From sequence record MH719082.1: a stretch of DNA of 64,000 nucleotides; one strand, 5' to 3'. Under the pieces are notes generated by a model that searched no databases, was not told where the DNA came from, and saw only the letters and a program-made list of their open reading frames with translations. This DNA is from Escherichia phage vB_EcoM_IME392. This document shows positions 1 to 64,000 of this stretch, piece after piece. How positions within the stretch are numbered: the stretch's first letter is position 1; each line of letters begins with the position of its first letter. A program made the position numbers and the translations under genes.

Positions 1-931
1 TCACATCCAGAGTTGATCCTGGTTGGAACTCTCGACCAACATCTTCCATTACGTATTCTAGAATACTGTGATCGCTATTATAACGAGAAGCAGCATCTTC
101 AAGAGTAGCGATGTAATGCTGGAAGTAGGTACGGATCTTATACCAGGAATTAAGTGATCCGAGATCAATCGTAGTTACCGGAGCTTCATTAATGTCGTCA
201 ACATAAGCTCGGATATTACTTACCTGCTTCTTGATGTTCGACACTTCCGGATACCAGTGGAGATCATCCGTCATCACCACATAGTTGCCCATATCTACTT
301 TGAGCATAGTTGCGATGATTTCCTGGATGATCGTGAACTCCACCAGATTAACGTTAGTCAATCCCCAGATTAGATCATTACTACGGTTGAATACCGTGCA
401 GTCCAGACCACCATTACGGTACTTAAACGATAGAGCAATGTTGCAGATCATATCTGCGGTATTGATGCTGCCGATGCTGTTTACCAAACCTACATCAGAA
501 TCACGGCTGGGATCGTGAATAGTAGCCACGCACTTACGGTTACCCAGGTCAGAACGGAGGCGGTCTGTTACAGTCTGGAGTTGATCGTAGTTATACAGAC
601 GCTCACCGTAAGCACCACGCCAGGTAACCATATCATCGCTAAACATCTTAGCGCGAGGAACCATAATCGACATCCAGTTATCGATTGCATAGCCACCAGA
701 CAGTACCCACAATACTTCCCCCATAATTCCGAGGATATTGTCTTTACGTTCTGGATGAGCCATCCAACGATTAATCGGATTACTTAACTCAACTACAGCA
801 TGACCGATGGATACTACCGCCGAAGAGTTAACAGAAGTTCTGGACTTCTGCAACTCACCAGCCTTATCCATAGTATTGATGCTGTTAACCAGGATTTCAG
901 TATTACTGTTACCGCGAATTACCGAGATCAT
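1..931 (-). CDS. Thymidylate synthase-family enzyme (ThyA-like or dNMP hydroxymethylase-like); C-terminal part lies beyond the window edge
   Basis: Absent from the ORF track because no stop falls in the window. ATG at 931-929 overlaps the TGA of the upstream gene (ATGA). Minus-strand translation is open from 931 to position 1 (checked over ~270 nt: MISVIRGNSNTEILVNSINTMDKAGELQKSRTSVNSSAVVSIGHAVVELS...). TS-like blocks read: VTWRGAYGERLY, DPSRDSD, MICN (where ThyA has PCH), LDCTVFNRSNDLIWGLTNVNLVEF (cf. ThyA [22 protein letters not shown]), TDDLHWY (cf. GGDTHLY). Confidence 0.6.
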   Translation of the reverse strand, partial: MISVIRGNSNTEILVNSINTMDKAGELQKSRTSVNSSAVVSIGHAVVELSNPINRWMAHPERKDNILGIMGEVLWVLSGGYAIDNWMSIMVPRAKMFSDDMVTWRGAYGERLYNYDQLQTVTDRLRSDLGNRKCVATIHDPSRDSDVGLVNSIGSINTADMICNIALSFKYRNGGLDCTVFNRSNDLIWGLTNVNLVEFTIIQEIIATMLKVDMGNYVVMTDDLHWYPEVSNIKKQVSNIRAYVDDINEAPVTTIDLGSLNSWYKIRTYFQHYIATLEDAASRYNSDHSILEYVMEDVGREFQPGSTLDV

Positions 932-1650
932 TTAGAGTCCTTACGCACTGAATCAATAGACTTAACTGCAGAGGACAGTAACTCCAGACGGGCCTCCTGA
1001 GGGATCATACCAGATGGCTCATTCAGGATCATAATACCTTTACCAGTATTAGTAAAACGAGCTGTGATTGATCCAGGATACACCGGATGATTCAGAGTTA
1101 CAGAATTACACAACGCAGCACCGAATCGCTCCTCGTAGGCACGCATAGTTACCTTAAGGAGAGTAGAACTGACTGCTACAGAGTATTCCGGATCAACAAC
1201 ACGGAAGTTATTGTCCTCAATACTCTTATCCTTCGTATTGAAGAACAGAGTCATGTTATAATAATCAATAGACTCGTTACTGAGACGTAATGCCTCATCA
1301 CGAGCTTCCTGGCTAGCAAACATACTGTTATGCAGCAGGAAGTAAACGTACGAATCGAATACCGCACGATCACTGACGATCAACTCGCCACGATTGTAGG
1401 CATCCTTGAACATCTGAGTTCGCTGACGAATAAGACGCAGCTGGAACTCTACCGCTTCCATAGGATCTTCCACAGCTAAGCGCAGAATATCCATATGGGA
1501 TGTTACTCCCAGAGGAAGATGGTCACGAGTCTGTACTGCACGGAAGGTACATTCGGTTGATTCTTCCCAGCCTTTAGCCAGAGTAGATTTACCGGTACCC
1601 TGCGCACCAGACATAATTACACTGTAGCCTGGGATACTATAGTCTCTCAT
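928..1650 (-). CDS. P-loop kinase (dNMP kinase-like, or hydroxymethyl-pyrimidine DNA kinase-like)
   Basis: Walker A motif SGAQGTGKST near the N-terminus. Likely true start is the ATG at 1650 (MRDYSIPGYS...) preceded by GGAGAG; the ORF track extends to a TTG at 1662. Stop overlaps the start of the downstream TS-family gene. Confidence 0.5.
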   Translation of the reverse strand: MRDYSIPGYSVIMSGAQGTGKSTLAKGWEESTECTFRAVQTRDHLPLGVTSHMDILRLAVEDPMEAVEFQLRLIRQRTQMFKDAYNRGELIVSDRAVFDSYVYFLLHNSMFASQEARDEALRLSNESIDYYNMTLFFNTKDKSIEDNNFRVVDPEYSVAVSSTLLKVTMRAYEERFGAALCNSVTLNHPVYPGSITARFTNTGKGIMILNEPSGMIPQEARLELLSSAVKSIDSVRKDSK

Positions 1651-1682
1651 TATTCTCTCCAATTAAGAATCTTTCCCACATT

Positions 1683-1713
1683 TTAACAGCCTTTCAAGAC
1701 CCTAAAAGAGCGG
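1683..1713 (-). promoter_or_regulatory. Conserved bipartite intergenic motif, copy 1 (candidate promoter)
   Basis: Plus-strand TTAACAGCCTTTcaagaccctAAAAGAGCGG, about 33 nt upstream of the kinase start at 1650. On the minus strand it reads CCGCTCTTTT-N-AAAGGCTGTTAAAAT (TG-n-TAnnnT-like). Confidence 0.4.
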
Positions 1714-1739
1714 ACTAAAAAGGCTGGTGTAAATGTGAA

Positions 1740-2711
1740 CTAGCTAAACTTATACCAGCGAGGTCTCATACGGATCTCGTGATTCAGTTTATGTAGTTTC
1801 GAGAATTCGCAGAATGAGTTGGTGAACATCTGACGAGTATAGAACCGCTCATCCTCCGGCATGAAGTGGAACCATTTCTCCGGCTCCCATGCATACCCGA
1901 AATGAGCACATATCTCTTTGATGTTCTGATACCACCATTCCACGAACATCTGGTAGCCGCAAGGAGGGTTCTGGTCATTAAGCATGTACCATACCCCATC
2001 CTGCGTCCCGGGTCCACATACGATAGCATCGTTATCTGTGTACGCAGTCTCTTTAGAGTAGGACATAGTTGCCCAGCATTGATATGCCATGAACGGACCT
2101 AATCCAGATACCTGTAACAGATGCTCGATGGCCTCGGTAGCGAACGGAGACTTCCATGCCAGTAAGATAGGATCACTGTAGGTCTTCACCAGATAGGCTC
2201 TGGCAGCTACACTGTACTTAATATCCTCTGGACATACTTCATTAGCCATCTTAACTGCTGTGCTAAGGAAGTAGGCATTTGATTGCTGTGGAGCAGTGAA
2301 CGGAGGACCATCCTCATAACGACGTAGCTCTTCACGACCCATGTTATGTATGTCGTCATAGCTCATCTCATAAAGAGGAAGGACTCTGCGGAAGCGATCC
2401 ATATATGAATCACCACGGTTTATCATCTGGAAGAGTACCACGTTAAGCGCCTTACTCTCCCAGCTTAGGGAATCGTTCTCCAGAATGTTCTTGATAGCCC
2501 ATACTGTTTCACGATCGTGCTTACGGAACACGTTAGTGAATTTAAACTTACTAATCCACTTATGTTCTGTCCACGGAGGAGGTAGCTTAAGTATCTCCTT
2601 CTTATAATAAACCTCAGTCCGCTCGCGGTTATACTCCACATACTCACGTAGCTCCTCGGGATTTATCATCCCGAGTAACCCGTCGAAGTGCAAACCTAAC
2701 GGTTTAGACAT
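1740..2711 (-). CDS. Hypothetical protein, Trp/Cys-rich, in the putative DNA-modification module
   Basis: 323-aa ORF with canonical ATG (2711-2709) overlapping the stop of the upstream gene (TAATG). No motif I can name with confidence. Confidence 0.5.
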   Translation of the reverse strand: MSKPLGLHFDGLLGMINPEELREYVEYNRERTEVYYKKEILKLPPPWTEHKWISKFKFTNVFRKHDRETVWAIKNILENDSLSWESKALNVVLFQMINRGDSYMDRFRRVLPLYEMSYDDIHNMGREELRRYEDGPPFTAPQQSNAYFLSTAVKMANEVCPEDIKYSVAARAYLVKTYSDPILLAWKSPFATEAIEHLLQVSGLGPFMAYQCWATMSYSKETAYTDNDAIVCGPGTQDGVWYMLNDQNPPCGYQMFVEWWYQNIKEICAHFGYAWEPEKWFHFMPEDERFYTRQMFTNSFCEFSKLHKLNHEIRMRPRWYKFS

Positions 2712-3790
2712 TAAAGAATACCTTCTTTGGTAAAGTAGTCTATTACTTCATCCTGAAGTTCTTGTGCGTAATCCTTGCGCAGATATAGATTCTCATACTG
2801 ATGTTTCAGCAGAGCATCACGATCTTTCAGTTTCTCTGCAATCTCCGCATTACTGGAGACGATCAGAGGAGCCAGTAGCTCTTCGGGGACGCCGCTCCGG
2901 ATTATTGTTCCAGCAGCATCTTTATCCACCAGCATCAGAGTACCAGAGCTCAGGTATTCGTAATAACGGTTAGGTGGGCTGGTATAGAACGAATTACTGG
3001 AGTTCCAGTCTTCGATAAGCAGTACCGCTGCATATTTAGCCACTTCATCCAGCATCTCTGACAGCTTAAACTTAGGCAGCCAGTTAATCGGAGCAGCAGG
3101 TCCCAGCCACTTACGTTCTTTAGGATCCAGCTCTTCCCAGTTTTCCTGCTCGTAGCCGTCAAATCCTGCAAGACCACCAGTATGTTTAGCGATGGACATC
3201 TGAGCTTTGTAGCTCGGCACCGACATAAACAGTTCCAGACCATCTTGCTGGGAGAAGTACTGAGTGAACTTATGGAAGCGGCCTTCACGAGCAGCACCGT
3301 AATACAGCAGGCTATTGTCCGGCTTATCTGACGATCCATAGCGAGGCTTACGACCAGGAACGTAGGTAAGACGGTTCCAGTTAATGTGATGATAGTTCTC
3401 TTCGCTAGGAGAATACTGATTACCCCAGGAAGTACGTTCAAATGCTGCTACAACTTTAAATACAGTAGCTGCGGTGATGTGTCTCCACTGCGGACCCTGG
3501 ATACGCATCTTAGACGAGTAATCCTGTCCAATCCAGTAGAACTTAGCTCCGACATCTGCCTGGTCTACCCAGAACTTATACATCTCGTCGCGGAACTTAC
3601 AGAAGGTAGGAACACCATTGATGGCGATAATCACGTCATATTTAGTGCCATCTTCCATAGCCTTAACGAACTTAGGAGTATCGTCCAACAGGTCAGCTTG
3701 AAGTCCGTAGGCTAACCAGGAAGCCAGAGTATTACTGGCAATGATGGATTTATCGCTGCATGGCGAAAAGTTAGTTACTGCAATCTTCAT
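2711..3790 (-). CDS. Glycosyltransferase resembling phage DNA beta-glucosyltransferase (T4 BGT-like, GT-B fold)
   Basis: 359 aa. N-terminus MKIAVTNFS..., YDVIIAINGVPTF, LLYYGAAREGR and AAVLLIEDWNSSNSF...TLMLVD line up with my recollection of T4 beta-glucosyltransferase (MKIAIINMG..., IYGGSFRSGQR, IAALIIGDKNYNDNF...AVMLID). GGAGAAA RBS before ATG 3790. Confidence 0.5.
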   Translation of the reverse strand: MKIAVTNFSPCSDKSIIASNTLASWLAYGLQADLLDDTPKFVKAMEDGTKYDVIIAINGVPTFCKFRDEMYKFWVDQADVGAKFYWIGQDYSSKMRIQGPQWRHITAATVFKVVAAFERTSWGNQYSPSEENYHHINWNRLTYVPGRKPRYGSSDKPDNSLLYYGAAREGRFHKFTQYFSQQDGLELFMSVPSYKAQMSIAKHTGGLAGFDGYEQENWEELDPKERKWLGPAAPINWLPKFKLSEMLDEVAKYAAVLLIEDWNSSNSFYTSPPNRYYEYLSSGTLMLVDKDAAGTIIRSGVPEELLAPLIVSSNAEIAEKLKDRDALLKHQYENLYLRKDYAQELQDEVIDYFTKEGIL

Positions 3791-3817
3791 GTTTAATTTC
3801 TCCGTAGGCTGTCACAA

Positions 3818-3850
3818 TTTAACAGCCTTTTAGCTCATCAAAGAAGCGAG
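3818..3850 (-). promoter_or_regulatory. Conserved bipartite intergenic motif, copy 2
   Basis: TTTAACAGCCTTTTagctcatcAAAGAAGCGAG, about 30 nt upstream of ATG 3790; the stop codon of gene 3838..4872 lies inside the spacer. Confidence 0.4.
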
Positions 3851-4872
3851 TTAGCTGATGCCCAGCTCAGCCAGTTATCGTTGAGATCGGTCAGGTAGGA
3901 GTAATCCTTATTCAGACCGAATACAGTACGGTTAGTTCCGTCGAACTTCATTATACCAGCGCCAGGAGCTCTGATGATTGCATCTTCCGTAGCCAGACAA
4001 TATTCTTTCAAGTATTCCTGGATGTTGGGACGAATACGACGGAAGGAACTATCTGCCGAGTCATAGTGGAACATATCTGCGCAGTGCCACTGTACGTAGG
4101 ATTTATCCGGACGGCTGAGTAGTTCATTACGGGTAACCATATCTTTAGGAGAATATCCCAGCTTAGCTACAGTGACTTCGTGAATACCTCCACCATTAGA
4201 CGAAGTATCCATCAGCCAGTTTTCGTCCCAGTAGAACGAAGTACCAGTACCAGTTACCTGTCCAACCTTCCAGCCCATCGCCATACCTTTAAACAACAGG
4301 TAGCAATCTTCTCCTACGGTCAACTGTTGGAAGGTTATATCGAACAGCCAGAACATCTTCTCACTGGTCTTGACCATGATACCGAGGTCAGTGGCCGGAG
4401 CAGTGTTATTATGTGACTGACGATCGCATAGTTCAACAATCTTGTAGTTACGATTCTTGAAGCTACGGACGAACGCCATCTCAAACTCAGATCCCTCGAA
4501 GTCTATAACGGAACGGTCCAGATGGAAAATATTATCTGCGAACCAGACATCATCATCCACGAAGTAGCAGATGTCTGGACACCAGTTCTGATCCTCCATT
4601 AAAATCCATGCCTTATCAAGAGCATGAGCTCGGATTCTTCCGATTACCGGATTATCGTACTTAGGACGATGCCAGAAATTAAACTGCTCGTCCCCACCGA
4701 ACTGCTCTTCCAGAACTGCCTTATCTTCTTCGGAGGCATCCTGCATAAAGTAGAAGAAACGATACTCGATAGAGTCGTCAGTCTTCTTAGCATCTTTGAA
4801 CGACTGAATCTGACGGAGTACCGACTTCATACGATGATAGGTTGGGATGATAAAAGCCACTTTGGTAGTCAT
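3838..4872 (-). CDS. GT-A-type glycosyltransferase (family-2-like, DxD motif)
   Basis: 344 aa. N-terminal VAFIIPTYHR (cf. GT2 IIPTYNR) and DxD-like YFVDDDVWF. Confidence 0.5.
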   Translation of the reverse strand: MTTKVAFIIPTYHRMKSVLRQIQSFKDAKKTDDSIEYRFFYFMQDASEEDKAVLEEQFGGDEQFNFWHRPKYDNPVIGRIRAHALDKAWILMEDQNWCPDICYFVDDDVWFADNIFHLDRSVIDFEGSEFEMAFVRSFKNRNYKIVELCDRQSHNNTAPATDLGIMVKTSEKMFWLFDITFQQLTVGEDCYLLFKGMAMGWKVGQVTGTGTSFYWDENWLMDTSSNGGGIHEVTVAKLGYSPKDMVTRNELLSRPDKSYVQWHCADMFHYDSADSSFRRIRPNIQEYLKEYCLATEDAIIRAPGAGIMKFDGTNRTVFGLNKDYSYLTDLNDNWLSWASANSLL

Positions 4873-4878
4873 ATTTAT

Positions 4879-5490
4879 TTATCCAATTTGACGAACTAAG
4901 CGAAACCCTTCGGCGTACGGCCACTGGGCAGAATATCCACGTAAGGTGGCTAGAGCTAAGATACTCTGGGTATCTCGGTCTGACTTAATCTGGGAGTCGA
5001 ATCGTCCCATAGCCTGGCACTTACACTCAATATCGTCCTTATTCAGACGCTCGAAGTAATTAGGTTCCATCTGACCGAACTGGGTCAGGGACTCGGCATA
5101 CTCATATTCCAGGATAAGCCAGTTATACGCTCGGAGAGCTACACGAGCAGCATGATTAACTAGTTGATGGTCCTGGTGTAGGCTACTGAACGGAATATAG
5201 ACTACATCCGGCCTGATTTTAGCAACATAGTCCGCAATATCCTTAGCCAATTGCGGAATATCCTTCTGAGTCATACCATCGCCTGTGGAGGCATCGTTAC
5301 GCTCCAGGCAATGTACTTCTTTGATATTCGGATAGACACCGAATGCTGCTTCGGCTTCACCACGACGGGTCTCGTCCGGAGCAGTTACTTCGAGGATGAA
5401 AAATTGGTCGTCGCGGAATTTGCTCATAATACCTCCGCAACCCAGAATCTCATCATCGTGATGTGGGCTGATAATCAATCGTGACTTCAT
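4879..5490 (-). CDS. PIG-L/LmbE-family zinc-dependent de-N-acetylase
   Basis: 203 aa. Signature LIISPHHDDEILGCGG (PIG-L HPDDE motif) and downstream HQDHQ. GAGGA RBS before ATG 5490. Confidence 0.7.
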   Translation of the reverse strand: MKSRLIISPHHDDEILGCGGIMSKFRDDQFFILEVTAPDETRRGEAEAAFGVYPNIKEVHCLERNDASTGDGMTQKDIPQLAKDIADYVAKIRPDVVYIPFSSLHQDHQLVNHAARVALRAYNWLILEYEYAESLTQFGQMEPNYFERLNKDDIECKCQAMGRFDSQIKSDRDTQSILALATLRGYSAQWPYAEGFRLVRQIG

Positions 5491-5505
5491 TATTAATCCT
5501 CGCTA

Positions 5506-5541
5506 CACAAAAATGGGGTTAGGCCGTAGAGACCTAACCCC
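5506..5541 (-). terminator. Rho-independent terminator-like hairpin between the BCCT and deacetylase genes
   Basis: Plus strand caaaaat-GGGGTTAGG-ccgtagaga-CCTAACCCC: 9-bp perfect stem, followed on the minus strand by a TTTTT run. Confidence 0.45.
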
Positions 5542-5555
5542 GTACGCCTCTGACA

Positions 5556-5590
5556 CCTTAACAGCCTTTTAGGTCATCAAACAGGAGGAG
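5556..5590 (-). promoter_or_regulatory. Conserved bipartite intergenic motif, copy 3 (degenerate downstream block, overlaps the BCCT stop codon)
   Basis: CCTTAACAGCCTTTTaggtcatcAAACAGGAGGAG; the second block lies in the last codons of the BCCT gene. Confidence 0.3.
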
Positions 5591-6959
5591 TTTCCTTAGC
5601 CAAGAATACTTTAGGTACAAAGATCTTGAGGAACCCGAATAGAATACACAATACCCCAATCAGTACCGGAACAGCCGATACAGCTACCAGAGTCTTCGTT
5701 ACAGTTACTACGTCACCACCTGCCCAGTTAAGTGCAGCAGCAACTACACCCATGCTTACAATCCAGAATACACGAGTTCTAGGAGCGGTCATGGACTCTA
5801 CCGTAATACCTGCTGAGTCATGACCTGTAATAAAGAACAGAATCACAGACACGAGGGTAATTACTGAGAATATCCATCCGCCTGGGAAATTAGCCAGAAG
5901 CTGGAAGATATCCTGAGCACCATGTTGCAAACCGGCTACACCGAATACGGTAAACCATACGTTACTGATAATGGTAGGGAACAGTACACATCCCAGGATC
6001 AGTTCGCGAATAGTACGGCCGTAAGAGATACGTGCCACAAACGCTCCGACGAATAATGCCCAACCTACCCAGGCTGCATAGTAAGCATAAGGCCAGCTAG
6101 CCAGCCATTGCTTCTCTTCAGCAGTACTGCCAATGTTTACCGACATAGGAATAATCTGGAGCAGATAGCTGCCAGAATAGGTGATGGTCTTCCAGAGGTA
6201 TTCAAAGAATGTACCACTTACAGCAACGAATGCCATAATAGATAGAGCTACGATTACATTATATCTGGATAACCACTTAACCCCACGATCGACACCAGTT
6301 ACGGCACTAAGTACAGTGCCCAGAGTCAGGAGTGCGATAATGGTGTAAGGACCAACATCCACACCAAGGAACTCTTTAAATCCAGAACTGATCGGGCCTA
6401 CTGCGTAGACGAACGACAGGGTTAAGCCTATGATGGTCGAGAAGAGTAAGCTTATCGTATTAAGGTTATTCAGAGTTCGGGACTTGAATAACTGATTAAG
6501 CGGACGGTCTTCACCACGTACATGCAGTAAGTACCCGAATGCCACCCCTACGACTGCATACACAGCCCATGCATTAAGTCCCCAGTCAAAGAAGGTAGTT
6601 ACCATATTCTGACGTTCGGACATACCCTCCTGATGATGGTACATAGGTTCGAGTACGCCATAATAAATCATGGATACACCCATACCGGTACTAAACATCA
6701 TAGAGTAATAGGTAAAGCGATTGTATTTCGGAGTACCTTTACCCAGCTTAATGTTACCATGTTTGCTGAATACAAAGAATGCCAGGAACGCCAGGAAGAT
6801 CAGCGAAGACCAGGTAAATATGAATCCATACTGAGATATAAATACAGACTTACTCCAGTCCATTACAGCACCAAACTGGGTGGGAGCAAACATAATGGCG
6901 AGTACAATACCCACCGTTACCAGCACCGTCCCCCAGGTAACTACCTTTGAATCGGACAT
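5577..6959 (-). CDS. BCCT-family (betaine/carnitine/choline-type) secondary transporter, polytopic membrane protein
   Basis: 460 aa, about 12 hydrophobic segments. Carries the BCCT signature region WPYAYYAAWVGWALFVGAFVARISYGRTIRELILGCVLFPTIISNVWFTVFGVAG (cf. BetP/CaiT W-x-FYWAWW-x-W-x-PF-x-G-x-F-x-ARIS-x-GRTIRE) and FSTGMGVSMIYYGVLEP. GAGGAA RBS before ATG 6959. Confidence 0.8.
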   Translation of the reverse strand: MSDSKVVTWGTVLVTVGIVLAIMFAPTQFGAVMDWSKSVFISQYGFIFTWSSLIFLAFLAFFVFSKHGNIKLGKGTPKYNRFTYYSMMFSTGMGVSMIYYGVLEPMYHHQEGMSERQNMVTTFFDWGLNAWAVYAVVGVAFGYLLHVRGEDRPLNQLFKSRTLNNLNTISLLFSTIIGLTLSFVYAVGPISSGFKEFLGVDVGPYTIIALLTLGTVLSAVTGVDRGVKWLSRYNVIVALSIMAFVAVSGTFFEYLWKTITYSGSYLLQIIPMSVNIGSTAEEKQWLASWPYAYYAAWVGWALFVGAFVARISYGRTIRELILGCVLFPTIISNVWFTVFGVAGLQHGAQDIFQLLANFPGGWIFSVITLVSVILFFITGHDSAGITVESMTAPRTRVFWIVSMGVVAAALNWAGGDVVTVTKTLVAVSAVPVLIGVLCILFGFLKIFVPKVFLAKETPPV

Positions 6960-6962
6960 TGA

Positions 6963-7871
6963 TTATTCCTCAATTACGCCCTTAGCGATTAACTGGCGAC
7001 GGACGTATGCGTAGCCAGCAGGTGAAGTAGCGAGGACGATGTCCGCACTACGGAAGTTGGTTTCGATATAGAAGCACTCCTGAAGATCCCGAGTACAGAA
7101 GAGCTCAGTACTCATCATACCCTCGCGTACGTTACATGCATCTGCAACGAATTGCGCAACATCTTCGAAGTGGTCTACCGAATGACTATAGCCGAATCCA
7201 CGGGCATCAGTAGATATAACGTAGTTAGGGCAGTACGGAGTGAAGTCAGTATCTTCGTAGGATTTACCCTGGATAGTGAAGATATCTGCATAGTCCTTGA
7301 ACCCGCTCGGGCTAACCAGAAGATCCCAGGCAACTACCATACCATCGATAACATCTGCCTGAAGTACCAGAGAGGTAGTATATTCGTCCGGTGCCTTATC
7401 GCAGACCAAAATTGGGGAGTCTCCCAGAAGGTCCGACATAGTGCCCGCACCCTTGCCCCCGTGAACACGATCACGGCGTACAAACGCCTCCTGAGGCCTC
7501 TGGTACAGTCTGAACGACGGTACAATCAGCGAATCAGGCAGAGTTCCCAGGTTAGCTTCGGAGCGAAGGCAGGATAATTGGTCAGCTTTAGACCACGTAC
7601 TTTCGATAGCGTGCAGATCGTTACCGATTTTGGTATAGATATAGCTTTCCGGATTACGGCACTTACCCTGATTCAACTCTTCGATAACCGAGTCGAAATA
7701 AGGAAGTCGTACTGATCCCTCACGAGGAGCAGTTAACGCTACTGAGCCATGCTTGGTATGATCCTGATCAACTACCATAACCTGGTCCAGACTTACACCC
7801 ATCTTAAGAATCTGGGATAATGTAGCTGCCGTGTGATTAGTGCAGCCAATCATCAAATCTAACTTCTTCAT
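6963..7871 (-). CDS. Hypothetical protein (possible ligase/transferase; weak ATP-grasp-like E-x-N motif)
   Basis: 302 aa; contains HGGKGAGT and YIETNFRS. Assignment is tentative. GAGGAA RBS before ATG 7871. Confidence 0.4.
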   Translation of the reverse strand: MKKLDLMIGCTNHTAATLSQILKMGVSLDQVMVVDQDHTKHGSVALTAPREGSVRLPYFDSVIEELNQGKCRNPESYIYTKIGNDLHAIESTWSKADQLSCLRSEANLGTLPDSLIVPSFRLYQRPQEAFVRRDRVHGGKGAGTMSDLLGDSPILVCDKAPDEYTTSLVLQADVIDGMVVAWDLLVSPSGFKDYADIFTIQGKSYEDTDFTPYCPNYVISTDARGFGYSHSVDHFEDVAQFVADACNVREGMMSTELFCTRDLQECFYIETNFRSADIVLATSPAGYAYVRRQLIAKGVIEE

Positions 7872-7897
7872 TTTAATTCCTCAGTTAACTTGTACAA

Positions 7898-7928
7898 CCT
7901 AACAGCCTTTCGAACCCTAAAAAGAGCG
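7898..7928 (-). promoter_or_regulatory. Conserved bipartite intergenic motif, copy 4
   Basis: CCTAACAGCCTTTcgaaccctAAAAAGAGCG, about 30 nt upstream of ATG 7871. Confidence 0.4.
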
Positions 7929-7942
7929 AAATAATAGATATC

Positions 7943-7964
7943 TAGCCATCTCGTAAGATGGCTA
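7943..7964 (-). terminator. Hairpin directly downstream of the methyltransferase gene (possible terminator)
   Basis: TAGCCATCT-cgta-AGATGGCTA, 9-bp perfect stem; flanked by T/A-rich sequence but no clean U-run. Confidence 0.3.
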
Positions 7965-7972
7965 TGTATATA

Positions 7973-8713
7973 TTACTTTAATTCGGAGAGATCTGCGATC
8001 TTCACCTTAGCTGATACATCCCAGATTCCTTCACCAAATCCGGTATCTTCCAGCAGCTTAGGCACTTCACGTTTCTGTACCTTAGATTGCTCGTACTTAA
8101 GCAGAGGAATATTACCGGTCTTATCTGATTGATCCCACAGATAAGTAGCAGCACCGATGTTATCGAACAGTGCGAGATCTGGATTAAACTGGGTAAGGAG
8201 TCGGCAGTCCCAGTGAGACTTATGTTCCTCGAAAGGATTAGTTTCCGTGCCACGCTGACGATACTCATAGTTAGGAGTACCGATCACGATTTTAGCCTTA
8301 GACTGGAATAGCTTAGACAACACCATAAGCCCGTCTTCGCTATCCAGATGCTCCAACACATCCAGCCAGATAATAGTGCCGAATTTATCCAGCTCTTCAA
8401 TAGGAAGATCTTTCAACAGTTCAACGATATTGCAGATATAGATATCGCTATATACATTTACACTGCCTTTGATGTAGTCTTCGCAGATGTCCAGACCTGT
8501 AATCTGACCATCGAATCCTGCGTTACGGAGAGCAAGACCAATTTCTCCACGACCTAATCCCATATCCAGGATTGGCCCGGAGATAATTTCGTTACGGAGC
8601 ATCCATTGGAGAAAGTGCTTCTGGACTAAGTAGGAGGTGCCTCCGTTGCCCAGTGAAGCCTTCGTGACCTTAGTACCAGGAACGAAATTACACTCGATAT
8701 GTTTACCAAACAT
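7973..8713 (-). CDS. Class I SAM-dependent methyltransferase
   Basis: 246 aa. Motif I ILDMGLGRGEIG, acidic post-I ITGLDI, motif IIWLDVLEHL. GAGGA RBS before ATG 8713. Confidence 0.6.
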   Translation of the reverse strand: MFGKHIECNFVPGTKVTKASLGNGGTSYLVQKHFLQWMLRNEIISGPILDMGLGRGEIGLALRNAGFDGQITGLDICEDYIKGSVNVYSDIYICNIVELLKDLPIEELDKFGTIIWLDVLEHLDSEDGLMVLSKLFQSKAKIVIGTPNYEYRQRGTETNPFEEHKSHWDCRLLTQFNPDLALFDNIGAATYLWDQSDKTGNIPLLKYEQSKVQKREVPKLLEDTGFGEGIWDVSAKVKIADLSELK

Positions 8714-8737
8714 GTTCTGTCCTCATTAGTTTCGACA

Positions 8738-8770
8738 CCTTAACAGCCTTTGGAGCCGTAAAAGAAGTGG
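8738..8770 (-). promoter_or_regulatory. Conserved bipartite intergenic motif, copy 5
   Basis: CCTTAACAGCCTTTggagccgtAAAAGAAGTGG, lying between the terminator hairpin (8784-8811) and the RBS of gene 7973..8713. Confidence 0.45.
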
Positions 8771-8783
8771 TATTGTACATATT

Positions 8784-8811
8784 CAAAAATTAGGGTGGCC
8801 GAAGCCACCCT
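8784..8811 (-). terminator. Rho-independent terminator after the topoisomerase II medium-subunit gene
   Basis: AGGGTGGC-cgaa-GCCACCCT (8-bp GC-rich stem; UUCG loop on the minus transcript), immediately followed on the minus strand by TTTTT. Confidence 0.6.
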
Positions 8812-8817
8812 AGTTAG

Positions 8818-10065
8818 TTACAGTTTACCGATCATCTTCTGAATCATCTCGTCAGAAGTCTGATTCTCTACCTTAGCACGACGTTCTTGCAGATTAGCAA
8901 TGCGGTCGTCGTGATCTTTCTTACGTAGCATGCTGATGCTACGGCTAAGGCAGGAATTCAACACTTCCTGGGTAATACCGAGAGCTTTGATGATCTGAGC
9001 ATCAGACTTATCCTGCATAACCAGCTCGCCCACTTTAGGAAGAATCTGGTAAATCTCGATGTCTCGGTCAATCTTCTTAAGAGACTCAGTCTTATGGACG
9101 GAGAATGCCTGATTGTAGAGAGCCATCGTGACTGCAATCCAGTCGCGAATACCCATCGTCACCAGTTGACCATTGTAGGCTACCTGGATACGATGCGAGC
9201 GGTTCATGTAAGCAATATTCATGCATGCTTCGTGAACCTCGTCCATATCGATGGTCCTGATACGGGGAGCCTTCATTACTCGGATATAGATCTTATCCTT
9301 GGACATGTTCTTGACCAGGATCTTACCTTCTGATAACCACTTATTCAGGAACCCGATGCGAGGAGTAATTACCTCACCAGACCCGATGATGTCGATGGTG
9401 TCGGTATTGACGCGAGTTACCTTAAGGGTAAGGCCTAAGCGACCTACACCAGTTTCCCATAAGGACTTAAGGTCTGACTTACTCGGCACGATATCATACC
9501 CGTACTGAGCCTTAAGCAGATTATAATCGTCATGCTTGTAGGCTTCCAGCAGACTCTCGTAAGTGAATGCTGGGATACGGGACTGAATACCAGTAGCCCA
9601 TGAGAAGGTACCATACATCAGAGCATACGGAATAGGCACTGGAAGGTATGCGTATTCCATCTTCTCTTCACCTTCAACCTGCGGAACATAGTCCGCTAGA
9701 CCGAAGTAGTATTCTGCACGATCTTCGTTCAGGCCAACCTTCGTGTAACGAGGAGCAGCACCAGGAACTTCTTCCAGCAACTTAACGCCGAAAGATCCCT
9801 GACCATCAATAGCACCGATGCGAGCAAGACGGGAAATAGTCCCATCGATAGACTGGTCACCGAATGGGTGTAGCGACTGAGTTTCTGAGATAGCGCTCAG
9901 AGTCCCCACCAGCTTCCCACGAGCAATGCTATTCAGAGCCATGTAGATACGGCGCTGGGCAGGAATCAGGCCATCGATACCGGGAACTACACGATGAAGA
10001 GCACAATACACACTGTAGTCAGTGTAGTTCTTGGTGATGAATTCAGAAATCTTTACCTGTTCCAT
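8818..10065 (-). CDS. DNA topoisomerase II medium subunit (GyrA-like cleavage domain; T4 gp52-like)
   Basis: 415 aa. VVPGIDGLIPAQRRIYMAL resembles the GyrA/ParC DGLKPVQRR-ILY motif. Adjacent to and co-oriented with the ATPase/Toprim subunit. AAGGAG RBS. Confidence 0.75.
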   Translation of the reverse strand: MEQVKISEFITKNYTDYSVYCALHRVVPGIDGLIPAQRRIYMALNSIARGKLVGTLSAISETQSLHPFGDQSIDGTISRLARIGAIDGQGSFGVKLLEEVPGAAPRYTKVGLNEDRAEYYFGLADYVPQVEGEEKMEYAYLPVPIPYALMYGTFSWATGIQSRIPAFTYESLLEAYKHDDYNLLKAQYGYDIVPSKSDLKSLWETGVGRLGLTLKVTRVNTDTIDIIGSGEVITPRIGFLNKWLSEGKILVKNMSKDKIYIRVMKAPRIRTIDMDEVHEACMNIAYMNRSHRIQVAYNGQLVTMGIRDWIAVTMALYNQAFSVHKTESLKKIDRDIEIYQILPKVGELVMQDKSDAQIIKALGITQEVLNSCLSRSISMLRKKDHDDRIANLQERRAKVENQTSDEMIQKMIGKL

Positions 10066-10067
10066 AA

Positions 10068-12053
10068 TTACTCCTTAAACAGACCGTAGTCTTCTAACAG
10101 TTGGCGACGAGCACGAGATGAGTACAGCAACTTACGAGCGGCATCGAGATGCTCTTCATTATCATCGTAGGTTACCTGGATAAGACGGCGAGATTTCGAG
10201 TTAATGATGAATTGCTCAGTTTCTTCTTCGGTATATGACCCGAGTCCCTTACGACGTTCAACATAGCACTTATCGAAGTCGATCTTATCCTTCTCGTCAG
10301 CGTAGTAGAACTCGGTCTTCTTACCATTCTTAACTACATAGAACGGAGCTTCGAGTTTATACAGACGACCATCTTTAACCAGCTCTGGAGCATGGATAAG
10401 GAAGATTGAGCTAATGAGGTTACTGATGTGCTGACCATCAACATCAAGGTCGGTCATAATGATGATCTTACCGTAACGAGCCTTATCTATGTCAAACATC
10501 TGGCCCATACCACACCCGATAGTATTGATGATCGCCAGCAGCTCTGGGTTATTCACGAATTCCATGATATCCATGGAAGCCGAGTTACGCATCTTACCGC
10601 GAAGAGGAAGCACCGACTGATACTCATTACGCAACTTGATGATATTACCAGAAGCAGACGGACCCTCTGTGATGAACAGCTCACGAAGATCCCAGCGGTC
10701 GGACGGAGATTCGTAGATCTTCGCCATGTCACCATCCATAGCGGCCTTACGGTGATCATCACCCATCACCAGCTTAGACTTAATGAAGTCCATGTTGGAG
10801 AGTTTATTCAGGCTAGCTTTGTAAGCCAGGATCTTGGCAATCAGAGCATCAAAGAATTGCTTATTCTTCTCGTATACCAGGCTGAAGTAGAATGTGAGCT
10901 GACTCAGGCATTCTTTCTCGTAGAAGAAGTACTCGCCATAATAGTCGTAATCGTTGATTTGCTCATCATTCAGCATCAACTTATTCTTAGCCATGATTTC
11001 CCAGTCGCTCCAGGACATACCGAGGCCAGTTAACTTCTCCTTAGTCTGCGAGGAGAATGCTGTACGATAGCTGGAGAAGACGTTAGTGAACACGATCAAT
11101 CCCAGCTTAGCATCACCAACAGTGATAGCAGAGTTAACTTTATTCAGCATACCGCCGAGCGCTCTCGTGACCAGCTTCTCATGCAGACCACCATGCGGGT
11201 TATTGATCAAGTTGATCATGTCTACATGGGAGTAGGACATATTCTTATCAGAGTAGCCCAACTCACCAGAGAAGGTCAGACGATCGTTGAACGAGAACTC
11301 GTACTTGACTGTAGTATCGAGGAACAGCTTCTCATTCTCTGCAACATCACGACGAAAATCCCAGGTAGCCAGAGCTTCACCATTAACGGTGATAGTTGCA
11401 TCACGACCAATCAGGGAGATCTTCAGAGGAACAGTATCCACATCAGACCAGATGCTGCGGTACAGAGTCGCATCAGGCACCATGAAGACTGCTGTGGAGA
11501 AGTCGGTAGCCTTTAACGTCTCGAGCACTTCGTCTGGGAAGCCATCGTCGTGAAGATCATTCAGATCATTGATCACTCCATCGATTTCCATAACACCACG
11601 GCGGAATCCGAGGACATAGAACTGACCTGGCTCCATAGGGATGTGTGCCTTATCTCCCTGCATTACGCGACGGATTACAACGAATCGCTCGGACACTGCG
11701 TTAACAGCGGAGCTACCTACGCCATGGGTACCAGAGGTAATTTCACGGTTATCGCCCAGCTTAGAGCCAGCATGCAGATCTGTTACAGTAGAGAACAGAA
11801 TAGATTTAGACGGATCTTCCGGATCAGCGTAGATAGGAATACCACGTCCGTTATCGGTAACCAACTTGTAGGCTTCACGGTTAATGATCTGCACTAGGTT
11901 AGCATAACCATTAAGCAGCTCGTCCTCCGCATTATTGATTATTTCCTGGAGAGGATGAGTGTAGTTAATCGGGTCACCGAGATACATGGATACGTTCTGA
12001 CGAACGTTATCAGGGTAACGCAATCTTGTGATTTCAATAGCATGTTCTGACAT
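10068..12053 (-). CDS. DNA topoisomerase II large subunit (GyrB-like ATPase plus Toprim; T4 gp39/gp60-like, single polypeptide)
   Basis: 661 aa. GHKL ATPase motif TDNGRGIP; Toprim motifs ITEGPSASGN (cf. EGDSAGG) and IIIMTDLDVDGQHI (cf. IMTDADVDGSHI). GGAGAAA RBS before ATG 12053. Confidence 0.85.
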   Translation of the reverse strand: MSEHAIEITRLRYPDNVRQNVSMYLGDPINYTHPLQEIINNAEDELLNGYANLVQIINREAYKLVTDNGRGIPIYADPEDPSKSILFSTVTDLHAGSKLGDNREITSGTHGVGSSAVNAVSERFVVIRRVMQGDKAHIPMEPGQFYVLGFRRGVMEIDGVINDLNDLHDDGFPDEVLETLKATDFSTAVFMVPDATLYRSIWSDVDTVPLKISLIGRDATITVNGEALATWDFRRDVAENEKLFLDTTVKYEFSFNDRLTFSGELGYSDKNMSYSHVDMINLINNPHGGLHEKLVTRALGGMLNKVNSAITVGDAKLGLIVFTNVFSSYRTAFSSQTKEKLTGLGMSWSDWEIMAKNKLMLNDEQINDYDYYGEYFFYEKECLSQLTFYFSLVYEKNKQFFDALIAKILAYKASLNKLSNMDFIKSKLVMGDDHRKAAMDGDMAKIYESPSDRWDLRELFITEGPSASGNIIKLRNEYQSVLPLRGKMRNSASMDIMEFVNNPELLAIINTIGCGMGQMFDIDKARYGKIIIMTDLDVDGQHISNLISSIFLIHAPELVKDGRLYKLEAPFYVVKNGKKTEFYYADEKDKIDFDKCYVERRKGLGSYTEEETEQFIINSKSRRLIQVTYDDNEEHLDAARKLLYSSRARRQLLEDYGLFKE

Positions 12054-12087
12054 AATTTCTCCGGTCAGGTTTAAATAAGCTCACACA

Positions 12088-12120
12088 GTTTAACAGCCTT
12101 TGGAGGCCTCAAAGGAGCGG
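12088..12120 (-). promoter_or_regulatory. Conserved bipartite intergenic motif, copy 6
   Basis: GTTTAACAGCCTTTggaggcctcAAAGGAGCGG, about 37 nt upstream of the topoisomerase large-subunit start. Confidence 0.4.
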
Positions 12121-12752
12121 TTCACGAACAGGACTAAATCCTCTACTCTGGACTTATCTACCCACTCTGTTCTTCCTGGTAAGGACCTATTAGACTCGGA
12201 GAAGAAAGATAATCTCACTTTTGATTCTAAATCCACTCCCTCTTCTTTAGGCATCTCGATTAAGATTAGCGGGGTCATACCGATGCCTAATCCATCTAAT
12301 CTTCTTTCTATATTTGAAGTAATCCCATATTTAGCATTTCCAGATTGGTCCAATACGATATAAAAGACCACCTTACCTTCTGGAATGGTAGATATCGCTA
12401 GGTTCTTAATCACAGAGTTAGCGTATTCAGGATTCAACCATCGTTTATGATTTGAAGAGGATATCACTTTAGACATCTTCTTCTGGTAGTTCTCATCTTC
12501 CCACATTTTAATGTTGCGATTAGTCATGGAAACAGACCTAGCCCTGGTGGCGCATTCTGATCTTCCACATGTAGGACGATAGCCCTTAATCACGGATTTA
12601 AAGGAGCAGGGTTTTCCACATGAACATATTTTTACAGGAAAGAATTTTAAGTAATATTCATGCGGAGTTAAGCCATGAGATTTGGCATGGGAGGGAAATG
12701 CCTGGCCTCTTACTTCGGCAGAGCATATTCTACATTTATGATTCATAATCAT
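12090..12752 (-). CDS. Zinc-finger protein with GIY-YIG/T5orf172-like C-terminal segment (possible homing-endonuclease-like gene)
   Basis: 220 aa. N-terminal Cys/His cluster (CRICSAEV...H...H, KICSCGKPCSF, TCGRSEC); C-terminal VVFYIVLDQSGNAKYGITSNIERRL resembles GIY-YIG-type motifs. Locally AT-rich compared with flanking genes. Note the ORF's 3' end overlaps motif copy 6. Confidence 0.35.
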   Translation of the reverse strand: MIMNHKCRICSAEVRGQAFPSHAKSHGLTPHEYYLKFFPVKICSCGKPCSFKSVIKGYRPTCGRSECATRARSVSMTNRNIKMWEDENYQKKMSKVISSSNHKRWLNPEYANSVIKNLAISTIPEGKVVFYIVLDQSGNAKYGITSNIERRLDGLGIGMTPLILIEMPKEEGVDLESKVRLSFFSESNRSLPGRTEWVDKSRVEDLVLFVNRSFEASKGC

Positions 12753-12990
12753 ACCACTTAGTTAATTCAAGGAAGTCATCCATCGCGGAATTAAAGAAGG
12801 AGTCTATCTCCTTAGCCATTTCCTTGGCGAAGCGACCAGATTCGGTCGACATCACTACCTTAGCCTCGCCCATAGGGTGCTTGACCACTTCGTAGATTCC
12901 CAGATTTGGGTAATACACTATGCTGGATAGGAAGTTTACAGACTTAACCACCACAGTATTGAATTGAGTTACTTCCACCATCTTAATCAT
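12736..12990 (-). CDS. Hypothetical small protein
   Basis: 84-aa ORF with ATG, co-oriented and overlapping its neighbours in an operon-like arrangement. Confidence 0.4.
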   Translation of the reverse strand: MIKMVEVTQFNTVVVKSVNFLSSIVYYPNLGIYEVVKHPMGEAKVVMSTESGRFAKEMAKEIDSFFNSAMDDFLELTKWYDYES

Positions 12991-13301
12991 GCTTCACCTA
13001 CCATTTTCAGGAAGGTGTCTACCATAATCGGGTCGAAGCTATCGACATCGGCAGTATGCATCAGGGCGGAGAATAATGAGTTAGCCCAGTGCTCCGTAAC
13101 TCCGTCTTTACCTTCGAGAATTACGCAGTACTGATCTTTGGAAGGATGGTACTGAATCTTAGCAACATTGCGATTCGAGGTCAGGACCAAAATCTTGGTT
13201 CCCGAGATAGTGAAGATTCTAGACATATAATAATCCCAAATTAGAAGATCCGCAGCGGGAACGCCCCGCCACCCAAAAGAACGGGCTTTAGGAGGTCCCA
13301 T
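12987..13301 (-). CDS. Hypothetical small protein (start uncertain; internal ATG at 13226 possible)
   Basis: 104-aa ORF; the upstream ATG lacks a clear SD and an internal Met (MSRIFTISG) is an alternative start. Confidence 0.4.
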   Translation of the reverse strand: MGPPKARSFGWRGVPAADLLIWDYYMSRIFTISGTKILVLTSNRNVAKIQYHPSKDQYCVILEGKDGVTEHWANSLFSALMHTADVDSFDPIMVDTFLKMVGEA

Positions 13302-13343
13302 AAATCGTTTTATTTTTCATTATTTGAAAAATAAAATAATCTA

Positions 13344-13369
13344 CACAAAAATGGGGTCCGAAGACCCCA
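13344..13369 (-). terminator. Rho-independent terminator after the Mre11-Rad50 fusion gene
   Basis: TGGGGTC-cgaa-GACCCCA hairpin directly after the stop at 13374, followed on the minus strand by TTTTTGTG. Confidence 0.55.
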
Positions 13370-13373
13370 TCAA

Positions 13374-16139
13374 CTACTCTTCCATAAACGTAGTTACGTT
13401 ATTGGAAAGGTAGGCACCAATTTTAGTGTTATATCTCTGGAAGGTAGGAACATGGGTAACCAGGATGATGTGGTTAACCGGAATGTCCTGAAGAGCATCA
13501 ATAGCTACGTCCAGAGTATTTACGTCCAGATTTCGCAGAGACTCATCCAGAATCAGACATCCTGCTCCCTTACTGAGGCTAATCAGCTTACCGATGAACA
13601 GTACGTCCACCAGGTTCTGTTGGCCACCAGACAGATCAGCATACGGAATTAACAGATCTCCAACTTTGTATTGAACATCGAAGTCAATCTTGATAGCTCC
13701 GTTAGCCTGTTCACGAACAGTAGAAATTACCATATCTCCACCAGTCATCATAGCAGCTACTTCTTTGAAGATAGAAGCAGTTACATCGCCGCTATTAGTG
13801 AACAGGCTCTGATACTCAACCAGTTTCTGATACTTAGGCTGGAGAATAGCCAACTGCGCATTAGCATCGTCGAGTTTCTTCTGAGCCTCGTCCATACGAG
13901 TCTTCAGACTACGAAGAGTAGCCATAGCGCCGATGGTAGAGTTGATCTCGATTAGCTCCTGCTCCAGCTTAGCCACTTCCTCTTCGAGAACCTGCACGGA
14001 AGGATAGGACTTAGTCTTACTCTTAAGCACTTCCACGTCGCTATTAACGGTATGGATCTTCTGACGAAGAGTAGCCACATCGTTCAGCAGACCGGACTTA
14101 CGTCTTAGTTCGGCTAATTCACTATTCTTAACGTTAAGCTTCTCTCTGAGTTCATCAGACTTAGGAGCCTTACTGATCTCAGCCTCGACAGCATCCAGCT
14201 TAGTAACAGATGCAGATCCTTGGGTTTCGAGATCATCCATCTTAGCTCTGATAGACTTCTCTACTTCTTTAATGTCCTCTTCCTTAAGGGACTGCTTACA
14301 GGTTGGGCACGTAGTAGGGATGTTGCGCATCTCGGTCTCGAGCTTAGTTAACTCCTTCTCTAAGCGAGTTAACTCATTAGTCAGAGATTCACTCTGATTA
14401 TGCAGTGACCGGATGTTACCTTCTACTTCAGATACCTCGGCATCCAGAGTAGTGATTTCGTCCCGGACCTTAGCGAGAGCGGAGTTAACCTCCTCTTCGT
14501 TAAAGTCAATCTTGAACGCAGCCAGAGAATCTTCCAGCATCTGGAGACTCTGTAGCTTACTGTCCAGATTACCCAGCTCACGGATCTTCTGACGAATATC
14601 ATCAATCTGTGGCAGGATTCGAGACTTATCTTCTTCCAGATTACTCACGTCCTTAAGTTTGGAGAAGTCGTGATCCTCCATGGTCTTAAGGACTTCTTCC
14701 TGAGCAGTTACCTGGGTCTGATAGTTACTGATCTCTACCTTACAGTTCTTAGCCGAGGCCTTTGCGACAGCTTCGTACTGGTTAATTACGGTAAGACCGA
14801 GCATCTTCGTGATCAGGTTAATACGTTCGTTGAATCCGAACTGGCTCAAGAACGGAGGACTATTCTGGGAACGATACAGAAGATCGAAGTGTTCGAGGAA
14901 TGGCAACATCTCCCAGAGCTTAGCTTCACGCTCTCGGATACTACCACCATCCATCTCATCACCATCAATCCAGACTCGGAAAGTCTGACCACCAGCCCAA
15001 TGGCGACTGATCAGGAATTCACGACCACCATACTCTAGCATCACTTCTACCAGAAGATGGTCTTGACCGCGTCTCACCACGTTACGAGGACTGTCGCTAC
15101 CAGTTAAGCAGTAGTTAAGAGCTCTCAGCAACGAGGATTTACCGTTACCAGTTTCGCCGTAGAGATAAGTAAGACCTCGCTTAAAGTTAAGCTCCAGCTT
15201 ATCAATACTGCGGAAGTTCTCTACCTTAATACTATTCAAGGTAAAGTTAAGGTCGAAGACCGACTCGGAACGATCAACGTGGGTAGACATCTCATCATGG
15301 ATATCTTTAAGACCCTTTGCCCGAACGACTTTGTCGATTACTTCTTCAACATCGATAGATTTAACTGAGATGCGTGAAGCATCCATCATCTGAGCTCTTT
15401 CACGAACTACCAGATGAGGGTAATTATCCATACCGGCAGGTACTTCATCTTCCCAGTACATCTTGAGGTATTTGTAGGAGTCAGACTCTACCGGAACCCG
15501 CTGCCAGGAAAGATCTTTAAGATCCAGCAGCACCAAGCTACCGTCCTGACAGTCACCCATCCCGTGAGGAATAGGTACGTTAACCGAGTGGGTATGACCG
15601 ATGCTGATAGGACGATGGATGTCACCAGCAAATCCCAGCTCATACTTAGTATCGTCGAACTCCTGACCAAACATAGAGGACAGAGTAATGTGGCCAATAA
15701 GGACATCTACTTTATCTTCGATAAAACTGAAGTCCTGGGTAGGACGCCAGTCGCTAAAGGCGACCTTACGGCCACCTAAGTTCAGGATTTTACCATCGAC
15801 ATATTCTGCCTTACCAGCGAGGATCGGCACCAGTGAGTTCTGGTAGTGATCAGCATCTACTGATTTGGAGTTAATGTCGTGGTTACCCAGAATATAATAA
15901 ATCTCGGTAAACTGCTCACCGAGGATCTCCATAAACTGGGATGTAGCGTGTGCAATTTTAGGCTCATGCTGAGCCTTATGCACTAAGTCGCCAGCGATAG
16001 ACAGACAGGTTACTTTATGTTCCCTGCCCATCTCCGCCATACGATGAGCTAAACCGATAAACTGCTTTAAGCGAAACCCTTCCGAGTTATGCTGCTGAAA
16101 TTCATGGATATGAATATCAGCTACGATCAACATTTTCAT
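13374..16139 (-). CDS. Fused Mre11/SbcD-like nuclease and Rad50/SbcC-like ATPase (T4 gp47 plus gp46 equivalents in one polypeptide)
   Basis: 921 aa, one continuous ORF. N-terminal calcineurin-like phosphoesterase motifs (IVADIHIH, AGDLVHK, GNHD, GHTH); then Walker A YGETGNGKSS, long coiled-coil with a CPTC zinc-hook-like CxxC in the middle, ABC signature LSGGQQ, Walker B CLILDE and H-loop VTH at the C-terminus. Confidence 0.8.
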   Translation of the reverse strand: MKMLIVADIHIHEFQQHNSEGFRLKQFIGLAHRMAEMGREHKVTCLSIAGDLVHKAQHEPKIAHATSQFMEILGEQFTEIYYILGNHDINSKSVDADHYQNSLVPILAGKAEYVDGKILNLGGRKVAFSDWRPTQDFSFIEDKVDVLIGHITLSSMFGQEFDDTKYELGFAGDIHRPISIGHTHSVNVPIPHGMGDCQDGSLVLLDLKDLSWQRVPVESDSYKYLKMYWEDEVPAGMDNYPHLVVRERAQMMDASRISVKSIDVEEVIDKVVRAKGLKDIHDEMSTHVDRSESVFDLNFTLNSIKVENFRSIDKLELNFKRGLTYLYGETGNGKSSLLRALNYCLTGSDSPRNVVRRGQDHLLVEVMLEYGGREFLISRHWAGGQTFRVWIDGDEMDGGSIREREAKLWEMLPFLEHFDLLYRSQNSPPFLSQFGFNERINLITKMLGLTVINQYEAVAKASAKNCKVEISNYQTQVTAQEEVLKTMEDHDFSKLKDVSNLEEDKSRILPQIDDIRQKIRELGNLDSKLQSLQMLEDSLAAFKIDFNEEEVNSALAKVRDEITTLDAEVSEVEGNIRSLHNQSESLTNELTRLEKELTKLETEMRNIPTTCPTCKQSLKEEDIKEVEKSIRAKMDDLETQGSASVTKLDAVEAEISKAPKSDELREKLNVKNSELAELRRKSGLLNDVATLRQKIHTVNSDVEVLKSKTKSYPSVQVLEEEVAKLEQELIEINSTIGAMATLRSLKTRMDEAQKKLDDANAQLAILQPKYQKLVEYQSLFTNSGDVTASIFKEVAAMMTGGDMVISTVREQANGAIKIDFDVQYKVGDLLIPYADLSGGQQNLVDVLFIGKLISLSKGAGCLILDESLRNLDVNTLDVAIDALQDIPVNHIILVTHVPTFQRYNTKIGAYLSNNVTTFMEE

Positions 16140-16993
16140 GCCGACTCCAGTATCTTAGCCGTAACGGATCTGTTATATTTACCCAGTACACCATGGAAGT
16201 ACGGAGGGAATCTGAATCCTGGACAGAACTCTTCCAGAGTAGGTAGGATGCGCTGTTGCATCTGTACCTTAGACTCCTGTTCTTTAATGATGCTGTGGAC
16301 TTCTGTATCGGTTAGGATTCTGTCTAGACGCATCAGTTCCATATTAGAACGAATACGGAATTCAACCGATTGGCTTAAGCTACCATCTTTGTAGGCATTA
16401 ATCGCCTCCTTAACAGTGCTTAATCCAGTAGCCACTCCTGGAATGTTGTCGGAGCCGTCCCCGACGATGGCTTTGTAGATGAGATAATCCTTATGATCGT
16501 CCAGATCGTAGGTCTTCATTAACCAAGGAAGATCCACTAAACCATCGTCAGGATTTAAGACACAAGTATTCTCATTAATTGATAAGTACCAGTCACGGTC
16601 ACGAGAATGCAACATAACCGGACGTCCTGAATGAGCATAGTAGTAGCCTAAATCATCGGCTTCCACACCAGACACCTGGATACACTTAATACCCAATGCT
16701 GGGAAGATCTGCTCATGAAGTACATTCATAGCAGCCCACAATGCCTCAAAGCTCTCGTCATACTCACGATTAGCTTTATACTCCGGATTCTTATCTTTAG
16801 GCCTGTATCTCCACTTGCCTCGATCATATAGCATGATTAGCTCGGAGTTATATCCGTCTTCCTTAATCAACTTCGCTACACTACCAATAGTGGAGGAGAC
16901 CGTAGGACCTAAGTCCTGGGACTTACCGGCTGCGAACCAGTTACGAAGAGTCAGCCACTGACAATCGACTGGTATTAACGGGATGTCATTCAT
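16136..16993 (-). CDS. RNase H / 5'-3' flap endonuclease (FEN-family, T4 RNase H-like)
   Basis: 285 aa. Acidic-cluster motif GVEADDLGYYYA (cf. the EADD motif of 5' nucleases). ATGA start/stop overlap with the upstream gene. Confidence 0.55.
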   Translation of the reverse strand: MNDIPLIPVDCQWLTLRNWFAAGKSQDLGPTVSSTIGSVAKLIKEDGYNSELIMLYDRGKWRYRPKDKNPEYKANREYDESFEALWAAMNVLHEQIFPALGIKCIQVSGVEADDLGYYYAHSGRPVMLHSRDRDWYLSINENTCVLNPDDGLVDLPWLMKTYDLDDHKDYLIYKAIVGDGSDNIPGVATGLSTVKEAINAYKDGSLSQSVEFRIRSNMELMRLDRILTDTEVHSIIKEQESKVQMQQRILPTLEEFCPGFRFPPYFHGVLGKYNRSVTAKILESA

Positions 16994-17008
16994 AGTCTAC
17001 CTAGAGCG

Positions 17009-17036
17009 TCAAAAATAAAGGGACCGAAGTCCCTTT
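17009..17036 (-). terminator. Rho-independent terminator after gene 17046..18056
   Basis: AAAGGGAC-cgaa-GTCCCTTT hairpin followed on the minus strand by ATTTTTG. Confidence 0.55.
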
Positions 17037-17045
17037 ATTAGTTAA

Positions 17046-18056
17046 TTAATTTTTACGGAACTTGGCGAAACGGGAAGCTGCACCACCTTCTTCCTGACCT
17101 TCGTCAGACTTATCTTCGCCGGCATCTTCGACTTTATCTTCAGACTTCTCTTCGGACTTAGTTTCAGATTTATCTTCACCAGCTTCGTCAGACTTAGCCT
17201 GATCTTCGGTAGGCTCGGACTTAGCGTCAGACTTAGTATCTTCAACTTTATCGTCTGATTTAGCTTCTTCAGCCTTAGCCTCTTCCTCAGCTTTGAGCTC
17301 TTCGAAGCCATCTTCACCAACTAACGGCAGACCCTTAGCCTTACGCTGGGAGCGAATTTCGTCCAGATCTTTACGGACACGCTTAACCAGACCTACGTAC
17401 TTATCTTTATCGAAACCTTCACGAATATAAGCCTGAGACAGAGGCTGGTAAGTCTGATCCACAACTACCGGATCAGCTTTGCTGAACAGCGGAGTGAAAG
17501 TTACAGATCCCTGGTTACCACGTACCACGGTAATTTTAACCGGAGATCCTTTGACGTCTTTATCCAGCATACCTTCCAGAACTTCTGGAGAGTCTTCCGC
17601 CAGCGCCGTAATGAAGTCGGTCAGTGCGTTAGCCACTTTACCGTTACCGATCACCGCATACAGAGTATTCGGCTTCCAGTTATCAGACGGAGTGTCGGTT
17701 TTCTGCAGGAAGAAGTAGAACAGGATGTTGTACTTCAGACCGTATTTCCAGTGATTGTACTCATTCAGCTCTTCGAGCATGTCATCCAGCTCGGCATAGT
17801 TGAAGTTCTCAGGAAGATCTTCACAGTCAGACGGAGTCTGAATACCATAACTGAAGTAACCGTGAGTACGGACTTCGCGATACAGGTTACCGACAGGGTC
17901 AGTGATGATACGACCCTGATGGCTACCTTCTGGTAAGAACGTAGCATTTGGGAAGTTACCGGTACCGCCGGACTTCTCTTTACGTTCTTTCATTTTACCT
18001 GCGAGGGCTTTGATACCGGCTACGTCTAACTTCTTAACTTGAGTTTGTTCAGTCAT
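17046..18056 (-). CDS. Putative ssDNA-binding protein (gp32-like), with acidic low-complexity C-terminal region
   Basis: 336 aa. Sits in the replication/recombination block; the C-terminal third is a K/E/D-rich repeat (EEEAKAEEAKSDDKVEDTKSD...). Weak resemblance to T4 gp32 around FLPEG; no zinc site seen, so the call is tentative. Confidence 0.4.
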   Translation of the reverse strand: MTEQTQVKKLDVAGIKALAGKMKERKEKSGGTGNFPNATFLPEGSHQGRIITDPVGNLYREVRTHGYFSYGIQTPSDCEDLPENFNYAELDDMLEELNEYNHWKYGLKYNILFYFFLQKTDTPSDNWKPNTLYAVIGNGKVANALTDFITALAEDSPEVLEGMLDKDVKGSPVKITVVRGNQGSVTFTPLFSKADPVVVDQTYQPLSQAYIREGFDKDKYVGLVKRVRKDLDEIRSQRKAKGLPLVGEDGFEELKAEEEAKAEEAKSDDKVEDTKSDAKSEPTEDQAKSDEAGEDKSETKSEEKSEDKVEDAGEDKSDEGQEEGGAASRFAKFRKN

Positions 18057-18115
18057 CTTTGTGATCTCTATTTAAACAATGTTTCAACAATCATAATCAG
18101 AGTTGCCCTCTGACA

Positions 18116-18148
18116 CCTTAACAGCCTTTCGACCCTCCAAAAGAGCGG
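18116..18148 (-). promoter_or_regulatory. Conserved bipartite intergenic motif, copy 7
   Basis: CCTTAACAGCCTTTcgaccctccAAAAGAGCGG, about 60 nt upstream of ATG 18056. Confidence 0.4.
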
Positions 18149-18152
18149 CGGA

Positions 18153-27521: not shown

Positions 27522-28064
27522 TTAGACGCTCGCCTCAGGCACTTTAACAGCCTTTGGACGTGTAAAAAGAGCGGGATTATACCATTCTGGGGTACGATAG
27601 AAAGAGATCTTACGACCCTCTTTCTTCCAGAAGTAGAATTTATCGTTGAGGTAGTTACGGTACTTCTCGTAGACTGTCTCACCAGGAGCACCTGATACAC
27701 ATGCATACGGAGTCATATCGGTCTCTGGACCTACTACCAGATTTTTAGGTAGTGCCACAAGACGGGATAAAATTTCTTCGGTTGCATGGAGCCGTCCGGT
27801 ACGTTCAAAGAATAGCATGCATAAATAGCTTGCCAAGTCACGAACGAAGTTGTAGTTACCTGACGATTCACGAACCCACTTAGCACACGGATGATTAACA
27901 TGCGTCTGCTTATAAATACCCTCGATAGCGTTTTCGCCATCCAGAACATGATGAGCAGTAGATAATAACTGAGCACACTCAATAATCATTTTATTCTGGT
28001 GCATAGGCATACAGTGGTCCATAGCACATTCTAACGCATCTTCGTGAGTACGGAAAATATTCAC
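27522..28064 (-). CDS. Hypothetical protein (His/Cys-containing; function unknown)
   Basis: 180-aa ORF with a GTG start per the ORF track and GGAGTA RBS. The last 17 codons (...TRPKAVKVPEASV) are encoded by motif copy 13. Confidence 0.5.
   Translation of the reverse strand: MNIFRTHEDALECAMDHCMPMHQNKMIIECAQLLSTAHHVLDGENAIEGIYKQTHVNHPCAKWVRESSGNYNFVRDLASYLCMLFFERTGRLHATEEILSRLVALPKNLVVGPETDMTPYACVSGAPGETVYEKYRNYLNDKFYFWKKEGRKISFYRTPEWYNPALFTRPKAVKVPEASV
27542..27574 (-). promoter_or_regulatory. Conserved bipartite intergenic motif, copy 13 (embedded in the 3' end of CDS 27522..28064)
   Basis: CTTTAACAGCCTTTggacgtgtAAAAAGAGCGG. Confidence 0.35.
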
Positions 28065-28146
28065 AATAATTACTCCTAACGTGGTTGCTTACTTTAAGTC
28101 TCTCGTGAAAGATTTAGAGTAAGCATCGGAGGAATTACCTCCGACA

Positions 28147-28179
28147 CTTTAACAGCCTTTCGACGGCACAAAAGAGCGG
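28147..28179 (-). promoter_or_regulatory. Conserved bipartite intergenic motif, copy 14
   Basis: CTTTAACAGCCTTTcgacggcacAAAAGAGCGG, followed on the minus strand by the hairpin TCGGAGG-taatt-CCTCCGA, then the RBS and start of gene 27522..28064. Confidence 0.4.
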
Positions 28180-28181
28180 TT

Positions 28182-28343
28182 TTAAATTTTACATGCATCT
28201 CCGCAGTCGTCGTCACCAGGCTGGCTGATAACTTCGTCTACGTTAACCATGCGATCTTCTACACGACGAGATGCCTCGTCTAATTCTTCCTGAGATGGGA
28301 GATTGGAGAAATCCAATTCTTCACCAGATTTATTGCCTGACAT
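28182..28343 (-). CDS. Small highly acidic protein (candidate DNA-mimic-type anti-restriction factor; speculative)
   Basis: ORF track 28182..28388; ATG at 28343 preceded by GGAG gives a 53-aa product MSGNKSGEELDFSNLPSQEELDEASRRVEDRMVNVDEVISQPGDDDCGDACKI with about 15 Asp/Glu against 5 Lys/Arg. Confidence 0.35.
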   Translation of the reverse strand: MSGNKSGEELDFSNLPSQEELDEASRRVEDRMVNVDEVISQPGDDDCGDACKI

Positions 28344-28812
28344 AATCACTCCACACGTTAATAACTTCTTTACCACAGGATTTAGCATAGGCTACACAGT
28401 TACCTGTGCCACCCGAACTACCATCCCATAGGGCTAATCCCATCTGACTACGGTTAACCATGTATCGGTTACGCACCATCATCTTGAAGGAATCATACCC
28501 AGGCTCGGACACTATAATTGTGCGACGACTTTTTCTGCATAGCTCAGTCCATTTTTCTGTATCTGCAGATCGCCACATTTTGGGTTGGTCAATCATAGGG
28601 ATTGTTGCAAAGTATGGTATTCCGAGATTGGCACATGCCTGAGCACATGCCATATCCCATCCTAACGCCATACCTATAAACCAGCAGTCCACGCTATTCT
28701 TAGCTGTAAGCTCCTGGATGTGATGTTCGGCAAACTGGGTAAGATGATCATGGCTAAAGTTATCCCATCCACCCAGCTTATCTGGCCTATGACCAGTCAC
28801 GAACATAAACAT
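28330..28812 (-). CDS. Hypothetical protein (possible Rossmann-like nucleotide-binding fold)
   Basis: 160-aa ORF with several Cys and a Gly-rich segment DGSSGGTGNCVAYAKSCGKEV; family unassigned. Confidence 0.4.
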   Translation of the reverse strand: MFMFVTGHRPDKLGGWDNFSHDHLTQFAEHHIQELTAKNSVDCWFIGMALGWDMACAQACANLGIPYFATIPMIDQPKMWRSADTEKWTELCRKSRRTIIVSEPGYDSFKMMVRNRYMVNRSQMGLALWDGSSGGTGNCVAYAKSCGKEVINVWSDYVRQ

Positions 28813-29153
28813 TACTTCTTGCCCATCTTAGCCTGCATAGCACGGACGGTATCCATGGCGCTGGCCAATTTGGCTGAAGTATCCTGCGGACCATCTTCTT
28901 CTAGCTGTTTCTTAAGGGACTCCATACGATCAGTAGTACCCTTAGTATCCATCTCGATTAATTCGTTGATGGTCGAACCACCCACGTTAGGTAACTTACC
29001 CAGCTGAGTAAGATCCTTAACTTCTGGGATTTTAACATGAAGTTGAATAGACTGGGATGCTCTCGCGAACGACCCAGCACGACGATTGTCTCCTACCTTA
29101 TTGTACAGGGAAGATAGGTTACCCAGGAACGTAATGATATCAGCAGTTTTCAT
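28812..29153 (-). CDS. Helix-hairpin-helix-type DNA-binding protein (putative)
   Basis: ORF track 28812..29195 (TTG start); ATG at 29153 (MKTADIITFLGNL...) is preceded by GGAGGA. HhH-like segment DLTQLGKLPNVGGSTINELIE. Confidence 0.4.
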   Translation of the reverse strand: MKTADIITFLGNLSSLYNKVGDNRRAGSFARASQSIQLHVKIPEVKDLTQLGKLPNVGGSTINELIEMDTKGTTDRMESLKKQLEEDGPQDTSAKLASAMDTVRAMQAKMGKK

Positions 29154-29171
29154 ATTTGATTCCTCCAACAA

Positions 29172-29203
29172 GTTAACAGCCTTTCGACCGTACAAAAGAG
29201 CGG
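29172..29203 (-). promoter_or_regulatory. Conserved bipartite intergenic motif, copy 15
   Basis: GTTAACAGCCTTTcgaccgtacAAAAGAGCGG, directly upstream of the GGAGGA RBS of gene 28812..29153; this is the last copy before the strand switch. Confidence 0.45.
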
Positions 29204-29349
29204 TTTTTACTCAAAAAGACTCTTAAAATTATGTTTTCGAGCTTTACAGGACGCCCCTGCGGTCTAAAGATAGGCCTCAAAAGGGTGTTTTTGTGAAGGT
29301 TGTCCGAGGCCCGTCCGTGACGTCTTCAATTATAAACAGGAGAAATACA

Positions 29350-29823
29350 ATGGGCGAGTTAGCTAAGCAAAACTTAAGTACTATTCAAAAGGGTCTTTCC
29401 TTAGTTAATTCGGAGGGCTCTGAATCCGTAAACGTTAAAGCCCTACAAGGTAAAGAAATAGGCTTACAGATTCTTCAGTTAGGTCTGGCAGAATCCGAGG
29501 CTAACCGAGTAGCAAAGCTTAACGGGATTATAGAGATCCTGGAAAAGAAAATATTCGATCCTGAGCGATTAGATAGACTTACCGAGAAGGAGCAGATCGA
29601 GAGATATCAGCTGGCCTTAGCTAGCGCATCTCAATCGGCAGCATTCGTTAAATCGACCATCGGCTCGATTAACTGGACAGCTATCGAAGTTTCTCTCTTA
29701 AGTCTGGCATCCGCCATTGAGACAGCCAACGAAGGTCAGTCTCCTAAGGATCGTAAAGACATGTCTACTATTGCCAATAACTTGATTAAGCAGTTGGCAG
29801 AAGGCATTGGTCCTAAGGGGTAA
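29350..29823 (+). CDS. Putative terminase small subunit
   Basis: 157-aa product (ATG 29350, RBS AGGAGAAAT), immediately upstream of the large terminase with a 3-nt gap; first gene of the plus-strand late block. Assigned by position and size only. Confidence 0.35.
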   Translation: MGELAKQNLSTIQKGLSLVNSEGSESVNVKALQGKEIGLQILQLGLAESEANRVAKLNGIIEILEKKIFDPERLDRLTEKEQIERYQLALASASQSAAFVKSTIGSINWTAIEVSLLSLASAIETANEGQSPKDRKDMSTIANNLIKQLAEGIGPKG

Positions 29824-29826
29824 GCC

Positions 29827-31653
29827 ATGGCTGATGCATTAGATGAGTTTATTGAAGCATGTGGCTCTAGACTCGAAGCTATGCATCAGTTAGCATTGAT
29901 GAGTGGCTACGAGGAGCGGGTTCCAACGATCCAAGAGTTCGTAATGGATCCATACTACCTGGGTAAGTCCTTGGTAGATGCTGATGGTGTCTGCTCGGTC
30001 TATCCTATTTGGATGGATGCTCTGGCTAAGATTTATCCTACTCCGTACACTTCACCAGCCGTAGAGATTTATCTCACTGGTGGTATCGGTCTTGGTAAGT
30101 CTACTGCTGCTAAGATTATCACTCTCTATGACTTGTGCAAATTGCTATGTCTTAGAGATCCTCGTGCACATTTTAAACTTCTGCCATCCACAGTAATTCG
30201 CTGGATGCTGATGAACGCCACTAAAGGTCTGTCCTACGATGTACTCTATGCAGAGATCATCGAGTGGATAGAGAATAGCCCATTCTTCAAAGGTAAGATG
30301 ACTGGTGGTAAGAATCCTCGTACTCTGTTCATTAAGAACGTAGACTTAGGATTCGGTTCTCGTGGTCAAGATGCTCTGGGTCAGGCTACCGTAGGTGCCA
30401 TCTTCTCAGAGATAAACGACATGACCGTAGTTCACGGTCAAGCAGAAGATAACTTTGATACCATCTATACTCGTATGAACTCTCGTTTCGGGGGTAAAGG
30501 GGTAGAGATGATTGGCCACTTGATTCTGGACTCTTCGAATAAGGGAAACCGTTCCTTTATCGATGTTCGTCTAGAGGATAAGGCCAAGAAAGGAATTCAC
30601 GACTATCTGTTATTCAGATACGCTCACTGGGAAGCTAAATGGCACCTCGGCGGGTATTCTGGGGAAATGTTCTACGTCTATGCTGGTGACCAGTATCGAG
30701 ATCCGTTTATCTTCGATGAGAATACTCTCAAGATTAAAGACGGTCTGGAGCCATCTCGTATTATCTCTGTACCTGTTGAACATAGACAGGAATTCGAGAC
30801 TAACATTGTTAAGTCTCTTAGGGATCTTGCAGGTGTGTCCACATTCGGTACATGGTCGTTCATCTCGTCCTACGAGGTGCTTAACCGAGCTGCTGATCAC
30901 ATTAACCCTACTGAATCTAACGTGGTGGTTCTGGACTTCTTCGATAAGGAGCAGACTCTTCACCAGACTATAGATATTCCTAGACTTGCCTTCCTTAATA
31001 AGAAGGATAGGTTCATCCATATTGACTTGGGTCTTAAGAACGACTCAACTGGTATAGCCTGTTCCTATCTCGATGGTTATGTTGACCAAGAGACTTACGA
31101 TCCTCTAACCAGTACGCGCATGGTTACTCGTGAACCTAAGATCGTTACTGAGTGGGCGTTAGAAATTACCTGCCAGCCTGGTCAGGAAGTTCCTATCTAC
31201 AAGATTAAGAACTTCTTAATAGAAGCATCTCAGCAGGGTTACCCAATTAAAATGGTAACCACCGATGGATACCAATCCACTAACTTACGTCAGGATTTAA
31301 CTCTGGCTGGGTTCGAGACTGCTCTGCTATCTGTTGACCGGACTAAAGATCCATATAACTACTTAAGGAACTCGATTCTCGAAGGTCGCAGCACTATTCC
31401 AGCTGTACCTAAGTTGATCAAAGAACTTAAGGAGCTAGAGGAAGGCGAAGGTAAATTCGACCATCCACCAGATGGCTCTAAGGATATCGCGGATGCCGTA
31501 TGTGGATCCCAATGGTCTGTTAAGGAGAATATCCATAAGATCGGGTCTACTGCTACGGTTGAAGATCTTCAAGTTGCACTCCACGAACTTAATAAGTCTA
31601 GGGATGCGAAGGAGATGTTTCGGAACATTATTAAGCAACGAGTGGGTGGCTAA
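29827..31653 (+). CDS. Terminase large subunit (ATPase plus nuclease)
   Basis: 608 aa. Walker A YLTGGIGLGKST near the N-terminus; size and position match gp17-type large terminases. Confidence 0.8.
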   Translation: MADALDEFIEACGSRLEAMHQLALMSGYEERVPTIQEFVMDPYYLGKSLVDADGVCSVYPIWMDALAKIYPTPYTSPAVEIYLTGGIGLGKSTAAKIITLYDLCKLLCLRDPRAHFKLLPSTVIRWMLMNATKGLSYDVLYAEIIEWIENSPFFKGKMTGGKNPRTLFIKNVDLGFGSRGQDALGQATVGAIFSEINDMTVVHGQAEDNFDTIYTRMNSRFGGKGVEMIGHLILDSSNKGNRSFIDVRLEDKAKKGIHDYLLFRYAHWEAKWHLGGYSGEMFYVYAGDQYRDPFIFDENTLKIKDGLEPSRIISVPVEHRQEFETNIVKSLRDLAGVSTFGTWSFISSYEVLNRAADHINPTESNVVVLDFFDKEQTLHQTIDIPRLAFLNKKDRFIHIDLGLKNDSTGIACSYLDGYVDQETYDPLTSTRMVTREPKIVTEWALEITCQPGQEVPIYKIKNFLIEASQQGYPIKMVTTDGYQSTNLRQDLTLAGFETALLSVDRTKDPYNYLRNSILEGRSTIPAVPKLIKELKELEEGEGKFDHPPDGSKDIADAVCGSQWSVKENIHKIGSTATVEDLQVALHELNKSRDAKEMFRNIIKQRVGG

Positions 31654-33231
31654 ATGGCAGAAAACGAAGTGGTCTCTAAGCAAGACTTAGATGACAAACC
31701 TGGTTCTCGCCAGGAGGTCTTAGCAAAGTTGCTAGACGATACCATCACTATGAAGCATAGTGATGGATTGTTGGGCACGGTACAGGCTTACCTTACCGAT
31801 CGCCTTACCAATATGGTAACCACTCGTGAAAAGTATTTCAACGAGCTGGCGAGATTTCGCTATAACTATATCACAGCTGGTATCTATGATATCATCTGCA
31901 ATGACGTGCTCACCAATACGGATGATGGTGGATTCGTCATAGAGATTGAAGGTGATGAAGAACTGACTCAGGAGGCGAACGAGCTAATTAAGGCTCTGGC
32001 CATCCCGGACTTCCTCACCTCCATTTTGCCGGAGTTACTGCACTATGGATCATACCCCTTAAGACCGTCACTGGAAGATGGCGAGGGATTGATTGGGTTG
32101 GTGGATGATTTTGATCCGCGTGATGTTATCGCAGTAACTGATTCATCCGGCCTTCCTATTTTCTTCTTCGTGAATTACACGACTAAAGATGCTGGGTACA
32201 TAGACTATGAGTCTCGTCAGAAGATGGAGTATCTAGGTCCTCAAGAGGTATCTTACCTCTCTCTGGATCAGAACTTCATTAAGCTGCCGATTCCCGATAA
32301 AGTCACTGCCCAGATGAAGCGTAAAATTACGGAAGAGTTGGGTGAAGACGAACCTATGGCTAAGCTCATGGGTAAGTCGATTAAAATTCGTTCGTCCTTG
32401 TCATTCTTATGGGGATCTCTGGATAAGCTCAAGAATATCTTGATGCTGGATAAGGTTAACGTCTATAAGACGCTGGCTAACCTCCTGAGTCCGTCTGTAA
32501 TCGGTGTTCCTCTCCCGAATAATAACGACATTAAGCAGATGAAGTCTATAGTCAACGACTATGACCAAATCATTAACAGTACTAACCTGTTTGCTGCTGA
32601 TATGAGTAACCTCCAGTTTAACCTGCAGGATATTGTATCAGTTAAAGTCGTTCCTATCTCTGGAGATCGGTCTGTACCTCAGATCCTGGATACTGGTAAG
32701 TCGGATAACACTATCGATCCAGAGAAGATCAGATCCGAGTTAGAGGTTCTGTTACAGTCCTATGGTATTCCTCTGGAATTATTCCTCGGAAGCCTTTCCT
32801 CTAAGGATAACCTAAGGACGAATATTCGTTATGCTAAGAAGATCAAGCGCATCGGTAAGAGCCTGTGTAAATGGCTGCAATATCTGCTGCTGTTACACTT
32901 CGGCTTTAAATACGAGAATCTGGATCTCGAGTTATCTGAAATTAAGGTAACACTGAAGTCCTCTATTAACGTAGATGCTCTTGAGAATATGGAGACTCAA
33001 GATCTTCTTATCACAAGTATTAATGGTATGACTGGGATGCTGGATTCTCTGAAGAACGAGATCGAGAACTCCAATTATACTATTGATAACGATGCTCTGC
33101 TTAAGGTAGTCGCGGATACTCTCGCAGACATAGGCTCTCCGTTCCACGGAGTAATTAAGCTTAAGTCCGAGGTCCCTATAACCCAGCAGACTCCTCCTGC
33201 TCCCCCAGAAGATGGTGAAGAGAATGAATAA
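31654..33231 (+). CDS. Portal protein (putative)
   Basis: 525 aa, start overlapping the terminase stop (TAAATG), highly acidic C-terminus; assigned by the terminase-portal-scaffold-capsid gene order. Confidence 0.55.
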   Translation: MAENEVVSKQDLDDKPGSRQEVLAKLLDDTITMKHSDGLLGTVQAYLTDRLTNMVTTREKYFNELARFRYNYITAGIYDIICNDVLTNTDDGGFVIEIEGDEELTQEANELIKALAIPDFLTSILPELLHYGSYPLRPSLEDGEGLIGLVDDFDPRDVIAVTDSSGLPIFFFVNYTTKDAGYIDYESRQKMEYLGPQEVSYLSLDQNFIKLPIPDKVTAQMKRKITEELGEDEPMAKLMGKSIKIRSSLSFLWGSLDKLKNILMLDKVNVYKTLANLLSPSVIGVPLPNNNDIKQMKSIVNDYDQIINSTNLFAADMSNLQFNLQDIVSVKVVPISGDRSVPQILDTGKSDNTIDPEKIRSELEVLLQSYGIPLELFLGSLSSKDNLRTNIRYAKKIKRIGKSLCKWLQYLLLLHFGFKYENLDLELSEIKVTLKSSINVDALENMETQDLLITSINGMTGMLDSLKNEIENSNYTIDNDALLKVVADTLADIGSPFHGVIKLKSEVPITQQTPPAPPEDGEENE

Positions 33232-33478
33232 ATCTGAGCTGCTTATGCAAGCTGTTGATGAGTCTGCTGCTACTACGTACACGCTGACTCGCCTTGCAAA
33301 AGATAACAGCGATACCGTAAATGGTGTGCTGGATAACTTCCTCCGTGACGTGCAGATCCACGATGCTGGCGCTACTGCATCTACCGATGACAATGGCGAT
33401 CTCACAGTAACTACTCGCCTCGGCGATGGTCTGACTTATATCATGGAAAAGTACGGCTTCAGCTACACTAAGTCGTAA
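33224..33478 (+). CDS. Hypothetical small head-module protein
   Basis: ATG at 33224 overlapping the portal stop; 84 aa. Confidence 0.4.
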   Translation: MNKSELLMQAVDESAATTYTLTRLAKDNSDTVNGVLDNFLRDVQIHDAGATASTDDNGDLTVTTRLGDGLTYIMEKYGFSYTKS

Positions 33479-33490
33479 TAAGGAACCGCT

Positions 33491-34927
33491 ATGGAAGTCG
33501 TAGACTCAGTCAATGCTGTTGACTTAGTTGAGGTATCCGAGGCAGTCCAATTCGACGTAGTTGAAAACGCATCCGAAGTTGATGGAAAATACGTCCTAGC
33601 GAAAGCTGTAGGTCCTGCGTTCTTTCCTGGTCAAACCTCTGGTAATAAAGTTTATTACCCCGAGGCGCTCTGGGAAAAAGTGCTGGCCGATGGGGACGTT
33701 AATTCCCGGCTGCAAAACCGTACCATGTTTGGTACGATTGGTCACGACATTGAGGATATCAATGACGAGGTCATCCGTCGAGGCGAACTGTCTCATATCG
33801 TAACTAAACTTTTTGTAGATGATGCTGGTGTAGGTCGAGCTGAGTATCTGGTGGTCAATACCCCGACTGGTCAGATTCTCAACACGCTACTCCGAGCAGG
33901 CTCTAAGCTGCGGGTGTCTACAAAGGCTAAGGGAGCGTTGTCCCATCCAGATGAGAATGGGGTCAAAACTCTCAGAAGCTACTATCTTAAAAGGATAGAC
34001 TTCGTACTTACCCCAGGATTCGAGCAGGCACTGCCCGAAGTAGCAGAGTCTCTGAACAAAATCCGTAACCAACTACCAGATCCCGTCGAGGAGAGTAAAA
34101 TGGAACAGAACGAATTCATTGAGCACCTTAAGACTGAGAACGCTCAGCTGAAGGCTCAGGTTGATGAATCCAAGCAGGCCAATACGGTCCTGAAAACTCA
34201 GCTGGATGAAGCGAAGACCCAACTGGCTACCGCTACCGCCCAGCTGGCTGAAGTTAACGAGTCCCTGGCTAAATACCAGACTCTGGGTACCTTCGAGCAG
34301 GTAGACGAAGCACTGACTAAAGGTGCGGAAACTATCACCACTCTGAAAGAGTCTCTGAACGAGGCTATCGAAGAGTCTGCTCACGACGTCCACGATCTGG
34401 AAGTCGTAGAAGAAGCTCTGGAGAAATACAAAGAGCTGGGTACTCCTGAAGAGATCTCCGAAGCTATCGCCACCCTGAATGGCTTGATCGAAGAGAAAGA
34501 GACCCAGGTCTGCGAATCTCTGGCCAAGAAATTCAAACGCAGCCCGAGCATGATTAAAACCATGCAGACTGCGCTGGGTGGCCTGGATAAAGTCGAAGAA
34601 GCTCTGGTAGCTGAAGCTGCCGAACTGGGCATCAAAATCGACGAATCCGACGATGGCGAAGATAAAGGCGACGGTAAAGACGATAAGGGTGATGACAAAT
34701 CCGACAAGAAAGATGGTGGGGATGACAAAGGCGACGATGCCGATGAATCCAAGAAAACTCCGTCTAAAGTCGAAGAGTCCCTGAATCGTGTAAATCGCCT
34801 GGGATCTCTGATGTCTACCAAACAGATCCGCACCAATCTGATTAATACCCAGAAAGTTGACGAGTCTGCTGGTAAAACTGCCGACGCGCCTCAATCTCGT
34901 GCCGGTAAACTGATGTCTCGTCGATAA
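33491..34927 (+). CDS. Prohead scaffold protein with N-terminal protease-like domain (putative protease-scaffold fusion)
   Basis: 478 aa. N-terminal globular part of about 190 aa, then a long heptad-rich coiled-coil (LKAQVDESKQANTVLKTQLDEAKTQLATATAQLAEV) and an acidic/lysine-rich tail (DGEDKGDGKDDKGDDKSDKKDGGDDKGDD); directly upstream of the major capsid gene. Confidence 0.5.
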   Translation: MEVVDSVNAVDLVEVSEAVQFDVVENASEVDGKYVLAKAVGPAFFPGQTSGNKVYYPEALWEKVLADGDVNSRLQNRTMFGTIGHDIEDINDEVIRRGELSHIVTKLFVDDAGVGRAEYLVVNTPTGQILNTLLRAGSKLRVSTKAKGALSHPDENGVKTLRSYYLKRIDFVLTPGFEQALPEVAESLNKIRNQLPDPVEESKMEQNEFIEHLKTENAQLKAQVDESKQANTVLKTQLDEAKTQLATATAQLAEVNESLAKYQTLGTFEQVDEALTKGAETITTLKESLNEAIEESAHDVHDLEVVEEALEKYKELGTPEEISEAIATLNGLIEEKETQVCESLAKKFKRSPSMIKTMQTALGGLDKVEEALVAEAAELGIKIDESDDGEDKGDGKDDKGDDKSDKKDGGDDKGDDADESKKTPSKVEESLNRVNRLGSLMSTKQIRTNLINTQKVDESAGKTADAPQSRAGKLMSRR

Positions 34928-34982
34928 CAGACTCAGTATCCGTAAGTGTAATTTGACTTTCCATGATTAAGGACTAATTTTC

Positions 34983-36410
34983 ATGACTAAGCAGAATATC
35001 GTGCTGTCTAACGTCGACGAGGCCTCCGCAGATGTAATGGCTAACGCCTACTTCGACAAATACAGCGAGCAAATGGATGCATACGCATCTAACTCCATCC
35101 TGGCGCGTGTTAACGAAAGCCTGTCTCCGTTCGAAATGATCGCAGTCGGCCAGACTCTGGACCAGTACCAGGGTTACCAGAAGTACGTCAACGAATCCAT
35201 GAGTGGCCTGGCATCTATGGGTGCTATTCCGGCAATCGCTCTGGACGTTATTACCGCATCTGTCGGTAACTCAATCCTGCCTCTGATCTGCTCTATCCAG
35301 CCGATCCCTGAAGAGCATGGTATTGTTTACTACCGTCAGATCAAAGCATCCCAGACCTCCGGCGGTTACAACGCAGGCGACGTGATCCGTGATCCGCTGT
35401 CTCGTGATAATCCTGGCGAAGGTACCCTGGGTGCCCAGCGTCGTCAGCAGGTAATCGGCACCGGTAACGGCACCGAAACTAACTTCGCTGCTACTCTGGA
35501 ACTGTATCCTGTTCGTCCGAACATGGTCTTCGTCAACATCCCTGGTGTTGGTAATGGTCAGGACGACGGTAACGGTAAGATCCTGGGCTTCGGCTTCGAT
35601 GGTACCATCAACTACAAAACTGGCGCGATCACTATCGCAGCTAAAGCAGCTGTTCCTAACACTGCTCAGGTTGCTGTTCGCTTCGACGTTGATGTTGATC
35701 TGCTGGATAACCTGGATAAAATCCAGGCTGGTCTGATCTCCAAAGATATCCGTGCGGAAATCTGGACCCTGGCTGCTGATATCGGCACCTTCGCTAACTT
35801 CGCCTTCCAGAATCGCTTCGGCCGTTCTGCAGAAGACGAAGTCGCATCCGACCTGTCCAACGAAATCACTAACGTCCTGAACGTTCGTGCTATCAAACAG
35901 ATCGCTGCGATGGCTATCGGAGAAACTATCTGGGATCAGACTCCTCCGGCTGGTGTTTCCTACGCTGAGCACAAACTGACTCTGGTTGATACCTTTGCTC
36001 GTGCTGAATCCGTGTTGCACAACAACGCTGGTGTAGGCTCTGTGAACCGTATCATCTGCGGTCGCTCTGCTGCTGCGGTATTCCGTGGTATGCCTGAGTT
36101 CACCCCAGCAGGTCAGTCTGTCGGTACTTCCGTATCTCTGTACGGCTTCTACGACGGCGTGCCGGTAATTCGTGCAACTGGTGTTATCGAAGATAACGCT
36201 GCGTATCTGATCTGCAACCCGGACGGTTACTTCAACTGCCCGCTGGCATACTCTCCGTTCATGCCGCTGATCGTTACCGATACCATCCAGAACCCGAACA
36301 ACCCGTTCCGTGGTACTAAAGCTGCTGGCGTTTGGGCGGGTATGACCCAGCTGAACCCGAACCTGGTAACCAAACTGACCTTCAAACTGGCTAACTTCTC
36401 TGGTAGCTAA
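34983..36410 (+). CDS. Major capsid protein
   Basis: 475 aa, AAGGA RBS. Strongly biased E. coli-type high-expression codon usage (ctg, cgt, ggt, aac, ccg), follows the scaffold gene, and is followed by a strong terminator. Confidence 0.7.
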   Translation: MTKQNIVLSNVDEASADVMANAYFDKYSEQMDAYASNSILARVNESLSPFEMIAVGQTLDQYQGYQKYVNESMSGLASMGAIPAIALDVITASVGNSILPLICSIQPIPEEHGIVYYRQIKASQTSGGYNAGDVIRDPLSRDNPGEGTLGAQRRQQVIGTGNGTETNFAATLELYPVRPNMVFVNIPGVGNGQDDGNGKILGFGFDGTINYKTGAITIAAKAAVPNTAQVAVRFDVDVDLLDNLDKIQAGLISKDIRAEIWTLAADIGTFANFAFQNRFGRSAEDEVASDLSNEITNVLNVRAIKQIAAMAIGETIWDQTPPAGVSYAEHKLTLVDTFARAESVLHNNAGVGSVNRIICGRSAAAVFRGMPEFTPAGQSVGTSVSLYGFYDGVPVIRATGVIEDNAAYLICNPDGYFNCPLAYSPFMPLIVTDTIQNPNNPFRGTKAAGVWAGMTQLNPNLVTKLTFKLANFSGS

Positions 36411-36436
36411 GATTTGATGCGTTAAGTTGGCATTAG

Positions 36437-36474
36437 CTACGGCCTCTTATTGAGGCCGTAGTTTTTCTTGTTTT
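36437..36474 (+). terminator. Rho-independent terminator after the major capsid gene
   Basis: CTACGGCCTC-ttatt-GAGGCCGTAG (10-bp perfect stem) followed by TTTTTCTTGTTTT. Confidence 0.7.
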
Positions 36475-36482
36475 AATTTACT

Positions 36483-36512
36483 TTGACATATCTCGATTAG
36501 TCAAACTAAATT
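36483..36512 (+). promoter_or_regulatory. Sigma70-like promoter candidate upstream of gene 36560
   Basis: TTGACA, 18-nt spacer, TAAATT, about 45 nt upstream of ATG 36560. Confidence 0.3.
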
Positions 36513-36559
36513 TAGTCAGGACGACACACTAGCACTAACCACCAACCAAAGAGGTAGAT

Positions 36560-37276
36560 ATGTATAAGGTAACTAATAAGTCCGAGTACACTGTTCAAGC
36601 TAACCTATCCGCAGACGGTCCGGTAAGCATCGCTCCTAAAGAGAGTCTGACCATTCGTAACCCGTCTCGCGATTTCGTTAAAGAGATCGGTCGCGTATCT
36701 AACCTGCTTTCCTATACGGAAGTAAGTGGTGATGCGTCTGGTGATCAGACCGATAAAGACGAAGTGGTCGTAGCTGAGCCAGAACATCCGAACTCGCTGG
36801 ACAAAGAGCCAGGTACTGTTATTCAGGGTACTGCTCTGACCAAAGAAGAAATTAACACTGCTGCTGAGCGCTCTGATCATAAGATCAATGACAAAGTGCC
36901 CGACACTGCGGTAGTTGGCGCTAACCAGGATGCTGCTGCACCTAAAACTGGTGGCGAGTCTAACGTCGCTCCTAAAGAAGTGACTGACGCAGAATTAAAT
37001 AACGCTGGCGCTGGCGCTGCTGCCGGTGGTGAAGATCAGGGTACTGGTAATGCGGAAGATGCTTCTGCAGATAAATCCGACTCTGGCATCCGTCAGTTTA
37101 CCGGTGAAGAACCTACCAAATCTGAAGATGACGGCGAAGGTGAGCAGTACACTCGCGAAGAGCTGGAATCTACTCACTGGGCTACCGTTAAGAGCATCGC
37201 GGAATCTAACGGTATTGACTACACCAACAAAGGTGAAGCGATCACCGCTATTCTGGATGCTAAAGTAACCAAGTAA
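36560..37276 (+). CDS. Acidic head-associated protein (possible decoration or outer capsid protein)
   Basis: 238 aa, RBS AAAGAGGTAG. High-expression codon usage like the capsid gene; Ala/Gly/Asp/Glu-rich central region. Confidence 0.4.
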   Translation: MYKVTNKSEYTVQANLSADGPVSIAPKESLTIRNPSRDFVKEIGRVSNLLSYTEVSGDASGDQTDKDEVVVAEPEHPNSLDKEPGTVIQGTALTKEEINTAAERSDHKINDKVPDTAVVGANQDAAAPKTGGESNVAPKEVTDAELNNAGAGAAAGGEDQGTGNAEDASADKSDSGIRQFTGEEPTKSEDDGEGEQYTREELESTHWATVKSIAESNGIDYTNKGEAITAILDAKVTK

Positions 37277-37309
37277 TAGCTAAAATTCAACGAGCCTACG
37301 GAGCATAGT

Positions 37310-37846
37310 ATGGATATTCGCAGTTTAGTTCTCCAGGGAACAGATACTCTCAGGAAGAATCAATATCCTACTGGTAAAGTAGGCTCGTTCGATTTTAACT
37401 ATGTTATGAGAAATAAACAGCTCATCGTTAAATCTCAGGCACGCCCTTCCAGTGGTGAATCGTATTCGGCATATCAGTCCCAGATTGTATTCTCTGGAGT
37501 AGGTTATTCTGATGTTCCGTCTCCTGATTTCCCTCTGACGTACAATTCTCCTAACGGGAAGATTTATCTTCAGAAGCCTACCACTCGGAATACTGTCCAG
37601 ATCAGATGTTCTTGTAAGGACGATTATTTCATGTGGCAGTACCCTAATAAGTCTAAGGGTGCTCTCCTGGGTAGATTTAAGCCGTATGTACGTAAAACAA
37701 CGGATCGTCCTCCTAGAAACCCAGGCAACGTACCAGGAATGTGTAAACATGCTCTGGCTCTCGTGAAGAATCTGTTTTCTATGGGAGTTCTCCAGCCTGA
37801 TTCTCAGGTACAAGAGTACTTATCAAGACCAACTAGGAGTATATAA
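37310..37846 (+). CDS. Hypothetical virion protein
   Basis: 178-aa ORF in the head/neck module. Confidence 0.45.
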   Translation: MDIRSLVLQGTDTLRKNQYPTGKVGSFDFNYVMRNKQLIVKSQARPSSGESYSAYQSQIVFSGVGYSDVPSPDFPLTYNSPNGKIYLQKPTTRNTVQIRCSCKDDYFMWQYPNKSKGALLGRFKPYVRKTTDRPPRNPGNVPGMCKHALALVKNLFSMGVLQPDSQVQEYLSRPTRSI

Positions 37847-38133
37847 TGGTAACTGCAGCAGAAGTTCTTTCGTCTGTTGACGAAGCCACTTATACGATCA
37901 AGCGCATCAAACAGATTCGTGACGGTCGTCTGGTGATTCGTCAGAAGCGTCAGTACGCTGGTCCGGCACCTAAGCCAGGATTTAAGCGTAATCCTCAGAC
38001 TGGCAACATCGAGAAGATGACAGCTACTGAGCACCGTAAGCGTTCTAAAGCTGTCCGTAAGGTACAGCGTAAGGCCACGGTTAAGCTGAAACGCGCTAAA
38101 TCAATTCGTCGCAGAGAGGCTATGGGGTTATGA
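37846..38133 (+). CDS. Small highly basic protein
   Basis: 95 aa; C-terminal half is Lys/Arg-rich (HRKRSKAVRKVQRKATVKLKRAKSIRRRE). Confidence 0.45.
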   Translation: MVTAAEVLSSVDEATYTIKRIKQIRDGRLVIRQKRQYAGPAPKPGFKRNPQTGNIEKMTATEHRKRSKAVRKVQRKATVKLKRAKSIRRREAMGL

Positions 38134-38759
38134 GTCTGAGCTATGATGAACTCGTTGAATCGTTCCTGTTAGAATCAGGGCAATTTATTCTGGATAGTCT
38201 GGATGATACTGCTCTTACGCAGGACCGAGTGGAGCTTATCATAGCTAAAGAGCTAGCCACCTACTCCAGATATAAACCTAATCTGGTTACTGGAGCTTTG
38301 AATCTCTGGAATAACCGAAGATTTACTGGTAAGGATGAGCACGGTAATCCTGAGCCCATCCCTATCGTAATTCACCGACTATTCGTTAATGGTGGTTTTA
38401 CTCGCTTGATCACCAACAATAGATTCGGTACCATCTCCCAGAACTACTGGCGCTTCGATAACGGAGTGTTCAATATGTATATGGAAGATGGGCAGTACTT
38501 GTGTGAGTATGCAGTAGCGCACACCTATAATAAAGAAACTAAGTCAATCGACTCCTTAGACTTAACAGCAACTACGTTCATGAGTATGGTTCATGGTAAG
38601 ATGATGCAAGTCTTAGGCAGGTCCCGACGAGCCTTCCAGATCAGTGATAGTCCTATACTGATGGATGGTGATGCACTAATAGCGGACGGCCAACAGATGT
38701 ATGACCAGGCTATGGAAGATCTTAAAACCCAGAGCGATTACATGTTGGCTTCTATGTAA
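38130..38759 (+). CDS. Hypothetical head-tail connector-region protein
   Basis: 209-aa ORF, start overlapping the upstream stop (ATGA). Confidence 0.45.
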   Translation: MSLSYDELVESFLLESGQFILDSLDDTALTQDRVELIIAKELATYSRYKPNLVTGALNLWNNRRFTGKDEHGNPEPIPIVIHRLFVNGGFTRLITNNRFGTISQNYWRFDNGVFNMYMEDGQYLCEYAVAHTYNKETKSIDSLDLTATTFMSMVHGKMMQVLGRSRRAFQISDSPILMDGDALIADGQQMYDQAMEDLKTQSDYMLASM

Positions 38760-38768
38760 GAGGCTTTT

Positions 38769-39332
38769 ATGGAGAAGAGAACTCACCAGGATAGACTGGA
38801 GGAGGCTTCCCGCAAGTTCGCATTAGTTCAAATACCTTTAGCAGTGAAAACTGCTGGTATATATTGTCGGTTGTATCGTAAAGTCAACGACCTACGTGAT
38901 GAGGTCTACGGCAATTACGGAGGAGTCGACGAACTAATCCCCATTACAGCGAACTCGGTGTATTCTGGCATGGATAATGCAGTTGCATCGGCATCAGGTT
39001 CGTCGCTGGACTTATCCAGCTTGGGTACTTTAGAGGACGGTGCGCTAGCTCAGAACGAAATCGACGTCTCTTCGGGCTACGAAGTAGAAGACGAGTTCCG
39101 AGTGCTGCTTACCGCATCTCAATGGCGAATAGTAGCGGGCTATGAGGGAGGCTTCCTCGAGGATAGCGGGTATGCTTTTGCTCTTACCTCCAAGGACTTA
39201 AAGACAGGTGATGTCGTAGAGTTCGACAGGAAAGACGGAGCTCTCGCGAGATTCCGAGTAATTAAGCCGGTATCTCTTGGTCGAAAAGTGGATATCGTTA
39301 CCAGATTCCAATTATCAAACATAGGGGATTGA
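38769..39332 (+). CDS. Hypothetical structural protein
   Basis: 187-aa ORF in the structural operon. Confidence 0.45.
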   Translation: MEKRTHQDRLEEASRKFALVQIPLAVKTAGIYCRLYRKVNDLRDEVYGNYGGVDELIPITANSVYSGMDNAVASASGSSLDLSSLGTLEDGALAQNEIDVSSGYEVEDEFRVLLTASQWRIVAGYEGGFLEDSGYAFALTSKDLKTGDVVEFDRKDGALARFRVIKPVSLGRKVDIVTRFQLSNIGD

Positions 39333-39333
39333 T

Positions 39334-39999
39334 ATGGCTAGTTTGGCGATCACTCCTGCTGATGTAATTGCTGCTCTTAATAAGTGGTTAGCTACTAACT
39401 ATAAGACTGTTAAGAGTATCGTGTTTGATCCTATGGCTGGTTATGAAACATCCATAGAGAATGTCAGAGCCACGAGTATTCAATTGAATAACTATCGTGA
39501 GGCTAAATCCACGATGCCGATTCTGTCGTGGAACCGGACGCCCTTCCGCAGAGGAGATATGGGTAAAACCATATCCCAGAAGATGAAAGGTGCCGATGGT
39601 AAATGGTACAACGTAACTGTAGCCATGATGAAGATGGACTACAGATTCGTATTCTTCGCCACGAATATGAAAGATGTTGAGCAGTTTGAGGTTGACTGGT
39701 TAACACAGCGTGGGTTAAACGGGATTACGAATGCTACAGTGAACATGGGGCAGTCGCTAGGTGAATTTACCTTCGCCTTAAACTGGGGCATGTCTCTGGA
39801 AGATATAACCTTTAATCTGGAGACTAATTACTACAAAGCCTTAACTGGCTCTGCGGAGATTAGTGGACCGGTTATATCAGCCACGGAACTGGGTGAGGAT
39901 GACCTCAATAACCTTATCGAGGTGGTTGAGTTCCAACTCCAGTCCTGTAATGGCGGAGTACTTCCGGATAAGTTTACAATTACAGATCTCGGAGATTAA
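39334..39999 (+). CDS. Hypothetical structural protein (possible tail terminator/completion)
   Basis: 221-aa ORF immediately upstream of the sheath region. Confidence 0.4.
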   Translation: MASLAITPADVIAALNKWLATNYKTVKSIVFDPMAGYETSIENVRATSIQLNNYREAKSTMPILSWNRTPFRRGDMGKTISQKMKGADGKWYNVTVAMMKMDYRFVFFATNMKDVEQFEVDWLTQRGLNGITNATVNMGQSLGEFTFALNWGMSLEDITFNLETNYYKALTGSAEISGPVISATELGEDDLNNLIEVVEFQLQSCNGGVLPDKFTITDLGD

Positions 40000-40000
40000 G

Positions 40001-40192
40001 ATGTCTGAACAAAATAAAACCGACGCCCCAGTTAGCGAAAAGGTTCGCCTGTTCTCTATTGTGGATTATGACGTCGAGATCACCATTAAAGGTGGTCAAA
40101 CTATCCTCGTTCCTCCGAAGGGCATCCTGAAAGATGTTCCTAAAGAGTGGCTGGAAGATGTCAAACTTCCTGCTGGCGTTAAGATGAAATAA
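40001..40192 (+). CDS. Hypothetical small protein
   Basis: ORF track 39863..40192; the ATG at 40001 (MSEQNKTDAPV...) follows the stop of the upstream gene by 2 nt. Confidence 0.35.
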   Translation: MSEQNKTDAPVSEKVRLFSIVDYDVEITIKGGQTILVPPKGILKDVPKEWLEDVKLPAGVKMK

Positions 40193-40202
40193 GGAGATTT
40201 AA

Positions 40203-42002
40203 ATGTCTGCACCACGCGTAAGCTATGCGGAGCGCGATCTGAGTGCGTACGTTCCTGCCACTGAGACTATTTATGCGGCTATCGTAGTTGATGCTGTTAA
40301 AGGTCCGGTAGAGAAACCGATCGTGCCTGGCAATGCTCCCAACTTCCTGAAAATCTTTACGCCAAATGAGCAAATCGACATCGGTATGTCTACTGCGCAC
40401 TTCTCTGCGCTAACCGTGTTGGAGAAATACTCCAGCGTGGTGGTAGTTCGTGCTGCTTCTGCTGATGCTCGCTATTCAGGCGCTCTGGTAAATAAAGACG
40501 GTACCGTCGTTACTGCCAGTGATATTAAAGATCCGTCTGCAGTGGATATGGACGACGAGTCCTTCCTGATCGCAGCAGCTAACCAGGGTCTTTGGGGTGA
40601 TGAACTCCGCTTCCAGGTACTCGGCTATAAAGCTACTGAGACTGTCGCCGTAACTGGTGGTATTCTTAAGTCTACCCAGAAATGGGGTGCTGGTTATCCG
40701 GTTAAACTGGCTGGCTCTAACCTGCCTGCTGAAGTAAATGATTACACCACTTACTTCGCAGTACCTGCTGCTGGTGGTATTAAGCTGGCAACCAGCCGAG
40801 CTAATGCTACCGCATCTACTCCTGTTACATTGACCGTGTCCGATGCTACTGGAGTTATCGTATCTCCAGCTGTGGAGTACACCAAGATCCCTAATACCTT
40901 CAATCTGCGGGTATTTAAAGCGGACGATCTGGTTAATCCAGTGCTGGACGTAATCGGTTCTAAGATCAATGGTCTTAAGGATCAGGACAATAAGTCTCTG
41001 TACATCGAAGATGTTACTGCCGACAATATCTACGCTCAGGTGTTTAATAACCCTCTGAACACTGATCCGGTTACTGACATCGTTATCCCAGCAGCATTGG
41101 GTGGTGGTTCTAACGGATCTCCTGTTACCGATGGAGACTGTATTCGTGCTCTGAATAAGCTCAACAACCCTCGTGAATTCGCTATTAAAGTGATCATGAA
41201 CGGTGGTCGTACTTCTCAGGCATACGGTTCAGCGATCATCGCACTGGCAGAGTCCCGTGCTGACTGCGTCGGTATTACCTCGGTTCCTCTGACTGCACAG
41301 GGTGGTGTATCTCCTGCCCAGTCTATGGTTAACTATCGTAAGCACGACACTAACTGGGATACCAGTTATGCTGCCATGTATGCGCCTCACGTTAAGATCT
41401 ACGATCGTTACAACGACCGTAATCTGTGGGTATCTCCGGACGGCGTTGCGACGAAGGCTATCTTCGATACCGCATCTAACTTCGAGATCTGGTACCCAGT
41501 GGGTGGTAACAAGCGTGGCGTGGTTAACGTGCTGGATACGTACGTACACCTGCTAGACTCTGACCAGGATCTTCTGTATGATGCGGGTATTAACCCTATC
41601 GTATTCGAAGAAGGAGAAGGTATCAAGATCTGGGGTCAGAAGACTCTTCAGTATGCCAGCTCTATGCTGGATCGTCTGAATGTCCGACTCCTGCTGGTTA
41701 CCATCGGTCCGGCTATCCGTAAACTGCTGGCGAACTTCCTGTTCGAATTCAACGATGCGGATACTCGTGCGCTGGCTAAAGGTATGGTCGATACCTATAT
41801 GGATTCGATCATGGCTCGTCGCGGTGTTACTAAGTATGTCACTATCTGTGATGATACCAACAACACTGCAAGCGATGTGGATAACCATATCCTGCGAGTA
41901 AGCCTGCTGGTTTGCCCGAATAACTCGACCGAATACATCCCTCTGACTATTGGTATTACCAATAACAGTGTGGACTTCGATCTGGCCGCGGAAGCACTGT
42001 AA
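40203..42002 (+). CDS. Tail sheath protein
   Basis: 599 aa, AAGGAG RBS, high-expression codon usage, immediately upstream of the tube gene; size typical of contractile-tail sheath proteins. Confidence 0.6.
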   Translation: MSAPRVSYAERDLSAYVPATETIYAAIVVDAVKGPVEKPIVPGNAPNFLKIFTPNEQIDIGMSTAHFSALTVLEKYSSVVVVRAASADARYSGALVNKDGTVVTASDIKDPSAVDMDDESFLIAAANQGLWGDELRFQVLGYKATETVAVTGGILKSTQKWGAGYPVKLAGSNLPAEVNDYTTYFAVPAAGGIKLATSRANATASTPVTLTVSDATGVIVSPAVEYTKIPNTFNLRVFKADDLVNPVLDVIGSKINGLKDQDNKSLYIEDVTADNIYAQVFNNPLNTDPVTDIVIPAALGGGSNGSPVTDGDCIRALNKLNNPREFAIKVIMNGGRTSQAYGSAIIALAESRADCVGITSVPLTAQGGVSPAQSMVNYRKHDTNWDTSYAAMYAPHVKIYDRYNDRNLWVSPDGVATKAIFDTASNFEIWYPVGGNKRGVVNVLDTYVHLLDSDQDLLYDAGINPIVFEEGEGIKIWGQKTLQYASSMLDRLNVRLLLVTIGPAIRKLLANFLFEFNDADTRALAKGMVDTYMDSIMARRGVTKYVTICDDTNNTASDVDNHILRVSLLVCPNNSTEYIPLTIGITNNSVDFDLAAEAL

Positions 42003-42012
42003 GGAGATCAGG

Positions 42013-42537
42013 ATGCCGCCTATTACTTTGGATCAAGTCCGCAATCTGGGAGACTTCGCCACGATCGTCGACTGGGAATTACAGTTCATCACTGTACCTT
42101 CCGGCCTGAATAATCTGTCGGATGCAGTCTTCCTGCGTTGCGAATCTTCGGATATTCCGAAAAAGACTGGTACTTCCACATCTATCCAGATTCGTGGTCT
42201 GGTGCCAGTTAAACAGCCTGGGATTTACGCTCCTCCTCAGACTCTTACACTAACCTGTAACGAAACTGTGGATAACGCAATCGCTCAGCAGATTGCTAAC
42301 TGGCGTGAAATGTGCTACCAGACTGGTACTGGTGTTGCTGGTCGTACTCAGGATGTTAAGGCGAAACTGCGTCTTAAACGTCTGAATCGTCAGAAAGTCG
42401 GTATCTGGTATTATGATCTCGAAGGTGTATTCCTGGAAGATTATGATGCTGGTGGCCAGCTGGGCTCTACTTCGGCTGACGTACTGAAACCAGTCCTGAC
42501 GTTGTCCTACGACGACTTCAAGGAAGGAGCTCTTTAA
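42013..42537 (+). CDS. Tail tube protein
   Basis: ORF track 41950..42537; the ATG at 42013 is preceded by AAGGAG, giving about 175 aa (tube-protein size) directly after the sheath gene. Confidence 0.55.
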   Translation: MPPITLDQVRNLGDFATIVDWELQFITVPSGLNNLSDAVFLRCESSDIPKKTGTSTSIQIRGLVPVKQPGIYAPPQTLTLTCNETVDNAIAQQIANWREMCYQTGTGVAGRTQDVKAKLRLKRLNRQKVGIWYYDLEGVFLEDYDAGGQLGSTSADVLKPVLTLSYDDFKEGAL

Positions 42538-42551
42538 TAGAGAGGTAGACC

Positions 42552-43028
42552 GTGTTTTTGAATAATGTTCAACAAGTACGGTCTATCGAATGGGGACAAA
42601 TGCACTTGTGGGATGTAAGATTCCCTGATGCTCCGTCCCCATTCTCCGACTGGTTTCCTGCTACGGATTATCAGTTGAACTCAGTAACTGGGTTAGCTAT
42701 GTCTCAGCAGTTTTACATGCGAGATTTTAAGTTCCCCCAGAGTAAAGGATCTCCGGATTTAACATTCCAGGTATTGGACGATGAGAAGATGACACTCCAT
42801 GAGTGGTATCAGCATTGGTTCGATGAAATATACCAGGAATCTTCCGGAGTACTTACTTTAGCTGAGTGTGTTAGACCAGTTATAGTAGCTACCTTAAATC
42901 GTCAGAGACAGAGAGTGTTGTTAGAGACATTCTATGTATTCCCAGACGGTGCGGTAAACAGAAGTGGCTCGTCCAATTCGGATCAAGTCAACTTCACAAT
43001 GAACTTCATCATAGCAGGTAAGAACTAA
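42552..43028 (+). CDS. Hypothetical tail protein (possible tail assembly chaperone)
   Basis: 158 aa, GTG start with GAGGTAG RBS; sits between the tube and tape-measure genes. Confidence 0.4.
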   Translation: MFLNNVQQVRSIEWGQMHLWDVRFPDAPSPFSDWFPATDYQLNSVTGLAMSQQFYMRDFKFPQSKGSPDLTFQVLDDEKMTLHEWYQHWFDEIYQESSGVLTLAECVRPVIVATLNRQRQRVLLETFYVFPDGAVNRSGSSNSDQVNFTMNFIIAGKN

Positions 43029-43034
43029 GGATCA

Positions 43035-43865
43035 ATGATGGAAACTGTATCTCGTGAAGAATTAGCGTCCCAGAAGGCTTCCGAGGAAGTCGTTGCTGCG
43101 ACTCCTGTAGTCGATCCGGCTACGTCAGACTCTACTGGTATTCTGATTACCGCGGAACAGCTTCCGTCTCGGTTCTTAGCTTACCCTGCTGGTACCACTA
43201 TTTCGTATAAGCCCTACAGCTTCGGCGAAGTAGAGAGATGGTCCCACGGTAAGATGACTCTTGAGCAGAAGATCGAACTAACCTTCGCCAACATCGAAAC
43301 TCGCGGTATAACTAAGGGACAGATCGTATTCGAAGATCTCCTCCTTATTATGGTACTCCGTAAGTTAACCACGTTCTCTAAGAACGAGTGGCGTCTTTCC
43401 TACACATGCCCAGGTTGCCAGGAATATATCTCCTCTAGCCGTAGCTTAAGCGAGATTATCTTCCAGGACTTAACCGAAATAGAAGAATTGCCTATTATCC
43501 TCGATCTTCCTAATGGGGATACTCTGGAATTCACCCCGTTTACGGTTGATGATATGATGGTGTGCCGTCGTATCTCTCCCGAGCGCTCTGCGGAAGTAGA
43601 GTTGCCTAAGATGGTCCGTAATAAGACCTACGAAGAAGCCAAGAAGATTATCCTCGAGAATAAAGACTCTGATATAATTCAGGCTCTTCAGATGATCGAC
43701 GAGATTCTTGACTTTGGTCGCCAGTATATTGAATGTGCTTGCCCTAAGTGTGGACATAAGGCCGAAGTAACGGTCAAGGGGGTAAGCCAACTGGCGGAAC
43801 CGTTTCGTAGAGATGAAGTCTCTATTAAACATCTCATCTCTTTTGGCAAGAAGAAACATGGTTGA
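43035..43865 (+). CDS. Hypothetical tail-assembly protein with two CxxC zinc-ribbon-like pairs
   Basis: 276 aa; CPGCQEY and CPKCGHK. Confidence 0.4.
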   Translation: MMETVSREELASQKASEEVVAATPVVDPATSDSTGILITAEQLPSRFLAYPAGTTISYKPYSFGEVERWSHGKMTLEQKIELTFANIETRGITKGQIVFEDLLLIMVLRKLTTFSKNEWRLSYTCPGCQEYISSSRSLSEIIFQDLTEIEELPIILDLPNGDTLEFTPFTVDDMMVCRRISPERSAEVELPKMVRNKTYEEAKKIILENKDSDIIQALQMIDEILDFGRQYIECACPKCGHKAEVTVKGVSQLAEPFRRDEVSIKHLISFGKKKHG

Positions 43866-43943
43866 TCTTTACCACGTGAAAAGGATGGACTTTTCCGAGG
43901 CATTCCACCATTATCAAGAAATAGTTGCTGCGGAGAGTAAATA

Positions 43944-46802
43944 ATGGTTAGCATAGTTAGAGGCATATCTGGGATTGCTCGTACAGAAGCTACCGATCCG
44001 ATTAAGGATGCCTCTGATTACGAGCATGCCAGGTCTAAATTGGAAGAAGATCTTATCGGGATCCGTTCTACGGTTAAGATACTCTCCAGCAACGATGTAG
44101 ATGTAGGTCTTAGCTCCGATGAAGTTAAGACCCTGAATACACTGATGGGTAAGTTTTACGGCAGGGCTAAGTTCTCTACCCAGGAAGCTGAGCAGCTGAT
44201 CTCCTTAAGAGATAAAGTCGGCCAGGTTGCGGATATGTACGCTACTGCCGAGGATCAAAAGGCCATCGCTGCGGAATCTTTACTCGACACCTATCAGTCA
44301 ATATTAAATGACTCTAGACTTACTCGTGGCGTCCGTATGACTGCTATGAGAGAACTGAGTGGGTTACTTCGGGTACTTAACGTATCCAATTCCTCACTTA
44401 GTACTATCAATATGCGGAAGAATAACCGCATCATTGAGCAAGCTAGAGCTGAGTTAGCCAATCAGAACGTAAAGATTAAATATTCTGATACGGTAAAGGT
44501 TGCTAACTTAACGAACAGGAGTAAGGATGAGAGGGATACTCTTGACAGATTTAACATACGTCAAACTGGCCGTAATTTAAGGGATTCGTTCCTTAATACC
44601 CCATCGCAGTTTTCCGTAGGTTCTGTCCGCAAGGAAGCACTCTCATCAGGTCTAGGTGCCTTAGGTTTAGGGGACCTGGATAGTGTATTCGGTATATCTG
44701 ATAAATTGGATGGTGCCATATCATCCATGTTCCGTAAAAGGAAAGATGAACCGGATACTACTGACGAAGAATTAAAGGCCATATCTCGAGAGATTCTTAA
44801 ATCAGAAAATAAACCCGATGGAGAATCTTCCACTGAGGCCTCTGCTAAAGTCGACGGTAAAGAGGCTAAGGTCGAGATTACTACTCCAGATGCTACTGTA
44901 AATCCAAAACCCAGTTTCGGACCTACTCCAGAAGAGGAGCAGAATCAGAAGCTGGACGAGATTAACAACAGCATTCGAGAGTTAATTAATGAGACTAGGT
45001 CTGGCCAGGACGAACTGTCCCGTAAGCAGACTCAGTTAATTAATGGTCAGTCTACTTTGGTGGATATCGATGAGCAACTGGTATCGGTAACCAGAGCTAA
45101 TGGAAGAGCTAACCATGAAGAAATTGATCCTTTCGCTAACGAACAGAAGCAGGGTGCTGCTGATTCTATCTTTGATGATCTTATCGGTGGTGGCGATGAG
45201 CGTGGCCGCAGAGGTAGAAGAGGTAGGGGAAGAAGAGGCAGGACTCGTCTCGGTCGTGGACTCAGCAGGTTCGGTAGACTCGGCAGGATGGCAGGCAGAG
45301 CAGTCGACGCAGCTGCCACCGGAGGACTTGCGAGAGGTGCTGCTCGTGGAGGTGGTGCGCTTCTGAGAGCTGGCCTTAAGGGAGCTAAGTTCATCCCAGG
45401 AATCGGGTTAGCCGTAACTGCTGGTATGGGAGTTTATGATGCTGTCTCTGGATGGGATGGAGATAAGGCTAAGGAACTATTCGGTAGTGACGATAACTGG
45501 GCTAAGGCTGGCTCATCTGCAGCCTCACTATCCTCTGGGTTAACTTTAGGGTTAGCATCTCCAGAGGATGTAGTGAATGTCGCTAAGTCTGCTGTAGATA
45601 CTGTACAGAAGACATACGAAGGTGCGGTTAATATTGCAAATAACCTAACGGCGTCATTCTCAGGGATGTATAAGAATGCGTCCGACTGGCTTTCCAAGTC
45701 CGTCTCCGATACATCTAAGTGGTTCTCCGATAGTTACGACTCAGTAACCAAGTCCATAACCGGAGAAATCAGTGAATTATCTAACTTGGTTACAGAATTT
45801 ATAAATGATCCTATGAAGTCTATAGGTGAAGGTATTGGTGGCCTATTTGATTGGCTATCAGACCTACCGGTAGTCGGTGACTTCTTTAAAGGACTTAAGA
45901 AAGGAGCTGTTGCGGTATCCAATGGGATTATCGGAGCAGGTGCCTCCATAGTTAATGGCGCAAGAGCTGTTGGTGGAATAATATCCAATGGTTATGACAG
46001 TGCTGTTGATGCCGGTGGTAGTATCCTACAGTCCGCTATGCAGAATGCCTCTCGATACCTCCCAAGCTCTAAGGAGCAGACGGAGCGTAAGAACAATCTG
46101 GCAGAGTATGCTAAGCAGCAGGGAATCGACGATAAAGAATTGGCTCTATTCATGGGCCAGGTTCAGCATGAATCTGGTAACTTCCGTTATAATAAAGAAC
46201 TAGCCTCTGGTAAAGCGTACGAGGGTCGTAAAGACCTGGGTAACGTAAATCCTGGGGACGGGGTTCGTTATAAGGGTCGTGGCTGGATACAGCTTACTGG
46301 TAGGGCTAATTACCAGAAATATGGTAAGATGCTGGGTATAGATCTCGAAAATAATCCGGAGATGGCTGAAGATCCTGAAATCGCCAATAAGTTGGCGGTT
46401 GCATATTGGAAAGATCGTGTGCGACCACAGCTGGAGAAGAAAGGATCTACTGTTGAAGTGGCAACTAAGGCAGTCAATGGTGGGTATAATGGGTTAGCAG
46501 ACCGTGCTGCATATACTGCAGAATGGATGAAGAATGGTTCTGATGCTGAGGCATCTAAGTCAGGAGCTACCCAGGTTGCTCAGAACGTACCTCTCGAGGT
46601 CCCTAAAGCTCCTACCCCTACAGACGATGTTAATAAACAACGTCAAGATCAGAATAATCAATTGGCTGCTATGGCTGCTGGTTCCACCAGAAATCAGGAT
46701 CCTGCTGCTATAACTCCTAACGTACCTTCAGTGGTTACGGATAAGAGTGACACTATTGATGACTATGGTCTGGCGTTCTTCAACAAGATGGTGTTCTCAT
46801 AA
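43944..46802 (+). CDS. Tail tape measure protein with C-terminal GH19-like peptidoglycan hydrolase domain
   Basis: 952 aa. N-terminal coiled-coil, central Arg/Gly repeat (GRRGRRGRGRRGRTRLGRG), Gly-rich hydrophobic segment, and C-terminal FMGQVQHESGNF...YKGRGWIQLTGRANY (GH19/lysozyme-like motif). Sits between the tube/chaperone and baseplate genes. Confidence 0.65.
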   Translation: MVSIVRGISGIARTEATDPIKDASDYEHARSKLEEDLIGIRSTVKILSSNDVDVGLSSDEVKTLNTLMGKFYGRAKFSTQEAEQLISLRDKVGQVADMYATAEDQKAIAAESLLDTYQSILNDSRLTRGVRMTAMRELSGLLRVLNVSNSSLSTINMRKNNRIIEQARAELANQNVKIKYSDTVKVANLTNRSKDERDTLDRFNIRQTGRNLRDSFLNTPSQFSVGSVRKEALSSGLGALGLGDLDSVFGISDKLDGAISSMFRKRKDEPDTTDEELKAISREILKSENKPDGESSTEASAKVDGKEAKVEITTPDATVNPKPSFGPTPEEEQNQKLDEINNSIRELINETRSGQDELSRKQTQLINGQSTLVDIDEQLVSVTRANGRANHEEIDPFANEQKQGAADSIFDDLIGGGDERGRRGRRGRGRRGRTRLGRGLSRFGRLGRMAGRAVDAAATGGLARGAARGGGALLRAGLKGAKFIPGIGLAVTAGMGVYDAVSGWDGDKAKELFGSDDNWAKAGSSAASLSSGLTLGLASPEDVVNVAKSAVDTVQKTYEGAVNIANNLTASFSGMYKNASDWLSKSVSDTSKWFSDSYDSVTKSITGEISELSNLVTEFINDPMKSIGEGIGGLFDWLSDLPVVGDFFKGLKKGAVAVSNGIIGAGASIVNGARAVGGIISNGYDSAVDAGGSILQSAMQNASRYLPSSKEQTERKNNLAEYAKQQGIDDKELALFMGQVQHESGNFRYNKELASGKAYEGRKDLGNVNPGDGVRYKGRGWIQLTGRANYQKYGKMLGIDLENNPEMAEDPEIANKLAVAYWKDRVRPQLEKKGSTVEVATKAVNGGYNGLADRAAYTAEWMKNGSDAEASKSGATQVAQNVPLEVPKAPTPTDDVNKQRQDQNNQLAAMAAGSTRNQDPAAITPNVPSVVTDKSDTIDDYGLAFFNKMVFS

Positions 46803-47437
46803 TGGCAGTATTAGACATCGAGAAGCTATACGCGAATCCAGATGCTAGAATTGTCTTAGTCCATCCTGGTAACAAGTCCCGTACTGTAGGTCTTATAGAG
46901 ACGGATTTCGGATTCGATATTTCGTCTCTGTTTGAATCTGGTGAAAACTTGATGGCTGGTACCTTAACGCGAGGTGCTAACGCGGTAGCTAATACCGTGG
47001 GTATGGATCAGATGGTTATACGAAATATTCGTGAAACTATCGCTCAGTGGCGAGGAAGTACCAAACCAGTATTTCCAGTGCCTCTGACAATTATCTCATA
47101 CAATCCATCCATCAGACCTTTGGACATAGTTAAAGAGTTCCTGGCTGGGGTAACATACACTACCAAGAACGGACTTATGTTCGGAGCTCCTAATGGGTAC
47201 TCTGTAACCAAGGCGACTGGTAATTTCAATCCGGATACCGCTATAACAGGTACATGGACTCTGCAGATCGGCCAGTGGTTCAGGGCAACTAGCCTTATAC
47301 TCGTGAACGTGTCGACTCAGTACAGCAAGGAAATAGCTCGCTCTACTGGTCAGCCGTTATGGGCTAAGGTGCAACTGTCCTTCACCCCAGCATATCTGCC
47401 GGATGAGGATCATGTAAGATCCTGGTTTATTAAATAG
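46802..47437 (+). CDS. Hypothetical tail/baseplate protein
   Basis: 211-aa ORF, ATG overlapping the tape-measure stop. Confidence 0.4.
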   Translation: MAVLDIEKLYANPDARIVLVHPGNKSRTVGLIETDFGFDISSLFESGENLMAGTLTRGANAVANTVGMDQMVIRNIRETIAQWRGSTKPVFPVPLTIISYNPSIRPLDIVKEFLAGVTYTTKNGLMFGAPNGYSVTKATGNFNPDTAITGTWTLQIGQWFRATSLILVNVSTQYSKEIARSTGQPLWAKVQLSFTPAYLPDEDHVRSWFIK

Positions 47438-47444
47438 GTGACTT

Positions 47445-47822
47445 ATGTTCAAGATAGACTCAGACAAATTGGCTCAGAGGTATGATATCTCTAAATTCAT
47501 GTCTAATGAGAATGGGTCTATCTTGGACTCTGTTGATTCTGAATTTATGTACAAACTGAAGAATCTTTCTCGGTATGGTACATATACAGTGATCTCAGAA
47601 GTGGGTAGACCCGACCTACTCTCAGAACGAATCTATGGTGCTGGATTGACTCAGTACTGGTGGATTCTTATGATGGTGAATGAGTTGCGGTTCCCATGGG
47701 ACTTAACCATGAACTTAGTTCTGAGATATCCACTGATTGACGATCTGGAAGATATTTACTTCTCGCTGACTCCAGATGTGTCATCTGTCTCCGCTACTGC
47801 TAAAGTGGAGAGCTTATCATGA
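47445..47822 (+). CDS. Tail protein X-like (LysM-like domain)
   Basis: 125 aa. YTVISEVGRPDLLSERIYGAGLTQYWWILMMVNELRFPWDLTMNLVLRYP resembles the LysM-type pattern of P2 gpX-like proteins. Confidence 0.45.
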   Translation: MFKIDSDKLAQRYDISKFMSNENGSILDSVDSEFMYKLKNLSRYGTYTVISEVGRPDLLSERIYGAGLTQYWWILMMVNELRFPWDLTMNLVLRYPLIDDLEDIYFSLTPDVSSVSATAKVESLS

Positions 47823-48943
47823 TAGGTGTAAAAGGTCAATATGTTGCCATGTTTAAGATTGGCGACTTTAAAGACTTCATCGGCCCTAGAGATCTTATCC
47901 AGTTTAAGATCATCGAAGAGGCTGGTAACGTTATGCCTACTTATGAGCTAGTTTTCGAGTGCCGAGATGAGCAAATAGTCTCAGTACTCAAGGAAGGCAA
48001 TTTCATTTATGCCAGTTTCGGTCGTAACGAAGCTAGCATGATTAACGTTAAGTTAGCCATCCTAAAACGTCAGAAAACTAATTTCGGAGTAGGGTCTCAA
48101 ATCCTCAGAGTACTGGGAGTCTTCGGAGCTGTTCCGTACAGAATAGATTCCCAGGCAGCAAGTCATACTGGTACCTCAATAGAGGTGATGAAGTCTATAG
48201 TCTCTAAGTATTTTAAGGCAGACTTCAATTGCCCAGCATCTGATAACAAGATGAACTGGCTGCAGAATAACATTAACGATCGAGATTTCGTTAACCAGTT
48301 ATGGCTTCACAGTAATTTAAACTCCGATACTCCATTGGTAGGTATTACTACTGATGGTTTGTTTAGGGTCCGGTCTATCTCTACAGCAGTGGACAGGAAT
48401 AATCCTAACTGGAAGTTAACTTCCCTAGAGACCAAAGATGCCGGTGCTATTTATTACGATAAGCCACCTAACATCTATAGCGATTCAGGAGCAGTAAATG
48501 CTCTTGGTGGCTATGCCAAATCCAGGATTGTTCACAATCAGAGCGACAATCAGTCGTTCTACTCCACTCCTCAGGGATCCCCTATCCTATCAGTATCGAG
48601 TAATCAGGAAGTCTCGGATACGGGACGGCGTCTGGGAGGAGTGTCCATCCTTAATGAGAATGTACATTCTTCCTACCATTCGTCCTTCGATTACAACATC
48701 CGAAACCTCCTCCGATTATCCATGATGAAAGCCAAGGTCGAGATTACTGGGTATTATTTCAATATCAGAGTTCTCGATTCTGTGTTACTTAAAGAAGACT
48801 CTGATGCTCGTCGTAAGGAAGCCAATATGGATTCGTCAGGTCTTTGGCTAACCCAGAAGGTGTGCAGGATCTTCACTAACAAAGACTTATGTACCGTCCT
48901 TACGTTATGCAGAGATGGGATGAATAATTCCAGAGAGGTTTAA
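47819..48943 (+). CDS. Baseplate hub protein (gpD/Mu gp44-like, putative)
   Basis: 374 aa, directly upstream of the spike, W and J homologues; assigned by position and size. Confidence 0.4.
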   Translation: MIGVKGQYVAMFKIGDFKDFIGPRDLIQFKIIEEAGNVMPTYELVFECRDEQIVSVLKEGNFIYASFGRNEASMINVKLAILKRQKTNFGVGSQILRVLGVFGAVPYRIDSQAASHTGTSIEVMKSIVSKYFKADFNCPASDNKMNWLQNNINDRDFVNQLWLHSNLNSDTPLVGITTDGLFRVRSISTAVDRNNPNWKLTSLETKDAGAIYYDKPPNIYSDSGAVNALGGYAKSRIVHNQSDNQSFYSTPQGSPILSVSSNQEVSDTGRRLGGVSILNENVHSSYHSSFDYNIRNLLRLSMMKAKVEITGYYFNIRVLDSVLLKEDSDARRKEANMDSSGLWLTQKVCRIFTNKDLCTVLTLCRDGMNNSREV

Positions 48944-48945
48944 GT

Positions 48946-49605
48946 ATGATAAATATTATAGACCTCATGCGTAATGGTCAGGATCCTCTGAAGGCCATCC
49001 ATAAGGGAGTAGTCGTTGATAATAACGACCCTGCCCAAAAATGCAGAGTAAAGGTTAGGGTTCCTGGGGTACTCGATGGTGATGGTATCCCATGGGCCAT
49101 TCCTATTGCATCTGCATTCCTGGGGGATGGGGAATCTGACCGTGTGGAAATACCAGAAGTAGGTACCGAGGTATCTGTCTCGTTCCCCACAGGAGATCAG
49201 CATTTCCCATTCTACACTGGGAGATGGCACTCTAAGGAAGTCCCGGAAGAGTTTAAAGAGAATTATCCCAATAGGTACGGATTTAAGGATTCTACCGGCA
49301 CTGTATTCTATATAGATAAAGTGTCTAAGGAAGTTCATTTTAAGCACTGTTCTGGATTTCAGTTCGATATTGACCAAGAGGCTAATTTTACTCTCACCAC
49401 CCCAGGAGGAGGTAAGGTCGATATCGCTAAAGCTCTGGAGATAATCGCCAAAGAGCATATCAAACTGGATACTCCTCTTGTCGATGGAACAGGAGAGATC
49501 AAGGACAAGGTTCGCAAGATGTCGGAAGATCGCGCTATCTACAACGGTCACGATCATGTTGGCGATAGTGGTGGTAGTACATCTCCGCCTAACTCTAAAC
49601 AGTAG
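48946..49605 (+). CDS. Baseplate central spike protein (gpV/Mu gp45-like)
   Basis: 219 aa. N-terminal OB-fold-like pattern GVVVDNNDPAQKCRVKVRVPGVLDGDGIPWAIPI...VGTEVSVSFPTGDQHFPFYTG, typical of gpV-type spike proteins. Confidence 0.6.
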   Translation: MINIIDLMRNGQDPLKAIHKGVVVDNNDPAQKCRVKVRVPGVLDGDGIPWAIPIASAFLGDGESDRVEIPEVGTEVSVSFPTGDQHFPFYTGRWHSKEVPEEFKENYPNRYGFKDSTGTVFYIDKVSKEVHFKHCSGFQFDIDQEANFTLTTPGGGKVDIAKALEIIAKEHIKLDTPLVDGTGEIKDKVRKMSEDRAIYNGHDHVGDSGGSTSPPNSKQ

Positions 49606-49609
49606 GTTC

Positions 49610-49981
49610 ATGATGGTTCAGCCAATTTATCGAGATATAGACCAGACCCTTAAGCGTAACTCGCTTAAGGATGGTGATGCAGTATTTCAGGCCATAGTTA
49701 ATGTACTGAAGACTCGCAAAGGTACCAGAATGTTTAATATGGAGTTTGGTTCTAATCTCGAAGATATCATCATGGAACCATGCGACGATATCACTGGTCT
49801 GCAAGTTTATGCAGAGGTGGTCGACGCTGTTACGAGATGGGAGCCAAGAGCCCTGTTAGACCGAGGTAAAACTAAGGTTACTCCTGATCCGGATAATCAC
49901 ATATTCTGGGTAGACTTATGGTTCTCTGTCAAAGGAATCGATGGTCAAGAATTTAACTACGAGGTGGGTCTGAAACGATGA
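49610..49981 (+). CDS. Baseplate wedge protein (gpW/gp25-like)
   Basis: ORF track 49478..49981; ATG at 49610 gives about 123 aa with NMEFGSNLEDIIMEP and AVTRWEPRA, as in gp25/gpW-family proteins. Confidence 0.6.
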   Translation: MMVQPIYRDIDQTLKRNSLKDGDAVFQAIVNVLKTRKGTRMFNMEFGSNLEDIIMEPCDDITGLQVYAEVVDAVTRWEPRALLDRGKTKVTPDPDNHIFWVDLWFSVKGIDGQEFNYEVGLKR

Positions 49982-51351
49982 ACATAATTCAAGATTCCTC
50001 TCTATCCTTCGACCAGATCAGAACGGATTTAGAGAACTATATTAAGTCTCTTCCAGATTATGAGACTAAGTGGAAGGACTTCTACGAGGCTGGTGCTGGC
50101 GAAACAGTACTTAATACTGGTGCTGGTATCACTGCATTCTTAGCTTACGCTGCCTACATGAACCGCCGAGATTCGTTACTGGATTTCGGCAATATGACCT
50201 CGACCATCGTGTCTATTGGGTCTGCATTAGGTTACGTGTATAATCGTAAATCTGCTCCTCTTCTCCAGATTACGTTTACATCCACTGAGCAAGTTTACTG
50301 GGATAAGGAAGATCCTATCGGTAACTACATGGGTCGTTCTCTGGTTCTCACCAACTCCACCCAAATAGAAGTTGGCGTGAACACCATTGTGGTTGCTATA
50401 GGTGATTGGGTCTCTCAGGAGATAACCATCACTGATGCTAAGGATTTTAAAGGTATCAACGTACCTATTCAGCCTGATAATAATCTGGTTAACCTGTATA
50501 TCGATGGAGAGAAGATCTCCTACACCACAGCTGCGGAAGATATGGATTCGGACAATGTCCTAATTCGTTCTTACTTCTCGGGAATATTCATTATCTTCGG
50601 GAACGGGTCACTGGGCAGGAAGGCTGCTGTTAACCAGGTACTTAAGATAGAGTACGTTGCTCCCGCTGATAAACTAGATGGGTTAACTCTGGATCCTACC
50701 AAGATTCAGTTATACGTTGAAAATACGAGTAACTCATCTGAAGTTAAATACCCTGGGTCAGACCCTGATAGTCCTGAGAAGATCGTTGCTATTGCTCCTG
50801 GTTATTATTCAGCCAAGAGACGTCTGGTTACTCTGGACGATTACGCTTCGATAGGTGCTTCTTATCAGGGTGTGGTAAGTGCTAACGCTGCTCTTCCGAC
50901 TACTTCTTGCTGCTCGGTTAACGTCTCGTACCTACGAGCCGATGAATTAACCATGAATGATGCTATGAAGGCAGATTTCGAGAAGTATATGCTGCAGTAC
51001 GCCATGCTGGGTTCTAACATAAATGTTATAGACCCTATCAGGATCATGGTCGATGTTAAGATGCGAGTGGTTATTGACTCCGGAGCTGATACGGATGCCA
51101 TTACCAAGAAGATTCGTGAAACCATAAATAAAAAGTGCATGACTAACGGTGCATTCTTTACGGTTAACGATATGACTCTGCCAGAGTCTCTTCGCGTTAG
51201 ACGTATCTACATTAAGCAGCCTATTCTTGACCGACAGGCTAAGTACAATGAGTACTATAAGCTCCGCAAACTGGAGATCAGTTATACGGAAGATCGGACT
51301 CTGGTAGATTCCGGAGGCACAGATAAGAATGCGGGGTATGAGTATGGCTAA
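49978..51351 (+). CDS. Baseplate protein J-like (gpJ/gp6-like)
   Basis: 457 aa, ATGA overlap with the W-like gene; position and size fit the V-W-J-I module. Confidence 0.5.
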   Translation: MNIIQDSSLSFDQIRTDLENYIKSLPDYETKWKDFYEAGAGETVLNTGAGITAFLAYAAYMNRRDSLLDFGNMTSTIVSIGSALGYVYNRKSAPLLQITFTSTEQVYWDKEDPIGNYMGRSLVLTNSTQIEVGVNTIVVAIGDWVSQEITITDAKDFKGINVPIQPDNNLVNLYIDGEKISYTTAAEDMDSDNVLIRSYFSGIFIIFGNGSLGRKAAVNQVLKIEYVAPADKLDGLTLDPTKIQLYVENTSNSSEVKYPGSDPDSPEKIVAIAPGYYSAKRRLVTLDDYASIGASYQGVVSANAALPTTSCCSVNVSYLRADELTMNDAMKADFEKYMLQYAMLGSNINVIDPIRIMVDVKMRVVIDSGADTDAITKKIRETINKKCMTNGAFFTVNDMTLPESLRVRRIYIKQPILDRQAKYNEYYKLRKLEISYTEDRTLVDSGGTDKNAGYEYG

Positions 51352-52822
51352 GTTCAACACTCTAGATTACTTCTCTCCTAACCTTAGAGGGAACGAGTTA
51401 TATAAGTTCTTCTCGCAGGTGCTGGATCATGGTCTAGAGACTGTTGTCTTTCCGGAGATGGATAAAAATACGGCGATTTATGATCCTAGTAAACCGTCTT
51501 ATGATCCGATTTATATCCTGGAGCTACTGGGTCAACCAGACTTAGCAGATCTCATAACTACCGAGGTAGACCAGAACTCAGTATCTGTACTCCTCCCAAG
51601 TATCCTTGATAACAAGGGTATGAAGGATGGGGTTGATCTTATCTTTAAGCTGATAAATGTAGAGATAGAAGAGATATTGTATCAGAAGACTCCGGAAGGC
51701 TGCTCACTGGCAACCATCCTGCTTCCTAAGAACGTGATCTTGTCTACTCGGCAGATTAAGCTAATTGATCGTCTGTCGCGTAAGGTATTTCCGATATGCG
51801 TAAGACTTACCGGTATCGCTAACTGTCTTCCAGATGGCGTTGAATCTCTCGGAAGCGCCTCCTTGGACACCAGTTGGTTGCTAGACACATCAATCCTGGA
51901 TGGTTCAGTAGGTATACGAGTCCCAGATATTTCGGATACTCTATGGCTGCGATTCTGTCTCGATATTATGTCGGAGATGGAAGTACCTCTTGAAGTGTTG
52001 ATTGATCGCTTCTCGGATCGTCTGATGAACTCTTATCTGACTGTATTCGATAGGAGAACTATCAAGCTAGATAATGGTCTTATTCTGGATATGGGTACAT
52101 ACTTAGATCTCCAGAATACCGACACTGCTCACAGCAGACTCTATAGCTCATTGGCTAAGTTTAATGTAGATTTAAGCGCCGATTCCAGAACTACTGAGAT
52201 TGAGTCCTTACTGGACTTATCAGACTTGGTAGCTGGGTTGGAGTTTAAGTCCTCTATGCTGCGTGAGATCTTCCTGTTCTTGGATATCGACCTCTCAGAG
52301 TTCGGATTCCAGAATTACATGGATAGGAAGATAGAGCACTTATCCAAGGGGATAGAGCAAGTAAATTATGGATATGAGGGTGGTAATTACGCTGATGGTT
52401 ACGATTTAACTAACTATCAGGGTTTCGAATACGAGAACTTATACGTAATCCAATCTCATCGTGATGGCCAAACTCAGCGTAGCGGGACGGCTTATTACGG
52501 ATTGCCGGAAATAGACTGGCTACACTTCGAAGGTATGGACTTCATTAATGGGTCTTACCTGCTGGATGGTACTCGTTATCTTCACCAGGAGTTCATTAAA
52601 AAGATCAAAGTGTACGATTGGTATACTCATTGGTCTAGCTACCGAGAAGCTATGTTCCTAACCACTCATAAGACCGAAAGACTCTTAGAGAAACGGGATG
52701 GGACTATTCTCCATGACGGAACTTATAATCGCGGTGAGAAAGTAACTCGTTACGGATTCGAACCTCTGTACAACGACGTTATTAGTCACGATGATACTTA
52801 CTATCGCGATGCCAATCTATAG
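51329..52822 (+). CDS. Baseplate/tail protein (gpI-like position; possible fibre-attachment protein)
   Basis: 497-aa ORF following the J-like gene; true start may be the ATG at 51344. Confidence 0.4.
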   Translation: MRGMSMAKFNTLDYFSPNLRGNELYKFFSQVLDHGLETVVFPEMDKNTAIYDPSKPSYDPIYILELLGQPDLADLITTEVDQNSVSVLLPSILDNKGMKDGVDLIFKLINVEIEEILYQKTPEGCSLATILLPKNVILSTRQIKLIDRLSRKVFPICVRLTGIANCLPDGVESLGSASLDTSWLLDTSILDGSVGIRVPDISDTLWLRFCLDIMSEMEVPLEVLIDRFSDRLMNSYLTVFDRRTIKLDNGLILDMGTYLDLQNTDTAHSRLYSSLAKFNVDLSADSRTTEIESLLDLSDLVAGLEFKSSMLREIFLFLDIDLSEFGFQNYMDRKIEHLSKGIEQVNYGYEGGNYADGYDLTNYQGFEYENLYVIQSHRDGQTQRSGTAYYGLPEIDWLHFEGMDFINGSYLLDGTRYLHQEFIKKIKVYDWYTHWSSYREAMFLTTHKTERLLEKRDGTILHDGTYNRGEKVTRYGFEPLYNDVISHDDTYYRDANL

Positions 52823-52830
52823 GTGATTAG

Positions 52831-53598
52831 ATGAGCAATTATACTGGGGCATTTAACTTTCATGCTCAGGTGTACCAATTTGAAGAAAGTGATGTGGTTA
52901 AAGGTGGCCCGGACGGCATTGATAACGTGCCTCTTACCCAGCTGTCAGATCGTACGTTTTATCTTAAGGCTCTTGCTGACTTTACATTCCTTAAGCTATT
53001 CAATCTTAATCCTCTCGGCTCGTTCAAACAAGGATTCCAGATTAACGTGGCTGGGTATGCGGTCTTCGACGAGGCCTCCGGTAAGTGGTTTAAGTGGACA
53101 GGATCTCTACCTAAAGTAGTGGTTAAGTCTTCTAAGCCAGAAACTACTGGAGGTATCTATGATCCAACCACCAATCCGAGCGGTAAGTGGGTGGCTATTG
53201 ACTTCAGTGTTCTAGACCTTGGCGCTGGGGTTAAGATCCCTACAGCAGCTGCTCCTGGTAATCTGTATAGCGGTAAGTACAATCCAGCCTTCGTTAAGAT
53301 TGAGAATGTCTCCAATCTAGACATAGCAGAAGCCATATATACCAGACTAGGGAATGTGGTTACTGTTAATGGCAAGATCACTGCTTCTGCTACCGATGCC
53401 GGAGAAGTAATGAAAATAGGAATTGGCTTACCTATTAACGCTACCTTCTCAGATGACTCAAGCCTCTCAGGAGTTGGCGTTGGTATAGTAGCTGGTCAGA
53501 TTTATGCCGATGTGGACAGTAGTGTGGCTGTTCTTGAGATTAATCAGGGTAGTACAGACGAGCTGTCTCTGAGATACACGTTCTCTTACACTATATAA
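52831..53598 (+). CDS. Tail fibre/adapter protein with shared N-terminal attachment module
   Basis: 255 aa. N-terminal GGPDGIDNVPLTQLSDRTFYL and SGKWFKWTGSLPKVVVKSSKPETTGGIYDP are shared with ORFs 53611, 59505 and 62616. Confidence 0.5.
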   Translation: MSNYTGAFNFHAQVYQFEESDVVKGGPDGIDNVPLTQLSDRTFYLKALADFTFLKLFNLNPLGSFKQGFQINVAGYAVFDEASGKWFKWTGSLPKVVVKSSKPETTGGIYDPTTNPSGKWVAIDFSVLDLGAGVKIPTAAAPGNLYSGKYNPAFVKIENVSNLDIAEAIYTRLGNVVTVNGKITASATDAGEVMKIGIGLPINATFSDDSSLSGVGVGIVAGQIYADVDSSVAVLEINQGSTDELSLRYTFSYTI

Positions 53599-53610
53599 TA
53601 GGATATCGAA

Positions 53611-54528
53611 ATGGGTACTTATCAGGGTAAAAATCAGTACGTAGAGGACATCTATACCTTCGAACGTACTGACAAAGTGTCGGGTGGTGATGACGGTATT
53701 GATAACGTACCCATTAAGAATCTTACCGACAGAACTACATATCTCCGTAGTCTAGCATTGAATTCATTCCTGGATATCTATGGGATTAACCCAGTAGGTA
53801 CTTTCGGGATAGGATTTGATCTCCAGGACTCTGGGGATGGTGTGTATGACGAGGTGTCTGGCAAGTGGTATTACTGGCTAGGCTCCTTCCCCAAATCTGT
53901 TGCCGAGAATTCTTCTCCGGAAGATACTGGTGGTATCTTCGACCCAGAAAGTAATCCAGATGGATTATGGACTGAGGTAATTCCGGTAAACCAGCGTCAG
54001 GTAGATATGGCTGCTCGGGCATTCCGAGTTAAGACCGAAGAAGTCCAGTTCATGAAAGTAGGTCGTCCTCTCGACGGCTTTCGTGTATTGTATGACTTAG
54101 CTTCCCAGGAAGCTTATCGTTTACCTATGGATATCCCTGAAGGATCAACTATTGTTAGCTTAACAGACGGAGGGTGGCTAGAGCATAGCAATGGCAGGGT
54201 AAACTTATCTGCTTACGCCGTCGAATTAGAAGAGTATAAGTACTTTACCGGAGGCGACTTCAGTACCGGCTTTACTCTACGTCAGAACCACTGCATAGTT
54301 ATGCATGATGGTGTTCTGTATCGCTGGGATGGCGATTTTCCGAAGACCGTAAATGCTAACAGTACTCCAGAATCAGACGGTATTGGTGATGGTAAATGGG
54401 TTCCTGTTAAGACTGGTGCCCTGTATCGCTATGCTACTGTTGCCCAGTTAGATAGTGTTGAGAATGCTCTAACTACTCGCATAAACGAAGTAGAGAGCGC
54501 CGCTTTTGTTAACGCATTACTGTTCTAA
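53611..54528 (+). CDS. Tail fibre/adapter protein (paralogue of 52831..53598)
   Basis: 305 aa. GGDDGIDNVPIKNLTDRTTYL and SGKWYYWLGSFPKSVAENSSPEDTGGIFDP, plus a second copy of the module near the C-terminus (VLYRWDGDFPKTVNANSTPESDGIGDGKWVPV). Confidence 0.5.
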   Translation: MGTYQGKNQYVEDIYTFERTDKVSGGDDGIDNVPIKNLTDRTTYLRSLALNSFLDIYGINPVGTFGIGFDLQDSGDGVYDEVSGKWYYWLGSFPKSVAENSSPEDTGGIFDPESNPDGLWTEVIPVNQRQVDMAARAFRVKTEEVQFMKVGRPLDGFRVLYDLASQEAYRLPMDIPEGSTIVSLTDGGWLEHSNGRVNLSAYAVELEEYKYFTGGDFSTGFTLRQNHCIVMHDGVLYRWDGDFPKTVNANSTPESDGIGDGKWVPVKTGALYRYATVAQLDSVENALTTRINEVESAAFVNALLF

Positions 54529-54537
54529 GGAATACCC

Positions 54538-54879
54538 ATGGCAGCTAAATTTAAACGAGCTAGCGCTACGCTAACTAAATCTGAATCTACCATTTATACT
54601 ACTCCGGCTACTGGTGCTATAATCGTTGGAATCCTGGCAGCCCATAATGGTGTTACAGATGCTGCAGCTCAGTTTCAGCTTAAGATTAAACCTGCATCTG
54701 GAAATGATGTATACCTGCTAGGTAAAGACACTAATCTTCCTCAGAAGTCGGCATTGAATATCGATTCTGCTAAGGTAATTCTCATGGATGGTGATCAGGT
54801 AGTAGCTTCAGCATCTGCTGTAGATACTTCTAATAACTCGAACATGGTAGACCTGACTCTTTCCATTGTGGAGAACTAA
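54538..54879 (+). CDS. Hypothetical tail protein
   Basis: 113-aa ORF with AAGGA RBS. Confidence 0.4.
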   Translation: MAAKFKRASATLTKSESTIYTTPATGAIIVGILAAHNGVTDAAAQFQLKIKPASGNDVYLLGKDTNLPQKSALNIDSAKVILMDGDQVVASASAVDTSNNSNMVDLTLSIVEN

Positions 54880-54880
54880 T

Positions 54881-56227
54881 ATGGGTGGTTATATTGGTTT
54901 CAATCCATCTGATGGTGCTGGTGAACTTCGTAATGAATTGACTCCTAAGATCAAGAACAACCAGGATAACATCATCGAGTTGTGGGCGAATGACTTAGCC
55001 GATTGTGGTTACAATCTGGCAGCTACTTTCGAGTTCGGTGGTATCTTATCTAACCGATTCGATCTGGTAGTATCTCTTGATCGTCAGCGTGCATATTCAT
55101 GGAAGGGTAACTTTCCAGTAGATATTGCAAACGCACCTATCACCCATTCTAATTGGGTACCTTGGTCGATCGACCAAATGGGTGCTGGTAACTTATTGGA
55201 AGTTAAGTGGGTATCCTCTCGTAAGTTATTAGGGTCACCATTATGGGGTGGATTCGTAGCAGCTGATGGTGGTATCTTCTCACGTATCTTGTATCCTGAT
55301 ACTTGGGCAGCAGTCAATGCTGGACTAGTACAAGTATGTCCTGAAGCTGACTGGGTAGCTGATCCTACTAAGCGCCACTGCTATACTACTGGTGATGGTA
55401 CTACTACCTTCCGAGTACCTGACTTAAATGGTGCGTACCGTCATCCTAGTGACTCCTCTAAGAACTCCATTCCAGGATTATTCTTACGTGGTGATAATGG
55501 TAGTGACTACGGATACGTCCAGCGTAATGCTGCACCTAATATTACTGGTATTATACAAGGTCGTACTTCTGGTACTTATGGTCGACTATTCAGTCAATCT
55601 ACTATTAATAGTGGAGCATTACAAACTAGTGATGAGAATGGTGGTGAATTCGCTACTGGTACAGTAACTGCATCGACTCCATCTGATCGTATGAGTAAGT
55701 TACTATTTGATGCATCAAAATCACTTACACCAGGTGCTGAGGCTTACGGTCGTGCTGAACCTAATGGTGCACCTGCTGATGAAGTCCGACCTAACAGTGC
55801 AGTAGGTTGTTACGCTATCCGTCTACAAGGTCGAGTTGTGAATCCCGGTACGGTGGATCTGTTATCATTAGTTGATACAGTTGCAGGTATGACTATAGGT
55901 AATACACCTAGCAGTAATCAGATTCCTAACATGAAGCATTGGACTCGTGGAGGGTCAGGTCGTGCATGGTGGAGGAAAGAACCTGATGGATTCATTAGAC
56001 AGGGAGGATTCTTTACTGCTAATGTTAGACCTGGTTCAGGTACTAAAGTGTACGTTGATGTAACATGGGCTATACCATTCCCTAATGAATGTAACTCAGT
56101 AACCGTAGGTGATGCTGGATTCGGTGATGGTAATATGTGGGGCGCCACTAATATCACCAGGACTGGAGCTCGTTTATGGTGTAGCGCAGTAGGCGAGGGT
56201 GGTTACTACTTGGCTGAGGGCTACTAA
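54881..56227 (+). CDS. Tail fibre protein with phage tail-collar-type domain (receptor-binding protein 1)
   Basis: ORF track 54866..56227; ATG at 54881. Contains YPDTWAAVNAGLVQVCPEADWVADPTKRHCYTTGDGTTTFRVPDLNGAYRHP, a tail-collar-type motif. Followed by a Tfa-like chaperone gene. Confidence 0.55.
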   Translation: MGGYIGFNPSDGAGELRNELTPKIKNNQDNIIELWANDLADCGYNLAATFEFGGILSNRFDLVVSLDRQRAYSWKGNFPVDIANAPITHSNWVPWSIDQMGAGNLLEVKWVSSRKLLGSPLWGGFVAADGGIFSRILYPDTWAAVNAGLVQVCPEADWVADPTKRHCYTTGDGTTTFRVPDLNGAYRHPSDSSKNSIPGLFLRGDNGSDYGYVQRNAAPNITGIIQGRTSGTYGRLFSQSTINSGALQTSDENGGEFATGTVTASTPSDRMSKLLFDASKSLTPGAEAYGRAEPNGAPADEVRPNSAVGCYAIRLQGRVVNPGTVDLLSLVDTVAGMTIGNTPSSNQIPNMKHWTRGGSGRAWWRKEPDGFIRQGGFFTANVRPGSGTKVYVDVTWAIPFPNECNSVTVGDAGFGDGNMWGATNITRTGARLWCSAVGEGGYYLAEGY

Positions 56228-56655
56228 TGGCTAATTATCTATATAGCAATTCTCGTAAATCGTTCTATCCAGTATCGTTAATAGAAAATTATCAAAATAG
56301 CATAAACGGATTACCTGAAGATTTAGTAGAAGTCAGTGATTCTGACTTTAATGAATTTTCTCAGAGTCGTACTAATGAGTGCTGTAATTTAACTGAATCA
56401 GGATTCGAGTGGATTCCTAAAGGTCCTGAACCAGTATCAGTCGAAGATGCTCATCGTATCAAGAGTATCTTGATAAATAGTGCTAATAAGACTATTAGTA
56501 CCTGGCAGACTAAGTTGATGCTTAATAGACTATCTGACGAAGATAAAGTCAAACTGAATGCTTGGTTGGACTACATCGATGAGCTGGAAGCTATCAATCC
56601 TGACTCAGTAGAAGATACATCAGCTATCCCGTGGCCTACTGCTCCTGAAGCATAA
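56227..56655 (+). CDS. Tail fibre assembly protein (Tfa-like chaperone) 1
   Basis: 142 aa. C-terminus LSDEDKVKLNAWLDYIDELEAINPDSVEDTSAIPWPTAPEA, paralogous to 58118..58726; lies directly downstream of a fibre gene. Confidence 0.55.
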   Translation: MANYLYSNSRKSFYPVSLIENYQNSINGLPEDLVEVSDSDFNEFSQSRTNECCNLTESGFEWIPKGPEPVSVEDAHRIKSILINSANKTISTWQTKLMLNRLSDEDKVKLNAWLDYIDELEAINPDSVEDTSAIPWPTAPEA

Positions 56656-56666
56656 AGAGGTATAAA

Positions 56667-58118
56667 ATGTCAAATGGATATATTGGTACCTACCCTAAAT
56701 TCGCTATTTATTCTCCTGAGAAATTGGCGAAAGGTACCACCACTAAGACTCTGCAGTATGCTCCAGGATCAGCTTATGCAATTCTGGTAGTAGTAGGCGG
56801 GGCGATTCAGGAACCTAACGTAGCCTATACTGTAGCAGGTAATGTCATTACTTTCACGGAGACGCTCCCGTACGATGGATGGGTTCAGTACCGTGGACTT
56901 GAAGGTAAGGATGCTACTGACTTTATCGCAGCTGCAGGTGATCCAGTACTATCAGCACGTTGGGCATTCTCACGTGATCATATCTGGGATGGATTCGTTC
57001 CACTAGATGGTCAGGAATTATCTCGTGCTATGTACCCGTCAGCATGGGAGGCTATCAATGCTGGATTAGTACCAGTCGAGGATGATGCTGCATGGTTGGC
57101 TGATCCCAAGAAACGTGCATCGTTTACTAAGGGTGATGGTACTTCAACATTCCGAGTACCTGACCTTAATGGTAAGTTGGGTGATTCTATAAAGGGACTG
57201 CACATCCGTGGAGATAATGGTGATTCAGCTCGTACCGGTAAAGTACTCCAGAATGGCGCTCCGAATATTACAGGATACACTAATTTATTAGGGTATAACA
57301 CATGGGCAAATAATGCCGGAGCGGCCAACGGTGCATTAAACTTAAGCCAGGGTTTAGCATTCTCCAACGGTACCGATTTAGTTGTAAACTCTTCTTACAG
57401 AGAATTAAGAGCTAATTTAGATGCATCTAAATCTAATGCATCTTATGGTCGTGACGGCACTGATGAAGTGCGTCCTAATGCAGCTATTGGATGCTGGGTA
57501 GTCAAGTTATTCGCAGGTATCGCTAATGCTGGTGTAGCTGATCTGCAGCAAGTGCTAGTCACGTTAGCTGGTAAGATGGATAAGACCAAGTACGAATTCG
57601 GTGTACCAATGATTGGCGTACCATTCTACTGGCCATCGGATAAGATGCCTGATGAAGTATATCCTGAGCTGAAAGGTATGCACTTCATCCAAGCTCGTGG
57701 TGATAACTTCGATGCTGAACTGTATCCTAAGTTAGCTACTGTTTATCCTAATAATAAGTTACCAGATTTACGTGGTGAATTCATCCGTGGTTGGGATGAC
57801 GGACGTGAAGTGGATACTGGACGAGCTCTGCTATCGCGTCAATCACATTCAATTATTGAACACTCACACTATATGGAGTTGTGGACAGGTGACGTACTTC
57901 ATTCTGGGGATGCTAGAGATGGGGTAAATGCAGGAGTACTGGCTACCTATGGTGATGGTGGGTCAATTAAATCTGACGAATCAGGTAATCATGTACCCTC
58001 CTTAGTACGAGCTATTAATACTCGTAATATTAATCGTTACAACGTAAATAGCGAAAATATAAGCACAGAAAACCGTCCACGTAACGTAGCATATAACATC
58101 ATTGTAAGGGCATTATAA
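56667..58118 (+). CDS. Tail fibre protein with tail-collar-type domain (receptor-binding protein 2; paralogue of 54881..56227)
   Basis: 483 aa. YPSAWEAINAGLVPVEDDAAWLADPKKRASFTKGDGTSTFRVPDLNGKL and KLPDLRGEFIRGWDDGREVDTGR. Confidence 0.55.
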   Translation: MSNGYIGTYPKFAIYSPEKLAKGTTTKTLQYAPGSAYAILVVVGGAIQEPNVAYTVAGNVITFTETLPYDGWVQYRGLEGKDATDFIAAAGDPVLSARWAFSRDHIWDGFVPLDGQELSRAMYPSAWEAINAGLVPVEDDAAWLADPKKRASFTKGDGTSTFRVPDLNGKLGDSIKGLHIRGDNGDSARTGKVLQNGAPNITGYTNLLGYNTWANNAGAANGALNLSQGLAFSNGTDLVVNSSYRELRANLDASKSNASYGRDGTDEVRPNAAIGCWVVKLFAGIANAGVADLQQVLVTLAGKMDKTKYEFGVPMIGVPFYWPSDKMPDEVYPELKGMHFIQARGDNFDAELYPKLATVYPNNKLPDLRGEFIRGWDDGREVDTGRALLSRQSHSIIEHSHYMELWTGDVLHSGDARDGVNAGVLATYGDGGSIKSDESGNHVPSLVRAINTRNINRYNVNSENISTENRPRNVAYNIIVRAL

Positions 58119-58726
58119 TGAGCATTGAATTTAACGATCAAGGTTTTGCCACCACTTCTGGTAAAGTGATGGTTTATAACTACAATGAAGATACTCGTGA
58201 ATTCACATTTAATCGTGAAGAGTTTATCTACGTAGGTGTATCGGTACCAGCTCACTCCACAATCGTTCCAGTGCCTGCAGAACGTGAAGGATATGCTCGA
58301 GTGTATCATGAAGATACCAAGAAGTGGGAATATGTAGAAGATCACCGTGGAGTAGAAGTTTACTCAAAAGCTGATCAAACTAAAGTAACTATCCAGGAAC
58401 TCGGACCTATCGACGATATCTACACTACGATTGCTCCTACTTCAATCCATGATAATTGGGATGAAGATACTGGTGCATGGGTACTAGATGAAGTTGCTGA
58501 GCACGAAGCTAAGGTGGTTGCGGCTGATGCCAAGAAAGTAACATTGATTGAGGATGCTAATGCTTATATCAATAGTAAGCAGTGGCCATCCAAACTGGCA
58601 ATGGGCCGACTGAGCGATGCTGATAAAGTCAAGTTCAATTTGTGGCTAGATTATCAGGAGGAAGTAGAAGCTATTGAAACTACTGATCCTGATACTATCG
58701 TATGGCCAGAAGCACCTGCTAAGTAA
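58118..58726 (+). CDS. Tail fibre assembly protein (Tfa-like chaperone) 2
   Basis: 202 aa. C-terminus LSDADKVKFNLWLDYQEEVEAIETTDPDTIVWPEAPAK. ATG overlaps the upstream stop (TAATG). Confidence 0.55.
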   Translation: MSIEFNDQGFATTSGKVMVYNYNEDTREFTFNREEFIYVGVSVPAHSTIVPVPAEREGYARVYHEDTKKWEYVEDHRGVEVYSKADQTKVTIQELGPIDDIYTTIAPTSIHDNWDEDTGAWVLDEVAEHEAKVVAADAKKVTLIEDANAYINSKQWPSKLAMGRLSDADKVKFNLWLDYQEEVEAIETTDPDTIVWPEAPAK

Positions 58727-58801
58727 TATTTATTAAGGGGTAGTTATGTCAATTAATTACATGACTCCAGATAGTATCGTGATTGTAAGTGAGGTGTCAA
58801 T

Positions 58802-59425
58802 ATGAGCCTCACCCGTCTTAAGTATTTAATGAACGAAGGTACAGATGCTGAAGTTGAAGCGTATCTACGCCAGCTGGGTATCGGTAATGGAGCTCCATTA
58901 ATAGGAGTACCGTTCCCGTGGGTTCATCCTACCAAGATGCCTGATGAGATATTTACTTCAATGAAGGGTATGCGATTTCTGAAGATGAATGGTCAGACAT
59001 TCGATCCAGAAACATACCCAGAACTGGCTAAGCTATGGACAACTAATCAGTTACAAGATCTACGTGCACAATTTATCCGTGGATGGGATGACGGTCGAGG
59101 CATGGATGCAGGACGAACGATCAATACTGGTCAGTCAGATTCTGCCCCAGAAATATCTGGTTGGTTCAGGACTGTTAATACTGAGAATGCATCAATCTGG
59201 GAAAGCATAACATCAGGATTTGGTTCTGGAGCTCTCTACGGTACTAATACTAAAGGTCAGTATTATAGATTAGCGGGACTTCCAATGGATATTAACGCTA
59301 CCTATAAGTATCCTACAGTAATTAACTTCTTGGCATCACGATCATCTTCAGTATATGGACGAAACGGCACCAATGAAATTGTACCTAAAAACGTAGCATT
59401 TCTGTACATCGTTCGAGCTAAATAA
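58802..59425 (+). CDS. Short tail fibre-like protein with tail-collar-type motif
   Basis: 207 aa. IGVPFPWVHPTKMPDEIF and LQDLRAQFIRGWDDGRGMDAGR. Confidence 0.45.
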   Translation: MSLTRLKYLMNEGTDAEVEAYLRQLGIGNGAPLIGVPFPWVHPTKMPDEIFTSMKGMRFLKMNGQTFDPETYPELAKLWTTNQLQDLRAQFIRGWDDGRGMDAGRTINTGQSDSAPEISGWFRTVNTENASIWESITSGFGSGALYGTNTKGQYYRLAGLPMDINATYKYPTVINFLASRSSSVYGRNGTNEIVPKNVAFLYIVRAK

Positions 59426-59504
59426 ATAAATAGCTACAATAGCAGGTGCAACTTGTACATGGGTTATGATAAACGAAGTGTTGACAATATCATAGGGTGA
59501 TTAA

Positions 59505-62492
59505 ATGTCTTATAATCCAATTGTAGAAGGGTCAACTTGGCCCGAGACTATTCGCCGCTTAGAAAAGACGGATAGGGCAGAAGGCGGTCAACTAGTTACT
59601 AATTCTAAGGATGAACCAGTATCCGGACATATTAATCATCCAATAACCCAATTAGCTACTAGAACCTCCATTTTAAAAAAGTCTAATTTATCGATAATTA
59701 ATAATACTAAAGAACAGTGGAAGTTATTACTCGGTGACTTAGGACTAACTCTTGTTGGCACTTTTGAAGAAGGTGCTACAGTAAACAGTAAAAAGGATGC
59801 TGTCTGGCATATTGATGGTGGCCAGTGCTACGTGTGGGGTGGCGTGCTCCCTAAGACTGTATATGCTAACTCCTCACCGCTAACTACTGGTGGTGTCTCT
59901 TCTGATGCTTGGGTTAGTATTGGTGATACCGCACTGCGAGGGCAAATATCAGACCCGGATGGTGCAACAAAATACCCCGAATTGCAGATTGCTCGATGGC
60001 GTGACATTTTCGACCCTCGTGGTTGGGGAGCTAAAGGTGATGGATTAGTCGATGATACTGTGGCTCTTAATAATCTGTTAAGCGCTGCTCCAGTAGGTCA
60101 GAAAATTAATGGTAACGGCAGAACCTATAAAGTATCCGCACTTCCAGATATTAGCAGATTCGTTAACACTCGTTTCGTTTATGAGCGTATTCCTGGCCAG
60201 CCGCTTTATTATGTATCTGACGAGTTTGTTCAGGGTGAGTTAATTAAAATAACCGATACCCCTTATTACAATGCTTGGCCTCAGGATAAAGCGTTCGTTT
60301 ACGACGATGTTATTTACTGTCCGTTCATGGCTAGCGATCGGCACGGGGTTAGCAGGCTTCATGTATCCTGGGTTCGCTCAGGTGATGACGGACAGACCTG
60401 GACGACCCCGGAGTGGCTAACTGACCTACACCCTAATTACCCAACAGTTAACTACCACTGTATGAGTATGGGGGTGATGCGTAATCGTCTCTTTGCGATG
60501 ATTGAGACCCGTACTTTAGCAGCTAACGCATTAGTGACCTGTGAGTTGTGGGATCGCCCCATGTCCCGTAACTACCATCTGACAGGTGGTATAACAAAAG
60601 CTGCCAACCAGCCTGTGGCTGTAATTACCATCCCTGAACACGGTCTTTTTGCTGGGGATTTTGTTAACTTCTCGAACTCTGGGGTGACTGGCGTTTCTGG
60701 GAATATGACTGTAACTTCAGTTATTGACCGCAACACGTTTACAGTTACCACGCCAAATCAACAAGCATTCGACCAAAATAACTCTACCAGCCGCTGGCAT
60801 ATGGGGACATCGTTCCATCAGTCACCATGGCGTAAAACCAGCCTTGGATTGATCCCTATGGTTACCGAGGTTCACAGTTTTACCGCCATCAATAACGATT
60901 CATTCATGATGGGGTACCATCAGGGTGATGTTGCTCCGCGTGAAGTAGGTATGTTGTATTTCCCTGATGCATTTAACAATCCTGGGCATTATATAAAACG
61001 ACGTATCCCTGCTGAATATGAGCCGGATGCGGCAGAACCCTGTGTTAAATATTTTGACGGTGTTCTTTATGTTGTAACCCGTGGAACTCGGTCGGACCGT
61101 CTGGGTAGTTCGCTTCATCGTAGTAATGATTTGGGTATAACCTGGCAATCATTGAGGTTCCCGAATAATGTCCACCACTCCACCCTGCCATTCGCTAAGG
61201 TAGGAAACGAACTGATTCTTTTCGGCACTGAACGCGCCGACAACGAGTGGGAAGCAAACGCACCCGACCAGCGATATTTTAGTTCTTACCCACGAACGTT
61301 TTACACGCGAGTGAACCTCGACACCTGGAACCTGGATAATACTCAGTGGGTGAATATCACTGACCAGATTTATCAGGGTGGTATTGTTAACTCTGGCGTC
61401 GGTGTCGGATCGGTCGTCGTGAAAGATAGTTATATCTATTACATGTTCGGTGGGGAAGACCATCTGAACCCATGGACATATGGAGATAACTTAGAGAAAG
61501 ACCCATTCAAATCAGACGGTCATCCCTCAGATTTGTATTGTTACAAAATGCAGATCGGTCCAGACAATCGTGTTTCTCGTGATTTCAGGTACGGTGCTGT
61601 ACCTGACAGAGCGGTTCCAGTGTTTTTTGATACGAATGGAGTTCGCACTGTTCCTGCTCCAATGGAATTTACAGGGGATTTGGGTTTAGGTCATGTGACC
61701 ATTAGAGCCAGCACCAGTAGTAACATTCGCTCTGAAGTTTTAATGGAAGGTGAGTATGGGTTTATCGGGAAATCTGTACCGACTAATAACCCTGCAGGTC
61801 AGCGCATCATATTTTGCGGAGGCGACGGTACCAGTTCTTCTACTGGTGCACAGATTACGCTTTACGGTGCGAGTAACACAGCTTCTCGCAGGATAGTTTA
61901 CAACGGAGATGAGCATCTGTTTCGGAGTGCTGATGTTAAGCCTTATAACGATAACGTCATTGCGCTTGGTGGGCCTAGCAACCGTTTCACCACTGCATAC
62001 CTCGGAAGCAACCCTATTGTTACTTCTAACGGAGAGAAGAAAACAGAGCCGGTAGTTTTTGATGATGCTTTTTTAGATGCTTGGGGCGATGTTCATTACA
62101 TCATGTATCAGTGGTTGGATTCTGTACACCTGAAAGGAAATGACGCTAGAATCCATTTTGGCGTAATTGCTCAGCAGATCCGCGATGTATTCATTGCTCA
62201 CGGTCTGATGGATGAGAACAGCACGGATTGCCGCTATGCTGTTCTGTGTTACGACAAATATCCTCGCATGACAGACATGGTGTTCTCTCACTATGAAATA
62301 GTTGAACACACTGACGAGGAGGGTAATGTCACTACCACGGAAGAACCTGTATACACCGAGGTGGTTATTCACGAAGAGGGTGAGGAGTGGGGTGTGAGGC
62401 CTGATGGAATTTTCTTTGCTGAGGCAGCATTCCAGAGAAGAAGACTGGAAAGAATCGAAGCCAGACTTTCCGATCTTGAAAAGAAGCAGTAA
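59505..62492 (+). CDS. Tailspike: endosialidase-like (sialidase beta-propeller with Asp-boxes) with C-terminal intramolecular chaperone domain
   Basis: 995 aa. N-terminal adapter module (QCYVWGGVLPKTVYANSSPLTTGG); two Asp-box/BNR motifs SGDDGQTW and SNDLGITW; C-terminal region ending in the coiled-coil RRLERIEARLSDLEKKQ, typical of autoproteolytic chaperone domains. Confidence 0.65.
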   Translation: MSYNPIVEGSTWPETIRRLEKTDRAEGGQLVTNSKDEPVSGHINHPITQLATRTSILKKSNLSIINNTKEQWKLLLGDLGLTLVGTFEEGATVNSKKDAVWHIDGGQCYVWGGVLPKTVYANSSPLTTGGVSSDAWVSIGDTALRGQISDPDGATKYPELQIARWRDIFDPRGWGAKGDGLVDDTVALNNLLSAAPVGQKINGNGRTYKVSALPDISRFVNTRFVYERIPGQPLYYVSDEFVQGELIKITDTPYYNAWPQDKAFVYDDVIYCPFMASDRHGVSRLHVSWVRSGDDGQTWTTPEWLTDLHPNYPTVNYHCMSMGVMRNRLFAMIETRTLAANALVTCELWDRPMSRNYHLTGGITKAANQPVAVITIPEHGLFAGDFVNFSNSGVTGVSGNMTVTSVIDRNTFTVTTPNQQAFDQNNSTSRWHMGTSFHQSPWRKTSLGLIPMVTEVHSFTAINNDSFMMGYHQGDVAPREVGMLYFPDAFNNPGHYIKRRIPAEYEPDAAEPCVKYFDGVLYVVTRGTRSDRLGSSLHRSNDLGITWQSLRFPNNVHHSTLPFAKVGNELILFGTERADNEWEANAPDQRYFSSYPRTFYTRVNLDTWNLDNTQWVNITDQIYQGGIVNSGVGVGSVVVKDSYIYYMFGGEDHLNPWTYGDNLEKDPFKSDGHPSDLYCYKMQIGPDNRVSRDFRYGAVPDRAVPVFFDTNGVRTVPAPMEFTGDLGLGHVTIRASTSSNIRSEVLMEGEYGFIGKSVPTNNPAGQRIIFCGGDGTSSSTGAQITLYGASNTASRRIVYNGDEHLFRSADVKPYNDNVIALGGPSNRFTTAYLGSNPIVTSNGEKKTEPVVFDDAFLDAWGDVHYIMYQWLDSVHLKGNDARIHFGVIAQQIRDVFIAHGLMDENSTDCRYAVLCYDKYPRMTDMVFSHYEIVEHTDEEGNVTTTEEPVYTEVVIHEEGEEWGVRPDGIFFAEAAFQRRRLERIEARLSDLEKKQ

Positions 62493-62615
62493 ATAAAGAC
62501 TTTTACCGTAGGTAGGAGAAGGTAGAGGCTTCAATTTAAGATTTAACTTAAACTAATCACCACTCTAAAGTTACTAAGTGTTTGTACATCATGTAATATT
62601 TTATGGAGATCACCA

Positions 62616-64000
62616 ATGGGCGGTCGTTCTAAGTTATTTAGCGAACTGGGCGGAGCTCCTCTTAATACTTATCAGCATGATAACCAGACTCTCGATATTC
62701 GCGAGTTAGAAAATCAGCAGAAAGTATTAGACGAGACTCTTGCCGAAACAATAGGCAACGTTAACGAGTTGCAACAGACTGCTGGTCAGTCTATGTATAT
62801 CCTCGGTAACTATGCCTCCGGAATGGTGATCGAGAACGACCGCCAGTACGTCAGATATGATAATCTGCTGTACTATTGGACTGGTCCTGTACCGTTCACT
62901 ACCACCGGCAACTTCTACGAAGAATCCTACTGGACTGGTGGGGTACAGAGCGGTATCGAGTGGAGTTACGAGGTACAGGAAGATGGGGAATTCGAGTTTA
63001 ATATTCCTTACTCCTTTACCAACGTACGTCTATTCGTAGGTGGTGTCCGCCTTACTCGCGTAGAAGATTACACTATCGATGTGATTAATCGCAAGATCAC
63101 TCTGACTAAGGTTAAGCTGTCGAAGGGTGTCCTGGTGACTGCCGAGCTGAACTCTCGTGATGCTCTTAGCGTTACCCAGGATCGCATCGATAGCCTTACC
63201 AGAGAGATCTCAGAGAAAGTAGGTTTCGTTAATTACAAACTTACTGATCTGTCTGAAGGTCAGAGCCTGACTCTCACTACCAGAGTCCAGACTGTAAGCT
63301 TCTCAGTAAATGGGGAGTATTATAAATGGGATGGCGTTCTTCCTAAAGTTGTTAATTATGGAGATCCGGAGCCATCTCAATCTGAACAGGGGACTGGTAA
63401 GTGGATTCCTGTAGGTTCTGGTGCTCTTAAGTCAGAGCTCATGACTGCTGGCGAAACTACTGGTGCTGCTATTGTCTATCTGAGATATGGTGGCACGGTG
63501 GCTGATGGTATTCGATACATCACCCCAGAAATGGCTCGAGCTAAAGGCGACGGTACTACGGACGATACAGCAGCTCTTCGCTCTGCTGTTACCCTGGCTA
63601 AGACTTATGGTCTTAAGCTTATGGGTATGGGTACTTACAAGATCTCTAACCAATCGGTGGATATTTCCGGGGTAGTGATCGAGAACCTAACCATAGTTGG
63701 TACCGGTGCTAGTTCACAGCTGCTGGTTAATGGCGATACGGACATAACTAAGCTGAACCTTAGCAAATGCGGTATTCGTCACATCAACGGTATCTTTAAA
63801 CTCGACCAGTTCGAAATTAATGACTGTTCTGCGACTGCTGCTCTGCTGTGTCAGCAATTAGCAGCTAATAGCCAACTGTTCGTCACTAATGGTATTATGC
63901 GTCGCTGTAACTATGGTTACCTCCGTCAGGGTAGTCCTGCATCTTCCAAGCCGCTCACTGCGACTCTGCTACAGAACTTACAGTTCTTCGACATGAAGAG
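62616..64000 (+). CDS. Second tailspike, right-handed beta-helix depolymerase-like (pectate-lyase-fold), 3' end beyond window
   Basis: ATG at 62616 with GGAG RBS; open to the window end (not in ORF track). N-terminal adapter module (EYYKWDGVLPKVVNYGDPEPSQSEQGTGKWIPVG), then GDGTTDDTAALRSAVTLA, the characteristic start of pectate-lyase-type beta-helix glycanase domains. Confidence 0.55.
   Translation, partial: MGGRSKLFSELGGAPLNTYQHDNQTLDIRELENQQKVLDETLAETIGNVNELQQTAGQSMYILGNYASGMVIENDRQYVRYDNLLYYWTGPVPFTTTGNFYEESYWTGGVQSGIEWSYEVQEDGEFEFNIPYSFTNVRLFVGGVRLTRVEDYTIDVINRKITLTKVKLSKGVLVTAELNSRDALSVTQDRIDSLTREISEKVGFVNYKLTDLSEGQSLTLTTRVQTVSFSVNGEYYKWDGVLPKVVNYGDPEPSQSEQGTGKWIPVGSGALKSELMTAGETTGAAIVYLRYGGTVADGIRYITPEMARAKGDGTTDDTAALRSAVTLAKTYGLKLMGMGTYKISNQSVDISGVVIENLTIVGTGASSQLLVNGDTDITKLNLSKCGIRHINGIFKLDQFEINDCSATAALLCQQLAANSQLFVTNGIMRRCNYGYLRQGSPASSKPLTATLLQNLQFFDMK

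Follow-up and report, generated by a model that had tools for sequence, protein, structure and literature searches.

An endosialidase tailspike closely related to that of phage K1F on the attachment stub of an EP_H11-like myovirus

The tailspike gene and its surroundings

We analysed a window of 64,000 nucleotides from Escherichia phage vB_EcoM_IME392 (sequence record MH719082.1), in which the program-made list of open reading frames contains a complete, ATG-initiated frame of 995 codons plus stop at exactly the position given for a 995-aa protein by the original prediction (Table 1). The encoded protein carries all four Pfam endosialidase domains together with Peptidase_S74 and Tail_spike_N, and its reading as a genuine, apparently intact endosialidase tailspike is supported. 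An antisense frame at 62073..62534 (153 aa) and other internal frames were rejected as spurious, since they overlap a strongly conserved coding frame.

Table 1 Features of the endosialidase tailspike gene and the neighbouring receptor-binding genes.
Feature	Residues	Position	Strand	Evidence or comment
Two head-less proteins resembling tailspike N-termini	255 + 305 aa	52831..54528	+	PHROG tailspike N-terminal matches
Endosialidase tailspike gene, complete	1–995	59505..62492	+	ORF list; Pfam, PDB and PHROG matches
Lineage-specific N-terminal anchor	1–72	59505..59720	+	Putative virion/adaptor docking stub
TD1-type Tail_spike_N and linker helices	73–175	59721..60029	+	PF18668 at aa 85–141, E 2.4e-15
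Endosialidase N-terminal extension	176–242	60030..60230	+	PF12218, E 1.2e-35; 77.6% identity to K1F
Six-bladed beta-propeller, catalytic	243–684	60231..61556	+	PF12217, E 2.3e-205
Beta-barrel (lectin-like) insert within propeller	354–436	60564..60812	+	PF12195, E 3.6e-40
Stalk (triple beta-helix / beta-prism)	687–840	61563..62024	+	PF12219, E 7.7e-78; 94% identity to K1F
C-terminal intramolecular chaperone (Peptidase S74)	841–995	62025..62489	+	PF13884, E 1e-08
Second tailspike gene, 5' part, running past the window end		62616..64000	+	Open for 461 codons

The backbone, of myovirus type, shares about 94% identity with Escherichia phage EP_H11, the sole match when the backbone was compared with GenBank phages by megablast, and it belongs to a rare, 111-kb, contractile-tailed lineage. 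The literature places EP_H11 among putatively T-modified phages and leaves its tail unmentioned, while a literature search pairing endosialidase with hypermodified returned nothing relevant; for the EP_H11-type lineage, hypermodified thymidine is proposed. Upstream lie myovirus structural genes for the sheath, for a baseplate wedge and for what we take to be the tape measure, a protein of 952 aa whose C-terminal domain is of lysozyme type.

Several receptor-binding genes accompany the endosialidase. Residues 14–140 of the endosialidase and the N-terminus of the 780-aa EP_H11 spike are paralogous to the two head-less proteins, both of which are kept, each with PF18668, in the sister contig L005; we infer that they serve as branching adaptors of the receptor-binding complex. 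The second tailspike matches phrog_6117 ('colanic acid degradation', E 1.3e-38) and shares 94.2% nucleotide identity with the gene of an 873-aa protein bearing Pfam WcaM in sister contig L006, which carries a further three receptor-binding genes. The phage also has a pair of complete fibre genes as well as a shorter ORF resembling a fibre tip; against GenBank phages, the fibre cassette (54529–59504) gave only short patches of similarity (at most 5% coverage), to lambdoid side-tail-fibre genes. Scans of positions 54400–62700 gave no signal above chance, either for sigma-70 promoters (16 sites, 19.5 expected) or for intrinsic terminators (8 sites, 4.8 expected). The octamer TTGTACAT, found in both intergenic regions flanking the endosialidase gene, was likewise rejected as a motif, as 2.15 copies are expected in the window against the four present, a count reached in 14 of 100 shuffles.

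Domain organisation, active site and chaperone

The resemblance of the protein to endosialidases is far beyond chance (End_beta_propel E 2.3e-205): a sequence search of the PDB retrieved K1F endoNF (3gvl/1v0e) at E = 0 with 1340 bits over residues 171–840, and the phi92 endosialidase at E 7.7e-231. Both the alignment with K1F- and phi92-type enzymes and the structure prediction proposed as checks on the original prediction were carried out. The alignment gave 82.7% identity to crystallised K1F endoNF over residues 176–840 and about 51–52% to the phi92 enzyme, with no catalytic residue missing relative to K1F, and the AF2 model returned a sialidase fold. The Pfam set, the K1F alignment, the catalytic residues and the fold all agree with the predicted endosialidase-like tailspike; indeed, 'endosialidase-like' is an understatement, because the protein is closely related to the K1F endosialidase, an enzyme characterised in both biochemistry and structure. 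Phage endosialidases (endo-N-acetylneuraminidases) are classed as CAZy GH58.

The domains differ in how closely they follow K1F. The TD1-type region is 48.5% identical to K1F residues 147–245, has an AF2 pLDDT of 76–91 and has PDB matches to the N-terminal domains of CBA120 TSP1/3/4 and to 9vvr, with 4oj5, 5w6h, 5w6f and 6nw9 among the entries matched. The propeller match spans positions 1–366 of the 367 in the PF12217 profile, with pLDDT mostly 80–94, while the beta-barrel, at 71% identity to K1F, is the least conserved portion of the enzyme body. Foldseek with the AF2 model ranked endoNF at the top (E 7e-94), followed by phi92, the K1F chaperone and then bacterial and trypanosomal exosialidases. 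Confidence fell below pLDDT 50 for residues 1–66 and was low in the stalk, as expected of a monomer model because the stalk is an intertwined trimer; we used the model, which is unfit for the trimeric stalk and the anchor, for fold identification only, and how the spike attaches to the virion is therefore purely what we infer.

Two Asp-boxes typical of sialidase beta-propellers had been pointed out, and both are there, aligned with the pair in K1F: SGDDGQTW (aa 292–299, nt 60378–60401) with SGDDGQTW at 362, and SNDLGITW (aa 540–547, nt 61122–61145) with SRDIGQTW at 610. The catalytic residues of the K1F enzyme are E581, R596 and R647 plus H350 and R549 (PMC12632334). In the alignment, H280, R479, E511, R526 and R577 are identical to K1F H350, R549, E581, R596 and R647, and the position mutated in the K1F R647A chain 3gvj falls on R577. 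K1F has the same amino acid at all catalytic, substrate-network and cleavage positions checked.

The protein does contain the C-terminal string RRLERIEARLSDLEKKQ, which lies within a helix modelled at residues 966–994, in a segment that the original prediction had likened to the autocleaving chaperone domains of endosialidases. That likeness holds at sequence level in the S74 domain, its dyad, the conserved GVIAQ trimerisation motif (aa 886–890) and the match to 3gw6, the solved structure of the K1F chaperone domain (CIMCD; 93.5% identity; E 1.8e-175 by sequence over residues 720–994 and E 1.8e-28 by Foldseek). Peptidase S74 requires a Ser-Lys dyad in which the Lys lies five residues past the cleavage-site Ser (PMC3742440). 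Here the dyad S841/K846 in SNGEKK aligns with K1F S911/K916 in SNGERK, the context IVT/SNGE is the same as in K1F, and the K1F record places its mature/CTD boundary at the equivalent position; self-cleavage is predicted between T840 and S841.

A chimeric gene and its predicted host

Homology to the phage's own lineage is confined, within this gene, to the first 72 codons and resumes 56 nt past the stop codon. Sister contigs L005 and L006 match at 92.6% nucleotide identity only over 59479–59720 and again at 94.2% over the right flank (62548–64000), whereas foreign endosialidase genes match 59902–62497, those of Ackermannviridae at 87%, Gamaleyavirus at 89% and K1F at 78% nucleotide identity. 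At the amino acid level the anchor shares 49% identity with the N-terminal region of another tailspike, from EP_H11, and 19% with K1F; GC3 rises from 0.28 in the anchor to 0.54 in the gene body. The same anchor bears a different head in P0054, L005, L006 and a 560-aa protein of EP_H11, which indicates a head swap within a multi-spike receptor-binding cluster. Over residues 73–132 neither parent gives a nucleotide-level match, so the crossover is located only approximately. No full-length match to the 995-aa protein was found in the databases searched, including a collection of 5.8 billion proteins, and a scan of IMG/VR with the N-terminal 175 residues gave one locus only (L007, 34% identity), meaning that a close relative of the anchor is absent from that resource.

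We consider it highly probable that the product is a homotrimeric endo-alpha-2,8-sialidase spike that sheds its chaperone domain and is mounted on an EP_H11-like baseplate, its head having been acquired by recombination. By homology, residues 841–995 would drive trimerisation and stalk folding after translation, and self-cleavage by Ser841/Lys846 would then free the chaperone, so that the mature spike retains about 840 residues. The beta-propeller would cut polysialic acid through E511, R526 and R577 with H280 and R479, and the beta-barrel and stalk would supply extra polymer-binding surfaces, allowing the virion to bind and tunnel through the E. coli K1 capsule. The first ~72 residues and the TD1-type domain may attach it to the baseplate, with the two head-less proteins encoded upstream as probable adaptors; in this arrangement the spike would be one of the arms of a branched, multivalent receptor-binding apparatus. 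The enzymatic body, from about residue 73/133 to 995, was presumably gained from another K1 phage, displacing the different enzyme that sister phages bear on the same anchor.

K1 strains (UTI89, O18ac:K1:H7, 'K1 LU_100' and APEC IMT5155) were the isolation hosts of the phages whose genes come closest, and the part of the original prediction that named a K1-type capsule as substrate is supported by these relatives and by the K1F-type sequence; K92, named alongside it, is less supported because the enzyme resembles the K1-specific K1F type far more than it does phi92. Fine specificity (O-acetylated K1, K92) could nonetheless differ, as the beta-barrel is the most diverged part. An active enzyme with a shifted substrate, such as the alternating alpha-2,8/2,9 polymer of K92, O-acetylated K1 or the polysialic acid of another species, in a phage whose host is not classical K1, would be in keeping with the low conservation of the beta-barrel and parts of the propeller (71–79% to K1F) and with a nucleotide identity to K1F that falls to 63–68% in mid-gene. 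It would also have a precedent in the matching phi92 endosialidase (4hiz), which on its multivalent myovirus can serve K92 hosts. We nevertheless regard such a shift as improbable, given that catalytic and substrate-network residues are all identical to K1F and that identity is 80–94% to enzymes of K1-strain phages, as against the much lower value for phi92.

Still less credible, to the point of being barely worth entertaining, is that the spike is a recent recombinant that attaches to polysialic acid but does not cut it, or one whose head and anchor are mismatched so that assembly is blocked. The junction at residues 73–132, with its lack of a close nucleotide-level relative, and the missing full-length homologue, which leaves the combination without a track record, would fit such a product; yet all 995 codons form an unbroken frame that keeps each functional residue, the model folds the TD1-type domain with confidence, and sister phages use the same design of anchor plus variable head. 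Moreover, the body has diverged by 6–13% from its nearest donors and has accumulated no frameshift or stop.

The functional K1-directed endosialidase spike that we favour predicts that E. coli with a K1 capsule is a host of the phage, probably one of several. Given the further tailspike, the two fibres and the fibre-tip-like ORF, the phage probably uses other receptors besides K1, so that the capsule, taken by the original prediction as a pointer to host range, would not define that range alone.

Context and comparison with known systems

What is new here is the context, a K1 endosialidase of a known kind grafted onto the attachment stub of an EP_H11-like myovirus, and our understanding of how endosialidases act is unchanged by it. 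The finding adds one more virion type to the backbones that carry the endosialidase module, which our searches also showed in T7-like, 811-aa, P22-head-binding-domain, N4-like, Ackermannviridae, phi92-like and ~47-kb phages. With the anchor kept, the head replaced and the right junction just past the stop codon, the gene offers a clean natural template for engineered spike swaps in this myovirus lineage. Only tentatively, and with considerable doubt, do we suggest that this is the first endosialidase on the EP_H11-type lineage, carried by an undescribed anchor-and-adaptor system with two head-less TSP-like hubs. Endosialidases serve as the model for capsule depolymerases, and therapies that target K1 with phages or enzymes build on them. 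If the suggestion were true and the beta-barrel shifted specificity, this could be a restriction-resistant, multivalent phage for K1 or variant polysialic acid, of practical use against neonatal-meningitis and avian pathogenic E. coli.

K1F endoNF (gp17; PDB 1v0e, 3gvl, 3ju4; chaperone 3gw6) has the same domain order from the TD1-like region to the C-terminus, but it is 1064 aa long and joins a podovirus tail through a T7-gp17-like N-terminal particle-binding domain, in place of the ~72-residue EP_H11-like myovirus anchor found here. The closest enzymatic bodies are those of the metagenomic P0001/P0002 (92–94% at the amino acid level), UE-S5a (89% nucleotide identity) and YX22 (87%). P0001/P0002 and UE-S5a with its relatives are N4-like Gamaleyavirus and YX22 belongs to the Ackermannviridae; as here, these endosialidases are paired with a second depolymerase spike (a K5 lyase adjoining that of UE-S5a), whereas in N-terminal attachment module and virion type they differ wholly, and homology begins only at residues ~134–196 of our protein.

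Phage phi92 (PDB 4hiz) is likewise a myovirus with an endosialidase beside other spikes and fibres, but its backbone genome is unrelated at the nucleotide level. The anchor region (aa 15–141) shows about 40% identity to Phapecoctavirus tailspike N-termini. CBA120 TSP1–4 (Ackermannviridae) and G7C gp63.1/gp66 also carry TD1/Tail_spike_N (PF18668) near the N-terminus, and they resemble the present cluster in having spike genes in a row with conserved N-terminal modules and exchangeable C-terminal heads. Branched complexes of the CBA120/G7C kind have a hub spike whose gp10-like XD domains dock the other spikes; here there are two separate head-less proteins, which in PHROG match TSP N-termini only.

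An endosialidase of the K1F type

The tailspike gene of Escherichia phage vB_EcoM_IME392 occupies precisely the predicted reading frame, with an ATG start and 995 codons, and its product carries the full set of Pfam endosialidase domains (see table). The top matches among solved structures were to K1F endoNF, the crystallised endosialidase of Escherichia phage K1F (3gvl, 1v0e; E = 0, 1340 bits, aa 171-840), followed by the phi92 endosialidase (4hiz, E 7.7e-231). The intramolecular chaperone of K1F (3gw6) was matched over aa 720-994 (E 1.8e-175), aa 80-190 resemble the N-terminal domains of spikes including the CBA120 tailspikes, and the protein belongs to PHROG family phrog_1171, tail spike. 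Both Asp-boxes named in the original prediction, SGDDGQTW (aa 292-299) and SNDLGITW (aa 540-547), align with the two Asp-boxes of endoNF, and the C-terminal RRLERIEARLSDLEKKQ, read there as a short coiled coil, falls inside a modelled helix (aa 966-994).

In a global alignment with full-length K1F gp17 (constant numbering offset of 70), H280, R479, E511, R526 and R577 are identical to H350, R549, E581, R596 and R647, the K1F catalytic residues taken from a deep-mutational-scanning paper (PMC12632334), as are the supporting residues Q330, D331, H527, S528, K585 and N699. Cleavage of the chaperone domain requires a Ser-Lys dyad with the lysine five residues downstream (PMC3742440). In keeping with the proposed likeness to autocleaving chaperones, such a dyad is present at S841/K846 (IVT↓SNGEKK; arrow, putative cleavage position), compared with S911/K916 in K1F (IVT↓SNGERK), where the equivalent site in the sequence record is the boundary between mature protein and CTD. 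A trimerisation motif, GVIAQ, is found at aa 886-890. By close homology, the chaperone domain would aid trimerisation, self-cleavage between T840 and S841 would follow, and alpha-2,8 polysialic acid would be endo-cleaved at the propeller active site.

An AlphaFold2 monomer model, built from a 31-sequence alignment, had a mean pLDDT of 68 (propeller, 80-94), with low values in the stalk, as expected where a trimer is intertwined, and in aa 1-66, as expected for an attachment peptide. Foldseek against the PDB retrieved endoNF (E 7e-94), the phi92 endosialidase (E 2e-66) and the K1F chaperone (E 2e-28), after which bacterial and trypanosomal sialidases were ranked. The predicted structure thus retrieved a sialidase fold and the catalytic residues are present; neither a different fold nor missing residues were seen, confirming the original observation and supporting its interpretation as an endosialidase.

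Substrate and host

Of the predicted K1/K92 pair, sequence comparison points to K1 as the best-supported substrate and less to K92, because identity to the phi92 enzyme is about 51-52% and the K1F type is a far closer relative. K1 strains (UTI89, O18ac:K1:H7, 'K1 LU_100' and APEC IMT5155) served as isolation hosts for the phages whose genes are closest. Divergence is greatest in the beta-barrel and central propeller, and a shifted specificity, for K92 or O-acetylated K1, is therefore conceivable, although every checked substrate-contact residue is conserved. A chimera that only binds, or that does not assemble, is unlikely, since the reading frame is intact, the residues are conserved and sister phages use the same anchor design. 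Because the phage has two complete fibre genes and a further spike besides, K1 is probably one among several receptors.

A grafted head on a rare backbone

The window belongs to a contractile-tailed phage, in which a 952-aa protein is taken to be the tape measure. Among GenBank phages, Escherichia phage EP_H11 (OP688485, 111 kb, unclassified; ~94% identity) alone matches the backbone, and this similarity ends at 52096, within the gene of a 497-aa protein that adjoins the baseplate wedge gene, directly before the receptor-binding cluster. Two metagenomic contigs from Logan assemblies, L005 and L006, are sister phages sharing gene order with the window.

The anchor, the lineage-specific first 72 residues, recurs in these contigs on a 678-aa protein (P0054) that is 56% identical over aa 1-196 only and has a different body; in EP_H11, a homologous anchor (49% over aa 1-59) starts a 560-aa protein. 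GC3 rises from 0.28 in the anchor to 0.54 in the endosialidase body, with backbone genes at 0.40-0.48. Together with the junctions listed in the table, these sequence features mark the endosialidase as a grafted head. In a 5.8-billion-cluster collection no protein spanned the whole length, the best match (93.5% identity, aa 147-994) coming from a 76-kb contig, and IMG/VR contained no close relative of the anchor; the combination of anchor and endosialidase is therefore new within the collections searched, each part being already known. The enzyme family is ordinary and well understood, and the backbone carrying it is rare. The main value of this tailspike lies in offering a clean natural case of head swapping and a predictor of host range.

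Features of the window and of the tailspike protein (aa positions)
Feature	Position	Strand	Match or size
Putative 5-hmdU DNA kinase (HMUDK_hel)	1740-2711	-	323 aa; Pfam E 3e-35
BCCT betaine/carnitine/choline-family transporter	5577-6959	-	460 aa; Pfam E 1e-92
Calcineurin-like phosphoesterase (N-terminal) + SMC/AAA_23 ATPase	13374-16139	-	921 aa
tRNA-Met (CAT), tRNA-Arg (TCT)	26105-26180 and 26650-26725	-	
Tail sheath	40203-42002		
Protein with C-terminal lysozyme/endolysin-type domain	43944-46802		952 aa
Baseplate wedge protein	49978-51351		
Head-less, tailspike-N-terminus-like proteins	52831-53598, 53611-54528	+	255, 305 aa
Fibre cassette	54529-59504	+	
Small ORF	54538-54879	+	113 aa
First fibre; tail-fibre assembly	54881-56227; 56227-56655	+	
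Second fibre; tail-fibre assembly	56667-58118; 58118-58726	+	
Fibre tip	58802-59425	+	207 aa
Endosialidase	59505..62492	+	995 aa
Second spike	62616-64000 (runs off window end)	+	
Junction map	48999-54561		L005, 94.6% nt (best match)
Junction map (first 72 codons + 26 nt upstream)	59479-59720		L005/L006, 92.6% nt
Junction map	59902-62497		YX22 (Ackermannviridae) 87%; K1F 78% nt
Junction map	60018-62497		UE-S5a (Gamaleyavirus) 89.4% nt
Junction map	62548-64000		L006, 94.2% nt
Tail_spike_N	aa 85-141		Pfam E 2.4e-15
End_N_terminal	aa 176-242		Pfam E 1.2e-35; 78% identity to K1F
End_beta_propel	aa 243-684		Pfam E 2.3e-205
End_beta_barrel	aa 354-436		Pfam E 3.6e-40
End_tail_spike	aa 687-840		Pfam E 7.7e-78
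Peptidase_S74 'Chaperone of endosialidase'	aa 844-901		Pfam E 1e-08
N-terminal segments	aa 1-76; aa 77-175		19%; 48.5% identity to K1F
Propeller; beta-barrel			79-87%; 71% identity to K1F
Stalk; chaperone domain			94%; 93.5% identity to K1F

Elsewhere in the window, the 921-aa protein is read as a fused SbcCD/Mre11-Rad50-like nuclease. Hypermodified thymidine has been proposed for the EP_H11 group. According to a preprint on the group, the 5-HMUDK that goes with it 'could not be detected'; IME392 appears to encode this kinase. The BCCT transporter, whose EP_H11 homologue is annotated 'high-affinity choline uptake protein', is unusual cargo in a lytic phage, and a tie to DNA modification chemistry is speculation.

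Receptor-binding cluster and spike attachment

The fibre cassette is missing from EP_H11 and L005, has a low GC3 (0.29-0.32) and is nearly without nucleotide relatives in GenBank phages. For its first fibre gene, ATG 54881 fits better than the listed start, TTG 54866, which is probably wrong; the fibre tip is similar in sequence to the C-terminus of the second fibre. The second spike, missing from the ORF list because the window end cuts its gene, has a colanic-acid-degradation-like PHROG match (E 1e-38) and 94% nt identity to an 873-aa WcaM-domain protein of L006. The two head-less proteins are adjacent paralogues, 49% identical across their first 123 aa, and their counterpart in EP_H11 is the N-terminus of one 780-aa spike.

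Residues 1-72, together with a TD1-type domain, would anchor the endosialidase spike to the baseplate. The head-less proteins may be branching adaptors, and the spike could dock on these two, whose N-termini are paralogous to spike aa 14-140. Such docking would have an analogue in the branched complexes known from Ackermannviridae and G7C (PMC11414711). The tailspike N-termini of phi92-like Phapecoctavirus phages are ~40% identical to the anchor region.
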